Shown here: piece after piece, positions 1 through 32,000 of the stretch
Layout of the letters: each line of letters opens with the position of its first letter
How positions within the stretch are numbered: the first letter of the stretch is position 1
From: an uncultured Propionibacteriaceae bacterium
GTDB lineage: Bacteria; Actinomycetota; Actinomycetes; Propionibacteriales; Propionibacteriaceae
Direction: 5' to 3'
Assembly (NCBI GenBank): GCA_964397985.1
Contig: CAYNLD010000013.1
Coordinates: forward strand, 2,586 to 34,585
Length of the DNA stretch: 32,000 bases
Program-made: the position numbers and the translations under genes
Notes under the pieces: model-generated
What the model saw: only the letters and a program-made list of their open reading frames with translations
What the model was told of the DNA's origin: nothing
Databases searched by the model: none

Positions 1-777
1 TGGTACCGCGACACCGGGCCTACCTTCGTCCTGGACGGCGACGGCGGGCTCGGCGCGGTGGACTGGGTGTTCAACGGCTGGGGCCAACAGGACTGGGCGC
101 GCTGGGACGCCGACCAGCACGCCGCCGCCGTGGCGATCGCCGCCACCGGAGCGCGGCGGATCGGCTCACCGCTGGTGAACGAGGGCGGCGGCATTCACAC
201 CGACGGCGCCGGAACGTTCCTGGTCACCGACACCGTTCAGCTCGACCCGTTCCGCAACCCGCGCCTGACGCGGGCGGACGTCGAGGCCGAACTGGCCCGG
301 ACGGTCGGCGCACGCGCCGTGATCTGGCTGCCGCAAGGGCTCACCCGCGACTCGCAGACCTACGGGACCCGCGGGCACGTGGACATCGTCGCCACCTTCC
401 CCGCGCCGGGCACCGTGCTGCTCCACGACCAGCGGGATCCTGCGCACCCCGACCACACCGTCTCCGCTCGGCTGCGAGAGGTACTGGCCCGAGCCCTCGA
501 TTCCGCCGGGACGCCACTCGAGGTGGTGGCCATACCCGCCCCGTCCGTCCTGCGCGACGCGGAGGGCTTCGTCGACTACAGCTACGTGAACCACTACGTG
601 GCCAACGGTGTGGTGGTCGCCTGCGCGTTCGATGATCCGGCGGACGCCGAGGCGCGCGAGATCCTCGCCGCGGCCTACCCCGGACGCGAGGTCGTGTCTG
701 TCGACGCCCGCCCACTGTTCAGCCGGGGCGGAGGCATCCACTGCATCACCCAGCAACAGCCGCGCGCCGGCGGATAG
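1..777 (+). CDS. aguA: agmatine deiminase, 5'-truncated by the window edge
   Basis: Frame 1 is open from base 1 (WYRDTGPTFVLDGDGG...). The C-terminal GGGIHCITQQQP motif holds the catalytic Cys typical of agmatine deiminase / PAD-type enzymes. Its pathway partner starts 10 nt downstream. Confidence 0.9.
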   Translation, partial: WYRDTGPTFVLDGDGGLGAVDWVFNGWGQQDWARWDADQHAAAVAIAATGARRIGSPLVNEGGGIHTDGAGTFLVTDTVQLDPFRNPRLTRADVEAELARTVGARAVIWLPQGLTRDSQTYGTRGHVDIVATFPAPGTVLLHDQRDPAHPDHTVSARLREVLARALDSAGTPLEVVAIPAPSVLRDAEGFVDYSYVNHYVANGVVVACAFDDPADAEAREILAAAYPGREVVSVDARPLFSRGGGIHCITQQQPRAGG

Positions 778-786
778 GAAGCCCGA

Positions 787-1725
787 ATGCAGACGATCGT
801 CGCGGGTCCGCTCGACTCGCCCGCCCGGGTTCGCGAGGGCACCCGTCCACCGCTGGTCGTGGGCCTCGTCCAGACCCGCTGGCACGCGGACGCGGACGAG
901 CACGCCACTGTGCTGGCCGACGGCGTCGCCTCCGCTGCCGCCGCGGGCGCCGAAGTGGTGTTCCTGCCCGAGCTGACCCTGCTGCGCTACCCGGCCGACG
1001 TGAGGCCGGACGCCGAGCCGGCCTCGCTCGCCGAGCCGCTCGAGGATGGCCCCACCTTCCGCCTCGCGGCACAGTGCGCCGCGGCGAGCGGGGTGATCGT
1101 GCACGCGTCGCTGTACGAGCGGGCGGACGGCCCGGACGGACGCGGCTTCAACACCGCCATCCTCGTGTCCCCCGACGGGCGCCTGCTGGCGCGGACGCGG
1201 AAGCTGCACATTCCGGTCACCGCCGGCTACTACGAGGACAACTACTTCCGTCCCGGGCCGGCCGACGACCCCTACCCGGTGACCACGCTGCAGACGCCCT
1301 CCGCGGCGAGGGTGGGGCTGCCGACCTGCTGGGACGAGTGGTTCCCCGAACTCGCCCGCGCGTACAGCCTGGCCGGAGCGGAGGTGCTCGCCTACCCGAC
1401 CGCGATCGGCTCCGAGCCCGACCACCCCGGCTTCGACACCGAGCCGTTGTGGCGCCAGACGATCATCGGCAACGCGATCGCCAACGGCTTGTTCATGGTG
1501 GTGCCCAACCGGTGGGGCGACGAGGGCCTGATCAGCTTCTACGGTTCGTCGTTCATCTGCGACCCGTACGGACGCGTGCTGGTCCGGGCGTCCCGTTCGG
1601 GCGACGTCGCGCTGGTCGCATCGCTGGACCTCACCCAGCGCGATGACTGGCTGGAGCTGTTCCCGTTCCTGACCACCCGGCGACCGGACACCTACGCCCC
1701 TCTGGCGCGAATCACCGAACGCTGA
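787..1725 (+). CDS. aguB: N-carbamoylputrescine amidase (nitrilase-superfamily C-N hydrolase)
   Basis: ATG preceded by GGAAG. Nitrilase-type Glu/Lys/Cys contexts are present (FLPELTL, RKLHIP, CWDEWFPE). It lies directly downstream of agmatine deiminase. Confidence 0.88.
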   Translation: MQTIVAGPLDSPARVREGTRPPLVVGLVQTRWHADADEHATVLADGVASAAAAGAEVVFLPELTLLRYPADVRPDAEPASLAEPLEDGPTFRLAAQCAAASGVIVHASLYERADGPDGRGFNTAILVSPDGRLLARTRKLHIPVTAGYYEDNYFRPGPADDPYPVTTLQTPSAARVGLPTCWDEWFPELARAYSLAGAEVLAYPTAIGSEPDHPGFDTEPLWRQTIIGNAIANGLFMVVPNRWGDEGLISFYGSSFICDPYGRVLVRASRSGDVALVASLDLTQRDDWLELFPFLTTRRPDTYAPLARITER

Positions 1726-1748
1726 GATCGAGGGACAACCGGGCGGGC

Positions 1749-2354
1749 TCAGCCCAGCTCGGGCGCGGCATCCGCGATCAGGTCGCGCATGATCCGGATC
1801 TCGGTGAGCAGCCGCTCGCCGATCGCCGAATCCGTCGCGCCTTCGGCGTTCGACATGGCCGAGCTGACCGCGCCAAGGATCACCCCGAAGGCGACCTTCG
1901 CCCGGTGCTGGTCGCCGCTGCGCTGCTCGATCAGCCGGTAGAGCGGGCGCAGCCGGGTGATGGTCTGGGTCCAGAAGTCCATCGACAGCTCGGGGCGCTC
2001 GCGCAGCAGGGACTTCACCCGCGGGTAGTCGGACGGCAGGTTCACACTGCGGGCGACGAGCACGCAGGCATCCCCGATCAGGCTTCCGGACGCGGCGAGG
2101 AACCGGTCCCGCTCCGCGTCGCTGATGTCGGCGACGAGCAGGTCGAAGGCGGCAGCGACCTTGCTGGAGTAGTAGTTGAAGAACGTGCGCGGCGAGACGC
2201 CCACCTCTGCGCAGATCTCCTCCACGGTCACGTCGTTCGGCCCCCGCTCGGCGACCAGGCGCAGCGCGACCTCGTGGATCGCGTTGCGCGTGGCCGCCTT
2301 CTTGCGCTCCCGCAGCGAGGTGCAGGGCGGGTCGGTGGTGGCGTCGGCGGTCAT
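1749..2354 (-). CDS. TetR-family transcriptional regulator
   Basis: N-terminal HTH signature [51 protein letters not shown]. Its ATG overlaps the stop of the upstream MFS gene (ATGA at 2351-2354). Confidence 0.9.
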
Positions 2355-4921
2355 GCCAGGGCCTCCAGCGCGGCGCTCTCCTGCAGGTCCGACTTCTCCT
2401 GAAGGGCCGAGCGCGTCCGCAGCGGCGGGACCCGGTAGAAGCAGGCGATCACGAACGCCACCAGCATCACGCCGAACCCTACCCAGTAGATGGTCACGAC
2501 CGAGTCGTTGAAGCCGGTCATGAACGGCCTGGTCAGCCGCGGGTCCGCGCCGGTGAGGAACGACGTGTCGGAGGTGCTGTTGTCGGTGTTCACGTTGCTG
2601 TCGCCGGCGTCGCCGTTCTTGATCGTCTGAACCATCGTGGGTGCCAGCTCGTCCACCATCGCCCAGCGCTGCACCGGATCCGACCAGTCGACGACCAGCC
2701 GGCCGTCCTTGACGCTGAGGCTACGCTCCAGGGCCACGGATTGCAGTGCCTTGTCGTAGGCGTCGGGCAGTGCTTTGTTCACGGCCTTGTCGATGATCTT
2801 CTGCACCTTCGACAGCTTCTTCGCGCCACCGGCGAGCTTCTGGCCGCCGTCGGCCGCAGCAGCCGCTCCGGTCGGGATCGCGCTGCCCTTGCTGGCAGCG
2901 GTCTTCGCGCCGGTGGCGAGTTGCTGGGTGCCGGCCGCGAGCTTCTTCAGCGCGGTCACCAGGCTGGGGTTCTGGTCGGTGCCGTTCAGGATGCCGCTGG
3001 TGGCGTACACGTCGCCCTGCAGCGCGGCCATCGCGTCGTCGACCTTGCCCTTGTCCCCGTCCAGCTGGTCGCAGGCGGTCTGGTCGCCGGCCAGGCAGTC
3101 CTTCTGGTCGCCGGTCATCGTCTCGATCGCCGCGGAGAGCGAGCCGTAGGCGCCGGTCGCGCTCCGGGCGTAGGCGGCCGCGGCCGACTCACCCTTGCTG
3201 ACACCCTTGAGCCCGGTGGCGATCGCCTGCGCTCCATCGCCGATCTGGCTGACGCCGTCGACGAACGCGCCGGTGCCAGTGCTGAGTTGGGCCAGGCCGG
3301 AGCTCAGTGCCGAGATGCCGTCGCCGATCTTGCCCGTGCCCTGCGCCGCCTTCTTCGCCACCGCCGCGGTCACCTTCGCCTTCACGGCCGCCTTGACCTG
3401 CTTCTTCACCTCTTTGGTGGCATCGGCGAGATTGTCGTCCACGGTGCTCTTGACCTTGTCGGTGATCGGCGTCCACATCTTGTCCATGATCGCCGCGTTC
3501 GCCGGGTCGTTGGCGACCTTCGGGGTGAGGGCGGCGTCGAGGGCGTTCCAGGTCGTCCGCTCGTCCGTCATCGCGCTGGAGATGTTGGTCGGCAGGATGC
3601 TGAACAGCAGCGACAGCATGATGGCCGTGCCGAGGGTGCCACCGATCTGGCGGAAGAAGGTCGCCGAGCTGGTAGCGACGCCGATGTCCTTGGCCTCGGC
3701 CGAGGCCTGGACGGCCATGGTGAGGGTCTGCATCAGCTGGCCGAGACCGGCACCAATGATGAACATCGCGACCGCCATGTACCAGAACGGCTTGTCCAGG
3801 GTCATGAACGCAAGGATCAGGAAGCCGATCGCTGTGGTGGCGGTGCCGGTCTTGGGGAACACCGAGTACTTGCCGGTGCGCGCCACGAGCTGGCCGGTGC
3901 CGACCGAGGCGAGCATCACGCCGAACATCATCGGGAGGGTTGCGAAGCCCGACTGGGTGGGGCTGAACCCGAGAACGATCTGCAGGTACAGCGGGATGGT
4001 GAGCATGGCTCCGAACATCCCGAAGCCGATCAGGATGCTGAGCACGATGGCCGGGGAGAAGCCCTTCGCGTTGAACAGGCGCAACGGGATGATCGCGCTC
4101 GAGCCCATCGCCCGCTCCACGAGGATGAAGGCGAGCAGTCCGACCGCACCGATCGCGTAGCAGGTGATGGATGCGACCGAGGCCCAGCCCCACTCGCGTC
4201 CCTGCTCGGCAACCAGCAGCATCGGGGCGAGCGTGCCGACGACGAGGCCAGCCCCCCACCAGTCGATCCGCGGCTTGTCGTGCGGGATGTGCGGCAGGTG
4301 CAGGAAGAGGAACACGACAACCAGGGCGATGATGCCGACCGGGACGTTGACCAGGAAGACCCAGCGCCAGCCGGCGATGCCGAGGATCGTGTCGGTTCCG
4401 GCGAACAGACCTCCGACGAGCGGGCCGATCACGGACGCGATGCCGAAGGTGGCCAGGAAGAAGCCCTGGTACTTTGCGCGCTCCCGGGGAGCGAGCATGT
4501 CGCCGATGATGGCGAGCGGCAGCGACATCAGCCCGCCGGCGCCGAGGCCCTGGAAGGCGCGGAACGCCGCCAGCATCAGCATCGAGGTGGAGAAGCTGGA
4601 CAGGAACGAACCCGCGACAAAGATGCTGATGCTGATGATGAACAGCGGGCGGCGTCCGAACAGGTCGGACAGCTTGCCGTACAGCGGCGTGGTGACAGTC
4701 GCCGCGATCAGGTACGCGGTGGTCACCCAGGCCTGCTGGTCAAGGCCGTTCAGATCATCGCCGATGGTCCGGATCGCTGTGCCGACGATGGTTTGGTCCA
4801 GCGAGCTCAGGAACATGCCGGCCATCAGGCCGTACATGACGAACATGATCTGCCGATGGTTCATGATCGGGCTCTGGGTGATCTCTATCGGAGCCGTGCG
4901 CTCGACAGTGGCGGTTGCCAC
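2351..4921 (-). CDS. DHA2 (EmrB/QacA-type, 14-TMS) MFS efflux transporter with a large extracytoplasmic insert
   Basis: MFS motifs are present ([28 protein letters not shown]). Many hydrophobic helices are visible. I chose the GTG at 4919-4921 because GGAGGA lies 3 nt upstream. The track ORF extends to 5062, and an ATG at 4864 is an alternative start. Confidence 0.85.
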
Positions 4922-5110
4922 ATCTCCTCCTACAAACGAAAAGCGCTGCCCTTCCTGCAGCAGCGCATCTTTACGGTAGCGCAAGATTGCACGACTGCAA
5001 ACTTGCGCGAACGCAGTGGGCAAGGATGCTGATCCATCGAGCGGCCAGTCGGGATTGCCCACTCCCTATCGAGCCTCGCCCCGACGGCCCACCAAGGGCA
5101 TGATTGCGGC

Positions 5111-5482
5111 ATGACTCGCGTCCGCGTCGTTGCGGCGGCACTGCTTGCCCTCACCCTGCTGGCCTGCGGTTGCGCACCGAGCCCGACCGCGGAGGATGCG
5201 GGTGCGGTCACCTTCCGCACCCGCGCCGTGCCGATGGTCGGCGGCTTCTGCAGCTGGTTCGCGGAGGACCAGCCGGGCAGGCCGTGCGTCGAAGGCATGG
5301 ACCTGGTGTTCGCGGCGAAGCCGGAGATGCGCAGCGAGGGCAGCAGCGAGGCGCTCTACGAGGTCGTCGCCCAGGTGGACGTCTCGACCCAGACCCGCAG
5401 GAACACCGCCAACCCGCCGCAGTCGTCGCTGGTGACGATCTGGACGGTGACGAGGGTGATCTCGGTCACGCGAGTCTCCTGA
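5111..5482 (+). CDS. putative secreted lipoprotein
   Basis: Signal peptide with a lipobox (MTRVRVVAAALLALTLLAC-G). G/C is strong at third codon positions. I recognise no family. Confidence 0.55.
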   Translation: MTRVRVVAAALLALTLLACGCAPSPTAEDAGAVTFRTRAVPMVGGFCSWFAEDQPGRPCVEGMDLVFAAKPEMRSEGSSEALYEVVAQVDVSTQTRRNTANPPQSSLVTIWTVTRVISVTRVS

Positions 5483-5534
5483 CAGCCCCCGCAGAACTCC
5501 ACCGGCATGGCAGGCTGGGGGTAAGGAGAACACC

Positions 5535-6062
5535 ATGAACGCCGAATTCGACCTCTTCCCACCACCACGTCGCACGATCCACCACCGGCGCAACGTCGCC
5601 ACGGCCCTCTGCCTGGTGGGGGGCGCGGCCGCGGCAGGCTCGATCGCGTCCGATCCCGAAGATGACTGGTACACCGACCTGGACAAGCCCTCCTGGCAGC
5701 CGCCCGGCGAGGTGTTCCCCGTGGTGTGGAGCACCCTGTACGCAACCATCGCCGCGAACTCCACTGCGGTCCTGAACGAACTGGATCGGCAGGGCGACGC
5801 CGACGCCGTCGCGGAATTCCGCAGGGCGCTGGCCCGCAACATGGCCCTGAACGGCGCCTGGAGCTGGCTGTTCTTCCGCAACCACAACCTGCTGGCGTCG
5901 GCGATCGGCGCTGGCCTGCTCGCGGCCAACTCGGTCAGCCTCGCCCGCCGGGCCGCCCGGGTGGGCCGCCGGTTCGGCGTCGCAATGGCGCCCTACGCGG
6001 CGTGGACCTGCTTCGCAACCGCGCTCGCCACCGAGGTCTGGCGACGCAACCGGGACCGGTGA
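5535..6062 (+). CDS. tspO: TspO/MBR tryptophan-rich sensory protein
   Basis: PSWQPPGEVFPVVWSTLYATIA and NGAWSWLFF motifs. About five hydrophobic helices. A strong RBS (TAAGGAGAA) lies upstream of the ATG. Confidence 0.85.
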   Translation: MNAEFDLFPPPRRTIHHRRNVATALCLVGGAAAAGSIASDPEDDWYTDLDKPSWQPPGEVFPVVWSTLYATIAANSTAVLNELDRQGDADAVAEFRRALARNMALNGAWSWLFFRNHNLLASAIGAGLLAANSVSLARRAARVGRRFGVAMAPYAAWTCFATALATEVWRRNRDR

Positions 6063-6362
6063 CGGGCGCCCGTCGACGCGCCCGAAAGTGCATCCGGCGT
6101 CGAGCGATCCGGACCTGAGCCAGGGGGACCACACGCATCGGCCCACGCTGCCGCCCGTTGACCACCGGACCACCACGGCTGGGCCGCCGACGCGGCCCCG
6201 GCCCTGGCAGGGAGAGCCGATGGCGATCCGTTCCGGAACAGGGAGTACTTTTCGCGACCCGGGCCCACCCGGCAGGCGCCGAAGCGTCCGTTACTCTGCG
6301 GGCACCAGCCGGAGCCGGCGGCCGGCCCACCGGAGTGCCCCGCGACAAGCAAGGACGACACA

Positions 6363-8132
6363 TTGGCTGACAGAACGCTGAACCGGGACGCCGGCACGCT
6401 CGACCCCACCCTGTGGGGCCACCGGTGGGGCTTCCAGGACACGAGGCTGTTCCTGCACCCGGACGGCTCGGTGGAGATGACCGGCGAGCGGTACAACCTG
6501 TGCGGCTACCGGATGCCCTACCTCGTCCCCTTCATCAACAAGGAGCTGGGCGTCGAGATCGACTTCACCGCGAACCGTCCACTCACCGAGGCGCCGAGGG
6601 TCACGCCCGCCGCACGCAACGAGGCCTTCCTCGCCGCGCTGGCCGGCACGCTGCGCCCCGACCAGTTCAGGGCCGACGACCCGGAACGCCTCCTGCACAG
6701 CCACGGACAGACCACCACAGAGGAGGTCTCGCGGGTGCTGTACGACGACCTCGACCGCTGCGTCGACCTCGTCGTGTGGCCCGAATCGGACGCCGACTGC
6801 CAGGCGGTCGTCACCGCGGCGGACGTGCACGGCGTGTGCCTGATCCCGTACGGTGGCGGGACGAACGTGAGCAGCGCGCTGCTCGTGCCGGCGTCCGAGA
6901 CCCGGATGGTGGTTTCCGTCGACACCCGGCGGATGAACCGCGTCCTGCACGTCGACCGGGCGAACCTGACCGCCACCGTGCAGGCCGGGATCACGGGCGG
7001 ACGCCTGGAGCAGCTGCTCGCGACGGAGGGGCTCACCTGCGGCCACGAGCCGGACAGTTCCGAGCTGTCCACCCTCGGCGGCTGGATCGCCACCAACGCC
7101 AGCGGGATGAAGAAGAACCGCTACGGCAACATCGAGGACCTGGTGGAGAACGCGACGCTGGTCACGCCCGCCGGGGTGATCGAGCAGCAGTACTCCAGCC
7201 CGCGCCAGTCCCCCGGCATCCAGCTGCAGAAGGCGCTGTTCGGCAGCGAGGGCAACCTGGGCCTGGTCACGAAGGCCGTGGTCCACGTCCACCCGCTACC
7301 GGAGGTGAAGAAGTACGGCTCGGTGATCTTCGCGGACTGGCCCACCGGAGTGTCCTTCATGGAGGCGCTGAACCGGACCGGTGCCCGCCCGGCCAGCATC
7401 CGGCTGGTCGACAACCTGCAGTTCCGGCTGGGCCAGTCGCTGAAGGCCGCCCCGAGCGGGAGGGCGAAGGTACTGAAGAGCCGGGCCGAGGAAATCCTGG
7501 TCACGAAGATCAAGAAGTTCGACACGCACACGATGGTCGCAGCGACGATCGTCTACGAGGGCGCGGCGGCCGAGGTTGCCATGCAGGAGAAGGCGGTCGC
7601 GTCCACGGCGAGGCGCTTCGGCGGGCTGCAGGGGGGCTCGGGCAACGGCGAGCGAGGCTACATGCTGACCTACGCGATCGCCTACCTTCGCGACTTCCTG
7701 GCCGACTACTTCGTGATCGGCGAGACGTACGAGACGACGGTGCCGTGGGACCGGATCCACGACGTCTGCGCTGCGGTGGACCGGACGGCGAGGTCGGAGC
7801 ACGCCCGGCTGGGCTTCCCCGGCACGCCGTTCACCTCACCCCGGCTCACCCAGATGTACCACAGTGGCGTCTGCCTCTACTTCACCCACGGCCTGTACCA
7901 CCGCGGAGTGGAGGACGGCGATGCGAAGTTCGCCGAGATGGAGCGGAACATCCGCACCGCGATCATGGACGCCGGCGGCTCGATCTCGCACCACCACGGT
8001 GTCGGCAAGCTCCGCAAGCACGTCGTCGACCGCGTCGCGTCCACCGAATCGGTGGCCGCCGTGACCGCGCTCAAGCAAGCCGTCGACCCCCACAACGTCT
8101 TCGGCATCGCCAACAACATCTTCGGCTCCTAG
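6363..8132 (+). CDS. FAD-linked oxidase resembling alkyl-dihydroxyacetonephosphate synthase (AGPS)
   Basis: AGPS-type N-terminus (RWGFQDTRLFLHPDGSVEMTGERYNLCGYRMPYLVPF). FAD-binding PCMH region (VCLIPYGGGTNVSSA). C-terminal ISHHHGVGKLRK motif. The TTG start at 6363 is the only in-frame start before these motifs, so the start is less certain than the gene. Confidence 0.85.
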   Translation: MADRTLNRDAGTLDPTLWGHRWGFQDTRLFLHPDGSVEMTGERYNLCGYRMPYLVPFINKELGVEIDFTANRPLTEAPRVTPAARNEAFLAALAGTLRPDQFRADDPERLLHSHGQTTTEEVSRVLYDDLDRCVDLVVWPESDADCQAVVTAADVHGVCLIPYGGGTNVSSALLVPASETRMVVSVDTRRMNRVLHVDRANLTATVQAGITGGRLEQLLATEGLTCGHEPDSSELSTLGGWIATNASGMKKNRYGNIEDLVENATLVTPAGVIEQQYSSPRQSPGIQLQKALFGSEGNLGLVTKAVVHVHPLPEVKKYGSVIFADWPTGVSFMEALNRTGARPASIRLVDNLQFRLGQSLKAAPSGRAKVLKSRAEEILVTKIKKFDTHTMVAATIVYEGAAAEVAMQEKAVASTARRFGGLQGGSGNGERGYMLTYAIAYLRDFLADYFVIGETYETTVPWDRIHDVCAAVDRTARSEHARLGFPGTPFTSPRLTQMYHSGVCLYFTHGLYHRGVEDGDAKFAEMERNIRTAIMDAGGSISHHHGVGKLRKHVVDRVASTESVAAVTALKQAVDPHNVFGIANNIFGS

Positions 8133-8145
8133 CCATCGGCCGGGT

Positions 8146-8266
8146 GGCCGAAAAGGGGACGGTTCTCCTTTTCGTCCATGGCCGAGAAGGAGACGGTTCT
8201 CCTTCTCGTCCAGGCTGCTCTCCGTCGGTCAGGTGGACGATAACGAGAACCGTCCCCTTTCCGTCC
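8146..8266. repeat. three copies of a 33-bp hairpin-forming element (two tandem direct, one inverted)
   Basis: R1 8146-8178 is GGCCGAAAAGGGGACGGTTCTCCTTTTCGTCCA. R2 8180-8212 is GGCCGAGAAGGAGACGGTTCTCCTTCTCGTCCA (30/33 identical to R1). R3 8234-8266 is the reverse complement (29/33 identical to R1). R2 folds into a perfect 10-bp stem with a CGGT loop. Confidence 0.85.
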
Positions 8267-8445
8267 ACGCTGCTCCGCAGCCGACTCCCGCAGACAGGAG
8301 AAGCCCATCCGGGCAGCCAAGTACGTACTGTTTCCCCCCTTGTCGGACGCACGTTCGAGGCAACGAACCCGCTGGTAGCGTGCAGAACGCCCGCGGGCCG
8401 GACGTCTCCGGCCGATCCCCAGCAACGAGTTTCCCAGGAGGCCGC

Positions 8446-9276
8446 ATGACCCGCCAGAACCTCTCCCCGGAGGTGGTTCCTGCCGCGGGGTTCAGCGTCT
8501 CAGAGTTCGCCCGGACGGCGCACGGCAGCCACCGCGCGTCCCTCGACCTGGACGCCTATCGCGAGCACCCGCTCGACCCGGGCGCCGTCGCGATCCTCCA
8601 CCTGCTCGCCCGACTCGAACACGGCGCGCTGAGCTACCTGCGCAGCGTGCTTGTCACCCCGACCCACAAGGACGCCCGGGTCACCGCTTTCCTGGTCACC
8701 TGGGCCTACGAGAAGTACTGGGTGGCGGACGCCATCGAACAGGTCGTCGCGGCCCACCCGGCGCCACCGCCGGTCCGCGGCATCTCCCGGACGAAGCGGC
8801 TGCGGCTCGGGCTCGCGGAGCGGCTCGAGCCGATCACCGAATCGGTGGTCGCCAACCTGATCGGCGACGACCTGATCGCCACCCACACCGCGGCGGGCGC
8901 GATCGACGAGTGGATCACCCAGACCGGCTACGAACAGCTCCGCGACCGAACCCCCCACCCCGAACTTGCCGCCACGCTCGATCGCATCCTCGCGGTGAAG
9001 CGTCCCCACGCCGCCTTCTTCGCCGCGGATGCGGGCGATCGCCTCGCGGCCTCCCCGCGGGCGGTCGGGCTGGCCCGCCGACGGCTCTCAAGAACCACCT
9101 GGCCGCTCGGGTCGGCCACCGAGCCGCCCGCGTTGGTAGCCCGAATCCTCGACGGCCTGTTGCCGGCATCCGGCCTCGCCCTGATCGACGCCCGGGTCGA
9201 CGCGCTCCCCGGCCTCACCGGCCTGCACCTGGCCTCCACTGCGGCGCAGAGAGCCCGAAGGGCGGCGGCCCGGTGA
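8446..9276 (+). CDS. ferritin-like / acyl-ACP-desaturase-like protein with a degenerate metal site
   Basis: ATG at 8446 with AGGAGG 5 nt upstream. Clear paralog of the 11544-12356 product (YLRSVLVTPTHKDARVTAFLVTW versus YLRDLLVTPSHKERDVNAFMTMW). Two of the six diiron ligand positions are substituted. Confidence 0.7.
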   Translation: MTRQNLSPEVVPAAGFSVSEFARTAHGSHRASLDLDAYREHPLDPGAVAILHLLARLEHGALSYLRSVLVTPTHKDARVTAFLVTWAYEKYWVADAIEQVVAAHPAPPPVRGISRTKRLRLGLAERLEPITESVVANLIGDDLIATHTAAGAIDEWITQTGYEQLRDRTPHPELAATLDRILAVKRPHAAFFAADAGDRLAASPRAVGLARRRLSRTTWPLGSATEPPALVARILDGLLPASGLALIDARVDALPGLTGLHLASTAAQRARRAAAR

Positions 9277-11543
9277 GTGTCGACCTCGGAACCGCGAGGA
9301 TCCTGCTCACTGGTGGGACGGGTTTTGTCGGGCAGGCCATCCTCGAACGCCTGCTGAGCGGCCACCCCGGCACCACGGTCCTGGTGCTGGCGAGGGCGAA
9401 GGGCGAGCTGAGCGCCCAACAGCGGGTCGACTACCTGCGTGAGAAGGCGGTCTTCGCCCGCTGGCGCGAGGCCGTCGGCGAGGACGAGGCCCGGCGGCAG
9501 TTCGCCGAGCGGGTGCAGGTGGTCGAGGGTGATCTCGGCGCGCTCGGGCCGGAGCCGGAGCGACTCGACCTGGTCCTGCACAGTGCGTCCTCGGTGAACT
9601 TCGACGACCCGATCGACTCCGCGTTCGCGACCAACGTCACGGCTGTGGCGAGGCTCTATCAGGGTCTGCTGGACGCGGGCGCCGACCCCCACGTCGTCCA
9701 CATCTCCACCGCCTACGTGAACGCGGCGCGGAAGGGACCGGCAACGGAGGGCCCCGTCGATCATGAGGTGGACTGGCGGGCCGAGGAGGAAGCGGCACGG
9801 TCGGCCCGGACCCGGGTGGACGCGCGCTCGCGAGCCCCCGAAGAGCTGCGTCGGTTCCTGAGGGCCGCGCGGCAGGACGTCGGCAAGATCGGTCCGCAGG
9901 CGGTCGCAGAGGCCACCGAGGCGGCCCGGTGCGCCTGGGTGGACGCCGAACTGGTCGAGTACGGGCGCGCCCGCGCGCAGAGCCTGGGCTGGACCGACGC
10001 CTACACCCTGACCAAGGCGCTCGCGGAGCGGCTGGCGGAGGAGCTGTGGCTGGGTGGCGGGCACCGGCTCTCGATCGTGCGCCCTTCGATCATCGAGAGT
10101 GCGCTGCGGCACCCGTACCCGGGCTGGATCGACGGTTTCAAGGTGGCCGACCCCCTGATCGTGGCGTACGGCCGGGGTCACCTGCCGGAGTTCCCCGGGA
10201 TTCCCGACAGCGTGCTGGACGTGGTGCCGGTGGACTTCGTGGTGAATGCGGCGCTGGCCGCTGCGGCGACCGCTGCGCCGCGTGACCGGGCGCGCTACTT
10301 CCACGTGGTCTCCGGCACGTCGAACCCGCTGCCGATGCACCAGATGTACGAGAACATCCGGGCGTACTACACGGCGCACCCGATCCCGGGCGCGGACAGG
10401 CCCACCAGCGTGCCGGCGTGGCAGTTCCCCGGAGGGATCCGGTTCGAGGCGAGCCTGAGCCGCAAGGAGGTCGGGGCGACGCTCGGCGCCTCCGTGTTGT
10501 CCCGGCTGCCGACGACGCCGAAAGCTCGCGACCTGGCGGATTCACTGGCGTCGGCGCAGAAGAAGCTGCGGGCACTGCACCGGTTCTCCGAGCTGTACCA
10601 GGCCTACGTCCAGGCCGAGGTGGTCTTCGACGACGCGGCCACGCGGGCGCTGGACGCCGAGACCTCGGCCGGACCGCAGGACGATGCGGGGTTCGATGTG
10701 ACCGCCATCGACTGGGCGCACTACCTGCAGGAGATCCACCTGCCCTCGATCGCGGCACTCCCCCGCCGGCCGTCGCACGGGTCGCGGCCCGAGCGGACGC
10801 AGGCACCGCTGTCCCCGGCCCCGGACGTGCTGGCGGTGTTCGACCTGGAGGGCACGGTGCTGCACGCGAACCTGATCCAGCAGTACCTGTGGCTGCGGGA
10901 CGCGGAGCGGGACGTGACGGCAGTGCCACGGGAGTTGACCAAGATCCTGGCGCTGCTCCCCCGCTACCTCGCTGCCGAGCGGCGGGACCGCAGCGAGTTC
11001 ATCCGCAGCTTCCTGCGGCTACACAAGGGCATGTCTGTTGACGACATAAAGAGATACATCGACGGACGCGCGGGACGCAAGCTGCGCGCGCACCTGTTGA
11101 CGGACGCACTGGCGCGGGTCGAGGAGCATCGCGCGGCCGGCCACCACACCGTGCTGGTGACCGGTGGGGTGGACCTGCTGGCCGATGTGGCGGCGCCATG
11201 GTTCGACCGAGTTGTGGCGAGCGGACTGCACTCCCGCGACGGGGTGCTGACCGGCTACCTGGCGGCACCGCCAGTGGTGGGCGAGGCGCGGGCGGCGTGG
11301 TTGCGCGGCTATGCGGCCTCCGGAGGCTTCGACCTGGCGAAGTCCTACGGCTACGGCGACAGCCAGGCCGACACCTCCTGGCTGCGGCTGCTCGGCCACC
11401 CTGTGGCGGTGAACCCCGACCAGAGGCTCTACGGCTATGCCCGCACCCACCACTGGGATGTCGTCGAGTGGCGACAGACGGGCGCCCGCCCGCCAGTCCG
11501 ACCCGTCCAAACCCCCGCGACCGCAGCCAAGGAGGGCCGATAG
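9273..11543 (+). CDS. fatty acyl-CoA/ACP reductase (NAD_binding_4-type SDR) fused to a HAD-IB hydrolase domain
   Basis: The GTG at 9273 overlaps the upstream stop (GTGA). N-terminal LLTGGTGFVGQ Rossmann motif, ISTAYV and YTLTKALAE (YxxxK). The C-terminal third, from about 10824, has HAD motifs VFDLEGTV and GYGDSQAD. The track ORF start at 8910 lies inside the upstream gene and was not used. Confidence 0.85.
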   Translation: MSVDLGTARILLTGGTGFVGQAILERLLSGHPGTTVLVLARAKGELSAQQRVDYLREKAVFARWREAVGEDEARRQFAERVQVVEGDLGALGPEPERLDLVLHSASSVNFDDPIDSAFATNVTAVARLYQGLLDAGADPHVVHISTAYVNAARKGPATEGPVDHEVDWRAEEEAARSARTRVDARSRAPEELRRFLRAARQDVGKIGPQAVAEATEAARCAWVDAELVEYGRARAQSLGWTDAYTLTKALAERLAEELWLGGGHRLSIVRPSIIESALRHPYPGWIDGFKVADPLIVAYGRGHLPEFPGIPDSVLDVVPVDFVVNAALAAAATAAPRDRARYFHVVSGTSNPLPMHQMYENIRAYYTAHPIPGADRPTSVPAWQFPGGIRFEASLSRKEVGATLGASVLSRLPTTPKARDLADSLASAQKKLRALHRFSELYQAYVQAEVVFDDAATRALDAETSAGPQDDAGFDVTAIDWAHYLQEIHLPSIAALPRRPSHGSRPERTQAPLSPAPDVLAVFDLEGTVLHANLIQQYLWLRDAERDVTAVPRELTKILALLPRYLAAERRDRSEFIRSFLRLHKGMSVDDIKRYIDGRAGRKLRAHLLTDALARVEEHRAAGHHTVLVTGGVDLLADVAAPWFDRVVASGLHSRDGVLTGYLAAPPVVGEARAAWLRGYAASGGFDLAKSYGYGDSQADTSWLRLLGHPVAVNPDQRLYGYARTHHWDVVEWRQTGARPPVRPVQTPATAAKEGR

Positions 11544-12356
11544 ATGGCATTCGACGTGGACTCCTACGCCGAGACCTCTGCGGGAGTGACCTGGCAGGAC
11601 CTGGACTTCGACAGCTTCGAGAGCCAGCCGCTGTCGCAGGACACACTGCACACGCTGCGCTACATGTGCGCCGTGGAGTACCACACGATCTGCTACCTGC
11701 GGGACCTCCTGGTGACCCCGTCCCACAAGGAGCGGGATGTGAACGCCTTCATGACGATGTGGAACCGCGAGGAGTACTGGCACGGCGAGGCGCTGGCCGC
11801 CGTGCTGGCCCGGCACGGCATCACCGTGGGCTACGACGAGCTGAAGGCTGCGCGGGTGAAGCTGGAGTGGCGCGACAAGCTGGCGCCGCTGAAGCAGTCG
11901 GTGCTGGGCAACATCGTCGGTGACGACTTCGTCGCTGTGCACATGAGCTGGGGCGCAGCGAACGAGTGGAGCGCCACCGCGGCCTACCGGCGGCTGGCGC
12001 AGCTCGAGCAGCACCCCGCGCTCTCGCCGCTGCTGCAGCGGATCGGCCAGCAGGAAACCCGACACACGGCGTTCTACGCGACCCAGGCGCGCAAGCGGCT
12101 GGAGACCTCGAAGATGGCGCGGGTGCTGACCCGGCTCGTGCTGGCGAAGGCCTGGCGCCCGGTGGGCTCCTCGATCTCCGAGCCGGAGGATCTCGACCAC
12201 GTGATGCGACACCTGTTCAGCGGCCACGACGGCCTGGCGGAGATCCGGCGAATCGACGCGAATATCGCGAAGCTGCCGGGCATGGAGGGCCTGACGATCT
12301 TCGAGACCGCTGTCCGTCCCCACGACATGGACTGGCCCGCTCCCGACCCCGCCTGA
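11544..12356 (+). CDS. soluble diiron-carboxylate protein, acyl-ACP-desaturase-like
   Basis: The ATG immediately follows the upstream TAG, with AAGGAGGG 7 nt upstream. The full E / ExxH / E / ExxH ligand set is present (AVEYH, WNREEYWHGE, AANEWS, QQETRH). WNREEYWHGE resembles the WTAEENRHG box of soluble desaturases. Confidence 0.8.
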   Translation: MAFDVDSYAETSAGVTWQDLDFDSFESQPLSQDTLHTLRYMCAVEYHTICYLRDLLVTPSHKERDVNAFMTMWNREEYWHGEALAAVLARHGITVGYDELKAARVKLEWRDKLAPLKQSVLGNIVGDDFVAVHMSWGAANEWSATAAYRRLAQLEQHPALSPLLQRIGQQETRHTAFYATQARKRLETSKMARVLTRLVLAKAWRPVGSSISEPEDLDHVMRHLFSGHDGLAEIRRIDANIAKLPGMEGLTIFETAVRPHDMDWPAPDPA

Positions 12357-12537
12357 GCCACCGCCACCGTCAAGGTCCGTGCCGCGACGACACTGTTTCC
12401 GGAATAGGTCGTCCCGACACGTAACGCCGGCCGCCTCTGCAGCGGTTTAGCAATTGAGGTCGTTTCTCGCCGTCTCGCAGACCCCGGCTTCGGCGACCCC
12501 AGGCTCACTTTCCAGAGCGGCCATAAGGAGCACCCCC

Positions 12538-12954
12538 GTGCGAAACCGAAAGGACAACAGAGGGGCGGTGGCGGTCGAGTTCGCCCTCGTGGTGCCCGTG
12601 TTGATGATCCTGATGCTGGGCATCGTGGAGTTCAGCTACGCCTTCCTCATGCAGGCCTCGGTGGCGAACGCCGCCCGGATCGGTGCGCGCAACTACGCCA
12701 TCAACTACTCCATCGCGATCAAGACCGGGCAGTCGCAGGCGTCGCTCCAGCAGGCCGCGATCCAGGTCGCCACGGACACCACACCGGTCCCAGCCAACGT
12801 GGTCTCCGGCAGCTTTTCCGCGGACTGCGCCCCGCAGCAGCAGACGACGCTCACCCTGCTCTACCGCTACCGCTCCTTGACCGGGTGGTTCGACGGAATC
12901 CTTGGCAGTTCGGTCAACCTGAAGGGGATTGGGAGCATGCAATGCGGAGGCTGA
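12538..12954 (+). CDS. tadE: TadE-like Flp pilus assembly / pseudopilin protein
   Basis: N-terminus NRGAVAVEFALVVPVLMILMLGIVEF is the TadE-type hydrophobic segment. The GTG at 12538 has AAGGAG 7 nt upstream. Confidence 0.8.
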   Translation: MRNRKDNRGAVAVEFALVVPVLMILMLGIVEFSYAFLMQASVANAARIGARNYAINYSIAIKTGQSQASLQQAAIQVATDTTPVPANVVSGSFSADCAPQQQTTLTLLYRYRSLTGWFDGILGSSVNLKGIGSMQCGG

Positions 12955-13871
12955 TCCGACCGGCGTCCCGCCAACGCGGCGCAACGGCGGTGATCGTCGC
13001 GATCTCAATGATGGCGATGCTCGGCTTCGCGGCCGTCGCCATCGACCTCGGCGGCGCCTACGCCGAACACCAGCAGTTGCAGAACGGGGCCGATGCCGGG
13101 GCGCTCGCGATCGCCCAGTCCTGCGCGCTCGGCGATTGCGTCGACGGCTCGGACAAGTACGCGAAGGCGAACAAGCTGGACGGCCAGGCCACCGGTAAGG
13201 TCGTCGGCACGATCACCTCCCCGGTCACAGTCGAGACGAGCAGCGTCCGGAAGAACTGGTTCGGCGCCGTCATCGGGATCCCGACGAGCACCCTCACCGC
13301 ACGAGCCACCGCCGAGTGGGGCTGGCCGTCCGGCGGCGCGACGCTGCCGTTGACCTTCTCCTGGTGCGCCTTCCGCGAGGCGACAGGCGGCTGGGACGTC
13401 GCCCTGGGGGACAAGCTCCCCGACACAGAGACGACCATCCACCTCATCGAGAAGACCTGCACTCCCCCGGCGCACAACGAGGTCGCCGGCGGGTTCGGGT
13501 GGCTCACCGGGATCAACTGCTCCGCCACCGTGTACGCCGACAACTGGGTGCTTTCCGACCCGGGCAACGACGGCTCGACCTCGTGCAAGGACTTCGACTG
13601 GACCGCGCTCCTCAGCAAGCCGGTGCTGGTGCCGATCTTCGAGGAGACCACCGGTTCGGGCAGCAACGCCATGTACAAGATCAAGGGCCTCGCCGCCTTC
13701 GAGATCAGCGGGTACTGCTTCGCACAGGACGCGCAGTGGAACGTCACCAAGTGTCCGGCCGACAAGCAGATCAAGGGCCACTTCACGGACTACGTCGACC
13801 TCAGCGGCGACTACACCATCGACGCCAACGCCACCCACTTCGGCGTGGCCACGGTCAAGCTGTCTGCCTGA
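12942..13871 (+). CDS. TadG-like (Tad N-terminal domain) pilus assembly protein
   Basis: QRGATAVIVAISMMAMLGFAAVAIDLGGAYAEHQQLQNGADAGALA matches the TadG-type N-terminal domain. Its start overlaps the end of tadE by 13 nt. Confidence 0.75.
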   Translation: MRRLIRPASRQRGATAVIVAISMMAMLGFAAVAIDLGGAYAEHQQLQNGADAGALAIAQSCALGDCVDGSDKYAKANKLDGQATGKVVGTITSPVTVETSSVRKNWFGAVIGIPTSTLTARATAEWGWPSGGATLPLTFSWCAFREATGGWDVALGDKLPDTETTIHLIEKTCTPPAHNEVAGGFGWLTGINCSATVYADNWVLSDPGNDGSTSCKDFDWTALLSKPVLVPIFEETTGSGSNAMYKIKGLAAFEISGYCFAQDAQWNVTKCPADKQIKGHFTDYVDLSGDYTIDANATHFGVATVKLSA

Positions 13872-13939
13872 GCGCCGGGCGCGCTGGTGACCCGGGGGCG
13901 ATGGCGGATGGACGGGCCGACCCGAGCTATCGTCGTGGC

Positions 13940-14800
13940 ATGCAGACCTTCCACCTGGGTGAGTTCACGGTGCGCCGGATGGGATTCGGTGCGATGCAGC
14001 TGCCGGGACGCGGAGTGATGGGCCCGCCGCGTGACCACGACGAGGCGATCCGGGTGCTCCGGCGCGCAGTCGAGCTCGGCGTGAACCACATCGACACTGC
14101 ACAGTTCTACGGCCCGGACGTGGCGAACGAGTTGATCCGGGAGGCCCTGCACCCCTACCCGGACGACCTCGTGCTGGTCACCAAGGTGGGGTCGCTGAGG
14201 GACGCAGAGGGGAACTGGAACCCTGCCCAGCGCCCGGAGCAGCTCCGCGCGGCCGTTGAGGACAACCTGCGCACCCTCGGCATCGAGCGGATCGGCGCGG
14301 TGAACCTGCGGCTGATGGACCACGAGCCGGACGACCCCGCGCAGCGGGTGCCACTGGAGGACAAGCTCGCCGAACTGGTGGCGTTGCGCGAGGAGGGCAA
14401 GCTCGCCGGAGTCGGCATCTCGACGGCCAGCGCGCCGCAGGTGCAACAGGCGATCGAGCAGGCACGCATCGTCTGCGTCCAGAACGCCTACAGCCTGCTC
14501 GACCAGAGCGACGTCGCGGTGCTGGACCTGTGTCAGGCGCAGGGCGTCGCCTACGTCCCGTACTTCCCGCTCGGCTCGGCGTTCCCGCACCTGCCGAAAG
14601 TGAGCGACGACCCCGCCGTCCGGGCAGTCGCCGCCCGGCTGGGCGCGACACCGGCGCAGGTGGGACTCGCCTGGCTACTCGCGCACCGGGAGAACATTCT
14701 GTTGATCCCGGGGACGTCGAGTGTTGCCCACCTTGAGCAGAACCTGGCGGCGACCGAGGTGACGCTCAGCGCCGACGACCTCGCGGAGCTGGACCGCTAG
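13940..14800 (+). CDS. aldo/keto reductase
   Basis: MGFGAMQLPG...AIRVLRRAVELGVNHIDTAQFYG...LVTKVG... are AKR signatures. The start was chosen at the ATG giving MQTFHLGEF. An upstream in-frame ATG (MADGRADPS...) about 13 codons earlier is an alternative. Confidence 0.9.
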   Translation: MQTFHLGEFTVRRMGFGAMQLPGRGVMGPPRDHDEAIRVLRRAVELGVNHIDTAQFYGPDVANELIREALHPYPDDLVLVTKVGSLRDAEGNWNPAQRPEQLRAAVEDNLRTLGIERIGAVNLRLMDHEPDDPAQRVPLEDKLAELVALREEGKLAGVGISTASAPQVQQAIEQARIVCVQNAYSLLDQSDVAVLDLCQAQGVAYVPYFPLGSAFPHLPKVSDDPAVRAVAARLGATPAQVGLAWLLAHRENILLIPGTSSVAHLEQNLAATEVTLSADDLAELDR

Positions 14801-14833
14801 CGAGCTCTCGGGCCGCACGGCAGGTGTCGCCCG

Positions 14834-15358
14834 TTGGGGGTCTGGTGGGAGCCGGCCAGGGCTCGGCAAGCTGCAGGCGTGTCAATCCTGACCTCCACCA
14901 CGTCGACAGTCGTCCACTCCGCCGGGGTGCCGCAGCCCGTGCCGTACGTCCCACGACGCAGCGAGCAGGGACGGACGACCGAGTCCGGGCTGATGGTCGT
15001 CCCCTCGTCCCGGTGGGGGCTGCGTCGACTCTACGTCAACACGGGCGACGGCGAACGCGTGGGCTGGATGGACCTCGACACCGGCAACCGGAGCCTCACC
15101 CTGCCGGAACTGAAGACCAGGTTCGACGCCGCGCTGCGCGAGGCGTGTGGCGTAGCAGCGGCGACGACGTATGCGCCGCGGCACAGCCTTGCCGACGTCC
15201 CGCACCGCGAGGAGGAGTCCGCGCCCATCCGCGAAGCCGCGGGAGAACCGACGTCCGTGGCAGCGGATCTTCCCCGAAGGCGCGCCTGCTCCGACCAGGA
15301 GCCCGGTGCTGCAGAGGATCAGCACACCGATTCGCCGGTCGGGCGCCGCGCGATCTGA
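14834..15358 (+). CDS. hypothetical protein (possible gene fragment)
   Basis: Third-position G/C bias is good in the central part. The ORF ends 8 nt before a strong hairpin. No family is recognised with confidence. The start is uncertain (GTG at 14879 is an alternative). Confidence 0.35.
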   Translation: MGVWWEPARARQAAGVSILTSTTSTVVHSAGVPQPVPYVPRRSEQGRTTESGLMVVPSSRWGLRRLYVNTGDGERVGWMDLDTGNRSLTLPELKTRFDAALREACGVAAATTYAPRHSLADVPHREEESAPIREAAGEPTSVAADLPRRRACSDQEPGAAEDQHTDSPVGRRAI

Positions 15359-15365
15359 GGCCCGA

Positions 15366-15389
15366 CGCAGACCCGCGGTCGGGTCTGCG
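15366..15389. terminator. bidirectional stem-loop between convergent genes
   Basis: CGCAGACCC (15366-15374) and GGGTCTGCG (15381-15389) form a perfect 9-bp GC-rich stem with a 6-nt loop. It sits between the stops at 15358 (+) and 15395 (-). There is no U-tract. Confidence 0.6.
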
Positions 15390-15394
15390 CCCCG

Positions 15395-15676
15395 TCACCA
15401 CCGCCGCACGCGCTGGCGGTGATTGCTCACGTTGTTGCCGTCGATCGCGGTGCGCTGGGTGCCACGCACCTCGTCCACCTTCTGGTCGGTGCCGGTGATC
15501 GGCTTCGACTCGATCAGCGTCTCCCGCTCGAAAGAGTGCGACCTGCCGGTGTTGCGGTAGAACTGGAACAACCCCCAGTAGACAGCGACCGCCCCCGCCG
15601 GGCCGAGCAGCAGGATCCACGGGGTGTCGCCGCTCGCGGCGAGCGGGATGAGCAGCCCGATCAGCAGCGTCGTCAT
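15395..15676 (-). CDS. small membrane protein (two predicted TM helices plus a polar tail)
   Basis: MTTLLIGLLIPLAASGDTPWILLLGPAGAVAVYWGLFQF followed by a charged tail. Its ATG overlaps the upstream stop (ATGA at 15673-15676). Third-position G/C is high. Confidence 0.6.
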   Translation of the reverse strand: MTTLLIGLLIPLAASGDTPWILLLGPAGAVAVYWGLFQFYRNTGRSHSFERETLIESKPITGTDQKVDEVRGTQRTAIDGNNVSNHRQRVRRW

Positions 15677-16917
15677 GACATCACCGCCAGGAGCCACAAC
15701 GCGACGCCCTCCAGCACGGTCCCGGCGGCCAGCGCGGCCAGAATCAGCCGTCCCTGCGAGACCGGGACGCTGCCCATCGTCTCGCCCGTCCGTCCGTTCA
15801 CCGCGATGTAGTGCACCATCGCGTGGCCGTTCTCCTCGTAGTAGTAGGAGTACAGCCACACCGGGAGGTACATCGACACCCAGCGCGTTCCGTGGACGAC
15901 GAGGTGCTCGTTCTCCCAGCGCACGCCGCGGTTGTACCGGGACACCGAACCCTCGACCTGGGAGCGCGCGATCGAGAGCAGCTGGTCCTCCAGGACGGGC
16001 TGAACCTGGGCCACGTCCTGGTCCCTGCGTTCGGAGGTGAAGCCGACGAGGTAGTTGGCGTTCCACTGCACCGCGTTCTTGGTGTCGAACGGCAGGATCG
16101 TGTTGATCACGTTGTTCGTGTTGACGAAAGCGTCCATGTTCGCGCGCTCTGCGGACGACTCGATGGTCAGGTCGTCGACGGCGAAATCGACATGCCGGGC
16201 GACCTGGTACACGTCCGCGTCGTAGTAGGTCTCCTCCTGATCGCCGTGCGTGCGGGTGTAGCGCCTGGTCTCGACCTCGCCGAAGCCCTGCACGTCGGCG
16301 CTGGCGTTGCCGTCGACGACCATGTAGGGCAGGTAGACGCCGACCACGTTCTCCGGGGCGAAGTCCCGGCGGAACTTCCGGTGGGCGAACAACCTGCGGG
16401 CGCCGGCGAACTCCCGGATGTGCGCCAGAGCCCGGTCACGGGTGATGCCGAAGGGCAGGACCGCGTCGGGCACAGCGCCGTTGGGCACCTGCTCGTTGAT
16501 GGTGAGGATGTGCCTGCACCAGTGACAGCGGGACGACATCGCCTCGGCGGTGTTCACCACGACCTCCGAACCGCACCCCGGGCACTTCAGGGTGATCACC
16601 CCGGACACCTCCGGCGAGATGTCCGTCGCACCCGAGGCGACGACCGTCCCCGTGAGGTCCTGCAAGGCGCCCTCCCCGGCCACCACCGGTTCGATCCTCG
16701 CCTCGGACCACTCGTAGCGGCAGAACAGGCAGACCAGCTTGCCTGCGGAGACGCGCAGCTGGATCTCGGTCGAGCCGCACTTCGGGCACCGGTTGAGGCC
16801 GTCGTGGAGGGCCTGGTTCGCGGTGTCCACGGTCTGCGGACCGGGCGCCCCGGGTGGCACGGCGCCGGGTTGCCCCGGGCCGGTCACCGCCTCGGGCGTG
16901 GCCTGGGAGTCGGTCAT
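15673..16917 (-). CDS. double zinc-ribbon protein with a C-terminal TM anchor (YdjG / TFIIB-type zinc-ribbon-like)
   Basis: Two CxxC...CxxC units are present (CPKCGSTEIQLRVSAGKLVCLFC; CPGCGSEVVVNTAEAMSSRCHWC). There is a C-terminal hydrophobic helix (LILAALAAGTVLEGVALWLLAV). It starts 9 nt after the SPFH gene stop. Confidence 0.8.
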   Translation of the reverse strand: MTDSQATPEAVTGPGQPGAVPPGAPGPQTVDTANQALHDGLNRCPKCGSTEIQLRVSAGKLVCLFCRYEWSEARIEPVVAGEGALQDLTGTVVASGATDISPEVSGVITLKCPGCGSEVVVNTAEAMSSRCHWCRHILTINEQVPNGAVPDAVLPFGITRDRALAHIREFAGARRLFAHRKFRRDFAPENVVGVYLPYMVVDGNASADVQGFGEVETRRYTRTHGDQEETYYDADVYQVARHVDFAVDDLTIESSAERANMDAFVNTNNVINTILPFDTKNAVQWNANYLVGFTSERRDQDVAQVQPVLEDQLLSIARSQVEGSVSRYNRGVRWENEHLVVHGTRWVSMYLPVWLYSYYYEENGHAMVHYIAVNGRTGETMGSVPVSQGRLILAALAAGTVLEGVALWLLAVMS

Positions 16918-16926
16918 CTCGGAATC

Positions 16927-18105
16927 CTAGAGACCGAGTGCCTTGGCCTTCGCCGCGTCATAGTCCGCCTGCGTGATCAGCCCCGCGTCCAGCATCTCCT
17001 TGAACTTCGCCAGCTTGGCCACCGGATCCTCGGCCGCAGGCTGCGGGGTGGCCGGCGCGGCGGGAGCCTGCGGAGCGGGCGCCTGCACGGGCTGCTGGAG
17101 CGCGCCGATGCCGGTCGTGCCCGCCGCCATGCCCATGCCGACCAGCCCTCCGGGGCCGGCGTTCTCACCCGCGGCCTCGAAGCCGGCCGCGACCGAGGCC
17201 TGCAGGTTCGAGTTGCCCCGTCCGCCGGAGAGGGCGTCAGCACGCTGCACATTGCGCAGCAGCTCGCGGGTCATCTCGTCGTACTCGATCGAGATGATCG
17301 CCGTCGCAACGATCGCGAGGCCGCGCTCCGCGCGCCACTGGTAGTTCTCCTCGACCGCGGCGGAAAGGCTCCGCGCGAAGCCGTCGGAGTCCTGCTGGAT
17401 CTTGGTGATCCGCCCCTTCGCCGGGTCGTTGGTGTACATCGAGAAGGCCGGCGCAAGGGAGGCCACCACCTCGTTGAACAGCTGGGCGGCGGCGTCGTTC
17501 TCGATGTCGGTGAAGTCGAAGACCCGACCCGGTTCGAGGTAAGTCGCGGGCACGAACGACTTGATGAACAGGATCGGGTCGACGATCTTCAGGGTGTAGG
17601 TGCCCCGAGTGACCGCACCGACCTGCGCGTTCATGTAGGCGTCGTCCCAGTAGATCTCGGACTGGGTGCCAAAGCGGTTGTTGGGCAGCTCCTTGAGCGT
17701 GACGAAGTAGGCGCGCTGCTGGGTGCCGGGGCGTCCGCCGAACTTGAACCTCTCCCACGAGGTGGTGACGGTGGAACTCACGAGGTCGTTGCCCGCGAAG
17801 ATCGACTGGGAGTCCTGGGCCTCGGAGTTCCACTCGTAGGCGCCCGCCTGCGCGGCGAAGCCGGTGATGGCGCCGTCCTGCATCAGGACCAGGCCGTAGC
17901 CCTCGGGAACGAGGATGCGGCTGCCGTTGGTGATCACACCCTCGGAGCCGTGCGTGTTCGAGCCGCGCCCGGCGTTCTGCCCCTGCGGAACCGCCGCGAA
18001 CAGCGCTGCGGTCGGGGCCAGACCGCCCGGGACGGTGTAGAAGTCCTTCCACTGATCGGCAAGCGTTCCGCCGATTGCTCCGATCGCTGCCTGAATGAGT
18101 CCCAT
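16927..18105 (-). CDS. SPFH/Band-7-like protein (YdjI / 'virion core protein'-like) with a C-terminal SHOCT domain
   Basis: N-terminus MGLIQAAIGAIGGTLADQWKDFY and the central region are typical of the YdjI-like SPFH family. The C-terminal KLAKFKEMLDAGLITQADYDAAKAKALGL is a SHOCT motif. I chose the ATG at 18105 (AGGAG 6 nt upstream) over the TTG at 18108. Confidence 0.85.
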   Translation of the reverse strand: MGLIQAAIGAIGGTLADQWKDFYTVPGGLAPTAALFAAVPQGQNAGRGSNTHGSEGVITNGSRILVPEGYGLVLMQDGAITGFAAQAGAYEWNSEAQDSQSIFAGNDLVSSTVTTSWERFKFGGRPGTQQRAYFVTLKELPNNRFGTQSEIYWDDAYMNAQVGAVTRGTYTLKIVDPILFIKSFVPATYLEPGRVFDFTDIENDAAAQLFNEVVASLAPAFSMYTNDPAKGRITKIQQDSDGFARSLSAAVEENYQWRAERGLAIVATAIISIEYDEMTRELLRNVQRADALSGGRGNSNLQASVAAGFEAAGENAGPGGLVGMGMAAGTTGIGALQQPVQAPAPQAPAAPATPQPAAEDPVAKLAKFKEMLDAGLITQADYDAAKAKALGL

Positions 18106-18363
18106 CAAAGGCTCCTTCGTGTGTCGGGTCCCTGCCTGCCGCCGTTGGCAGGTCCGGGTAGGGGCCGTCTCCCCTGCACGAGCCTCACCCTACTGATCGG
18201 GCGGTGCGCAGGGCGACCACCCGGGGCTCGAACAACACCAACTGGTCGCCAGGACGTTCCGGTGTCGCCCGCCCGTCCCCGTCCCCGGGGCAATTCCCGC
18301 ACTGAGCGGGCCCGTGCCAACCGGATTCGAACCGCCCTATCGTGGGCCCAGCCGGGAGGTGGG

Positions 18364-20715
18364 ATGAGCTCCGACGACAGCAAGGGGCGGTGGGGGTGGA
18401 TCGCGGGCATACTCACCGGCTGCTGCCTGCTCTACGTGGGCTGGCTGGCCGCGATCGCTGTCCAGCCCGCGCTCCGCGGCGCGGCGCCGTCGTGGCTCGG
18501 CTCGATCGGTGACCCGGGCTCGTTGTCGTCGATGACGCTGGGTCTCCTGCTGGCGGCGGGCGCGTTCGGTGCCCTGCTCGCTGGCAGGAAGCCGGCCACC
18601 CTTCGGATCCCCTTCCTGCTCTCTGCCTGGTGCGCCGTCTGGGCCCTCCCGCTCGCGATGGCCGCCTATCTCCCCTGCGCCGGCGGCGCGCCGCCGTTCT
18701 GGACCGCCGTCTCCTCGACCCTCGCGCTGTTCCTGGGATCGTTCGACGTCCCGTTCGGCACCAGCGAGGCATGCAGCTATCCGATACCCCTCGGGCTCCA
18801 GCTGGCACGACTGCTGGCCATTGGCGCCACACTGAGCGGCGCCACCTCGGTGCTCTTCGCGGTCTCGAGGTCGCAGCTCGACCGATTCGGGCTGATCCGC
18901 TCCCGCAGCCTCACCGTGTTCGTCGACATGGACGCGGCGGCCCTGCCGCTTCTGCAGCGATCAGCGTCCCGAAAGGGCCGGGGCGGCAGGACGGTCCTGC
19001 TGACTGCCGGCGCGGACGAGTTCGCCGAACCGGCCCGGCTCGCCGGCGCCCTCGTCATCGCCACCGGCGCCAAGGATCCGCTCGGCCTCAGCGAGGCGAT
19101 GCCGTGGGCGAAGGTGACCTCGTGCTACCTGCTCTCCGCGGACCCCTCGACGAACCGGTCCCGAGCGCTGGAGCTGCGACGGCTGCTCTCGGGTGTTCCG
19201 GACGACCTGCGGCGTGCCGGCCGGATCCGGGTGGTCGCCCGGATCGATGATCCGTGGCAGGCCGACGACTGGCGCAAGAGGTTCATCGGTGACCCAGGCT
19301 TCGTCTTCGATGCCGTGAGCACGTTCGAGGCAACGGCGGACCTGCTGGTCGCCCGGCTGACGGACGGTCCGGCTCCCGCGCACCTGCTCGTCACCGGCGA
19401 CGCACCACTCGTGCTGGGCCTGTGCGCCGAACTCTCCCAGCACGGACGTGAGGCCCGGTTCCTGGACGGCGCCGCCGCACTGCCCGCGGTGACCGTGCTC
19501 GATCCGGACGCGACGGAACTCGTGGCGGACCACCGCCTGCGGCAGAGCCGGTTCGTGAGCGACCCCGTGCCGATCAGCGCCGTCGACGCCGCCGCATCGC
19601 TGGCGACCGTCGAGGAGCACCTGACCCGGCTCGGCGAGAACGAGGAGTGTGCAGTCGTGATCGCGTCTGCGGGTACGCGCCTCGGTAGCCGGCTCGCCCT
19701 GCGACACCCCGACCTGCTCGTGTACGAACTCGCCGGCGAACCGGGGGTGAACCATGTCGACGAGTCACCGGTCGGTCGCCTGCACACCTTCGGCCTCGGC
19801 CTGACCGACGCCGAGGGCAGCATCACCGATGTCTGGGAGCGGGCGGCGCAGGCGCTGCACGAGAGGTACCGGCGCCGCTTCCCCACCGCGCCGCTCTCGG
19901 TGCCCTGGTCCGAGCTGCCGAGCGAGCTGTACCGGGAGTCGAACCGCCGGCAGCTGCATTCCGTCCTCGACTCCGTGGCCGCACTCGGCCGGACGTGGGC
20001 TCCCACCGTGCCCGACCCGGCCGGCGGCGCGGAGGATGACTCCCCGGCCACGGGGACCGCGTCGGAGCGCGTGGCCGCCGGCCTGGTCCGATTCGGCCTC
20101 TCCGAGGCCGAGTTGGCCGAGGTGGCGCAACGGGAACACGAGTCGTGGGCGGCGCTGTTCACTCGCCACGGGTGGCGGTACGGTGCCGAACGGGACACCG
20201 CCGGACGCCGTCATCCCGACCTGCGACCGTGGGCAGAACTGGACGATGACGCGCGGCTGAAGACGGCGGCAGGTGTGGTCGACACGCTGTTCGCGCTCCG
20301 CGCGCTCGGCTACCGGGCGGTCCGGCCGGACGAGGCCGGCGGCTGGACGCTCTTCGAGCGGATCGGCGAGGTCACCGCCACGCGGCTGGACGCGCCTCAC
20401 GAGTGGCGGACGGAGGGTGGCGACGAGTTGGTCGGCGCACCCGGGGACTGGCTCGTGACCGACGGAGCGGACAGCCTCCGCACAGTCACGGACGCGAGCT
20501 TCCATGCAGGCCACGAGCACCTCACCGAGGACCGCTGGCGACGCGTCGGGACGGTCCGGGCGCGGCGCGCGGTTCCCGGCGAGGAGGTGCGGACCCAGGA
20601 GGGCCGCACCGTGGCGGGGACGGACAGCTGGGTGGCATCGGACGCCGACGGTCACCGATGGCTGGTCCCCGATGCCCAGCTCAGGGCGACCTACCGTCCG
20701 GCGAGCCAGGACTGA
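18364..20715 (+). CDS. multi-pass membrane protein with degenerate Rossmann-like regions, RyR domain(s) and a PGDYG-like C-terminal domain
   Basis: ATG at 18364 preceded by GGGAGGTGGG. About 5 TM helices lie in aa 10-167. RyR signature: REHESWAALFTRHGWRYGAERDTAGRRHPDLRPWAELDDDARLKTAAGVV. The C-terminus has APGDWLVTDGADSLRTVTDASF (PGDYG-like). The first 851 codons of track ORF 15811-20715 are antisense to real genes and were discarded. Confidence 0.75.
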   Translation: MSSDDSKGRWGWIAGILTGCCLLYVGWLAAIAVQPALRGAAPSWLGSIGDPGSLSSMTLGLLLAAGAFGALLAGRKPATLRIPFLLSAWCAVWALPLAMAAYLPCAGGAPPFWTAVSSTLALFLGSFDVPFGTSEACSYPIPLGLQLARLLAIGATLSGATSVLFAVSRSQLDRFGLIRSRSLTVFVDMDAAALPLLQRSASRKGRGGRTVLLTAGADEFAEPARLAGALVIATGAKDPLGLSEAMPWAKVTSCYLLSADPSTNRSRALELRRLLSGVPDDLRRAGRIRVVARIDDPWQADDWRKRFIGDPGFVFDAVSTFEATADLLVARLTDGPAPAHLLVTGDAPLVLGLCAELSQHGREARFLDGAAALPAVTVLDPDATELVADHRLRQSRFVSDPVPISAVDAAASLATVEEHLTRLGENEECAVVIASAGTRLGSRLALRHPDLLVYELAGEPGVNHVDESPVGRLHTFGLGLTDAEGSITDVWERAAQALHERYRRRFPTAPLSVPWSELPSELYRESNRRQLHSVLDSVAALGRTWAPTVPDPAGGAEDDSPATGTASERVAAGLVRFGLSEAELAEVAQREHESWAALFTRHGWRYGAERDTAGRRHPDLRPWAELDDDARLKTAAGVVDTLFALRALGYRAVRPDEAGGWTLFERIGEVTATRLDAPHEWRTEGGDELVGAPGDWLVTDGADSLRTVTDASFHAGHEHLTEDRWRRVGTVRARRAVPGEEVRTQEGRTVAGTDSWVASDADGHRWLVPDAQLRATYRPASQD

Positions 20716-22295
20716 TACTTCGCCGGGTAGTCCGACATCACGAGGTCGGGTTCCACCCGGCTGACCCGGTCCCACTGCTTCTCGTCGTTCGGCACCCAGA
20801 CCATCACCCGCAGGCCGATCGCCCGCAGCGCCTCGACGTAGCCTGCGTCCGCGATCCCCTGCTCGACCGCGACCGCCCAGAGCTGGTCCGCGGCCAGATC
20901 CGCTGCGGGAATGCGCGTGCCCGACACGAACAGCATCCGCCGGAACCCCGCGTCAGCCGCACGGATCGCCTCCAGCCGGGCCCTGTCCGCGGACGTGAAC
21001 ACCGTTCGGTCGGCGAGGCCGTACTTCGCCGGCTCGGCGAGCAGGCCGCTCAGCCTCGCGGGCGACATGTCGGTCTTCGCCTCGAGGAAGACCCACGCCG
21101 TAGGGCTCGCCGCAGCGATCCCCTCCAGCGTCGCGTCGAGCCTCGGCACCTCGTAGCTCGTCGGATCGACCGCGGTCGGCTTCGATCGACAGGTCGAGCT
21201 CAGTTTTGCCCACGTCACCTGCGAGACCCGGATCTCCTGGCCACCGCAGTCCAGGCCCTTGGTGGCCTTCTCGTCGTGGACGAGCACCGCGACCCCGTCG
21301 CTGGTGTAGCGGACGTCGGTCTCCACGGCGAAGCCCGATCGAGCAGCCGACTCCATCGCTGGCTGGGTCTCGAACTGGTGCTCCTCGAGCCCGCCCCGGT
21401 GGGCGAGGATCGGCGGGTTCGGCAGGTCGGCCGCGACCGCGCCGGTCGACGACGGGCCCGGGCTCGGCGTCAGGACCGGGGTCGGGGCCATCGGCGACGG
21501 TGACGGCGCGGTGCTGGTCGCCGCGACCTGCCGCCACGGCTGCCAGACCATCAGAGCAAGAATCAGAGCGAGCGCGAGTGCAGCAGCGCCGACGAGGATC
21601 GCCGGACGGGACCGGGTGCGGCGATGCGGGACCGCCAGTGGCGCGTCGGGCCCCCCGTCCGCAGGGAGGTGTGGCGCAGGCTCGATGTGGGTCGGCGGAA
21701 TCGGGGCTGCGTGGCTCGCGCGCGCGGCAGCCTCCTCAGGGGGTGCCGGCGCCGGAGCCGGGGGGACGGGGCTGGGCGCTTCGACCCCGGGCTGCGCGAC
21801 GCCCGGTTCGTCCGCGGGAGTCGGGTGGGCGAGGGACGTGGCGAGAGTTGCCAGGAGCCGATCGGTGTTGAACCCCACCGGGTTGATCTCCACGGCCTGC
21901 CGACGCGTGAGCGATGCCAACTCGCCGGGCAACTCTGCCGCCTCGGGCATTCTCGCGCCATCCACGAGGATGGGCACCACGCGCACCCCGCGGCTCAGCG
22001 CCGCGGTCAGCTCGATCCGCACGAAGTCGTCGGGATTGTCGAGGCGACGCCGACCCTTGTCGTCGGTCATGGCCAGCCACTGGGGCCCGATCAGGGCCAG
22101 AAGTACGTCGCAGGCACCGACAGCTTCGGTGATCCGGTCGACGAAATCATCTCCCGGGTCGATGTCGTCGACGTCCTTGAACACCGACTCGGCCCCGAAC
22201 CGGGACACCAGCACTTCGTACAGCTGCCGGGCCGGCCAGGCGGTCTCCTGGCGACGGTAGCTGATGAAGATCTTGCCGGCTGGTCCGGCTGGCAT
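20691..22295 (-). CDS. TIR domain - single TM - glycerophosphodiester phosphodiesterase (GDPD)-like fusion protein
   Basis: N-terminal KIFISYRRQE...DFVRIELTAAL (TIR_2-like). Then a Pro-rich linker, RRTRSRP plus the helix AILVGAAALALALILALMVW, then ILAHRGG...FAVETDVRYTSDGVAVLVHD (GDPD-like). A GAAGGGGGG RBS lies 4 nt before the ATG. Confidence 0.8.
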   Translation of the reverse strand: MPAGPAGKIFISYRRQETAWPARQLYEVLVSRFGAESVFKDVDDIDPGDDFVDRITEAVGACDVLLALIGPQWLAMTDDKGRRRLDNPDDFVRIELTAALSRGVRVVPILVDGARMPEAAELPGELASLTRRQAVEINPVGFNTDRLLATLATSLAHPTPADEPGVAQPGVEAPSPVPPAPAPAPPEEAAARASHAAPIPPTHIEPAPHLPADGGPDAPLAVPHRRTRSRPAILVGAAALALALILALMVWQPWRQVAATSTAPSPSPMAPTPVLTPSPGPSSTGAVAADLPNPPILAHRGGLEEHQFETQPAMESAARSGFAVETDVRYTSDGVAVLVHDEKATKGLDCGGQEIRVSQVTWAKLSSTCRSKPTAVDPTSYEVPRLDATLEGIAAASPTAWVFLEAKTDMSPARLSGLLAEPAKYGLADRTVFTSADRARLEAIRAADAGFRRMLFVSGTRIPAADLAADQLWAVAVEQGIADAGYVEALRAIGLRVMVWVPNDEKQWDRVSRVEPDLVMSDYPAKYQSWLAGR

Positions 22296-22450
22296 TCGAC
22301 CCCCCTTCGAACGTCTCGGGTCATGCTAGGCCTCGCCGCGGGCCCGGCGATGGTGGAATTTGTCGTGATCCGCGCTCGCCGGGCCAGCCCGGATGCGGAG
22401 TTGTGCCCGTTGTTGATGACGCACGGTCCCGTGCGGATCGAGAATGCGGG

Positions 22451-25336
22451 ATGGCCACAGCGTGGGACGCCTTCATCTCCTACGCCCGCGCCGACTCCGA
22501 GCGGACGGCCGTCGCGATCCAGCGTGGCCTCGAACGTTTCGCCCGGCCCTGGAACCAGCGCCGCGCTGTGCGCGTCTTCCGTGACGACTCGGCGATGTCG
22601 ACCAATCCCGCCCTGTGGTCGGCGATCGAGGACGGGCTCGCCCAGGCCCGGAACCTGATCGTCCTGATCAGCCCCGCCGCTCGCGACTCGGCCTACGTCG
22701 ACAGGGAGGTCGGCTGGTGGCTCGACCACAAAGGGGCGGACACGATCCTGCTGGTGCTGGACGCGGGCGGCCTCGACTGGGACGAAGACCTCAACCGGTT
22801 CTCCGAAGACAGCGCCGTCCCGCCCCGCCTGCGCGATGCGTTCGAGGAGGAGCCGCGCTGGCTCGACCTGCGCTGGATGCGGACCTCCCCCGAACCCGCC
22901 ACGGATCCGCGCTTCACCTCCGCCGTCGCGGACCTGTCCGCCCCGATCCGGGGGCTGCCACGTGACGAACTCGTCGGTGAGGACCTCACCCAGCACCGCC
23001 GCGTCCGACGGCTGGCCCGCGGGGCCGTGAGCCTGCTCGCGCTCCTCCTGGTGGTCTCGATCACCTCCACCGCGCTCGCGATCCAGCAGCGCGACGACGT
23101 GCTGCGCCAGGCCGTCACGCTCCGCGCCCGGGGACTGGCGAACACCGCGACCGGCCTGCTCGACTCCGACCTGCGCCTCGCGCAGCTGCTCGCGGTTCAG
23201 GGTTACCGCACCGAATCGTCCGCCACGACCAGGGACGCGCTGTTGCAGGCTGCCTTCGCCTCGCCGCTGATCGATCACTTCACCAGCTTCGACGCCGACA
23301 TCACGGCGCTCACGACCAGCCCGGACGGCTCCACGGTCGCTGTCGGGCTCGCCGACGGCCGGGTCTTCACGGTGGACGCCGAAGGCCACTCGACACCCGT
23401 GCTCCGGGGTGCGGCCGGCGCGCCAGTGACCACCCTGCGGGCCAGCAGCGACGGCTCGGCGTTGCTGGTCGGCACGCCCTCCGGAATCAGCCTCGTCGGT
23501 GCGACGGGCCTGCGAGCGCTCGTGGACGGCCCGTTGACCACCCCTGATGCGGTGGCCCTGTCCGCCTCGGGGCGTCGGGCGGCGATCATCACCGGTGACG
23601 GGTCGGCGATGATCAGGGTCTACGACGCAGGGACGGGCGCGGAGGTCCTGCGCCGCCGAGACCCGCTGGCGCCGAGGCCGAACACCCCGGTGGTCTCGCC
23701 GCAGTACACCGACCGCCTGGTCTTCCTCAATGACTCCACGATGCGCCTGATCGGCATCGACGCACGCTGGCGACAGCTCGATCTGCGCACGGGCCGAACC
23801 AGTCGGGCCGGTTCGGCCCGTTGGGAGCCGTACGCCAACCTCTACGCCGCCTCCGGCCGTGGCGACTACCTGCTCTCCGCCGCGATCACGGGCGGTCAGG
23901 CCGTACGGGCCTGGCCGCTGGACCGGACCGGCAGCGACAACAGCCCGCTCGTCGCGGGCGTCCAGCTGACTGATCCGCTCGGCCTCGCGATCAGCCCCGG
24001 CGGTCGGCTGGTAATGGTGAACGACTCCTCCACCGGGCTCTCCGTCGCGCCGGTGCGGCGCGAAGACCGCCTGCCTGTCGTGCCCGCGACCCGGATCGCC
24101 GGGCTCAGCGGGGTCACGGCGATGGAGTTCACCGGTGAGACCGGGGCTGTGGCGGCGGCGCGCACGGACCTGGTCTTCCTCCGCTTTGGAGGGGCGGGGC
24201 GAGGTTCGGCCGCCGTCGCGCTGTTCCCGCGAGGCGTCGGCAACGTGCCCGACTACGCGGTCGACTACCGGAACTCCGGCATGGCGGTGTCTCCGGACGG
24301 GTCCAGGCTCGCCGTGCTCGAACTGGAGTACGCCGAGTTGGAGGTTGTCCCGCTGCCCGGCCGTGAGGGCACGGCACTCGGCAGGACGAGCCTGCCGACC
24401 AGCGACCAGCTGGACGCCCTGTACGGACCGCTGTGGCTGGACGACGACACCGTTCTCGTGCTCTACTCCGACCCCGGAGGTGTCGAGAAGGGGCCGGTCG
24501 CCGGTGTGGCCCGCTGGAACCTCGGCCTGCCGATCGATGACCACGGCGATCGCGAGACCCCACTCGCCGCGGTCCGCACCGAAGCGGGCTCCGTACTGGT
24601 CGCCACGTCGAGTGGGCGGGTTCAGACCCGGGCGGCCACCGGGGAACTCGTCTCCGAGTCCGGGCCCGACGCCGCACCCGGCGCTCGAACCGGGCCGTAC
24701 AGCCAGGCCCGGTTCAGCGTGGACGCACGCTACCTGGCCCTGCTGCGTGCCGCGGCGCGCGGCGACGACACCGGCACCCGCGGCGTCTCGCTGCGGGTCG
24801 TGGACAACGCGACGGGGGTCGTCGTCCACGAGCAGCAGTGGCCGCAGGCCACCGACCCGGTCGGAGTCGAGTTCGTCGGCACGACTGTGCTGGTGTCGCA
24901 CACGGACGGCTCGATCGACGTGCTGCCGGACCTGGGTCGCGGCGTCCCGTCACGGGTCTCCACCAGCGGCACCCGCACCAGCACCGGCTCGTTCCAGCGC
25001 AACCCGCCCGTGGTCGGCGCGGACGGACTGGTCGGCTTCCCCACCCGGTCCGGGCTCCAGCTGTACGACCTGAACTCGCTGCAGCCGGTCGGTACCGTTC
25101 CGGTGACACCAGGGTTCGAGACGGTCCCACGCACCTACGCGTTCGCCCCTGACGGCCACACGCTGGTCACCGGGTACCTCGGCGGCGATCGGCGCACGGC
25201 CCGCGCCATCGTCCAGGACCTCGACACCGCGGCGGTCGTTTCCGGCGTCTGTGCGGGTGCCGGCGGAGCGATCACGGCAGCGGAATGGCTGCGCGTCGTT
25301 GGAGACCAGACGCCCAGTGAGCGGGCCTGCCCCTGA
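22451..25336 (+). CDS. TIR domain - single TM - beta-propeller (WD40/PD40-like repeat) protein
   Basis: MATAWDAFISYARAD...SAYVDREVGWWL (TIR). Then HRRVRRLAR plus the helix GAVSLLALLLVVSITSTALAI. Then repeated blade-like units (TSPDGSTVAVGLADGRVFTVD, SSDGSALLVGT, VSPDGSRLAVLE, FAPDGHTLVTGY). I chose the ATG at 22451 over the GTG at 22403. Confidence 0.8.
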   Translation: MATAWDAFISYARADSERTAVAIQRGLERFARPWNQRRAVRVFRDDSAMSTNPALWSAIEDGLAQARNLIVLISPAARDSAYVDREVGWWLDHKGADTILLVLDAGGLDWDEDLNRFSEDSAVPPRLRDAFEEEPRWLDLRWMRTSPEPATDPRFTSAVADLSAPIRGLPRDELVGEDLTQHRRVRRLARGAVSLLALLLVVSITSTALAIQQRDDVLRQAVTLRARGLANTATGLLDSDLRLAQLLAVQGYRTESSATTRDALLQAAFASPLIDHFTSFDADITALTTSPDGSTVAVGLADGRVFTVDAEGHSTPVLRGAAGAPVTTLRASSDGSALLVGTPSGISLVGATGLRALVDGPLTTPDAVALSASGRRAAIITGDGSAMIRVYDAGTGAEVLRRRDPLAPRPNTPVVSPQYTDRLVFLNDSTMRLIGIDARWRQLDLRTGRTSRAGSARWEPYANLYAASGRGDYLLSAAITGGQAVRAWPLDRTGSDNSPLVAGVQLTDPLGLAISPGGRLVMVNDSSTGLSVAPVRREDRLPVVPATRIAGLSGVTAMEFTGETGAVAAARTDLVFLRFGGAGRGSAAVALFPRGVGNVPDYAVDYRNSGMAVSPDGSRLAVLELEYAELEVVPLPGREGTALGRTSLPTSDQLDALYGPLWLDDDTVLVLYSDPGGVEKGPVAGVARWNLGLPIDDHGDRETPLAAVRTEAGSVLVATSSGRVQTRAATGELVSESGPDAAPGARTGPYSQARFSVDARYLALLRAAARGDDTGTRGVSLRVVDNATGVVVHEQQWPQATDPVGVEFVGTTVLVSHTDGSIDVLPDLGRGVPSRVSTSGTRTSTGSFQRNPPVVGADGLVGFPTRSGLQLYDLNSLQPVGTVPVTPGFETVPRTYAFAPDGHTLVTGYLGGDRRTARAIVQDLDTAAVVSGVCAGAGGAITAAEWLRVVGDQTPSERACP

Positions 25337-25404
25337 GTGCGGGGGCGGCTCAACCGGAAGTGAGCCGTACCGGCCCCTGCCGGGCCGAACCGTCGCCGAC
25401 GGCG

Positions 25405-26850
25405 TTACGCGGCGCGCCGCGTGCTGCTTCGGCGGCGGCTTCCCTGGCGGGAGAACGCGATCGCGCCCTGTCCCGCAGAGGTCGCCGGACGGGACGAGCG
25501 TGTCTCGCCCTGCGTGGCGCGGGGCCTCCGGTTCGACGAGCCCTTCCTGGCCGCCGGTCGCGAGTCCTGCCGGGCGGGACGCTGCGTGGGCGCGGCCACA
25601 CCGCGACGCGCGGCCGCCGTCGGGGCGTCGGCGGGCGCCACCCTCTCTGCGGACGGCCCGGCGAGCCGGGTCACCTCGTCGTCGCCGGGACGCACGGGAG
25701 TCGGGCTGACCTGGATCTTCGCCGCCCGGACGAGAGCGTGGAAGTCCCGACGCTGCTCGGGCAGCACGAGCGTGACCACGTCACCGGCGTGGCCGGCGCG
25801 GGCCGTGCGTCCGGAGCGGTGCAGGTAGGCCTTGTGCTCGGCCGGCGGATCGACGTGCACGACCAGCTCGACGTCGTCGACGTGGATGCCGCGCGCCGCG
25901 ATGTCCGTGGCGACCATCACCCGCACCCGGCCGTCCGCGAACGCCTTCAGGCCACGCTCACGCGCGTTCTGGGACAGGTTGCCGTGCAGCTCGACCGCGG
26001 GGATGCCGTCGGAGGTGAGTTCGCGGGCCAGCTTGCGCGCCTGGTGCTTGGTGCGGGTGAACAGCAGCCGCCGTCCGGTACCCGAGGCGAGTTCACGCAC
26101 GACCTGACGCTTCTGGCCGGGGTCGGCGACCAGCAGCGCGTGGTGGGTCATCGCCACGACCGGCGAGGACGCCGTGTCGACGCTGTGTTCCAGCGGACGG
26201 TTCAGGAATCGCTTCACGAGCTTGTCCACGCCGGCGTCCAGCGTCGCGGAGAACAGCATCCGCTGGCCGCCCGTCGGAGTCGCGGCGAGAATGCGGGTGA
26301 CGCCGGGCAGGAAACCGAGGTCGGCCATGTGGTCGGCCTCGTCCAGCACGGTCACGGCAACGTCGTCCAGCCGCACGTGGCCCTGGCCGATCAGGTCCTC
26401 GAGGCGTCCCGGCGTCGCCACGACGATGTCGGCGCGCTCGCGCAACCGCCGCACCTGGCCGGACTGGCTCACTCCGCCGAAGATGGTCATGACCTTCAGC
26501 CCGCCGGCCGCGGCGAGCGGCTCGATCGTGGCCAGGATCTGGTTCGCCAGTTCACGCGTCGGCGCCAACACGAGACCCCGGGGGGCGCCGGCGCGGGTCT
26601 GCCGGTTGATCGATGCGCCGGAGGGCACCTGGTGGGACAGGCGGGCGACCAGCGGCAGCGCGAACGCGAGCGTCTTGCCCGAGCCGGTGCGGCCGCGGCC
26701 GAGGACGTCGCGACCGGCCAGTGTGTCGGGGAGGGTTGCGGTCTGGATGGGGAAGGCGGTGCTGATGCCCTGCCGGAACAGCGGATCGATCAGCGTGGTG
26801 GGAACGCCCAGGGACGCGAACGACGTCTGGGCAGAATCAGATGGGGACAA
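25405..26850 (-). CDS. DEAD-box ATP-dependent RNA helicase with an Arg-rich C-terminal tail
   Basis: Q-motif context (FASLGV...AFPIQ), motif I GRTGSGKTLAF, motif II LDEADHM, SAT, and HRSGRTARAG. The only start upstream of the Q motif is a TTG at 26850 without an obvious RBS, so the start is uncertain. Confidence 0.9.
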   Translation of the reverse strand: MSPSDSAQTSFASLGVPTTLIDPLFRQGISTAFPIQTATLPDTLAGRDVLGRGRTGSGKTLAFALPLVARLSHQVPSGASINRQTRAGAPRGLVLAPTRELANQILATIEPLAAAGGLKVMTIFGGVSQSGQVRRLRERADIVVATPGRLEDLIGQGHVRLDDVAVTVLDEADHMADLGFLPGVTRILAATPTGGQRMLFSATLDAGVDKLVKRFLNRPLEHSVDTASSPVVAMTHHALLVADPGQKRQVVRELASGTGRRLLFTRTKHQARKLARELTSDGIPAVELHGNLSQNARERGLKAFADGRVRVMVATDIAARGIHVDDVELVVHVDPPAEHKAYLHRSGRTARAGHAGDVVTLVLPEQRRDFHALVRAAKIQVSPTPVRPGDDEVTRLAGPSAERVAPADAPTAAARRGVAAPTQRPARQDSRPAARKGSSNRRPRATQGETRSSRPATSAGQGAIAFSRQGSRRRSSTRRAA

Positions 26851-27046
26851 GAGGGAACAGCTTTCAGCAAAGGCGGGTCACCACGGTCCAAGTCGGCTCG
26901 CGCTCGGGATGGTGAGAACCATCGGCGCAGTGCACGAATGTGGTGCGATGTCGGGACGCGACTGCCGCGTCCTGTTCTCCAGTGTCGCACGCCGCACCCC
27001 CCAACCCCGAATCGCGGCCGGTAGCCGCGCGCCGGGACCCTCCGTG

Positions 27047-27550
27047 CTACTCCCCGGCCGGCCCGGGCTCCCGCCGGTAGCTGCGTCCATCGGGAGAACG
27101 GCTGAGCAGGCCGGCGTCGACGAGGTAGCGGCGCAGGGTCGCCCCGTCGTCAGTGACACGGTGCAGCCGTTCGCCGAGCTGTTCTTCGGTCAGGTCCTCC
27201 TCCGGCCCGAGCAGGCGTCCGGCGAGAAGCTGCAGCAGCAGGTACCGGTCGCTCCAACGCGAGGGGTAGTCGGCGATCCGGCCGTCCCGGGTCAGGAACC
27301 GCCCGGCACCGGACGCCGGCTCGGGCGCGGCCGCCTTCAGCGTTGCCCGCAGCCGGTCCTCCGCCACCACGAGCCGACCCTGTGTGTCCTCCTCAACCAG
27401 CCCGGCCGCGGCCAGGCGCGCCAGCGCACGCTCCCCCTCCGGGCCGGAGGGCACCACCCCGCCCACGACCTCGGCGAACGCCGTCCGCGTCCGGGCGTTG
27501 GCCAGGAGCGCGATCACGGCACGCCACTCCAGTGGTTCGGGCCCGCTCAT
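27047..27550 (-). CDS. DUF2087-like putative regulator
   Basis: C-terminal FLTRDGRIADYPSRWSDRYLLLQLLAGRL...LGERLHRVTDDGATLRRYLVDAGLL resembles DUF2087. It lies upstream of the helicase on the same strand. Confidence 0.65.
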   Translation of the reverse strand: MSGPEPLEWRAVIALLANARTRTAFAEVVGGVVPSGPEGERALARLAAAGLVEEDTQGRLVVAEDRLRATLKAAAPEPASGAGRFLTRDGRIADYPSRWSDRYLLLQLLAGRLLGPEEDLTEEQLGERLHRVTDDGATLRRYLVDAGLLSRSPDGRSYRREPGPAGE

Positions 27551-28012
27551 GGCACGACCCTAGCTGCGGCGCCGGTCGCCGTGCGGCGTGCCGGGGCCGT
27601 CGGGCCCGAATCGGCCCGGACGGCCCCGGCGTGGTAGCGTTGCGTTCTCGCCTTCGGGCGACCACTGTCCTTCGAGCATTCGCCCAGGCTCACGAGTCGG
27701 CGGCACTGCCACCCCGGGACAACCGCGGAGCGATCCGTGGCCCGGATTCCACCGACCATCCCTCTCTGCAGTTCGCTGCCGAGCTGCGCACACAACGGAA
27801 ACAGAATCATCACCATCGCTACACCCACCAGGTCTGTCATCCGGCGACAGGCGACCCCAGAGGTTCAGGCCGCCGTGCGCTCTGCCGCCACCCCGCGGAC
27901 GCGCCCCGGCCGCGCGACCAGGCACTCCCCCACCCAAGATCCCCGCACCGGCGCCGTCGGTGCGGTCAAGCGGACTGCACACAGTGGTCCAGGAACACAA
28001 AGGAAGATCGAC
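27551..28012. promoter_or_regulatory. divergent promoter region and long cspA 5' leader
   Basis: A 462-bp non-coding gap lies between the divergent DUF2087 and cspA genes. It is locally less GC-rich around 27770-27840. Long structured leaders are usual for cold-shock protein genes. I could not identify specific -10/-35 boxes. Confidence 0.4.
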
Positions 28013-28216
28013 ATGGCCACTGGCACTGTCAAATGGTTCAACTCCGACAAGGGCTTCGGCTTCATCGCCCCCTCGGACGGCTCGGCGGACGTGTTCGCCC
28101 ACTTCTCCGCGATCGTCGGCTCCGGTCGTCGCGACCTCTTCGAGGGTCAGCAGGTCGAGTTCGACACCGAGCGCGGCCAGAAGGGCCTCCAGGCCACCAA
28201 CATCCGCGCCCTCTGA
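28013..28216 (+). CDS. cspA: cold-shock protein, CspA family
   Basis: [34 protein letters not shown] contains the RNP1 (KGFGFI) and RNP2 (VFAHF) motifs. The product is 67 aa. An AAAGGAAG RBS is present. Confidence 0.95.
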
Positions 28217-28226
28217 GGCTCGCGAG

Positions 28227-28258
28227 GAACGGCACCGTCCCCCGGGGCGGTGCCGTTC
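28227..28258. terminator. strong bidirectional hairpin after cspA
   Basis: GAACGGCACCG (28227-28237) pairs perfectly with CGGTGCCGTTC (28248-28258), an 11-bp stem. It lies between the convergent stops at 28216 (+) and 28311 (-). Confidence 0.75.
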
Positions 28259-28310
28259 GTCGTACCGGCCGGCGACGACGCCGCTGGTCGGGCACGCGCC
28301 GGCACCCAGC

Positions 28311-30116
28311 TCAGGAGGGTGACCGGGATCCGGAGCCTGCTGCCGCAGCCCGCAGCCGGTCGTTCATCGCGCGGAAGGTCGCCTCGTCCGCCTTCACCAC
28401 GCGGCGGTCATAGGTGACCAGGCCGTTCACCTCGTCCTCCACGTCGCTGAGTTGGGTGTACACGGTCGCGCCGAGGCCCCCGGTGATGGCGGGGACGATC
28501 TGCTCGTCGTGCAGCCGCACCACGGCGTCCTGCCAGCTCTGGATGGTGGCGAACGTCTTGTAGCCGAAGGTCCTCGGGCTCCAGGTGTGGTCCGGGATCG
28601 CCAGGCTGAAGCCGCCATACTCGGTCAGCGCGAGCACCCGCGCATCCCGCCTCCGCGGCGCCTTCACCGCACGGAAGTAGACGTGCAGGCTCCGCAGGTC
28701 GCCGGCACCCTGATCGTGCCAACCGGACGCGTGGTCGACCGGACGGGACGGGTCGAGCCCGCGCACCGCTTCGGCGATCCGGGCCGCGTCGAACTGGCCC
28801 CACCCCTCGTTGAACGGCACCCACAGGCTCACCGAGACGACGCCGCGCAGGTGTTCGATCATCGCCGTGAGTTCGGTCTCGAATCGGGCCCGGCCCTCGG
28901 CCGACGCACGGGCGAACAGCCGGTACCGGTGGTCCCGGAACTGGGGCCCTCCGACCACCGGCCCCTGCGTGACCAGCGCGTTGTAGCCGGTGCCGCCGCT
29001 CACCGCGTCCTGCCAGACCAGCATGCCGAGCCGGTCGCAGTGGTGGTACCAACGCAGCGGCTCGACCTTGATGTGCTTGCGCAGCATCGTGTAGCCCAGG
29101 CGCTTCGCCAGCGCGATGTCGAAGACCAGCGCCTCGTCGGAGGGTGCGGTGTAGCCACCGTCGGGCCAGTAGCCCTGGTCGAGCAGGCCGACCGGCAGGT
29201 ACGGTTCACCGTTCAGCAGCAGCCGGGGGTGCCCGCGTTCGTCGCTGCCGGTGCCGAAGGAGCGCATCCCGACGCAGGACGTCACCGTGTCGTCGGCGAG
29301 CCGGACCGCGACGTCGTAGAGGAACGGGTCCTCCGGCGACCAGAGCCTGGGCTGGGGAACCGTCACCGGCGTGGGCATCCCCACCGGGACCGTGGCCTCG
29401 GCGACCTGTTCGCCGCCTGCGGCGAGCGTGATCGTCGCGGTCGCGCCGGACGGCGCGTGATCGCTGCGGACGGTGACCACCACCGCGCCGGCCGCGAGGT
29501 CGGGGACGAGGTCCAGCGCGTCCACTGCGACGGTGGGGACGACCTCGAGCCAGACGGTCTGCCAGATCCCCGACTGCGGCGTGTACCAGATCCCTCCCGG
29601 CCGGGAGGACTGCTTGCCGCGGGCCAGCCACGAGGTGTCGGTCACATCCCGGACGGCCACGACCAGGTCATGCACCTCGCCCGCGCCGAGGGCGGAGGTG
29701 ATGTCGAAGGAGAACGGGAGGTAGCCGCCGCTGTGACCCCCCACCTCGACGCCGTCGACCGCCACCCGGCAGGTCTGGTCGACCGCTCCGAAGTGGAGCA
29801 GCACGCGCCGCCCGTGGGCCGCGACCGGGAGGCCGAAGCTGCGCCGGTACCAGAGTGCCTCCGCAGGCCCCAAGCTGCGTCCAACCCCCGACAGCGGGGT
29901 CTCCGGTGAGAAGGGGACGACGATCGTGCCGTCGCAGTCGGGCGCGCCCGTGGGGTCAGGGACGGCCAGCGGGTCGGCGTCGGCGAAGCCGGTGACGGCG
30001 TAGCGCCAGGGTCCGTTCAGGGTGAGCCAGTCACCTCTGACCAGCTGGGGTCGCGGATACTCCGGCAGCGGCGCCTCGGCGTCCAGCTGCTCGCCCCACG
30101 GCGTGGTCAGGGTCAT
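28311..30116 (-). CDS. glycoside hydrolase family 2 (beta-galactosidase / beta-glucuronidase-like)
   Basis: Starts MTLTTPWGEQLDAEAPLPEYPRPQLVRGDWLTLNGPWRY. A GH2-type WVPFNEGWGQFD acid/base region is present. Its ATG overlaps the stop of the upstream transporter (ATGA at 30113-30116). The upstream 454 codons of the track ORF are an out-of-frame artefact over the transporter gene. Confidence 0.85.
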   Translation of the reverse strand: MTLTTPWGEQLDAEAPLPEYPRPQLVRGDWLTLNGPWRYAVTGFADADPLAVPDPTGAPDCDGTIVVPFSPETPLSGVGRSLGPAEALWYRRSFGLPVAAHGRRVLLHFGAVDQTCRVAVDGVEVGGHSGGYLPFSFDITSALGAGEVHDLVVAVRDVTDTSWLARGKQSSRPGGIWYTPQSGIWQTVWLEVVPTVAVDALDLVPDLAAGAVVVTVRSDHAPSGATATITLAAGGEQVAEATVPVGMPTPVTVPQPRLWSPEDPFLYDVAVRLADDTVTSCVGMRSFGTGSDERGHPRLLLNGEPYLPVGLLDQGYWPDGGYTAPSDEALVFDIALAKRLGYTMLRKHIKVEPLRWYHHCDRLGMLVWQDAVSGGTGYNALVTQGPVVGGPQFRDHRYRLFARASAEGRARFETELTAMIEHLRGVVSVSLWVPFNEGWGQFDAARIAEAVRGLDPSRPVDHASGWHDQGAGDLRSLHVYFRAVKAPRRRDARVLALTEYGGFSLAIPDHTWSPRTFGYKTFATIQSWQDAVVRLHDEQIVPAITGGLGATVYTQLSDVEDEVNGLVTYDRRVVKADEATFRAMNDRLRAAAAGSGSRSPS

Positions 30117-31435
30117 GGACGCGCCGCCTCCGCCGGGTTCGGCTGCCCGGCGGGGAACCGTCGCAGGGCCACCATCGGAAACACGGTGAGGACGGCGACC
30201 ACCGCTGCGGCGGGGAAGATCCACGGCGTCGGCACCTGCCTGACCACGCCGAGGTCGGTGTAGGTCTCGTTGGCCCCGAGGATCACCGACGCCCCGATGA
30301 ACGGCCCGAGCACCATCGGGACCAGCACCATCGCGATCATCCGCAGGCCCTGCACCATGCCGACCCTGTCGGTGGGCGTGGCGTCGCGAACGCTGGCCCC
30401 GAACGCCGCGGCCGACAGCATGAAGCCGCCCATCATCACGGTGCCGATCACGATCACGGGCAGCATGCCGCGGGCGAAGAACATGCCGACCAGGCCGACG
30501 ACCATGATCGTGACGGACGGCAGGATCGCGCGCACCTTGCCGATCCGGTCGATCACCCGGCCGCCGAGCACGCTGATCACCGAGGCGAGGACGAGGACGC
30601 TGGCGAGCACGATCGCGTAGCCCTCGATCTTGAGGTAGCGCTGGATGTAGATGATCAGGTACGGGAGGAACACCTGCGTGCTCGTGCCCATCACCGCCCA
30701 ACCGGTGAGGAGCACATACAGCCGCGGGTTCTCGCGGATGCTGGCCGGGCGCAGGCCGTGCAGGACCGTGGTCAGGTAGCCCTCCGTCGGCGGGGCAAGG
30801 GTCGAGGCGTCCCGGACGAGGAACCAGCCGATCACTCCCACGACCGAGACGAGCCCGCCGACGGTGCCGAAGAAGGCCGTCCACTCGCCGGCCCGGGTGA
30901 GCCCGTCCAGCGCTCCGAAAACGAGCAGCATCGAGATCAGCGGCATGATCGCGAGCACCGACTCGACCCGGCCCCGGTTCCCGGGGACCGTGGAGTCGGT
31001 GATCCAGGCGTTGAACGCTGCGTCGTTGGCACCCGAGCCGAAGAAGCTCATCACGCAGTCCAGCGCGACGACGGCGATGGCCGCGGCGGCGATCGCGGCT
31101 GCGGTGTCCGCGCCCGGCCGGATCACTCCGAAAAGGGCGGTCAGGACGCCCCAGACAACGTAGCCGAAGGCGATGAACGGACGCCGGGTGCGGGCACGGT
31201 CGGACCATGCGCCGACCAGCATGGTGGCGAGGGTGGCGGCGACCGCCGATGCCGCGACGGTGATCGCGATCACGTTCGGGTCGGTGGTGATCGTGTTGTA
31301 GATGAACACGTTGAGGTACATGTTCTCGACGGTCCAGGCGACCTGCCCGACGAGCCCGAGCAGGACCACCACCGCCCAGATGCGACCCGGGACTCCGAAT
31401 CGCCGGCCGGGCACGACGTCCGTGTCGCTGGGCAT
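30113..31435 (-). CDS. MFS transporter, glycoside-pentoside-hexuronide (GPH) symporter-like
   Basis: About 12 hydrophobic helices. The N-terminus IWAVVVLLGLVGQVAWTVENMYLNVFIYN is typical of GPH/MelB-like carriers. It is translationally coupled to the GH2 gene. Confidence 0.85.
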   Translation of the reverse strand: MPSDTDVVPGRRFGVPGRIWAVVVLLGLVGQVAWTVENMYLNVFIYNTITTDPNVIAITVAASAVAATLATMLVGAWSDRARTRRPFIAFGYVVWGVLTALFGVIRPGADTAAAIAAAAIAVVALDCVMSFFGSGANDAAFNAWITDSTVPGNRGRVESVLAIMPLISMLLVFGALDGLTRAGEWTAFFGTVGGLVSVVGVIGWFLVRDASTLAPPTEGYLTTVLHGLRPASIRENPRLYVLLTGWAVMGTSTQVFLPYLIIYIQRYLKIEGYAIVLASVLVLASVISVLGGRVIDRIGKVRAILPSVTIMVVGLVGMFFARGMLPVIVIGTVMMGGFMLSAAAFGASVRDATPTDRVGMVQGLRMIAMVLVPMVLGPFIGASVILGANETYTDLGVVRQVPTPWIFPAAAVVAVLTVFPMVALRRFPAGQPNPAEAARP

Positions 31436-31605
31436 CGAACCCCTTGTGGTGAGCGGGACGGGACAGATTCCGGCACACTACACCCGGCGCTGCGACGGTT
31501 CCGCTGACGGCACGCCGGGTCCGACATCGGCCGGCCGCCGCGGGTCGCCGACGTCTGCTGGGAAGACGATGCGTGGAGCTTCCCCGGGCGGGCTAGTGTC
31601 GAGCC

Positions 31606-32000
31606 ATGCGCGCGATCCAGGCAGGACGGGCCGGCGGCCCGGACGTCCTCGAACCAGCCGACCTGCCCGAGCCCAGCCCCGGCCCCGGCGAGGTCCTGGT
31701 CAGGACGGCCGCGGCCGGCGTCAACTTCATCGACACCTACCGCCGCGGCGGCGTGTACCCGATGCCCTTCCCGCACATCCCGGGCAGCGAGGGCGCCGGC
31801 GTCGTGACCACCGTCGGCGACGGGGTCACCGACCTCACTGTCGGCGATCGGGTCGCCTGGGCCGATTCCCCCGACTCCTACGCCGAGTTCGTCCGCGTGA
31901 AGGCCGCCCGCGCGATCCCCGTACCCGAAGGCGTCAGCCTCGACGTCGCCGCAGCCCTCCCCCTGCAGGGACTCACCGCGCACTACCTGGCCACGTCGAC
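31606..32000 (+). CDS. NADPH:quinone oxidoreductase / zinc-type alcohol dehydrogenase family, 3'-truncated by the window edge
   Basis: MRAIQAGRAGGPDVLEPADLPEPSPGPGEVLVRTAAAGVNFIDTYRRGGVYPMPFPHIPGSEGAGVVTTVGDGV is a classic Qor/MDR N-terminus. The frame is open to the end of the window. Confidence 0.85.
   Translation, partial: MRAIQAGRAGGPDVLEPADLPEPSPGPGEVLVRTAAAGVNFIDTYRRGGVYPMPFPHIPGSEGAGVVTTVGDGVTDLTVGDRVAWADSPDSYAEFVRVKAARAIPVPEGVSLDVAAALPLQGLTAHYLATS

Follow-up and report, generated by a model that had tools for sequence, protein, structure and literature searches.

Four co-oriented genes in the genome of an uncultured member of the Propionibacteriaceae raise the question of whether an actinobacterium encodes an animal-type pathway to ether lipids. 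The genes (A, B, C, and D) lie at positions 6363-12356 on the plus strand of the window, the 32-kb stretch of DNA analyzed here, whose open reading frames bear out the four same-strand genes of a preliminary description, read there as an AGPS-like flavoenzyme, a reductase-HAD fusion, and two diiron proteins. As read from homology and gene neighborhood, the four probably encode a compact, oxygen-dependent ether-lipid pathway of the eukaryotic type in which D, together with B, would oxidize the alkyl chain. Features are given by window position.

6363-8132, plus strand: gene A (589 aa, TTG start), predicted alkylglycerone-phosphate synthase (AGPS) of the animal-like lineage "AGPS1"
8145-8267, no strand assigned: three 34-nt self-complementary elements in the A-B spacer, two direct and one inverted, found by repeat search
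8324-8405, plus strand: conserved noncoding stretch 5' of B, found by aligning the window spacer with that of locus L001, the nearest relative
8446-9276, plus strand: gene B (276 aa), paralog of D, ferritin-like, its metal site degenerate
9273-11543, plus strand: gene C (756 aa), predicted fusion of a fatty acyl reductase with a HAD-IB domain
9285-10754, plus strand: reductase part of C (aa 5-494)
10830-11468, plus strand: HAD-IB part of C (aa 520-732)
11544-12356, plus strand: gene D (270 aa), di-iron carboxylate protein, ferritin-like but in no classified family; may act as a lipid desaturase or oxygenase
13901-14800, plus strand: aldo/keto reductase, 1.5 kb downstream of D (Pfam Aldo_ket_red, E = 1e-51)

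The junctions between the last three genes are those noted earlier: the GTG start of C lies over the TGA stop of B (GTGA, 9273-9276), and the TAG stop of C (11541-11543) is followed directly by the ATG of D (11544-11546), just upstream of which lies AAGGAGGG. The quoted motifs were likewise present, RWGFQD, TGERY, and SHHHGVGK in A and TGGTGFVG and YTLTK (YxxxK) in C. The start of A is supported by its ortholog at locus L007 (N terminus MADKSLNRD); for B, the first GTG of the reading frame (8233) was rejected and the ATG at 8446, behind an AGGAGG, was preferred. Because a spacer of 313 nt separates A from B, A lacks translational coupling to B, C, and D. The core motif of the 34-nt elements has three matches in this spacer, versus 0.54 expected in the whole window, and the L001 spacer holds two copies of the element; an Rfam scan of the window, elements included, gave no match. 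Candidate roles are an operator array, a hairpin terminator, or an insulator. Alignment of the two spacers showed positions 8324-8405 to be nearly invariant and 8268-8323 to be scrambled. The invariant part may hold the promoter of B-C-D or serve as their 5' leader. Nothing resembling a sigma-70 consensus turned up there, and promoter and terminator consensus scans were uninformative.

Gene A is, as judged by sequence, a true AGPS (EC 2.5.1.26). It carries the Pfam domains FAD_binding_4 (122.5 bits) and FAD-oxidase_C (116.5 bits), and its match to guinea-pig AGPS (PDB 4bby; phmmer, E = 4e-146, 491 bits, aa 20-584 aligned) has 43% identity over 562 positions. The AGPS-specific N-terminal part is present, the alignment running from residue 20 of the query and residue 94 of the chain to the C terminus. 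Arg347, Tyr506, and His543-545 align with the guinea-pig catalytic residues Arg419, Tyr578, and His615-617, positions marked by the guinea-pig mutant entries Y578F (4bca) and R419H (4bc7). The preliminary description had asked whether A might instead belong with GlcD or D-lactate dehydrogenase; it groups with AGPS, the glycolate and lactate oxidases of the PDB reaching at most 88 bits (glycolate oxidase, 88; LctD, 81) versus 491, and the NCBIfam GlcD model scoring 138 bits against a cut-off of 568. Orthologs of A (80-93% identity) occupy the same position at L001, L002, L004-L007, and L022.

Pfam and PDB comparison place the reductase of gene C in the alcohol-forming fatty acyl reductase (FAR) type, as had been proposed, and a four-electron reduction is predicted. 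It contains NAD_binding_4 (163 bits) and aligns end to end with a FAR of the plant and animal type, PDB 7eoz, a "fatty acyl-CoA reductase," across aa 5-494 (E = 2e-48); the Sterile domain (PF03015) stays below its cut-off of 35.4 in the window protein (25.5 bits) and is precomputed for most C homologs. The HAD part (PF12710, 95.5 bits, cut-off 27; TIGR01490, 95.6 bits, just below the 98.3 cut-off) matches 3fvv and SerB. Across 70 sequences, TGxTGFxG and YxxxK are conserved, as is HAD motif I (F-D-x-E-G-T), whose D524, E526, and T528 are each kept in at least 98%. This motif, D524-L-E526-G-T528, departs from DxDxT in that Glu replaces the second Asp; motif IV, GDSxxD (acidic pair GDxxxD), is intact, with GDSQAD conserved. 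With Glu at this position, normal phosphatase activity cannot be taken for granted; DxExT is also found in enolase-phosphatase E1, and HAD activity of C is thus possible. We give the domain an even chance of being a lipid-phosphate phosphatase. The fusion occurs in 120 of the 120 C homologs among the matches listed, and a FAR joined to a phosphatase would make sense only if its alcohol entered a phosphorylated-lipid pathway.

The two diiron proteins of the preliminary description reduce to one. D keeps all six ligands (E45, E77, H80, E141, E171, and H174) in 81 of 81 sequences, whereas B, which is 33% identical to D (E = 1e-47), has lost three in every ortholog: E77 is replaced by K/R, H80 by I/V/L/M, and E171 by K/R/Q (K in 61), each in 64 of 64. 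B therefore cannot hold a di-iron site and is ruled out as a second active enzyme, and, on these residues, D is the pair's one di-iron enzyme and B an inactive companion. B matched nothing in Pfam or NCBIfam. For D no Pfam family rose above threshold, with Rubrerythrin, COQ7, and FA_desaturase_2 appearing below it; the soluble acyl-ACP desaturase family (PF03405, cut-off 22.7) gave 13.4 bits for the window protein and 18.5 for the Plantibacter ortholog. The AlphaFold model of D is helical (pLDDT 84), and Foldseek matched it best to DesA2 (1za0), plant acyl-ACP desaturases, and R2lox, at a TM score of ~0.55 and E values of 1.7e-3 or weaker, with R2lox and RNR R2 scoring almost equal to the desaturases. 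DesA2 is also the only real sequence-level PDB match, and the nearest folds are lipid-binding desaturases and R2lox. As modeled, D resembles desaturases at the fold level only, and hydroxylation, epoxidation, or another oxidation would be equally compatible; plasmanyl 1'-desaturation is our leading guess. Relatives of D are found in at least 581 actinomycete species genomes, and its superfamily comprises 1181 clusters at 50% identity. Neither B nor D has a typical membrane helix (maximum 19-residue Kyte-Doolittle means of 1.68 and 0.88, respectively). CarF is a membrane histidine-box desaturase, and membership of B and D in the PEDS1/CarF family is excluded by their ferritin-like fold and lack of a hydrophobic membrane segment. 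A literature search found no ferritin-like plasmalogen enzyme and no function for Rv3107c or Rv2251.

Conservation of the block, another check called for earlier, extends across many aerobic actinomycetes, and recurrence of the gene set in dozens of genomes puts it far beyond chance. Neighborhoods were counted at 80 loci, 63 of which had enough flank, with 7 kb or more on the upstream side of D; of these, B was present at 63, C at 60, and AGPS at 54. The AGPS genes fall into AGPS1, found in the window clade, and a second lineage, AGPS2, which is 32% identical to A, matches Dictyostelium AGPS (E = 7e-116), keeps the HHH loop, and is carried by Microbacteriaceae, Streptomyces, Kocuria, and Ruaniaceae. 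That two AGPS lineages stand independently next to B-C-D argues strongly that the FAR feeds AGPS. Every AGPS2 locus (48/48) includes a PF01553/PlsC-type acyltransferase, and a short-chain dehydrogenase (SDR; adh_short), a candidate alkyl-DHAP reductase, lies beside AGPS at 57 of the 80 loci, four AGPS1 loci among these. At L039, an open reading frame (5078-6250) was rejected as a 390-aa acyltransferase, its upstream part being a separate SDR gene in another frame. Gene order varies by lineage (divergent, co-linear, or rearranged), while the set persists and other flanking genes are unrelated. At L057 and L068, where C is missing or lies elsewhere, B adjoins D directly, and three loci have the B-D pair alone. 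Five Propionicimonas-like loci carry B-C-D with no AGPS within 7-10 kb. Given these five loci and the three B-D pairs, B-C-D may be able to work in the absence of AGPS. At L082, an AGPS1 gene (62% identical to A) sits between GlpABC-like glycerol-3-phosphate dehydrogenase genes, a proposed DHAP source, and a coupled SDR.

The window cluster is a reduced version of this set, lacking the acyltransferase and short-chain dehydrogenase of its relatives. The preliminary description had seen no DHAP acyltransferase in the cluster, and tblastn detected none encoded anywhere in the 32-kb window. The aldo/keto reductase (AKR) at 13901-14800 might substitute for the alkyl-DHAP reductase that the window lacks; an AKR also lies near the cluster at L001, in the Plantibacter group, and at L068, nine loci in all, and the association is therefore weak. 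As conserved partners, AKR, Na/H exchanger, TrkA-C, second SDR, ABC, and PTS genes were dismissed as lineage-specific neighbors, and the TspO, TadE/Tad, and MFS/TetR genes that flank the cluster in the window as not conserved in relatives. When all open reading frames of the 80 loci were clustered, 29 loci showed a TetR regulator adjoining AGPS2, and the Plantibacter/Microbacterium group showed a lipid kinase. Separately, a PADLOC scan of the TIR-gene region returned only weak ThsB-like matches.

Ether-lipid biosynthesis through FAR and AGPS is, in our estimation, quite likely. Going by its family, the N-terminal reductase of C would turn a fatty acyl thioester into a fatty alcohol, and A would exchange the acyl group of 1-acyl-dihydroxyacetone phosphate for this alcohol, forming the ether bond of 1-O-alkyl-DHAP, as suggested by its 43% identity to the mammalian enzyme and its conserved catalytic residues. 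In most relatives, the clustered short-chain dehydrogenase would then reduce the keto group, and the PlsC-type acyltransferase would make acyl-DHAP, acylate sn-2, or both. Since the window has neither gene, its acyl-DHAP source and keto-reduction step are assumed; acylation and reduction would be encoded elsewhere, the nearby aldo/keto reductase being able to cover the latter. The HAD-IB domain would most likely dephosphorylate alkyl(-acyl)-glycerol phosphate or alkyl-DHAP, yielding an alkylglycerol on which glycolipids or neutral lipids could be built. Finally, soluble D, complexed with its dead paralog B, would oxidize the alkyl chain with O2, the leading guess being 1'-desaturation of the alkyl ether to the vinyl ether of a plasmalogen.

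We hold that last assignment, of D and B as the vinyl-ether desaturase, only tentatively, and with the same reserve the proposal that they represent a third type of plasmanyl 1'-desaturase, a soluble di-iron one with no relation to either PEDS1/CarF or PlsA/PlsR. The evidence from FAR and AGPS would serve equally a pathway ending in saturated alkyl-glycerol (plasmanyl or neutral ether) lipids, with D and B desaturating or hydroxylating elsewhere: the acyl substrate before reduction, the alkyl group in mid-chain, or a different lipid. Such targets suit the nearest folds of D, acyl-ACP desaturases acting on acyl chains and the fatty acid-binding R2lox, as well as the B-D pairs with no AGPS or C nearby. 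Synteny of D and B with AGPS at 54 of 63 loci, and a cluster that supplies no acyl carrier protein, speak the other way, and we regard this outcome as rather unlikely.

A route to hydrocarbons, which the preliminary description had raised by analogy with cyanobacterial acyl-ACP reductase (AAR) and aldehyde-deformylating oxygenase (ADO), fails on the family membership of both C and D. It would make B-C-D a self-standing fatty alcohol, wax ester, or hydrocarbon module in which D deformylates an aldehyde to an alkane beside an unrelated AGPS, as the five loci without AGPS, the ferritin-like di-iron character that D shares with ADO, and an ADO-active Kitasatospora protein at Foldseek rank 25 might suggest. 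C, however, belongs to the alcohol-forming FAR family, with a probable C-terminal FAR domain, and not to AAR; D has no sequence match to ADO, with desaturases and R2lox ranking above it; two unrelated AGPS lineages, an acyltransferase, and an SDR co-localize with B-C-D in most genomes; and neither alkane nor wax synthesis has any use for the fused phosphatase. We consider this module very unlikely, and hardly credible at all that the cluster degrades or remodels environmental ether lipids, with D cleaving the ether in the manner of alkylglycerol monooxygenase. Di-iron oxygenases can hydroxylate the carbon beside an ether oxygen, and the HAD phosphatase and, at some loci, the lipid kinase could serve salvage, but FAR is reductive and biosynthetic, AGPS forms rather than cleaves ether bonds, and neither an aldehyde dehydrogenase nor an uptake system accompanies the set consistently.

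If D and B do form the vinyl ether, the combination of SDR-acyltransferase-AGPS with B-FAR-HAD-D would be the missing aerobic plasmalogen pathway of the Actinobacteria, a complete animal-type DHAP/fatty-alcohol route and a bacterial counterpart of the whole peroxisomal one. It would also explain the dimethylacetals by which Subtercola, Agreia, Kineococcus, and related genera have long been characterized in chemotaxonomy. Dimethylacetals, a plasmalogen signature, are reported from aerobic Microbacteriaceae (Subtercola, Agreia) and Kineococcus in papers that do not name the responsible genes (PMC5945732, PMC7472656); some Actinobacteria are reported to have PlsA/PlsR homologs (PMC9702350), which could account for these dimethylacetals instead. 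Text searches of the Kineococcus supplement and of the Subtercola, Antarctic-lipid, and Actinobacteria taxonomy papers revealed no link between cluster and dimethylacetals, and the literature search found no paper describing the cluster. Within that literature, there is no precedent for a FAR fused to a phosphatase or for a ferritin-like enzyme paired with a pseudo-enzyme. With cultivable hosts in Plantibacter, Rhodoglobus, and Streptomyces, the cluster is a testable genetic candidate for the function of actinobacterial AGPS homologs, for the source of the plasmalogen-type dimethylacetals seen in strictly aerobic actinobacteria, and for vinyl-ether formation by a soluble di-iron enzyme.

How does the cluster compare with known systems? 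The bacterial ether-lipid routes reviewed are only Elb/CarF/Agps of Myxococcus and PlsA/PlsR/Ger (PMC9702350, PMC13159169, bioRxiv 10.64898/2026.06.23.733905). Myxococcus xanthus (Agps MXAN_1676, elbB-E, CarF) is likewise a bacterium whose AGPS homolog has been tied to ether lipids, and its vinyl-ether formation is aerobic and O2 dependent (bioRxiv 10.64898/2026.06.23.733905; PMC13159169). There the main route runs through ElbD, a multidomain protein, and Agps is described as acting independently, in a pathway of its own (PMC13159169), to which little of the ether lipid is due (bioRxiv 10.64898/2026.06.23.733905). In contrast, going by these published descriptions, AGPS is here clustered with FAR-HAD and ferritin-like proteins. 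PlsA/PlsR (and Ger), as the present cluster would, give alk-1'-enyl or alkyl ether lipids in bacteria, including some Actinobacteria (PMC9702350, PMC13159169), but PlsA/PlsR reduces an existing ester bond, is oxygen sensitive, and uses no DHAP, fatty alcohol, or AGPS; no PlsA/PlsR/Ger-type gene was found among the Pfam-scanned genes of the window.

As in cyanobacterial AAR/ADO, a reductase adjoins a ferritin-like di-iron protein, yet the conserved partners (AGPS, acyltransferase, and SDR) have no role in alkane synthesis. With soluble acyl-ACP desaturases (PF03405), Mycobacterium tuberculosis DesA2, and R2-like ligand-binding oxidases, D shares a four-helix ferritin-like core and E/ExxH/E/ExxH ligands; it is shorter than the plant desaturases and always paired with a ligand-deficient paralog, and its cluster has no acyl carrier protein gene. 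The animal peroxisomal pathway consists of GNPAT, FAR1/2, AGPS, the alkyl-DHAP reductase DHRS7B/PexRAP, and PEDS1/TMEM189. Unlike that pathway, the bacterial genes are clustered, the FAR is fused to HAD-IB, the acyltransferase is small and PlsC-like, and there is no PEDS1-like membrane desaturase but soluble ferritin-like D with its dead paralog B. The likeness lies in the remaining enzymes: A matches AGPS, the reductase of C matches FAR, the relatives' acyltransferase falls in the PF01553 superfamily of GNPAT, and their short-chain dehydrogenase is of the enzyme class of the alkyl-DHAP reductase.

Four genes had been described on the forward strand between 6363 and 12356, and the ORF listing together with codon-position G+C statistics (window G+C, ~70%) placed them there:

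6363-8132, +, gene A, AGPS; TTG start (the ortholog in related locus L007 begins MADKSLNRD)
8446-9276, +, gene B, paralog of D with a degenerate metal site; ATG start behind AGGAGG
9273-11543, +, gene C, FAR-HAD fusion; overlaps the end of B by GTGA (9273-9276)
11544-12356, +, gene D, ferritin-like di-iron protein; ATG abuts the TAG of C

Both the GTGA overlap and the TAG/ATG abutment (11541-11546) were exact, and the motifs quoted in the preliminary description were present. A GTG at 8233 was rejected as the start of B in favor of the ATG at 8446, leaving 8133-8445 as non-coding sequence; given this 313-nt gap, A is not translationally coupled to B. Compared with the closest relative (L001), the gap combined scrambled or indel-bearing parts with a nearly invariant 82-nt stretch (8324-8405), which lies just upstream of B. 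This stretch includes a CGTTCG...CGAACC near-palindrome and could serve B-C-D as promoter, operator, or leader. The spacer is also occupied (8145-8267) by a 34-nt self-complementary element, TGGCCGAGAAGGAGACGGTTCTCCTTCTCGTCCA, in three copies (two direct, one inverted), of which L001 has two copies; it had no Rfam match, and an exact copy was absent from the other 81 loci.

Gene A, with FAD_binding_4 and FAD-oxidase_C domains, matched the solved guinea-pig AGPS over residues 20-584 (E=4e-146; 491 bits; 43% identity over 562 aligned positions) and Dictyostelium AGPS (9e-81), versus at most 88 bits for glycolate oxidase or lactate dehydrogenase; the flavoenzyme thus groups with AGPS, as first proposed. 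In the alignment, Arg347, Tyr506, and His543-545 of A fall on guinea-pig Arg419, Tyr578, and the loop His615-617. Gene C was recognized by NAD_binding_4 (163 bits), an HAD domain, and a weak Sterile/FAR_C signal: its first 494 residues matched the solved fatty acyl-CoA reductase 7eoz (E=2e-48), and its C-terminal part matched the HAD-IB protein 3fvv and SerB phosphatases. Among 70 aligned orthologs, TGxTGFxG and YxxxK were kept, HAD motif I always read F-D-x-E-G-T, its +2 residue being Glu instead of Asp, and GDSxxD stood at motif IV. All 120 listed homologs of C carried the FAR-HAD fusion, under names that were all generic.

Of the two proteins described as diiron, only D is a credible one. 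D is labeled a "ferritin-like domain-containing protein" in databases, and its E45, E77, H80, E141, E171, and H174 were invariant; no Pfam or NCBIfam family scored above threshold, Rubrerythrin, COQ7, and FA_desaturase_2 being hit only below it, and no stretch was hydrophobic in the manner of a membrane helix. The AlphaFold model of D (pLDDT 84) most resembled M. tuberculosis DesA2, plant acyl-ACP desaturases, and R2-like ligand-binding oxidases, a likeness at the level of fold only (TM ~0.55; best E, 1.7e-3). B was 33% identical to D, and three of the ligand positions were replaced in all 64 of its orthologs: E77 by Lys or Arg, H80 by Ile, Val, Leu, or Met, and E171 by Lys in 61 of the 64. 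On these alignments, B is a predicted pseudo-enzyme paralog of D that has been conserved. Both ligand-complete and B-like degenerate types recurred among full-length representatives of the D/B superfamily (1181 clusters at 50% identity).

Relatives of D were encoded in at least 581 genomes (one genome per species), from which 80 loci were retrieved. The nearest was a MAG labeled Actinobacteria HGW-Actinobacteria-5 (protein identity, 91-95%), followed by Propionicimonas MAGs and then by Microbacteriaceae, Streptomyces, Kocuria, and Ruaniaceae. The block proved to be conserved: among the 63 loci that extend 7 kb or more upstream of D, B was in all 63, C in 60, and an AGPS in 54. That AGPS belonged to either of two lineages. 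AGPS1, the lineage of A, immediately preceded B-C-D in the same orientation, both in the window and in seven other loci (80-93% identity): L001, L002, L004-L007, and L022. AGPS2, only ~32% identical to A and present at 48 of those 63 loci, was by sequence unambiguously an AGPS (E=7e-116 to Dictyostelium AGPS; SHHHAVG loop). Every AGPS2 locus also had a small PlsC-type acyltransferase (AT; PF01553; PDB 5kym, E=5e-17), and a classical short-chain dehydrogenase (SDR) adjoined the AGPS in 57 of 80 loci, including four AGPS1 loci. The arrangements were as follows:

Most loci: AGPS2<-AT<-SDR, divergent from B->C->D
Some Streptomyces: B->C->D->AT->AGPS2
L004, L005, L006, L022: SDR->AGPS1->B->C->D
Window, L002, L007: AGPS1->B->C->D
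L077, L068: rearranged form

Other flanking genes were unrelated from lineage to lineage. That the gene set survives both this shuffling and a switch from one AGPS lineage to the other argues strongly that its members share one pathway.

Several variations accompanied these arrangements. L004 had a second SDR copy downstream of D (11794-12498; 63% identity to the query, the L006 SDR). A TetR regulator adjoined AGPS2 in 29 Microbacteriaceae loci, and a YegS/Rv2252-type lipid kinase was an extra gene in the Plantibacter/Microbacterium group. This neighborhood (L039, 1527-3328; L025, 1257-1883) probably resembles the M. tuberculosis Rv2250c-Rv2252 region. AGPS1 relatives (57-60% identical) were also found in Chloroflexi and Eremiobacterota. 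The setting in L082 (5183-10591) differed in being FAR-less: a more distant AGPS1 (62% identical) had GlpA/B/C-like genes for anaerobic glycerol-3-phosphate dehydrogenase before it and a translationally coupled SDR after it, a context in keeping with a DHAP-based reaction and subsequent keto reduction.

In the window itself, a 123-aa protein without family (5111-5482) and a TspO/MBR family membrane protein (5535-6062) are encoded directly upstream of A on the same strand; neither gene was found in related loci, so both are probably unrelated to the cluster. Farther upstream lie tandem agmatine deiminase-type (PAD_porph) and carbon-nitrogen hydrolase genes (1-1725), probably an agmatine-to-putrescine pathway, and a TetR regulator (1749-2354) co-oriented with an unusually long (903-aa) MFS transporter (2351-5062), of which transporter models covered just the first 520 or so residues. 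Directly after D come TadE-like and Tad/TadG-like pilus-assembly genes (12454-13871), the first with a homolog in L001 (an ORF cluster common to the two). Beyond them is a possible defense-like island (15673-25336), whose TIR-gene region gave only weak, ThsB-like PADLOC matches:

15673-16917, -, zinc-ribbon protein
16927-18108, -, SPFH/SHOCT protein
about 18202-20715, +, RyR-domain protein
20691-22295, -, TIR-GDPD fusion, divergent from the TIR-WD40 gene
22403-25336, +, TIR-WD40 protein

The enzymes as a set parallel the peroxisomal ether-lipid route of animals, which comprises GNPAT, FAR1/2, AGPS, alkyl-DHAP reductase, a phosphatase step, and PEDS1 (summarized in PMC9702350). By this likeness, the fatty alcohol would come from the N-terminal FAR of C, and AT would produce acyl-DHAP, acylate sn-2, or do both. 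Ether-bond formation would fall to AGPS, reduction of 1-alkyl-DHAP to SDR, and removal of a phosphate to the HAD domain fused in C; D/B would modify the alkyl chain using O2. AT and SDR genes were absent from the window; an aldo/keto reductase 1.5 kb downstream of D is a weak candidate as a stand-in, since just 9 loci had such a gene close to the cluster.

The reaction of D/B might tentatively be a 1'-desaturation, converting alkyl to vinyl ether (plasmalogen). This assignment is favored because the nearest folds are lipid desaturases, because it is the sole step of the animal pathway without another candidate among the cluster genes, because the carriers are aerobes, and because dimethylacetals, indicative of plasmalogens, are reported from aerobic Microbacteriaceae and Kineococcus (PMC5945732, PMC7472656); plasmalogens are otherwise treated in reviews as absent from aerobic bacteria, myxobacteria excepted (PMC9702350). 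Confidence in it is low because the fold match is weak and because B-D pairs and B-C-D triads occur without a nearby AGPS. The main rival, itself unlikely, is a saturated ether-lipid pathway in which D/B acts elsewhere on the chain. An alkane or wax pathway is a weak alternative: C is not an AAR and D is not an ADO, which speaks against the hydrocarbon option raised in the preliminary description, and the fused phosphatase and conserved partners would have no role there. A catabolic role conflicts with the reductive nature of FAR and with the AGPS reaction, which runs in the opposite direction.

Full-text literature searches found no paper on this cluster, no ferritin-like enzyme in plasmalogen synthesis, and nothing on what the actinobacterial AGPS homologs Rv3107c and Rv2251 do. 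The bacterial ether-lipid routes in recent papers are only Elb/CarF/Agps and PlsA/PlsR/Ger (PMC9702350, PMC13159169, bioRxiv 10.64898/2026.06.23.733905). We would assign the cluster to AGPS/FAR-dependent ether-lipid synthesis, to which it adds, as new elements, the fusion of FAR with HAD and the pairing of D with B.

What the first reader, a model, noticed from the sequence alone, without database searches (positions are those of the whole stretch)
20691..25336. Divergent pair of TIR proteins with a receptor-like layout: cytoplasmic TIR, one TM helix, outside GDPD or beta-propeller
Both genes open with a TIR signature. Both keep the Glu that is catalytic in NAD-cleaving TIR domains: VRIELT at codon 22011-22013 (minus strand) and VDREVG at codon 22706-22708 (plus strand). 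Each TIR is followed by an Arg-rich stretch (RRTRSRP; HRRVRRLAR) and a single hydrophobic helix (21543-21602; 23021-23083). By the positive-inside rule the TIR is cytoplasmic and the large C-terminal domain is outside. One outside domain is GDPD-like (ILAHRGG, ETDVRYTSDGVAVLVHD) with two cysteines (LDCGG, STCRS) that could form a disulfide. The other is about 700 aa of SPDG-type propeller blades. This matches Toll-like receptor logic (outside sensor, one TM, inside TIR) in reversed N-to-C order. TIR plus WD40-type repeats are a recurring but functionally untested class in actinobacteria. I do not recognise the TIR-TM-GDPD fusion as described. The two genes share a 155-bp divergent intergenic region, which suggests joint control. 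A GDPD outside the membrane could sense or cleave teichoic-acid or lipid glycerophosphodiesters and couple envelope damage to NAD-derived signalling or NAD depletion.
Basis: partly seen in the sequence, partly recalled or inferred. Interest (0 to 1): 0.8.

Follow-up and report, generated by a model that had tools for sequence, protein, structure and literature searches.

The report
Membrane TIR enzymes beside RyR-domain protein
Both genes really are membrane-anchored TIR proteins with an outside enzyme or propeller domain, but the partner kept across relatives is the neighbouring membrane protein with a ryanodine-receptor-type domain, which suggests an undescribed bacterial pathway from an outside sensor through an NAD-derived signal to a membrane effector.

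Summary
Gene A (20691-22295, minus) is TIR, one TM helix, then GDPD. Gene B (22451-25336, plus) is TIR, one TM helix, then two WD40 propellers. Both keep the catalytic Glu, and in A it aligns with SARM1 E642.

The proposed A/B partnership is weak. It recurs in only one further lineage (L171) and in 0 of 46 species-level genomes that carry a TIR-GDPD gene.

The partner that is conserved lies outside the given coordinates. It is the convergent gene 18364-20715, whose parts are about 5 TM helices, two RCK-like Rossmann domains, a RyR domain and a PGDYG-like domain.
- TIR-GDPD genes sit beside this family in 14 of 46 genomes and beside SLATT genes in 17 of 46.
- In the reverse test, 40 of 80 metagenome loci of the RyR family have an adjacent TIR gene of three unrelated architectures: TIR-TM-PknH_C, TIR-nSTAND1-WD40 and TIR-TM-GDPD. 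The internal control gives Fisher p = 2e-18.

Two 2025-26 preprints bear on this. TIR plus SLATT is type VII Thoeris and signals by cADPR. Phage RyR-domain proteins bind or cleave cADPR isomers. The ligand-contact residues H592, W595 and H617 are conserved here, and the catalytic Asp is absent.

My best reading is a Thoeris-like module in which a transmembrane TIR is the signal maker and an RyR-domain membrane protein is the effector. This is inferred, not shown.

The parts
18364..20715 (+). RyR-domain membrane protein, 783 aa. It is the proposed effector or signal receiver and the conserved partner of gene A.
   Evidence: Pfam RyR at residues 586-651, E 7e-12. AlphaFold2 model pLDDT 85, pTM 0.69. 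Adjacent to TIR-GDPD genes in 14 of 46 genomes. 40 of 80 family loci have an adjacent TIR gene.
18364..18900 (+). N-terminal membrane region of about 5 helices. It contains a short helix, a conserved loop and a long helix (residues 111-179) that resemble a pore helix, filter and inner helix. C105 and C137 are conserved.
   Evidence: Hydropathy. Secondary structure of the model. C105 in 77 of 77 and C137 in 71 of 77 sequences, G125 in 76 of 77, P142 in 77 of 77. No Pfam channel model matches, so the pore reading is inference.
18907..19791 (+). Two Rossmann-like (RCK/TrkA_N-like) domains with an invariant RIDDPW motif.
   Evidence: Alternating beta/alpha elements at residues 182-476. Whole-length Foldseek matches to Slo1/BK channels, E about 1e-4, TM-score 0.22-0.25. 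TrkA_N found in 4 of 60 family members. R293, D295, D296, P297 and W298 in 77 of 77.
20059..20316 (+). RyR (R12-type) domain with conserved nucleotide-contact residues H592, W595 and H617. T634 sits where phage RyDEP has its catalytic D117.
   Evidence: Profile against PDB: RyR1/2/3 R12 repeats, E 2e-25 to 1e-15. Hand alignment to DyoEdafos gp78 using residues named in PMC13232231. H592 in 76 of 77, W595 in 77 of 77, H617 in 76 of 77. Column 634 is Ala, Thr, Ser or Val and never acidic.
20347..20700 (+). C-terminal beta-rich domain, PGDYG-like.
   Evidence: Beta strands at residues 662-779. PGDYG is weak in this protein (E 0.004) but is found in 32 of 60 family members.
20691..20715 (.). 25-bp overlap of the convergent 3' ends of the RyR gene and gene A.
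   Evidence: Coordinates. The same 25-bp overlap occurs in L171 and L172. The gap is 4-7 bp in L004 and L007.
20691..22295 (-). Gene A: TIR, TM helix, GDPD (534 aa).
21846..22271 (-). Cytoplasmic TIR domain of A, SARM1-like. The catalytic Glu E95 is at 22011-22013.
   Evidence: TIR_2, E 2e-12. The best solved relative is the human SARM1 TIR, E 3e-7, with E95 aligned to E642.
21546..21602 (-). Single TM helix of A, preceded by RRTRSRP.
   Evidence: Mean hydropathy 2.86. 4 K/R before and 1 after.
20721..21401 (-). Extracytoplasmic GDPD TIM barrel of A, with an intact catalytic set and an invariant Cys pair.
   Evidence: GDPD, E 1e-18. Full-barrel alignment to 2pz0, 4oec and 2otd. H299, R300, E325, D327, H340, C350 and C369 invariant.
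22296..22450 (.). 155-bp divergent spacer between A and B. It holds a 16-nt block (22360-22375, TTGTCGTGATCCGCGC) that is also present in L171, and an imperfect inverted repeat (22338-22357 / 22369-22388).
22451..25336 (+). Gene B: TIR, TM helix, two WD40 propellers (961 aa).
22460..22960 (+). TIR domain of B, with Glu E86 at 22706-22708.
   Evidence: TIR_2 30.8 bits and ThsB_TIR 24.7 bits, both just above cut-off. E86 invariant. No PDB match by sequence.
23027..23083 (+). Single TM helix of B, preceded by HRRVRRLAR.
   Evidence: In the model it lies inside one long helix, residues 171-235.
23270..25219 (+). Tandem beta-propellers of B (degenerate WD40), followed by C-terminal helices with invariant C934 and C960.
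   Evidence: Closer-to-consensus WD40 hits occur in homologs.

Best explanation
Gene A is a type-II membrane protein. Its SARM1-like, catalytically intact TIR domain faces the cytoplasm. Its disulfide-bearing, catalytically intact GDPD domain faces the cell envelope.

Gene A forms a two-gene module with the convergent neighbour at 18364-20715. That neighbour is a multi-pass membrane protein whose cytoplasmic part carries two RCK-like domains, a RyR (R12-type) nucleotide-binding domain and a PGDYG-like domain.

Proposed mechanism:
1. An event at the envelope is registered by the GDPD domain. A glycerophosphodiester ligand or substrate such as teichoic-acid or lipid head-group fragments is a guess.
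2. This changes the oligomeric state of the TIR domains on the inside.
3. The TIR converts NAD+ into an ADP-ribose-derived signal, with a cADPR isomer most likely.
4. The signal binds the RyR domain of the neighbour, which changes membrane permeability or ion flux.

In sister clades the same TIR-GDPD protein is flanked by SLATT pore proteins instead. That is the effector of type VII Thoeris.

Gene B has the same layout with a WD40 sensor. It belongs to a separate, widespread actinobacterial family. It joined this locus only recently and usually works alone or with an unlinked partner.

Shown here: domain identities, residue conservation and gene linkage.
Inferred: topology, signal identity, direction of information flow, channel function, and whether the output is phage defence or envelope physiology.
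For: Domains and residues:
-.

Topology:
-, plus invariant Cys pairs in the outside domains.

Linkage from the A side:
- Of 46 species-level TIR-GDPD loci, 14 are RyR-adjacent, 17 SLATT-adjacent and 15 neither.
- RyR adjacency persists through at least 9 different flanking contexts and four relative orientations: convergent, co-directional on either side, and divergent.

Linkage from the RyR side:
- 40 of 80 metagenome loci have an adjacent TIR gene. These are 26 TIR-TM-PknH_C, 11 TIR-nSTAND1-WD40, 2 TIR-GDPD and 1 other.
- 16 of 21 clusters at 70% identity have an adjacent TIR gene.
- TIR genes make up 40 of 147 adjacent ORFs against 4 of 335 non-adjacent ORFs, p = 1.6e-18.
- The TIR domains involved belong to mutually undetectable subfamilies.
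- A cultured example is Mycobacterium sp. PS03-16, where a RyR homolog lies divergent from a TIR-TM-PknH_C gene.

Ligand site:
- H592, W595 and H617 correspond to RyDEP H75, W78 and H100 and are conserved in 76-77 of 77 sequences. The D117 equivalent is never acidic (residue roles from PMC13232231).

Architecture:
-.

Precedents:
- TIR plus SLATT is type VII Thoeris with cADPR as signal, and TIR plus ion channel is type X (bioRxiv 10.64898/2025.12.03.692087).
Against: - A and the RyR gene are convergent here, so they are not one operon.
- 15 of 46 TIR-GDPD loci have neither partner. 30 of 80 RyR-family loci have no adjacent TIR gene with both sides visible.
- The locus is not a defence island. 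Neighbours include an SPFH/SHOCT protein, a DEAD-box helicase, a GH2 enzyme and an MFS transporter. GC content is unremarkable.
- PADLOC and NCBIfam give only sub-threshold TIR hits. Thoeris type III ThcB4 scores 40.6 bits against a cut-off of 220.
- No channel Pfam model matches the TM region. Slo1 fold matches have low TM-scores.
- The alignment to RyDEP around D117 was made by hand.
- No biochemistry is available for any family member.
- Many loci are phylogenetically related, which inflates raw counts.
Confidence: 0.5

Rival explanations
1. A and B are a jointly regulated pair of receptor-like TIR proteins that act together, for example as a hetero-oligomeric TIR assembly fed by two different outside sensors. 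The RyR gene would be at most a shared downstream component.
For: - The three-gene block RyR-A-B is kept in a second lineage with different outer flanks (L171).
- The A/B spacer keeps a 16-nt block and the sequence around B's start.
- Both proteins share the same topology and keep the catalytic Glu.
- RyR-family genes elsewhere also sit next to TIR-WD40 proteins of the nSTAND1 type.
Against: - No B homolog lies beside any of 46 species-level TIR-GDPD genes, nor in L172 at 61% identity.
- Three of three B homologs examined stand alone.
- A and B homologs are about 430 kb apart in one contig.
- Only two independent contexts support the pairing.
Confidence: 0.12
2. A is a self-contained enzyme or effector with no dedicated signalling partner. 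It could be a membrane-anchored extracellular GDPD for phosphate or glycerol scavenging or wall turnover, with the TIR serving only as an oligomerisation module. It could instead be a stand-alone NAD+-depleting suicide protein like SARM1. Either way the RyR adjacency would be inherited synteny.
For: - 15 of 46 loci have no RyR or SLATT neighbour, and those neighbours are housekeeping genes.
- The family looks vertically inherited within Propionibacteriales.
- The GDPD catalytic set is intact.
- The SARM1-like TIR could act by NAD+ depletion alone.
Against: - Adjacency to RyR survives changes of orientation and flanks.
- The RyR family is independently linked to unrelated TIR architectures.
- A sister clade swaps RyR for SLATT, a known TIR-signal effector.
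- An invariant catalytic Glu is not needed for a scaffold role.
Confidence: 0.18
3. The RyR-domain membrane protein is not the effector. It is a sink or regulator of the TIR signal, a buffer, sponge or degrading enzyme like phage RyDEP. It would set a threshold for a TIR that acts through another unlinked effector or through NAD+ depletion.
For: - Every RyR-domain protein characterised so far in this context sequesters or cleaves cADPR isomers (PMC13232231).
- In some TIR-less loci a small soluble RyR-domain protein lies next to the big one.
Against: - The catalytic Asp equivalent is absent family-wide, so cleavage is unlikely.
- A conserved 780-aa architecture with TM helices, two RCK-like domains and a PGDYG domain is more than a sponge needs. 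It resembles ligand-gated membrane effectors.
Confidence: 0.1

Closest known systems
Type VII Thoeris (ThsB TIR plus ThsH SLATT effector, canonical cADPR signal); Yirmiya et al., bioRxiv 10.64898/2025.12.03.692087
   Same: A TIR with catalytic Glu sits next to a membrane effector. Relatives of gene A at 45% identity are flanked by SLATT_1/SLATT_3 genes in 17 of 46 genomes.
   Different: The window has no SLATT gene. The TIR protein here is itself membrane-anchored with an extracytoplasmic GDPD, which that preprint does not mention. Defence activity and signal are untested.
Type X Thoeris (TIR plus ion-channel effector), same preprint
   Same: The logic of a TIR signal acting on a channel-like membrane protein.
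   Different: The type X examples are from Bacillus and Vibrio with soluble TIR proteins. No RyR domain is reported. The effector here has no recognisable channel Pfam domain. Homology between the two effectors could not be tested.
Phage RyDEP / RyR-domain (Pfam PF02026) anti-Thoeris proteins; Lopez Rivera et al., PMC13232231
   Same: The same domain family, with the same ligand-contact residues (H, W, H) conserved.
   Different: Those are small soluble phage proteins that cleave or sequester host signals. This is a 783-aa host membrane protein linked to host TIR genes, and it lacks the catalytic Asp.
Animal ryanodine receptor Repeat12 domain and the cADPR to RyR axis
   Same: The R12-type domain matches at E 2e-25 to 1e-15 and at fold level. 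It lies in a membrane protein next to an enzyme of the SARM1 type.
   Different: There is no homology outside the RyR domain. The TM region and the RCK-like domains are unrelated to the RyR channel core. Direct gating of RyR by cADPR in animals is itself unsettled (my own knowledge, and the discussion in PMC13232231).
SARM1 TIR NADase
   Same: It is the best solved sequence relative of A's TIR. The catalytic E642 aligns with E95.
   Different: SARM1 is soluble or mitochondria-associated, with ARM and SAM domains. It has no TM helix and no extracellular domain.
Secreted or periplasmic GDPDs (GlpQ/UgpQ class) and phage GP-PDE receptor-binding proteins
   Same: Full GDPD barrel with a conserved catalytic His/Arg/Glu/Asp/His set. 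The PDB hits include a phage GP-PDE-domain protein (9euf).
   Different: Here it is fused through a TM helix to a cytoplasmic TIR. A family-specific Cys pair is present.
Actinobacterial TIR-WD40 and TIR-STAND-WD40 (NLR-like) proteins; extracellular WD40 sensor EsrA1 of oral Actinomycetota (PMC13622651)
   Same: Gene B belongs to a widespread family named 'TIR domain-containing / WD40 repeat protein'. An extracellular WD40 propeller acting as a surface sensor has a precedent in Actinomycetota.
   Different: B has a TM helix and no STAND NTPase. EsrA1 has no TIR. The function of B's family is untested.
Toll-like receptors
   Same: Outside sensor, one TM helix, inside TIR.
   Different: The N-to-C order is reversed and there are no LRRs. 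The TIR is predicted to be enzymatic rather than an adaptor-recruiting scaffold. This is analogy, not membership.

Membership tests
TIR domain (Pfam TIR_2, PF13676) | Score above the Pfam gathering cut-off. | tested here: met
   A scores 47.8 bits against a cut-off of 28. B scores 30.8 against 28, which is marginal, plus ThsB_TIR 24.7 against 21.2.
Enzymatic (NAD-cleaving) TIR | Catalytic glutamate at the SARM1 E642 position. | tested here: met
   A E95 aligns with SARM1 E642 and is invariant. B E86 is invariant in 36 homologs, but there is no sequence alignment to a solved TIR.
Enzymatic (NAD-cleaving) TIR | NAD+ turnover or a cyclic ADPR product. | not testable with these tools
   This needs an enzyme assay and LC-MS.
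GDPD (Pfam PF03009) | Score above cut-off, a full TIM barrel and the catalytic His/Arg, Glu/Asp, His set. | tested here: met
   68.5 bits against a cut-off of 23.6. Alignment over the whole barrel to 2pz0, 4oec and 2otd. H299, R300, E325, D327 and H340 invariant.
Thoeris-type TIR signalling system | A TIR gene with a conserved adjacent gene that carries a signal-binding domain. | tested here: met
   31 of 46 TIR-GDPD loci are next to RyR-TM or SLATT genes. 40 of 80 RyR-TM loci are next to a TIR gene.
Thoeris-type TIR signalling system | A match to curated Thoeris models at their cut-offs. | tested here: not met
   NCBIfam ThcB4 scores 40.6 bits against a cut-off of 220. PADLOC ThsB matches the TIR region only, at E 4e-8.
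Thoeris-type TIR signalling system | Location in defence islands. | tested here: not met
   Neighbours in the window and in most relatives are housekeeping or transport genes.
Thoeris-type TIR signalling system | Phage-triggered signal production and protection from phage. | not testable with these tools
   This needs experiments.
Type VII Thoeris (TIR plus SLATT) | A SLATT-domain effector gene next to the TIR gene. | tested here: not met
   There is no SLATT gene in the window. It is present only in the 45%-identity clade.
RyR domain (Pfam PF02026), neighbour gene | Score above cut-off, and the conserved adenine/ribose/phosphate-contact residues. | tested here: met
   45.9 bits against a cut-off of 27.4. 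H592, W595 and H617 in 76-77 of 77 sequences.
RyDEP-type glycosidase | The catalytic dyad His plus Asp (H75 and D117). | tested here: not met
   The His is present. The Asp position is Thr here and Ala, Thr, Ser or Val across the family. The alignment was made by hand.
RCK-regulated K+ channel (MthK/Slo class), neighbour gene | A P-loop with a TVGYG-type selectivity filter plus RCK domains. | tested here: inconclusive
   There is no GYG motif and no Ion_trans Pfam hit. RCK-like domains are supported by fold and by TrkA_N in 4 of 60 members.
WD40 beta-propeller (gene B C-terminus) | Propeller fold. | tested here: met
   Sequence hits in this protein are below cut-off. The model is confident and matches tandem WD40 structures. 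Homologs score well on WD40 models.
Toll-like receptor | N-terminal LRR ectodomain, a TM helix and a C-terminal adaptor-type TIR. | tested here: not met
   The order is reversed, there are no LRRs and the TIR is of the enzymatic type.

The most novel reading that the evidence does not exclude
Bacteria have an outside-in TIR pathway whose receiver is a ryanodine-receptor-type domain. Transmembrane TIR enzymes with interchangeable extracytoplasmic sensor domains (GDPD, PknH_C, possibly WD40) would make a cADPR-type nucleotide. That nucleotide would gate an RCK- and RyR(R12)-domain membrane channel. This would be a prokaryotic counterpart, and possibly the evolutionary source, of the disputed cADPR to ryanodine-receptor link in animals. 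It would also be the first Thoeris-like system to sense events at the cell envelope rather than in the cytoplasm.
Probability: 0.3. Interest if true: 0.9.

Novelty: new variant of a known kind. Interest (0 to 1): 0.75.

Why it matters
All TIR signalling systems described so far in bacteria use soluble TIR proteins that detect infection inside the cell. The two 2025-26 preprints that define the field list no effector with a RyR domain and no TIR fused to an extracellular domain.

Three points give the finding weight:
- RyR-domain membrane proteins are linked to three unrelated TIR architectures.
- The residues that phage RyR-domain proteins use to hold cADPR isomers are conserved in these host proteins.
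- The TIR enzyme is of the SARM1 type.

If the reading is right, a small genetically tractable two-gene module would let one test directly whether an R12-type domain binds cADPR-class ligands and transmits that to a membrane pore. That question has stayed open for animal ryanodine receptors for decades. It would also show that bacterial TIR enzymes can be wired as true transmembrane receptors.

If the reading is wrong, the locus is still a clean example of two abundant, uncharacterised actinobacterial membrane TIR families.

Tried and rejected
- My first GC3-based ORF callers missed genes in lower-GC loci. The relaxed version reproduced the public gene calls and was used from then on.
- PADLOC and NCBIfam returned no system-level match.
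- A phmmer search of B's TIR against PDB found nothing.
- The 784-aa gene next to A homologs in L029 and L036 looked like a divergent RyR protein by size. It is a molybdopterin oxidoreductase.
- Neighbours in the 15 loci with neither partner are unrelated housekeeping genes.
- Pfam scans of separate segments of the RyR protein (TM, Rossmann, linker) found no family. A possible degenerate first RyR repeat at residues 489-540 rests only on Foldseek alignment lengths of about 184-215 columns to R12 tandem domains and on motif resemblance.
- The look-up of P0265 (Angustibacter) was not on record.
- The held supplements of the Thoeris preprint contain no GDPD, RyR or Propionibacteria entries, but two tables were cut when stored.
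Nearest named relatives are Propionicimonas, Micropruina and Propionibacteriaceae MAGs.
- I considered the GDPD acting on the TIR product and rejected it, because the single TM helix puts the two domains on opposite sides of the membrane.


Full report
**1. What is in the sequence**

The window is high-GC DNA (0.65-0.75). Codon-position GC supports two divergent genes at the reported place.

Gene A, 20691-22295 (-), encodes 534 aa.
- Pfam gives TIR_2 at residues 9-118 (E 2e-12) and GDPD at residues 299-525 (E 1e-18).
- A single strongly hydrophobic helix at 232-250 follows RRTRSRP, with 4 K/R before it and 1 after.
- Pro/Ala-rich and Ser/Pro/Thr-rich linkers lie on either side of the helix.

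Gene B, 22451-25336 (+), encodes 961 aa.
- Pfam gives TIR_2 and ThsB_TIR just above their cut-offs, and only sub-threshold WD40-type hits.
- One helix at 193-211 follows HRRVRRLAR.
- An AlphaFold2 model (pLDDT 85.4, pTM 0.72) shows a TIR fold, then one long helix through the membrane segment. Residues 274-923 are all beta.
- Foldseek matches that beta region to tandem-WD40 proteins such as the Apaf-1 WD region, Utp21 and 2ymu, at E 1e-22 to 1e-18.

**2. Residue-level checks**

- In 21 TIR-GDPD homologs, E95 and the GDPD set H299/R300, E325/D327 and H340 are invariant. So are C350 and C369.
- The best solved relative of A's TIR is the human SARM1 TIR (E 3e-7). A's ...DDFVRIELTAAL aligns with SARM1 ...KDWVHKEIVTAL, which places E95 on the catalytic E642.
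- The GDPD profile aligns over the whole barrel with solved GDPDs.
- In 36 B homologs, E86, C934 and C960 are invariant.
- Neither protein has an N-terminal signal sequence before its TIR. Both show the positive-inside pattern. Both have family-specific Cys pairs only in the C-terminal domains.
- Together these support a cytoplasmic TIR and an outside GDPD or propeller. This topology is an inference. No topology predictor or experiment was available.

**3. Is the A/B pair conserved?**

Gene A belongs to a large family. More than 1000 protein clusters were found, and the top 120 all carry TIR_2 plus GDPD. They are named only 'glycerophosphodiester phosphodiesterase family protein', from Propionicimonas, Micropruina and Propionibacteriaceae.

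A scan of one genome per species returned 77 loci. I called genes with a GC3-based script validated against the public calls and clustered the products.
- Of 46 loci with a TIR-GDPD gene, none has a B homolog nearby.
- B's own family is widespread in Actinobacteria under the names 'TIR domain-containing protein' or 'WD40 repeat protein'.
- Three B homologs examined sit alone among housekeeping genes.
- In Propionicimonas sp. 5N585 the A and B homologs lie about 430 kb apart on one contig.

There is one exception. A contig with A at 66%, B at 71% and the RyR gene at 74% identity keeps the block RyR-A-B between different outer flanks (L171). Its A/B spacer shares a 16-nt block with the window. 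A relative at 61% has A and RyR but no B (L172).

So the pairing is real but young.

**4. The conserved partner**

The gene convergent with A, 18364-20715 (+), overlaps A's 3' end by 25 bp. It encodes a 783-aa protein with a Pfam RyR domain.

From the A side:
- Homologs of this gene lie next to TIR-GDPD genes in 14 of the 46 genomes.
- The adjacency holds in at least nine different flanking contexts. It holds in convergent, co-directional (L042, L043, L050) and divergent (L041) arrangements.
- In another 17 genomes, the 45%-identity clade, the TIR-GDPD gene is instead flanked by SLATT_1/SLATT_3/DUF4231 genes.
- Fifteen loci have neither partner.

From the RyR side, I searched metagenomes with an alignment of the RyR protein family.
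- Of 80 loci, 40 have a TIR gene immediately adjacent. These are 26 TIR_2-TM-PknH_C, 11 TIR-nSTAND1-WD40, 2 TIR-GDPD and 1 other.
- Twenty-two of the PknH_C type are co-directional directly downstream of the RyR gene.
- After de-replication at 70% identity, 16 of 21 clusters keep an adjacent TIR gene.
- As an internal control, TIR genes make up 40 of 147 adjacent ORFs but only 4 of 335 non-adjacent ORFs in the same loci (odds ratio 31, p = 1.6e-18).
- The TIR domains involved are too divergent to detect one another.
- A cultured example is Mycobacterium sp. PS03-16.
- Two loci pair the RyR gene with a TIR protein whose 500-aa C-terminus matches no Pfam family.

**5. What the RyR protein looks like**

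The AlphaFold2 model (pLDDT 85, pTM 0.69) has these parts:
- About five N-terminal helices.
- Two Rossmann-like domains, residues 182-476.
- A helical segment, residues 490-540.
- The RyR domain, residues 566-647.
- A beta-rich C-terminal domain.

Foldseek finds ryanodine-receptor R12 domains. It also finds Slo1/BK potassium channels over 560-830 aligned columns, at E about 1e-4 but with TM-scores of only 0.22-0.25.

An exhaustive search finds about 250 clusters at 50% identity, almost all 750-830 aa long. Of 60 diverse members, 50 hit RyR, 32 hit PGDYG and 4 hit TrkA_N.

No channel Pfam family matches the TM part. There is no GYG filter. The short-helix, loop, long-helix arrangement at residues 111-179, with conserved C105, G125, C137 and P142, only suggests a pore.

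**6. Link to known biology**

- Yirmiya et al. (bioRxiv 10.64898/2025.12.03.692087) define type VII Thoeris as TIR plus a SLATT effector signalling by canonical cADPR, and type X as TIR plus an ion channel. Their text and held tables contain no GDPD or RyR-domain entry.
- Lopez Rivera et al. (PMC13232231) show that phage RyR-domain proteins (PF02026) bind or cleave 2'cADPR and 3'cADPR. H75, W78 and H100 contact the ligand, and H75 with D117 form the catalytic dyad. Most homologs bind without cleaving.
- I retrieved DyoEdafos gp78 and aligned it by hand. H75, W78 and H100 correspond to H592, W595 and H617 of the window protein, conserved in 76-77 of 77 family members.
- The D117 position is Thr here and never acidic in the family. 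This predicts a binder, not a glycosidase.

**7. Interpretation**

The most economical reading has these parts:
- Gene A's TIR makes an ADP-ribose-derived signal. It is SARM1-like, and it is paired with SLATT in a sister clade.
- The RyR-domain membrane protein receives that signal and alters membrane permeability.
- The extracytoplasmic GDPD provides the input. In other lineages PknH_C fills that role.

Uncertainties:
- Whether the output is phage defence or envelope physiology is open.
- The locus is not a defence island and looks vertically inherited.
- The convergent arrangement means separate transcription.
- A third of the loci on each side lack the partner.
- Nothing biochemical is known for any member.

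Gene B is a second receptor-like TIR protein from a separate family. An extracellular WD40 sensor has a precedent in Actinomycetota (PMC13622651). B's link to A is recent and of unknown significance.

**8. Verdict**

- Observation: confirmed.
- Interpretation: partly supported.
- The notable result is the TIR/RyR-domain linkage just outside the reported coordinates. I could not find it described.
- I class it as a new variant of TIR-signal/effector (Thoeris-like) systems. Confidence in the proposed mechanism is moderate, at 0.5.

Noticed in passing
window 20691-20715; L171 7344-7368; L172 8361-8385: The convergent RyR gene and the TIR-GDPD gene overlap by exactly 25 bp at their 3' ends in three lineages. 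In others they are only 4-7 bp apart. That leaves no room for terminators and suggests transcriptional interference or antisense coupling.
   Followed up: partly
window 22338-22388 and 22360-22375: The A/B spacer holds an imperfect 20-nt inverted repeat. It also holds a 16-nt block (TTGTCGTGATCCGCGC) that is identical in L171, although the proteins are only 66-71% identical. This could be an operator or promoter element.
   Followed up: partly
window 19828-19983 (RyR protein residues 489-540): The motifs WERAA..H and PW.EL...YR.SN.RQ are invariant and resemble a degenerate first RyR repeat. Foldseek aligns about 184-215 columns to two-repeat R12 domains. The protein may therefore carry an intramolecular R12-like pair. 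Pfam does not detect it.
   Followed up: partly
L099 7301-11551, L111 670-4788 and 9 further loci: Proteins of about 1400 aa with a TIR-nSTAND1-WD40 (NLR-like) layout lie directly next to RyR-family membrane genes. This points to a cytoplasmic-sensor variant of the same module.
   Followed up: partly
L145 4316-4828, L125 617-1357 and about 14 similar loci: In RyR-family loci without a TIR gene, the large RyR gene is preceded by a small (about 165 aa) soluble RyR-domain protein and a CobS gene. It is followed by a multi-pass membrane protein of about 520-560 aa with no Pfam match.
   Followed up: no
L172 10795-11331: A LOG/SLOG-type gene (LDcluster4, Lysine_decarbox) lies next to the RyR gene in one relative. 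SLOG domains are nucleotide sensors or processors in other TIR-linked systems.
   Followed up: no
L054 7989-9827; L060 4999-6969: TIR_2 proteins of the same TIR subfamily as gene A lie next to RyR genes. Their C-terminal region of about 500 aa has no Pfam match and replaces the GDPD.
   Followed up: no
window 15673-18108 (-): Two genes lie upstream of the RyR gene: an SPFH/Band7 plus SHOCT protein, and a zinc-ribbon protein with a C-terminal TM helix. They occur only in the window's own lineage. They are absent from L171 and from more distant relatives.
   Followed up: partly
L005 8001-10668: In the SLATT-flanked clade, the TIR-GDPD and downstream SLATT genes show a weaker GC3 signal than their neighbours. 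My stricter gene caller skipped them. This may hint at different codon usage or acquisition history.
   Followed up: no

What the first reader, a model, noticed from the sequence alone, without database searches (positions are those of the whole stretch)
18364..25336. Hypothesis: TIR signal generators next to a RyR-domain membrane effector
A RyR-domain membrane protein lies tail-to-tail with a TIR protein, and their stops overlap. A second TIR protein diverges from the first. Established background: bacterial TIR domains such as Thoeris ThsB make cyclic ADP-ribose isomers that switch on an effector. In animals, cADPR from ADP-ribosyl cyclases is linked to ryanodine-receptor Ca2+ release, although the direct binding site is debated and is not the RyR repeat domain. 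Inference: the RyR and PGDYG-like cytoplasmic part could receive a TIR-derived nucleotide and gate the 5-TM module, as TM effectors do in CBASS, Pycsar and type III CRISPR systems. With the adjacent SPFH operon, six consecutive genes (15395-25336) all encode membrane-anchored proteins, which fits an envelope-surveillance or conflict island. The weakness is that the genes are convergent or divergent, not one operon.
Basis: inference. Interest (0 to 1): 0.7.

Follow-up and report, generated by a model that had tools for sequence, protein, structure and literature searches.

The report
TIR sensors paired with RyR-domain membrane protein
An actinobacterial membrane protein carrying the same "RyR" nucleotide-binding domain as animal ryanodine receptors sits next to genes for TIR enzymes in many genomes, which suggests that bacteria use a TIR-made cyclic ADP-ribose signal to switch on a RyR-domain membrane effector.

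Summary
Window 18364-25336 holds three genes: a 783-aa membrane protein (4 TM helices, tandem RCK-like folds, two-repeat RyR/R12 domain, PGDYG-like domain), a convergent TIR-TM-GDPD gene whose 3' end overlaps it by 25 bp, and a divergent TIR-TM-beta-propeller gene.

The RyR-TIR link is not chance.
- A TIR gene lies beside the RyR-family gene in 59 of 81 genome loci and in about half of 80 metagenome loci, in at least 15 flanking contexts.
- The TIR partner's sensor domain is swapped: GDPD, PknH_C, WD40, STAND-WD40 or DeoRC.
- A 74%-identical relative keeps the trio with entirely different flanks.
- Four of six sampled TIR-GDPD relatives outside this clade pair with SLATT genes instead. SLATT is the cADPR-activated effector of type VII Thoeris.
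- All TIR partners keep the catalytic Glu.
- The RyR domain keeps the His/Trp/His residues that bind 2'/3'-cADPR in phage RyR proteins (2026 preprints). It lacks the RyDEP catalytic Asp.

Best reading: an undescribed Thoeris-like system in which membrane-anchored TIR sensors make a cADPR-type signal that is read by a RyR-domain membrane effector. Ligand, channel activity and defence role are untested. The SPFH operon is not part of the module.

The parts
18364..20715 (+). RyR-family membrane protein (783 aa), the proposed signal receptor and effector
   Evidence: ORF and translation. Pfam RyR. AF2 model with pLDDT 85 and pTM 0.71. The family has 486 representatives at E<=1e-30.
18364..18903 (+). 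N-terminal membrane module (res 1-180): 4 TM helices plus a short helix at 111-123 and a loop bracketed by invariant Cys105 and Cys137. Fold unassigned.
   Evidence: Hydropathy. AF2 helices. Invariant C105, C137 and G125. No significant PDB fold match, best E=0.39.
18904..19803 (+). Tandem Rossmann/RCK-like domains (res 181-480) with an invariant DDPW motif and no GxGxxG
   Evidence: Alternating beta-alpha secondary structure. Foldseek hits to TrkA 4g65 (396 columns, TMt 0.41) and Slo1 RCK1-RCK2. No Pfam hit.
19825..20319 (+). Two-repeat RyR/R12-like domain (res ~488-652). Repeat 2 carries H592, W595, H617 and K633. Repeat 1 is degenerate (H499, Y502).
   Evidence: Pfam RyR at 586-651. PDB sequence hits to RyR1-3 R12 and B. 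thetaiotaomicron RyR. Foldseek matches of about 200 columns to R12 crystal structures, TMt 0.5-0.59. Residue mapping to RyDEP.
20341..20703 (+). C-terminal beta-rich PGDYG-like domain (res ~660-780; motif GAPGDW, with G694, D695 and W696 nearly invariant)
   Evidence: Weak PF14083 hit. Precomputed PF14083 in homologues. BFVD hits to phage PGDYG proteins. Some family members lack this domain.
20691..22295 (-). TIR-TM-GDPD protein (534 aa), the proposed signal generator with an extracytoplasmic glycerophosphodiesterase domain
   Evidence: Pfam TIR_2 and GDPD. Single TM at 232-250. Best PDB match is the SARM1 TIR domain, with E95 aligned to SARM1 E642. TIR and GDPD catalytic residues are invariant across 24 homologues.
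21846..22274 (-). TIR domain of the TIR-GDPD protein (res 8-150, catalytic Glu95)
20721..21401 (-). GDPD domain (res 299-525; H299, R300, E325, D327, H340, D341)
20691..20715 (.). 25-bp overlap of the convergent 3' ends of the RyR and TIR-GDPD genes
   Evidence: ORF coordinates. The same tail-to-tail geometry, from -50 to +78 nt, recurs in related loci.
22296..22450 (.). Divergent intergenic region between the two TIR genes (presumed promoters, not analysed)
   Evidence: ORF coordinates
22451..25336 (+). TIR-TM-beta-propeller (WD40-like) protein, 961 aa (alternative GTG start at 22403), the second proposed sensor and signal generator
   Evidence: Pfam TIR_2, ThsB_TIR, WD40 and beta-propeller. 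TM at 193-211. Catalytic Glu present. Conserved with the RyR and TIR-GDPD genes in L083-L086. Homologous TIR-WD40 genes flank RyR genes in L022, L050, L066, L069 and L072.

Best explanation
A three-gene, Thoeris-like signalling module.

The two TIR proteins are single-pass membrane proteins. The TIR domain is in the cytoplasm and a variable sensor or enzyme domain is outside the cell: GDPD in one and a beta-propeller in the other. In relatives the outside domain is PknH_C, or the protein is a cytoplasmic STAND-WD40 or DeoRC type.

On a trigger, the TIR domains are proposed to convert NAD+ into a cyclic ADP-ribose-type nucleotide. The trigger could be phage attack or envelope perturbation. The nucleotide could be canonical cADPR or the 2'/3' isomers.

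The nucleotide is read by the cytoplasmic two-repeat RyR (R12-like) domain of the neighbouring 783-aa membrane protein. Binding is relayed through the tandem RCK-like domains to the 4-TM module. That module then changes membrane permeability, acting as a channel or a membrane disruptor, and causes growth arrest or abortive infection.

Shown here: the domain architectures; the conserved and repeatedly re-assorted RyR-TIR gene linkage; intact TIR catalytic residues; conserved RyR ligand-contact residues without the RyDEP catalytic Asp; and replacement of the RyR gene by SLATT effector genes next to related TIR-GDPD genes.

Inferred: the identity of the signal, binding by this RyR domain, gating or channel activity, the trigger, and the immune role.
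For: 1. Linkage. A TIR gene lies within about 5 kb of the RyR-family gene in 59/81 genome loci and within 3 kb in 56. TIR hits further out in the flanks are very few (about 2-3 in the 10-kb flanks of the 81 genome loci; my count). An independent metagenome sample gives 37/80. Among loci with at least 2.5 kb on both sides it gives 15/30, plus 4 more at 3.7 kb.

2. Independence. The pair recurs in at least 15 different flanking contexts and in convergent, divergent and co-directional arrangements. L083 (74% identity) keeps RyR, TIR-GDPD and TIR-WD40 between unrelated flanks. Independent gene calls with Pfam labels confirm TIR_2+PknH_C next to the homologue in Mycobacterium sp. PS03-16.

3. Modular partners. 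The receptor is constant while the TIR sensor varies: TIR-TM-GDPD, TIR-TM-PknH_C, TIR-TM-WD40, TIR-nSTAND1-WD40, TIR-DeoRC, and TIR followed by a Ser/Thr kinase.

4. Effector swap. Four of six sampled TIR-GDPD genes outside the RyR clade are flanked by SLATT genes, one of them in the same tail-to-tail position. No SLATT gene occurs in 161 RyR loci. TIR+SLATT is type VII Thoeris and is activated by canonical cADPR (10.64898/2025.12.03.692087, section 8).

5. Chemistry. The TIR catalytic Glu is conserved in 58/60 partners. The window's TIR-GDPD best matches the SARM1 TIR domain, with E95 aligned to E642.

6. Receptor. Phage RyR domains bind 2'cADPR, 3'cADPR and cADPR through His, Trp and His contacts (PMC13232231; 10.64898/2026.06.04.730250). 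The equivalents H592, W595 and H617 are invariant in 78-79 of 79 family members. The position of the RyDEP catalytic D117 is Ala or Thr in 74 of 79, so a binder is predicted rather than a hydrolase.

7. Architecture. A membrane module followed by tandem RCK-like domains resembles ligand-gated channel and transporter regulators (Slo1, TrkA).
Against: - There is no experimental data for any member.
- In the window the genes cannot be co-transcribed, because they are convergent and divergent.
- The locus is not in a recognisable defence island. Its neighbours are a DEAD-box RNA helicase, a cold-shock protein and an aldo-keto reductase.
- In 29 slow-growing mycobacteria the pair sits in one stable syntenic position, so those loci count as a single evolutionary event.
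- About a quarter of genome loci and about a third of well-flanked metagenome loci have no TIR nearby.
- The TM module has no significant structural match (best E=0.39) and no K+-type selectivity filter. 'Channel' is therefore only architectural inference.
- K633, the equivalent of a RyDEP/RyR Tad Lys, is not conserved across the family.
- Long TIR-STAND-WD40 proteins are usually self-contained sensor-effectors.
- My TIR HMM was built from these partner proteins and may miss divergent TIRs. It gives no genome-wide background rate.
Confidence: 0.55

Rival explanations
1. The chemistry is the same but the role is not antiviral. The module would be an outside-in envelope or physiology signalling pathway. 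Extracytoplasmic GDPD, PknH_C or propeller domains sense cell-wall or lipid-derived cues, the TIR makes a second messenger, and the RyR-RCK membrane protein adjusts ion flux or membrane state.
For: PknH_C is a bona fide extracellular sensor domain (Pfam name). The GDPD active site is intact. The pair has a stable syntenic position among housekeeping genes in 29 mycobacterial species. There are no defence genes nearby in the window. In some loci the neighbours are GAF, cNMP-binding or Ser/Thr kinase genes.
Against: Partner re-assortment, patchy distribution, multiple TIR copies around one RyR gene (L050, L069), STAND-WD40 NLR-like partners, an adjacent patatin gene, and SLATT substitution are all hallmarks of conflict systems. 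Phages of actinobacteria encode RyR-domain proteins (Mycobacterium, Arthrobacter; Rhodococcus); anti-Thoeris activity was shown for DyoEdafos RyDEP, tested with Thoeris systems in B. subtilis (PMC13232231).
Confidence: 0.2
2. The RyR protein is not the effector. It would be a built-in buffer or off-switch that sequesters or degrades the TIR product to prevent autoimmunity or to reset signalling, like the phage RyDEP and RyR Tad proteins. The real effector would be elsewhere, or NAD+ depletion by the TIR itself.
For: The only characterised bacterial-world RyR-domain proteins are sponges or a glycosidase. The catalytic His equivalent H592 is present.
Against: The equivalent of catalytic Asp117 is absent family-wide. 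A sponge has no need for a conserved 4-TM module, tandem RCK-like domains and a PGDYG domain, all kept from 100% down to about 31% identity. The gene occupies the position held by SLATT effectors next to related TIRs.
Confidence: 0.1
3. The TIR proteins are stand-alone NADase effector-sensors, and the RyR protein responds secondarily. It could sense ADPR or NAD+ decline or ATP (as the animal R12 domain binds ATP), or it could be an unrelated partner such as a membrane scaffold for TIR assembly.
For: TIR-STAND-WD40 and membrane TIR proteins can act alone. The animal R12 domain binds ATP and adenine ligands. Two of six sampled TIR-GDPD genes have no obvious effector neighbour.
Against: The SLATT/RyR alternation argues for a dedicated signal-responsive partner. 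The conserved His/Trp/His set matches gcADPR contacts.
Confidence: 0.1
4. There is no functional link. Adjacency would reflect shared ancestry or hitch-hiking in variable regions.
For: Many loci are closely related mycobacteria. The genes in the window are separate transcription units.
Against: Adjacency survives complete turnover of flanks, changes of orientation, and swaps of the TIR partner's architecture across RyR identities from 31% to 100%.
Confidence: 0.05

Closest known systems
Thoeris anti-phage systems, especially type VII (TIR + SLATT effector ThsH, canonical cADPR) and type X (TIR + ion-channel effector) (10.64898/2025.12.03.692087)
   Same: A catalytically intact TIR gene sits next to a membrane protein that carries a nucleotide-binding module. 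The effector gene is exchangeable next to related TIRs: relatives of the window's TIR-GDPD gene pair with SLATT. The TIR partners are variable.
   Different: The effector domain set (4 TM, tandem RCK-like, RyR/R12, PGDYG) is not found by text search of the held supplement text (one file truncated) of the preprint that lists 29 putative types; no RyR, PF02026 or ryanodine term occurs there. The TIRs here are membrane-anchored with extracytoplasmic GDPD, PknH_C or propeller domains, rather than soluble ThsB. The genes are often not one operon. The locus is not in a defence island. Defence has not been tested.
Phage RyR-domain anti-Thoeris proteins: RyDEP (DyoEdafos gp78) and RyR Tad (vB_PatP_CB1 gp68)
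   Same: The same Pfam family PF02026. The ligand-contact residues match: RyDEP H75, W78 and H100 correspond to H592, W595 and H617. There is up to 49% identity over 45 aa with some family members (L018), and 30% over 93 aa with the window protein.
   Different: The phage proteins are small, soluble homodimers that sponge or cleave the signal. The window protein is a 783-aa host membrane protein with an intramolecular two-repeat domain. It lacks the catalytic Asp117 (Thr634), so a receptor role is predicted rather than an antagonist role.
Animal ryanodine receptor Repeat12 (R12) domain and cADPR-linked Ca2+ release
   Same: A two-repeat R12 fold (Foldseek TMt 0.5-0.59 to human RyR3 R12; sequence E down to 1e-19). 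The domain is attached to a membrane protein, possibly a channel, and is genetically linked to an enzyme class that makes cADPR. The TIR here is SARM1-like.
   Different: The membrane module is unrelated and about six times smaller than the RyR pore region. No SPRY or other RyR domains are present. Whether cADPR acts through R12 in animals remains unproven.
RCK/KTN-regulated channels and transporters (MthK, Slo1, TrkA/TrkH)
   Same: Tandem Rossmann-like RCK-type domains follow directly after the last TM helix.
   Different: There is no K+ selectivity filter. The TM fold is unassigned. There is no GxGxxG nucleotide motif. The protein has additional RyR and PGDYG domains.
Toll-like receptors (analogy only)
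   Same: A single-pass membrane protein with an extracellular sensor domain and a cytoplasmic TIR domain.
   Different: The domain order is reversed, with the TIR at the N-terminus. The bacterial TIR is predicted to be enzymatic rather than a scaffold.

Membership tests
Thoeris-type TIR signalling system | TIR protein with the catalytic glutamate | tested here: met
   E95 aligns to SARM1 E642. The Glu is present in 58/60 partner TIRs, including both window TIRs. It is invariant in 24 TIR-GDPD homologues.
Thoeris-type TIR signalling system | Conserved genomic pairing of the TIR gene with one dedicated effector gene | tested here: met
   59/81 genome loci and 37/80 metagenome loci, in at least 15 contexts. 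In the window itself the genes are convergent or divergent, not an operon.
Thoeris-type TIR signalling system | Effector carries a domain that binds the TIR-made nucleotide | tested here: inconclusive
   A RyR/R12 domain with invariant H592, W595 and H617, matching the gcADPR contacts of RyDEP. Actual binding cannot be tested in silico.
Thoeris-type TIR signalling system | Recognised by current defence-system models, or located in a defence island | tested here: not met
   PADLOC gives no hit for the RyR protein and only TIR-level hits to ThsB1 (E=3.8e-8). NCBIfam hits are far below cut-offs. The flanks are housekeeping genes.
Thoeris-type TIR signalling system | Protects against phage | not testable with these tools
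   Requires heterologous or native-host plaque assays.
RyR domain (Pfam PF02026; R12-like) | Profile match above the gathering score and the R12 fold | tested here: met
   45.9 bits against 27.4. PDB sequence hits to RyR1-3 and B. thetaiotaomicron RyR. Foldseek hits to R12 crystal structures.
RyDEP-type cADPR glycosidase | Catalytic dyad His75 + Asp117 | tested here: not met
   The His equivalent H592 is present. The Asp117 position is Thr634 in the window protein, and Ala or Thr in 74 of 79 family members.
RCK-gated K+ channel (MthK/Slo type) | Tandem RCK fold after the pore | tested here: met
   Foldseek hits to TrkA 4g65 (TMt 0.41) and Slo1 RCK1-RCK2 (E about 1e-4).
RCK-gated K+ channel (MthK/Slo type) | M1-P-M2 pore with a TVGYG-like selectivity filter | tested here: not met
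   No such motif is present. The loop consensus is LFLGxFExPFGxG with Cys105 and Cys137. The TM model has no significant PDB match; KcsA, KvAP and GluA2 appear only at E>1.
PGDYG (Pfam PF14083) | Profile match above the gathering score | tested here: inconclusive
   The window protein scores 18 bits against 27. Some homologues have precomputed hits. BFVD gives PGDYG phage proteins at prob 1.0 but E about 0.04.
GDPD (Pfam PF03009) | Profile match and catalytic His/Arg/Glu/Asp/His residues | tested here: met
   68.5 bits against 23.6. R300, E325, D327, H340 and D341 are invariant, and H299 is at least 90% conserved.

The most novel reading that the evidence does not exclude
Host bacteria use the RyR (R12) domain as the native receptor for TIR-made cyclic ADP-ribose on a ligand-gated membrane channel. 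That would be a prokaryotic 'cADPR to RyR-domain to ion flux' axis. Phages would have captured their RyR sponges and hydrolases from it. It may also be ancestral to, or convergent with, cADPR-linked ryanodine-receptor signalling in animals. The membrane-anchored TIR-ectodomain proteins would act as bacterial Toll-like receptors that sense events outside the cell.
Probability: 0.3. Interest if true: 0.9.

Novelty: new variant of a known kind. Interest (0 to 1): 0.78.

Why it matters
If correct, this adds a new receptor and effector class to TIR/Thoeris signalling, built on a RyR/R12 domain attached to an RCK-like membrane protein.

It would give a cellular origin and target logic for the phage RyR-domain anti-Thoeris proteins reported in 2026.

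It would also identify bacterial TIR proteins with extracytoplasmic sensor domains, an outside-in arrangement that resembles Toll-like receptors.

Finally, it makes a long-debated question directly testable in a simple system: whether a RyR repeat domain can couple a cyclic ADP-ribose signal to a membrane transport event. The family is common in Mycobacterium and Propionibacteriaceae, so it may affect phage therapy and phage-host biology in mycobacteria.

Tried and rejected
- SPFH operon as part of the system: rejected. tblastn found no SPFH or Zn-ribbon homologue in the 80 related loci. The operon is kept only in relatives of at least 91% identity and is lost in L083.
- Known defence systems: PADLOC and NCBIfam give nothing beyond generic TIR and helicase hits.
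- Assigning the TM module to a channel fold: a separate AF2 model of residues 1-190 (pLDDT 80) gave no significant PDB match. Pfam at E<=5 gave nothing for the TM, RCK-like or repeat-1 regions.
- RyDEP-like hydrolase role: considered and rejected on the missing catalytic Asp.
- Relating the PGDYG-like domain to the N-terminal domain of RyR Tad gp68, or to gp69: hhalign was negative, with probability below 1%, and Pfam found no PGDYG in gp68.
- Prior description in the literature: searches for 'RyR domain'+TIR, Thoeris+ryanodine, PGDYG, 'TIR domain'+PknH, and TIR+SLATT+glycerophosphodiester found no description of host RyR-TIR pairing. The supplement text held for the systematic TIR survey contains no RyR, PF02026, GDPD, PknH, WD40 or Mycobacterium terms, although one file was truncated when stored.
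- First gene caller: my first GC3 gene caller merged antisense ORFs and was replaced by a suffix-score caller that reproduces the window genes.
- P0025: it could not be looked up in the contig index.
Full report
**1. What is in the window**

The window is high-GC (about 70%) actinobacterial chromosome.

- Gene A, 18364-20715 (+), encodes 783 aa. Pfam finds a RyR domain at residues 586-651 (E=6.6e-12, 45.9 bits against a cut-off of 27.4).
- Gene B, 20691-22295 (-), encodes 534 aa. It has an N-terminal TIR_2 domain (E=2.4e-12), one TM helix (232-250) and a C-terminal GDPD domain (E=1.3e-18).
- Gene C, 22451-25336 (+), has an alternative GTG start at 22403. It has an N-terminal TIR (TIR_2 E=4.8e-7; ThsB_TIR above its cut-off), one TM helix and a WD40-like beta-propeller.
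- A and B are convergent and overlap by 25 bp. B and C are divergent.
- PADLOC and NCBIfam call no known defence system.

The membrane module has four strong TM helices plus a short helix and loop, not five TM helices. The SPFH protein upstream has no TM segment.

**2. Anatomy of the RyR protein**

An AF2 model built on 31 homologues is confident (pLDDT 85, pTM 0.71). It has four parts.

- Membrane module: helices 6-33, 54-73 and 82-102, a short helix at 111-123, a loop at 124-142, and a long helix at 143-179. Two cysteines flanking the short helix and loop (C105, C137) and G125 are invariant. The positive-inside rule places these cysteines outside the cell and the rest of the protein in the cytoplasm (my inference).
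- Tandem Rossmann-like domains (182-480): these match TrkA (4g65, TMt 0.41) and the RCK1-RCK2 region of Slo1 channels.
- Two-repeat R12 domain (about 488-652): this matches the whole Repeat12 domain of human RyR3 and the B. thetaiotaomicron/human chimera over about 200 columns (TMt 0.5-0.59; sequence hits). Only repeat 2 is canonical.
- Beta-rich C-terminal domain: this gives a sub-threshold PGDYG hit. Some homologues carry PF14083.

The TM module modelled alone has no significant PDB match. Calling it a channel rests on architecture only.

**3. The RyR-TIR link across genomes**

The family is sizeable, with 486 representatives at E<=1e-30 in the 1.84-billion-protein library. It occurs mainly in Propionibacteriaceae and Mycobacterium.

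I fetched 80 genome loci. I called and clustered their genes and scanned all six frames with a TIR HMM. A TIR gene lies within about 5 kb of the RyR gene in 59 of 81 loci, the window included, and is nearly always the immediate neighbour. Three further loci have the partner gene cut by the contig end. TIR hits further out in the flanks are very few.

The partners differ by clade.

- TIR-TM-GDPD in Propionibacteriaceae. It is usually tail-to-tail. It is upstream and co-directional in L015 and L017, and upstream on the opposite strand in L016.
- TIR-TM-PknH_C in mycobacteria. It is co-directional downstream in 29 syntenic species and in L073. It is divergent upstream in L037, L041, L044, L078 and L094.
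- TIR-TM-WD40 in L066, L072, L050 and L069, the last two with several copies (L050, L066: by clustering and tblastn only; Pfam-checked in L069, L072).
- TIR-nSTAND1-WD40 in L022. The equally long (1,397-1,402 aa) cluster-18 TIR proteins of L064 and L071 look the same by clustering only and have a patatin gene in between.
- TIR-DeoRC in L065.
- TIR, then a Ser/Thr kinase, then RyR in L039 and L042.

Flanking genes differ in at least 15 of these contexts. The 74%-identical relative L083 keeps exactly A, B and C between unrelated genes: a Cu-oxidase on one side, and YCII and a sigma factor on the other. That defines the module as 18364-25336 and excludes the SPFH operon. The SPFH operon is found only in relatives of at least 91% identity and in none of the 80 genome loci.

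An independent scan of metagenome contigs replicates the link. It gives 37/80 overall. Among loci with at least 2.5 kb on both sides it gives 15/30, plus four long convergent TIR-STAND-WD40 genes whose TIR end lies 3.7 kb away.

The 29 syntenic mycobacteria count as one event, and I did not run a formal phylogenetic correction. Even so, repeated re-assortment around a constant RyR gene is hard to explain without a functional link.

**4. The reverse view**

TIR-GDPD proteins form a much larger family, with more than 1,000 hits. I sampled six members outside the RyR-linked clade. Four are flanked by SLATT genes: one upstream and co-directional, and one downstream tail-to-tail, which is the position the RyR gene holds in the window. 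Two have no obvious partner. No SLATT gene occurs in any of the 161 RyR loci.

TIR+SLATT is type VII Thoeris, whose SLATT effector ThsH is activated by canonical cADPR (10.64898/2025.12.03.692087, section 8). That study used effector substitution next to related TIRs as its criterion for recognising new Thoeris effectors. By the same criterion the RyR protein is a candidate effector.

**5. Chemistry**

The window's TIR-GDPD best matches the SARM1 TIR domain among solved structures, with E95 aligned to the catalytic E642. The Glu is present in 58 of 60 partner TIRs, and the two exceptions are truncated gene calls. The TIR and GDPD catalytic residues are invariant in 24 homologues from both the RyR-linked and the SLATT-linked clades.

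Two 2026 preprints show that phage RyR-domain proteins bind TIR products.

- RyDEP (DyoEdafos gp78) cleaves 2'/3'cADPR using H75 and D117. W78 stacks on the adenine and H100 contacts the phosphates. Most of its homologues only bind (PMC13232231).
- RyR Tad (vB_PatP_CB1 gp68) binds 3'cADPR, 2'cADPR and cADPR through H129/W132 and H154 (10.64898/2026.06.04.730250).

I retrieved gp78. The spacing matches exactly: H75, W78, H100, K116 and D117 correspond to H592, W595, H617, K633 and T634. Across 79 family members H592, W595 and H617 are invariant (one exception at H617). The D117 position is Ala or Thr in 74 of the 79. The domain therefore looks like a binder, not a glycosidase. This holds whether or not a TIR gene is adjacent.

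**6. Most likely mechanism**

Membrane-anchored TIR proteins have their sensor or enzyme domain outside the cell. This topology follows from PknH_C being an extracellular domain and from the single TM helix. On a trigger they make a cADPR-type nucleotide. The R12 domain of the RyR protein binds it. The tandem RCK-like domains relay the change to the membrane module, which alters permeability.

Linkage, residue conservation and architecture are shown here. The ligand, the gating, the trigger and the biological role are inferred. I put 0.55 on the signal-receptor/effector relationship and less on 'ion channel' specifically.

The rivals are:
- the same pathway used for envelope physiology rather than immunity;
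- a built-in sponge or off-switch;
- a secondary sensor of ADPR or ATP downstream of NADase TIRs;
- no functional link.

**7. Comparison with known systems and novelty**

The module works like a Thoeris system. It fails the test of recognition by current models and it is not in a defence island. Its effector domain set is not found by text search of the held supplement text (one file truncated when stored) of the preprint that lists 29 putative types. No paper in the searchable library describes host RyR-TIR pairing, TIR-PknH_C or TIR-GDPD-SLATT.

I file it as a new variant of a known kind: TIR nucleotide signalling with a new receptor/effector and unusual receptor-like TIRs. It is a member of the RyR-domain family. 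It is not a RyDEP-type enzyme, and it is not a demonstrable K+ channel.

**8. Verdict**

The finding is real and well supported by comparative genomics, and it is timely given the phage RyR-domain discoveries. It would matter because it offers a native bacterial context in which a RyR repeat domain reads a cyclic ADP-ribose signal.

Noticed in passing
window 15395-18108 (-): A three-gene operon: an SPFH/Band_7_1 protein with a SHOCT tail (16927-18108), a TFIIB-type Zn-ribbon protein with a C-terminal TM helix (15673-16917), and a small 93-aa TM protein (15395-15676). From memory it resembles the B. subtilis ydjG-ydjH-ydjI genes of the pspA operon (membrane stress). It is conserved only in relatives of at least 91% identity and is not linked to the RyR module.
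   Followed up: partly
P0166: A 3,743-aa protein in the representative library matches the PGDYG-like C-terminal region (profile 660-779) in 17 separate stretches. It is a giant protein made of PGDYG-like repeats.
   Followed up: no
L082:459-1010 (Pectobacterium phage vB_PatP_CB1 gp68, RyR Tad): Its N-terminal beta domain contains 'GDPGSEGYLVVY', which is reminiscent of the 'GAPGDWLVTD' PGDYG-like motif of the window protein. BFVD also returned PGDYG phage proteins and an 86-aa CB1 protein. hhalign and Pfam gave no support. The RyR and PGDYG-like folds may travel together in both phage and host proteins.
   Followed up: partly
L039:7008-12337 and L042:6940-12184: An operon-like arrangement of a TIR gene (a called 402-aa ORF in L039; in L042 seen only as a tblastn/six-frame HMM hit at 6940-7689), a Ser/Thr protein kinase (530 aa) and the RyR-family gene, followed by a convergent protein of about 650 aa (cluster 70; sequence looks vWA-like, not Pfam-checked).
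   Followed up: partly
L063, L064, L071 (about 12250-17700): A patatin-like phospholipase gene sits tail-to-tail with the RyR gene. In L064 and L071 it is followed by a long (1,397-1,402 aa) TIR-WD40 gene of the same cluster as L022's Pfam-checked TIR-nSTAND1-WD40. This is a second candidate effector in the same module.
   Followed up: partly
L026, L047, L053: Tandem duplicated RyR-family genes with no TIR gene nearby.
   Followed up: no
window residues C105 and C137 of the RyR protein (nt 18676-18678 and 18772-18774): Two invariant cysteines bracket the short helix and loop on the predicted outer face. This suggests a disulfide-stabilised extracytoplasmic or re-entrant loop.
   Followed up: no
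L065:7383-8789 (-): A TIR domain fused to a DeoR C-terminal (sugar-phosphate sensor) domain lies 1.2 kb upstream of a RyR-family gene. It is a soluble TIR partner with a small-molecule sensor.
   Followed up: no
window 12568-13871 and 25405-28216: The surroundings are ordinary chromosome: TadE/Tad pilus-assembly-like genes, an aldo-keto reductase, a DEAD-box RNA helicase (RhlE/CshA-like, E about 1e-84), a DUF2087 protein and a cold-shock protein. The PADLOC helicase hits to the DEAD-box gene are generic.
   Followed up: partly
L087-L092 (TIR-GDPD loci): TIR-TM-GDPD genes flanked on both sides by SLATT genes (SLATT_3/DUF4231 upstream, SLATT_1 downstream). This is a type VII-Thoeris-like arrangement with a membrane-anchored, GDPD-bearing TIR. 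No GDPD term occurs in the held supplement text of the survey preprint.
   Followed up: partly
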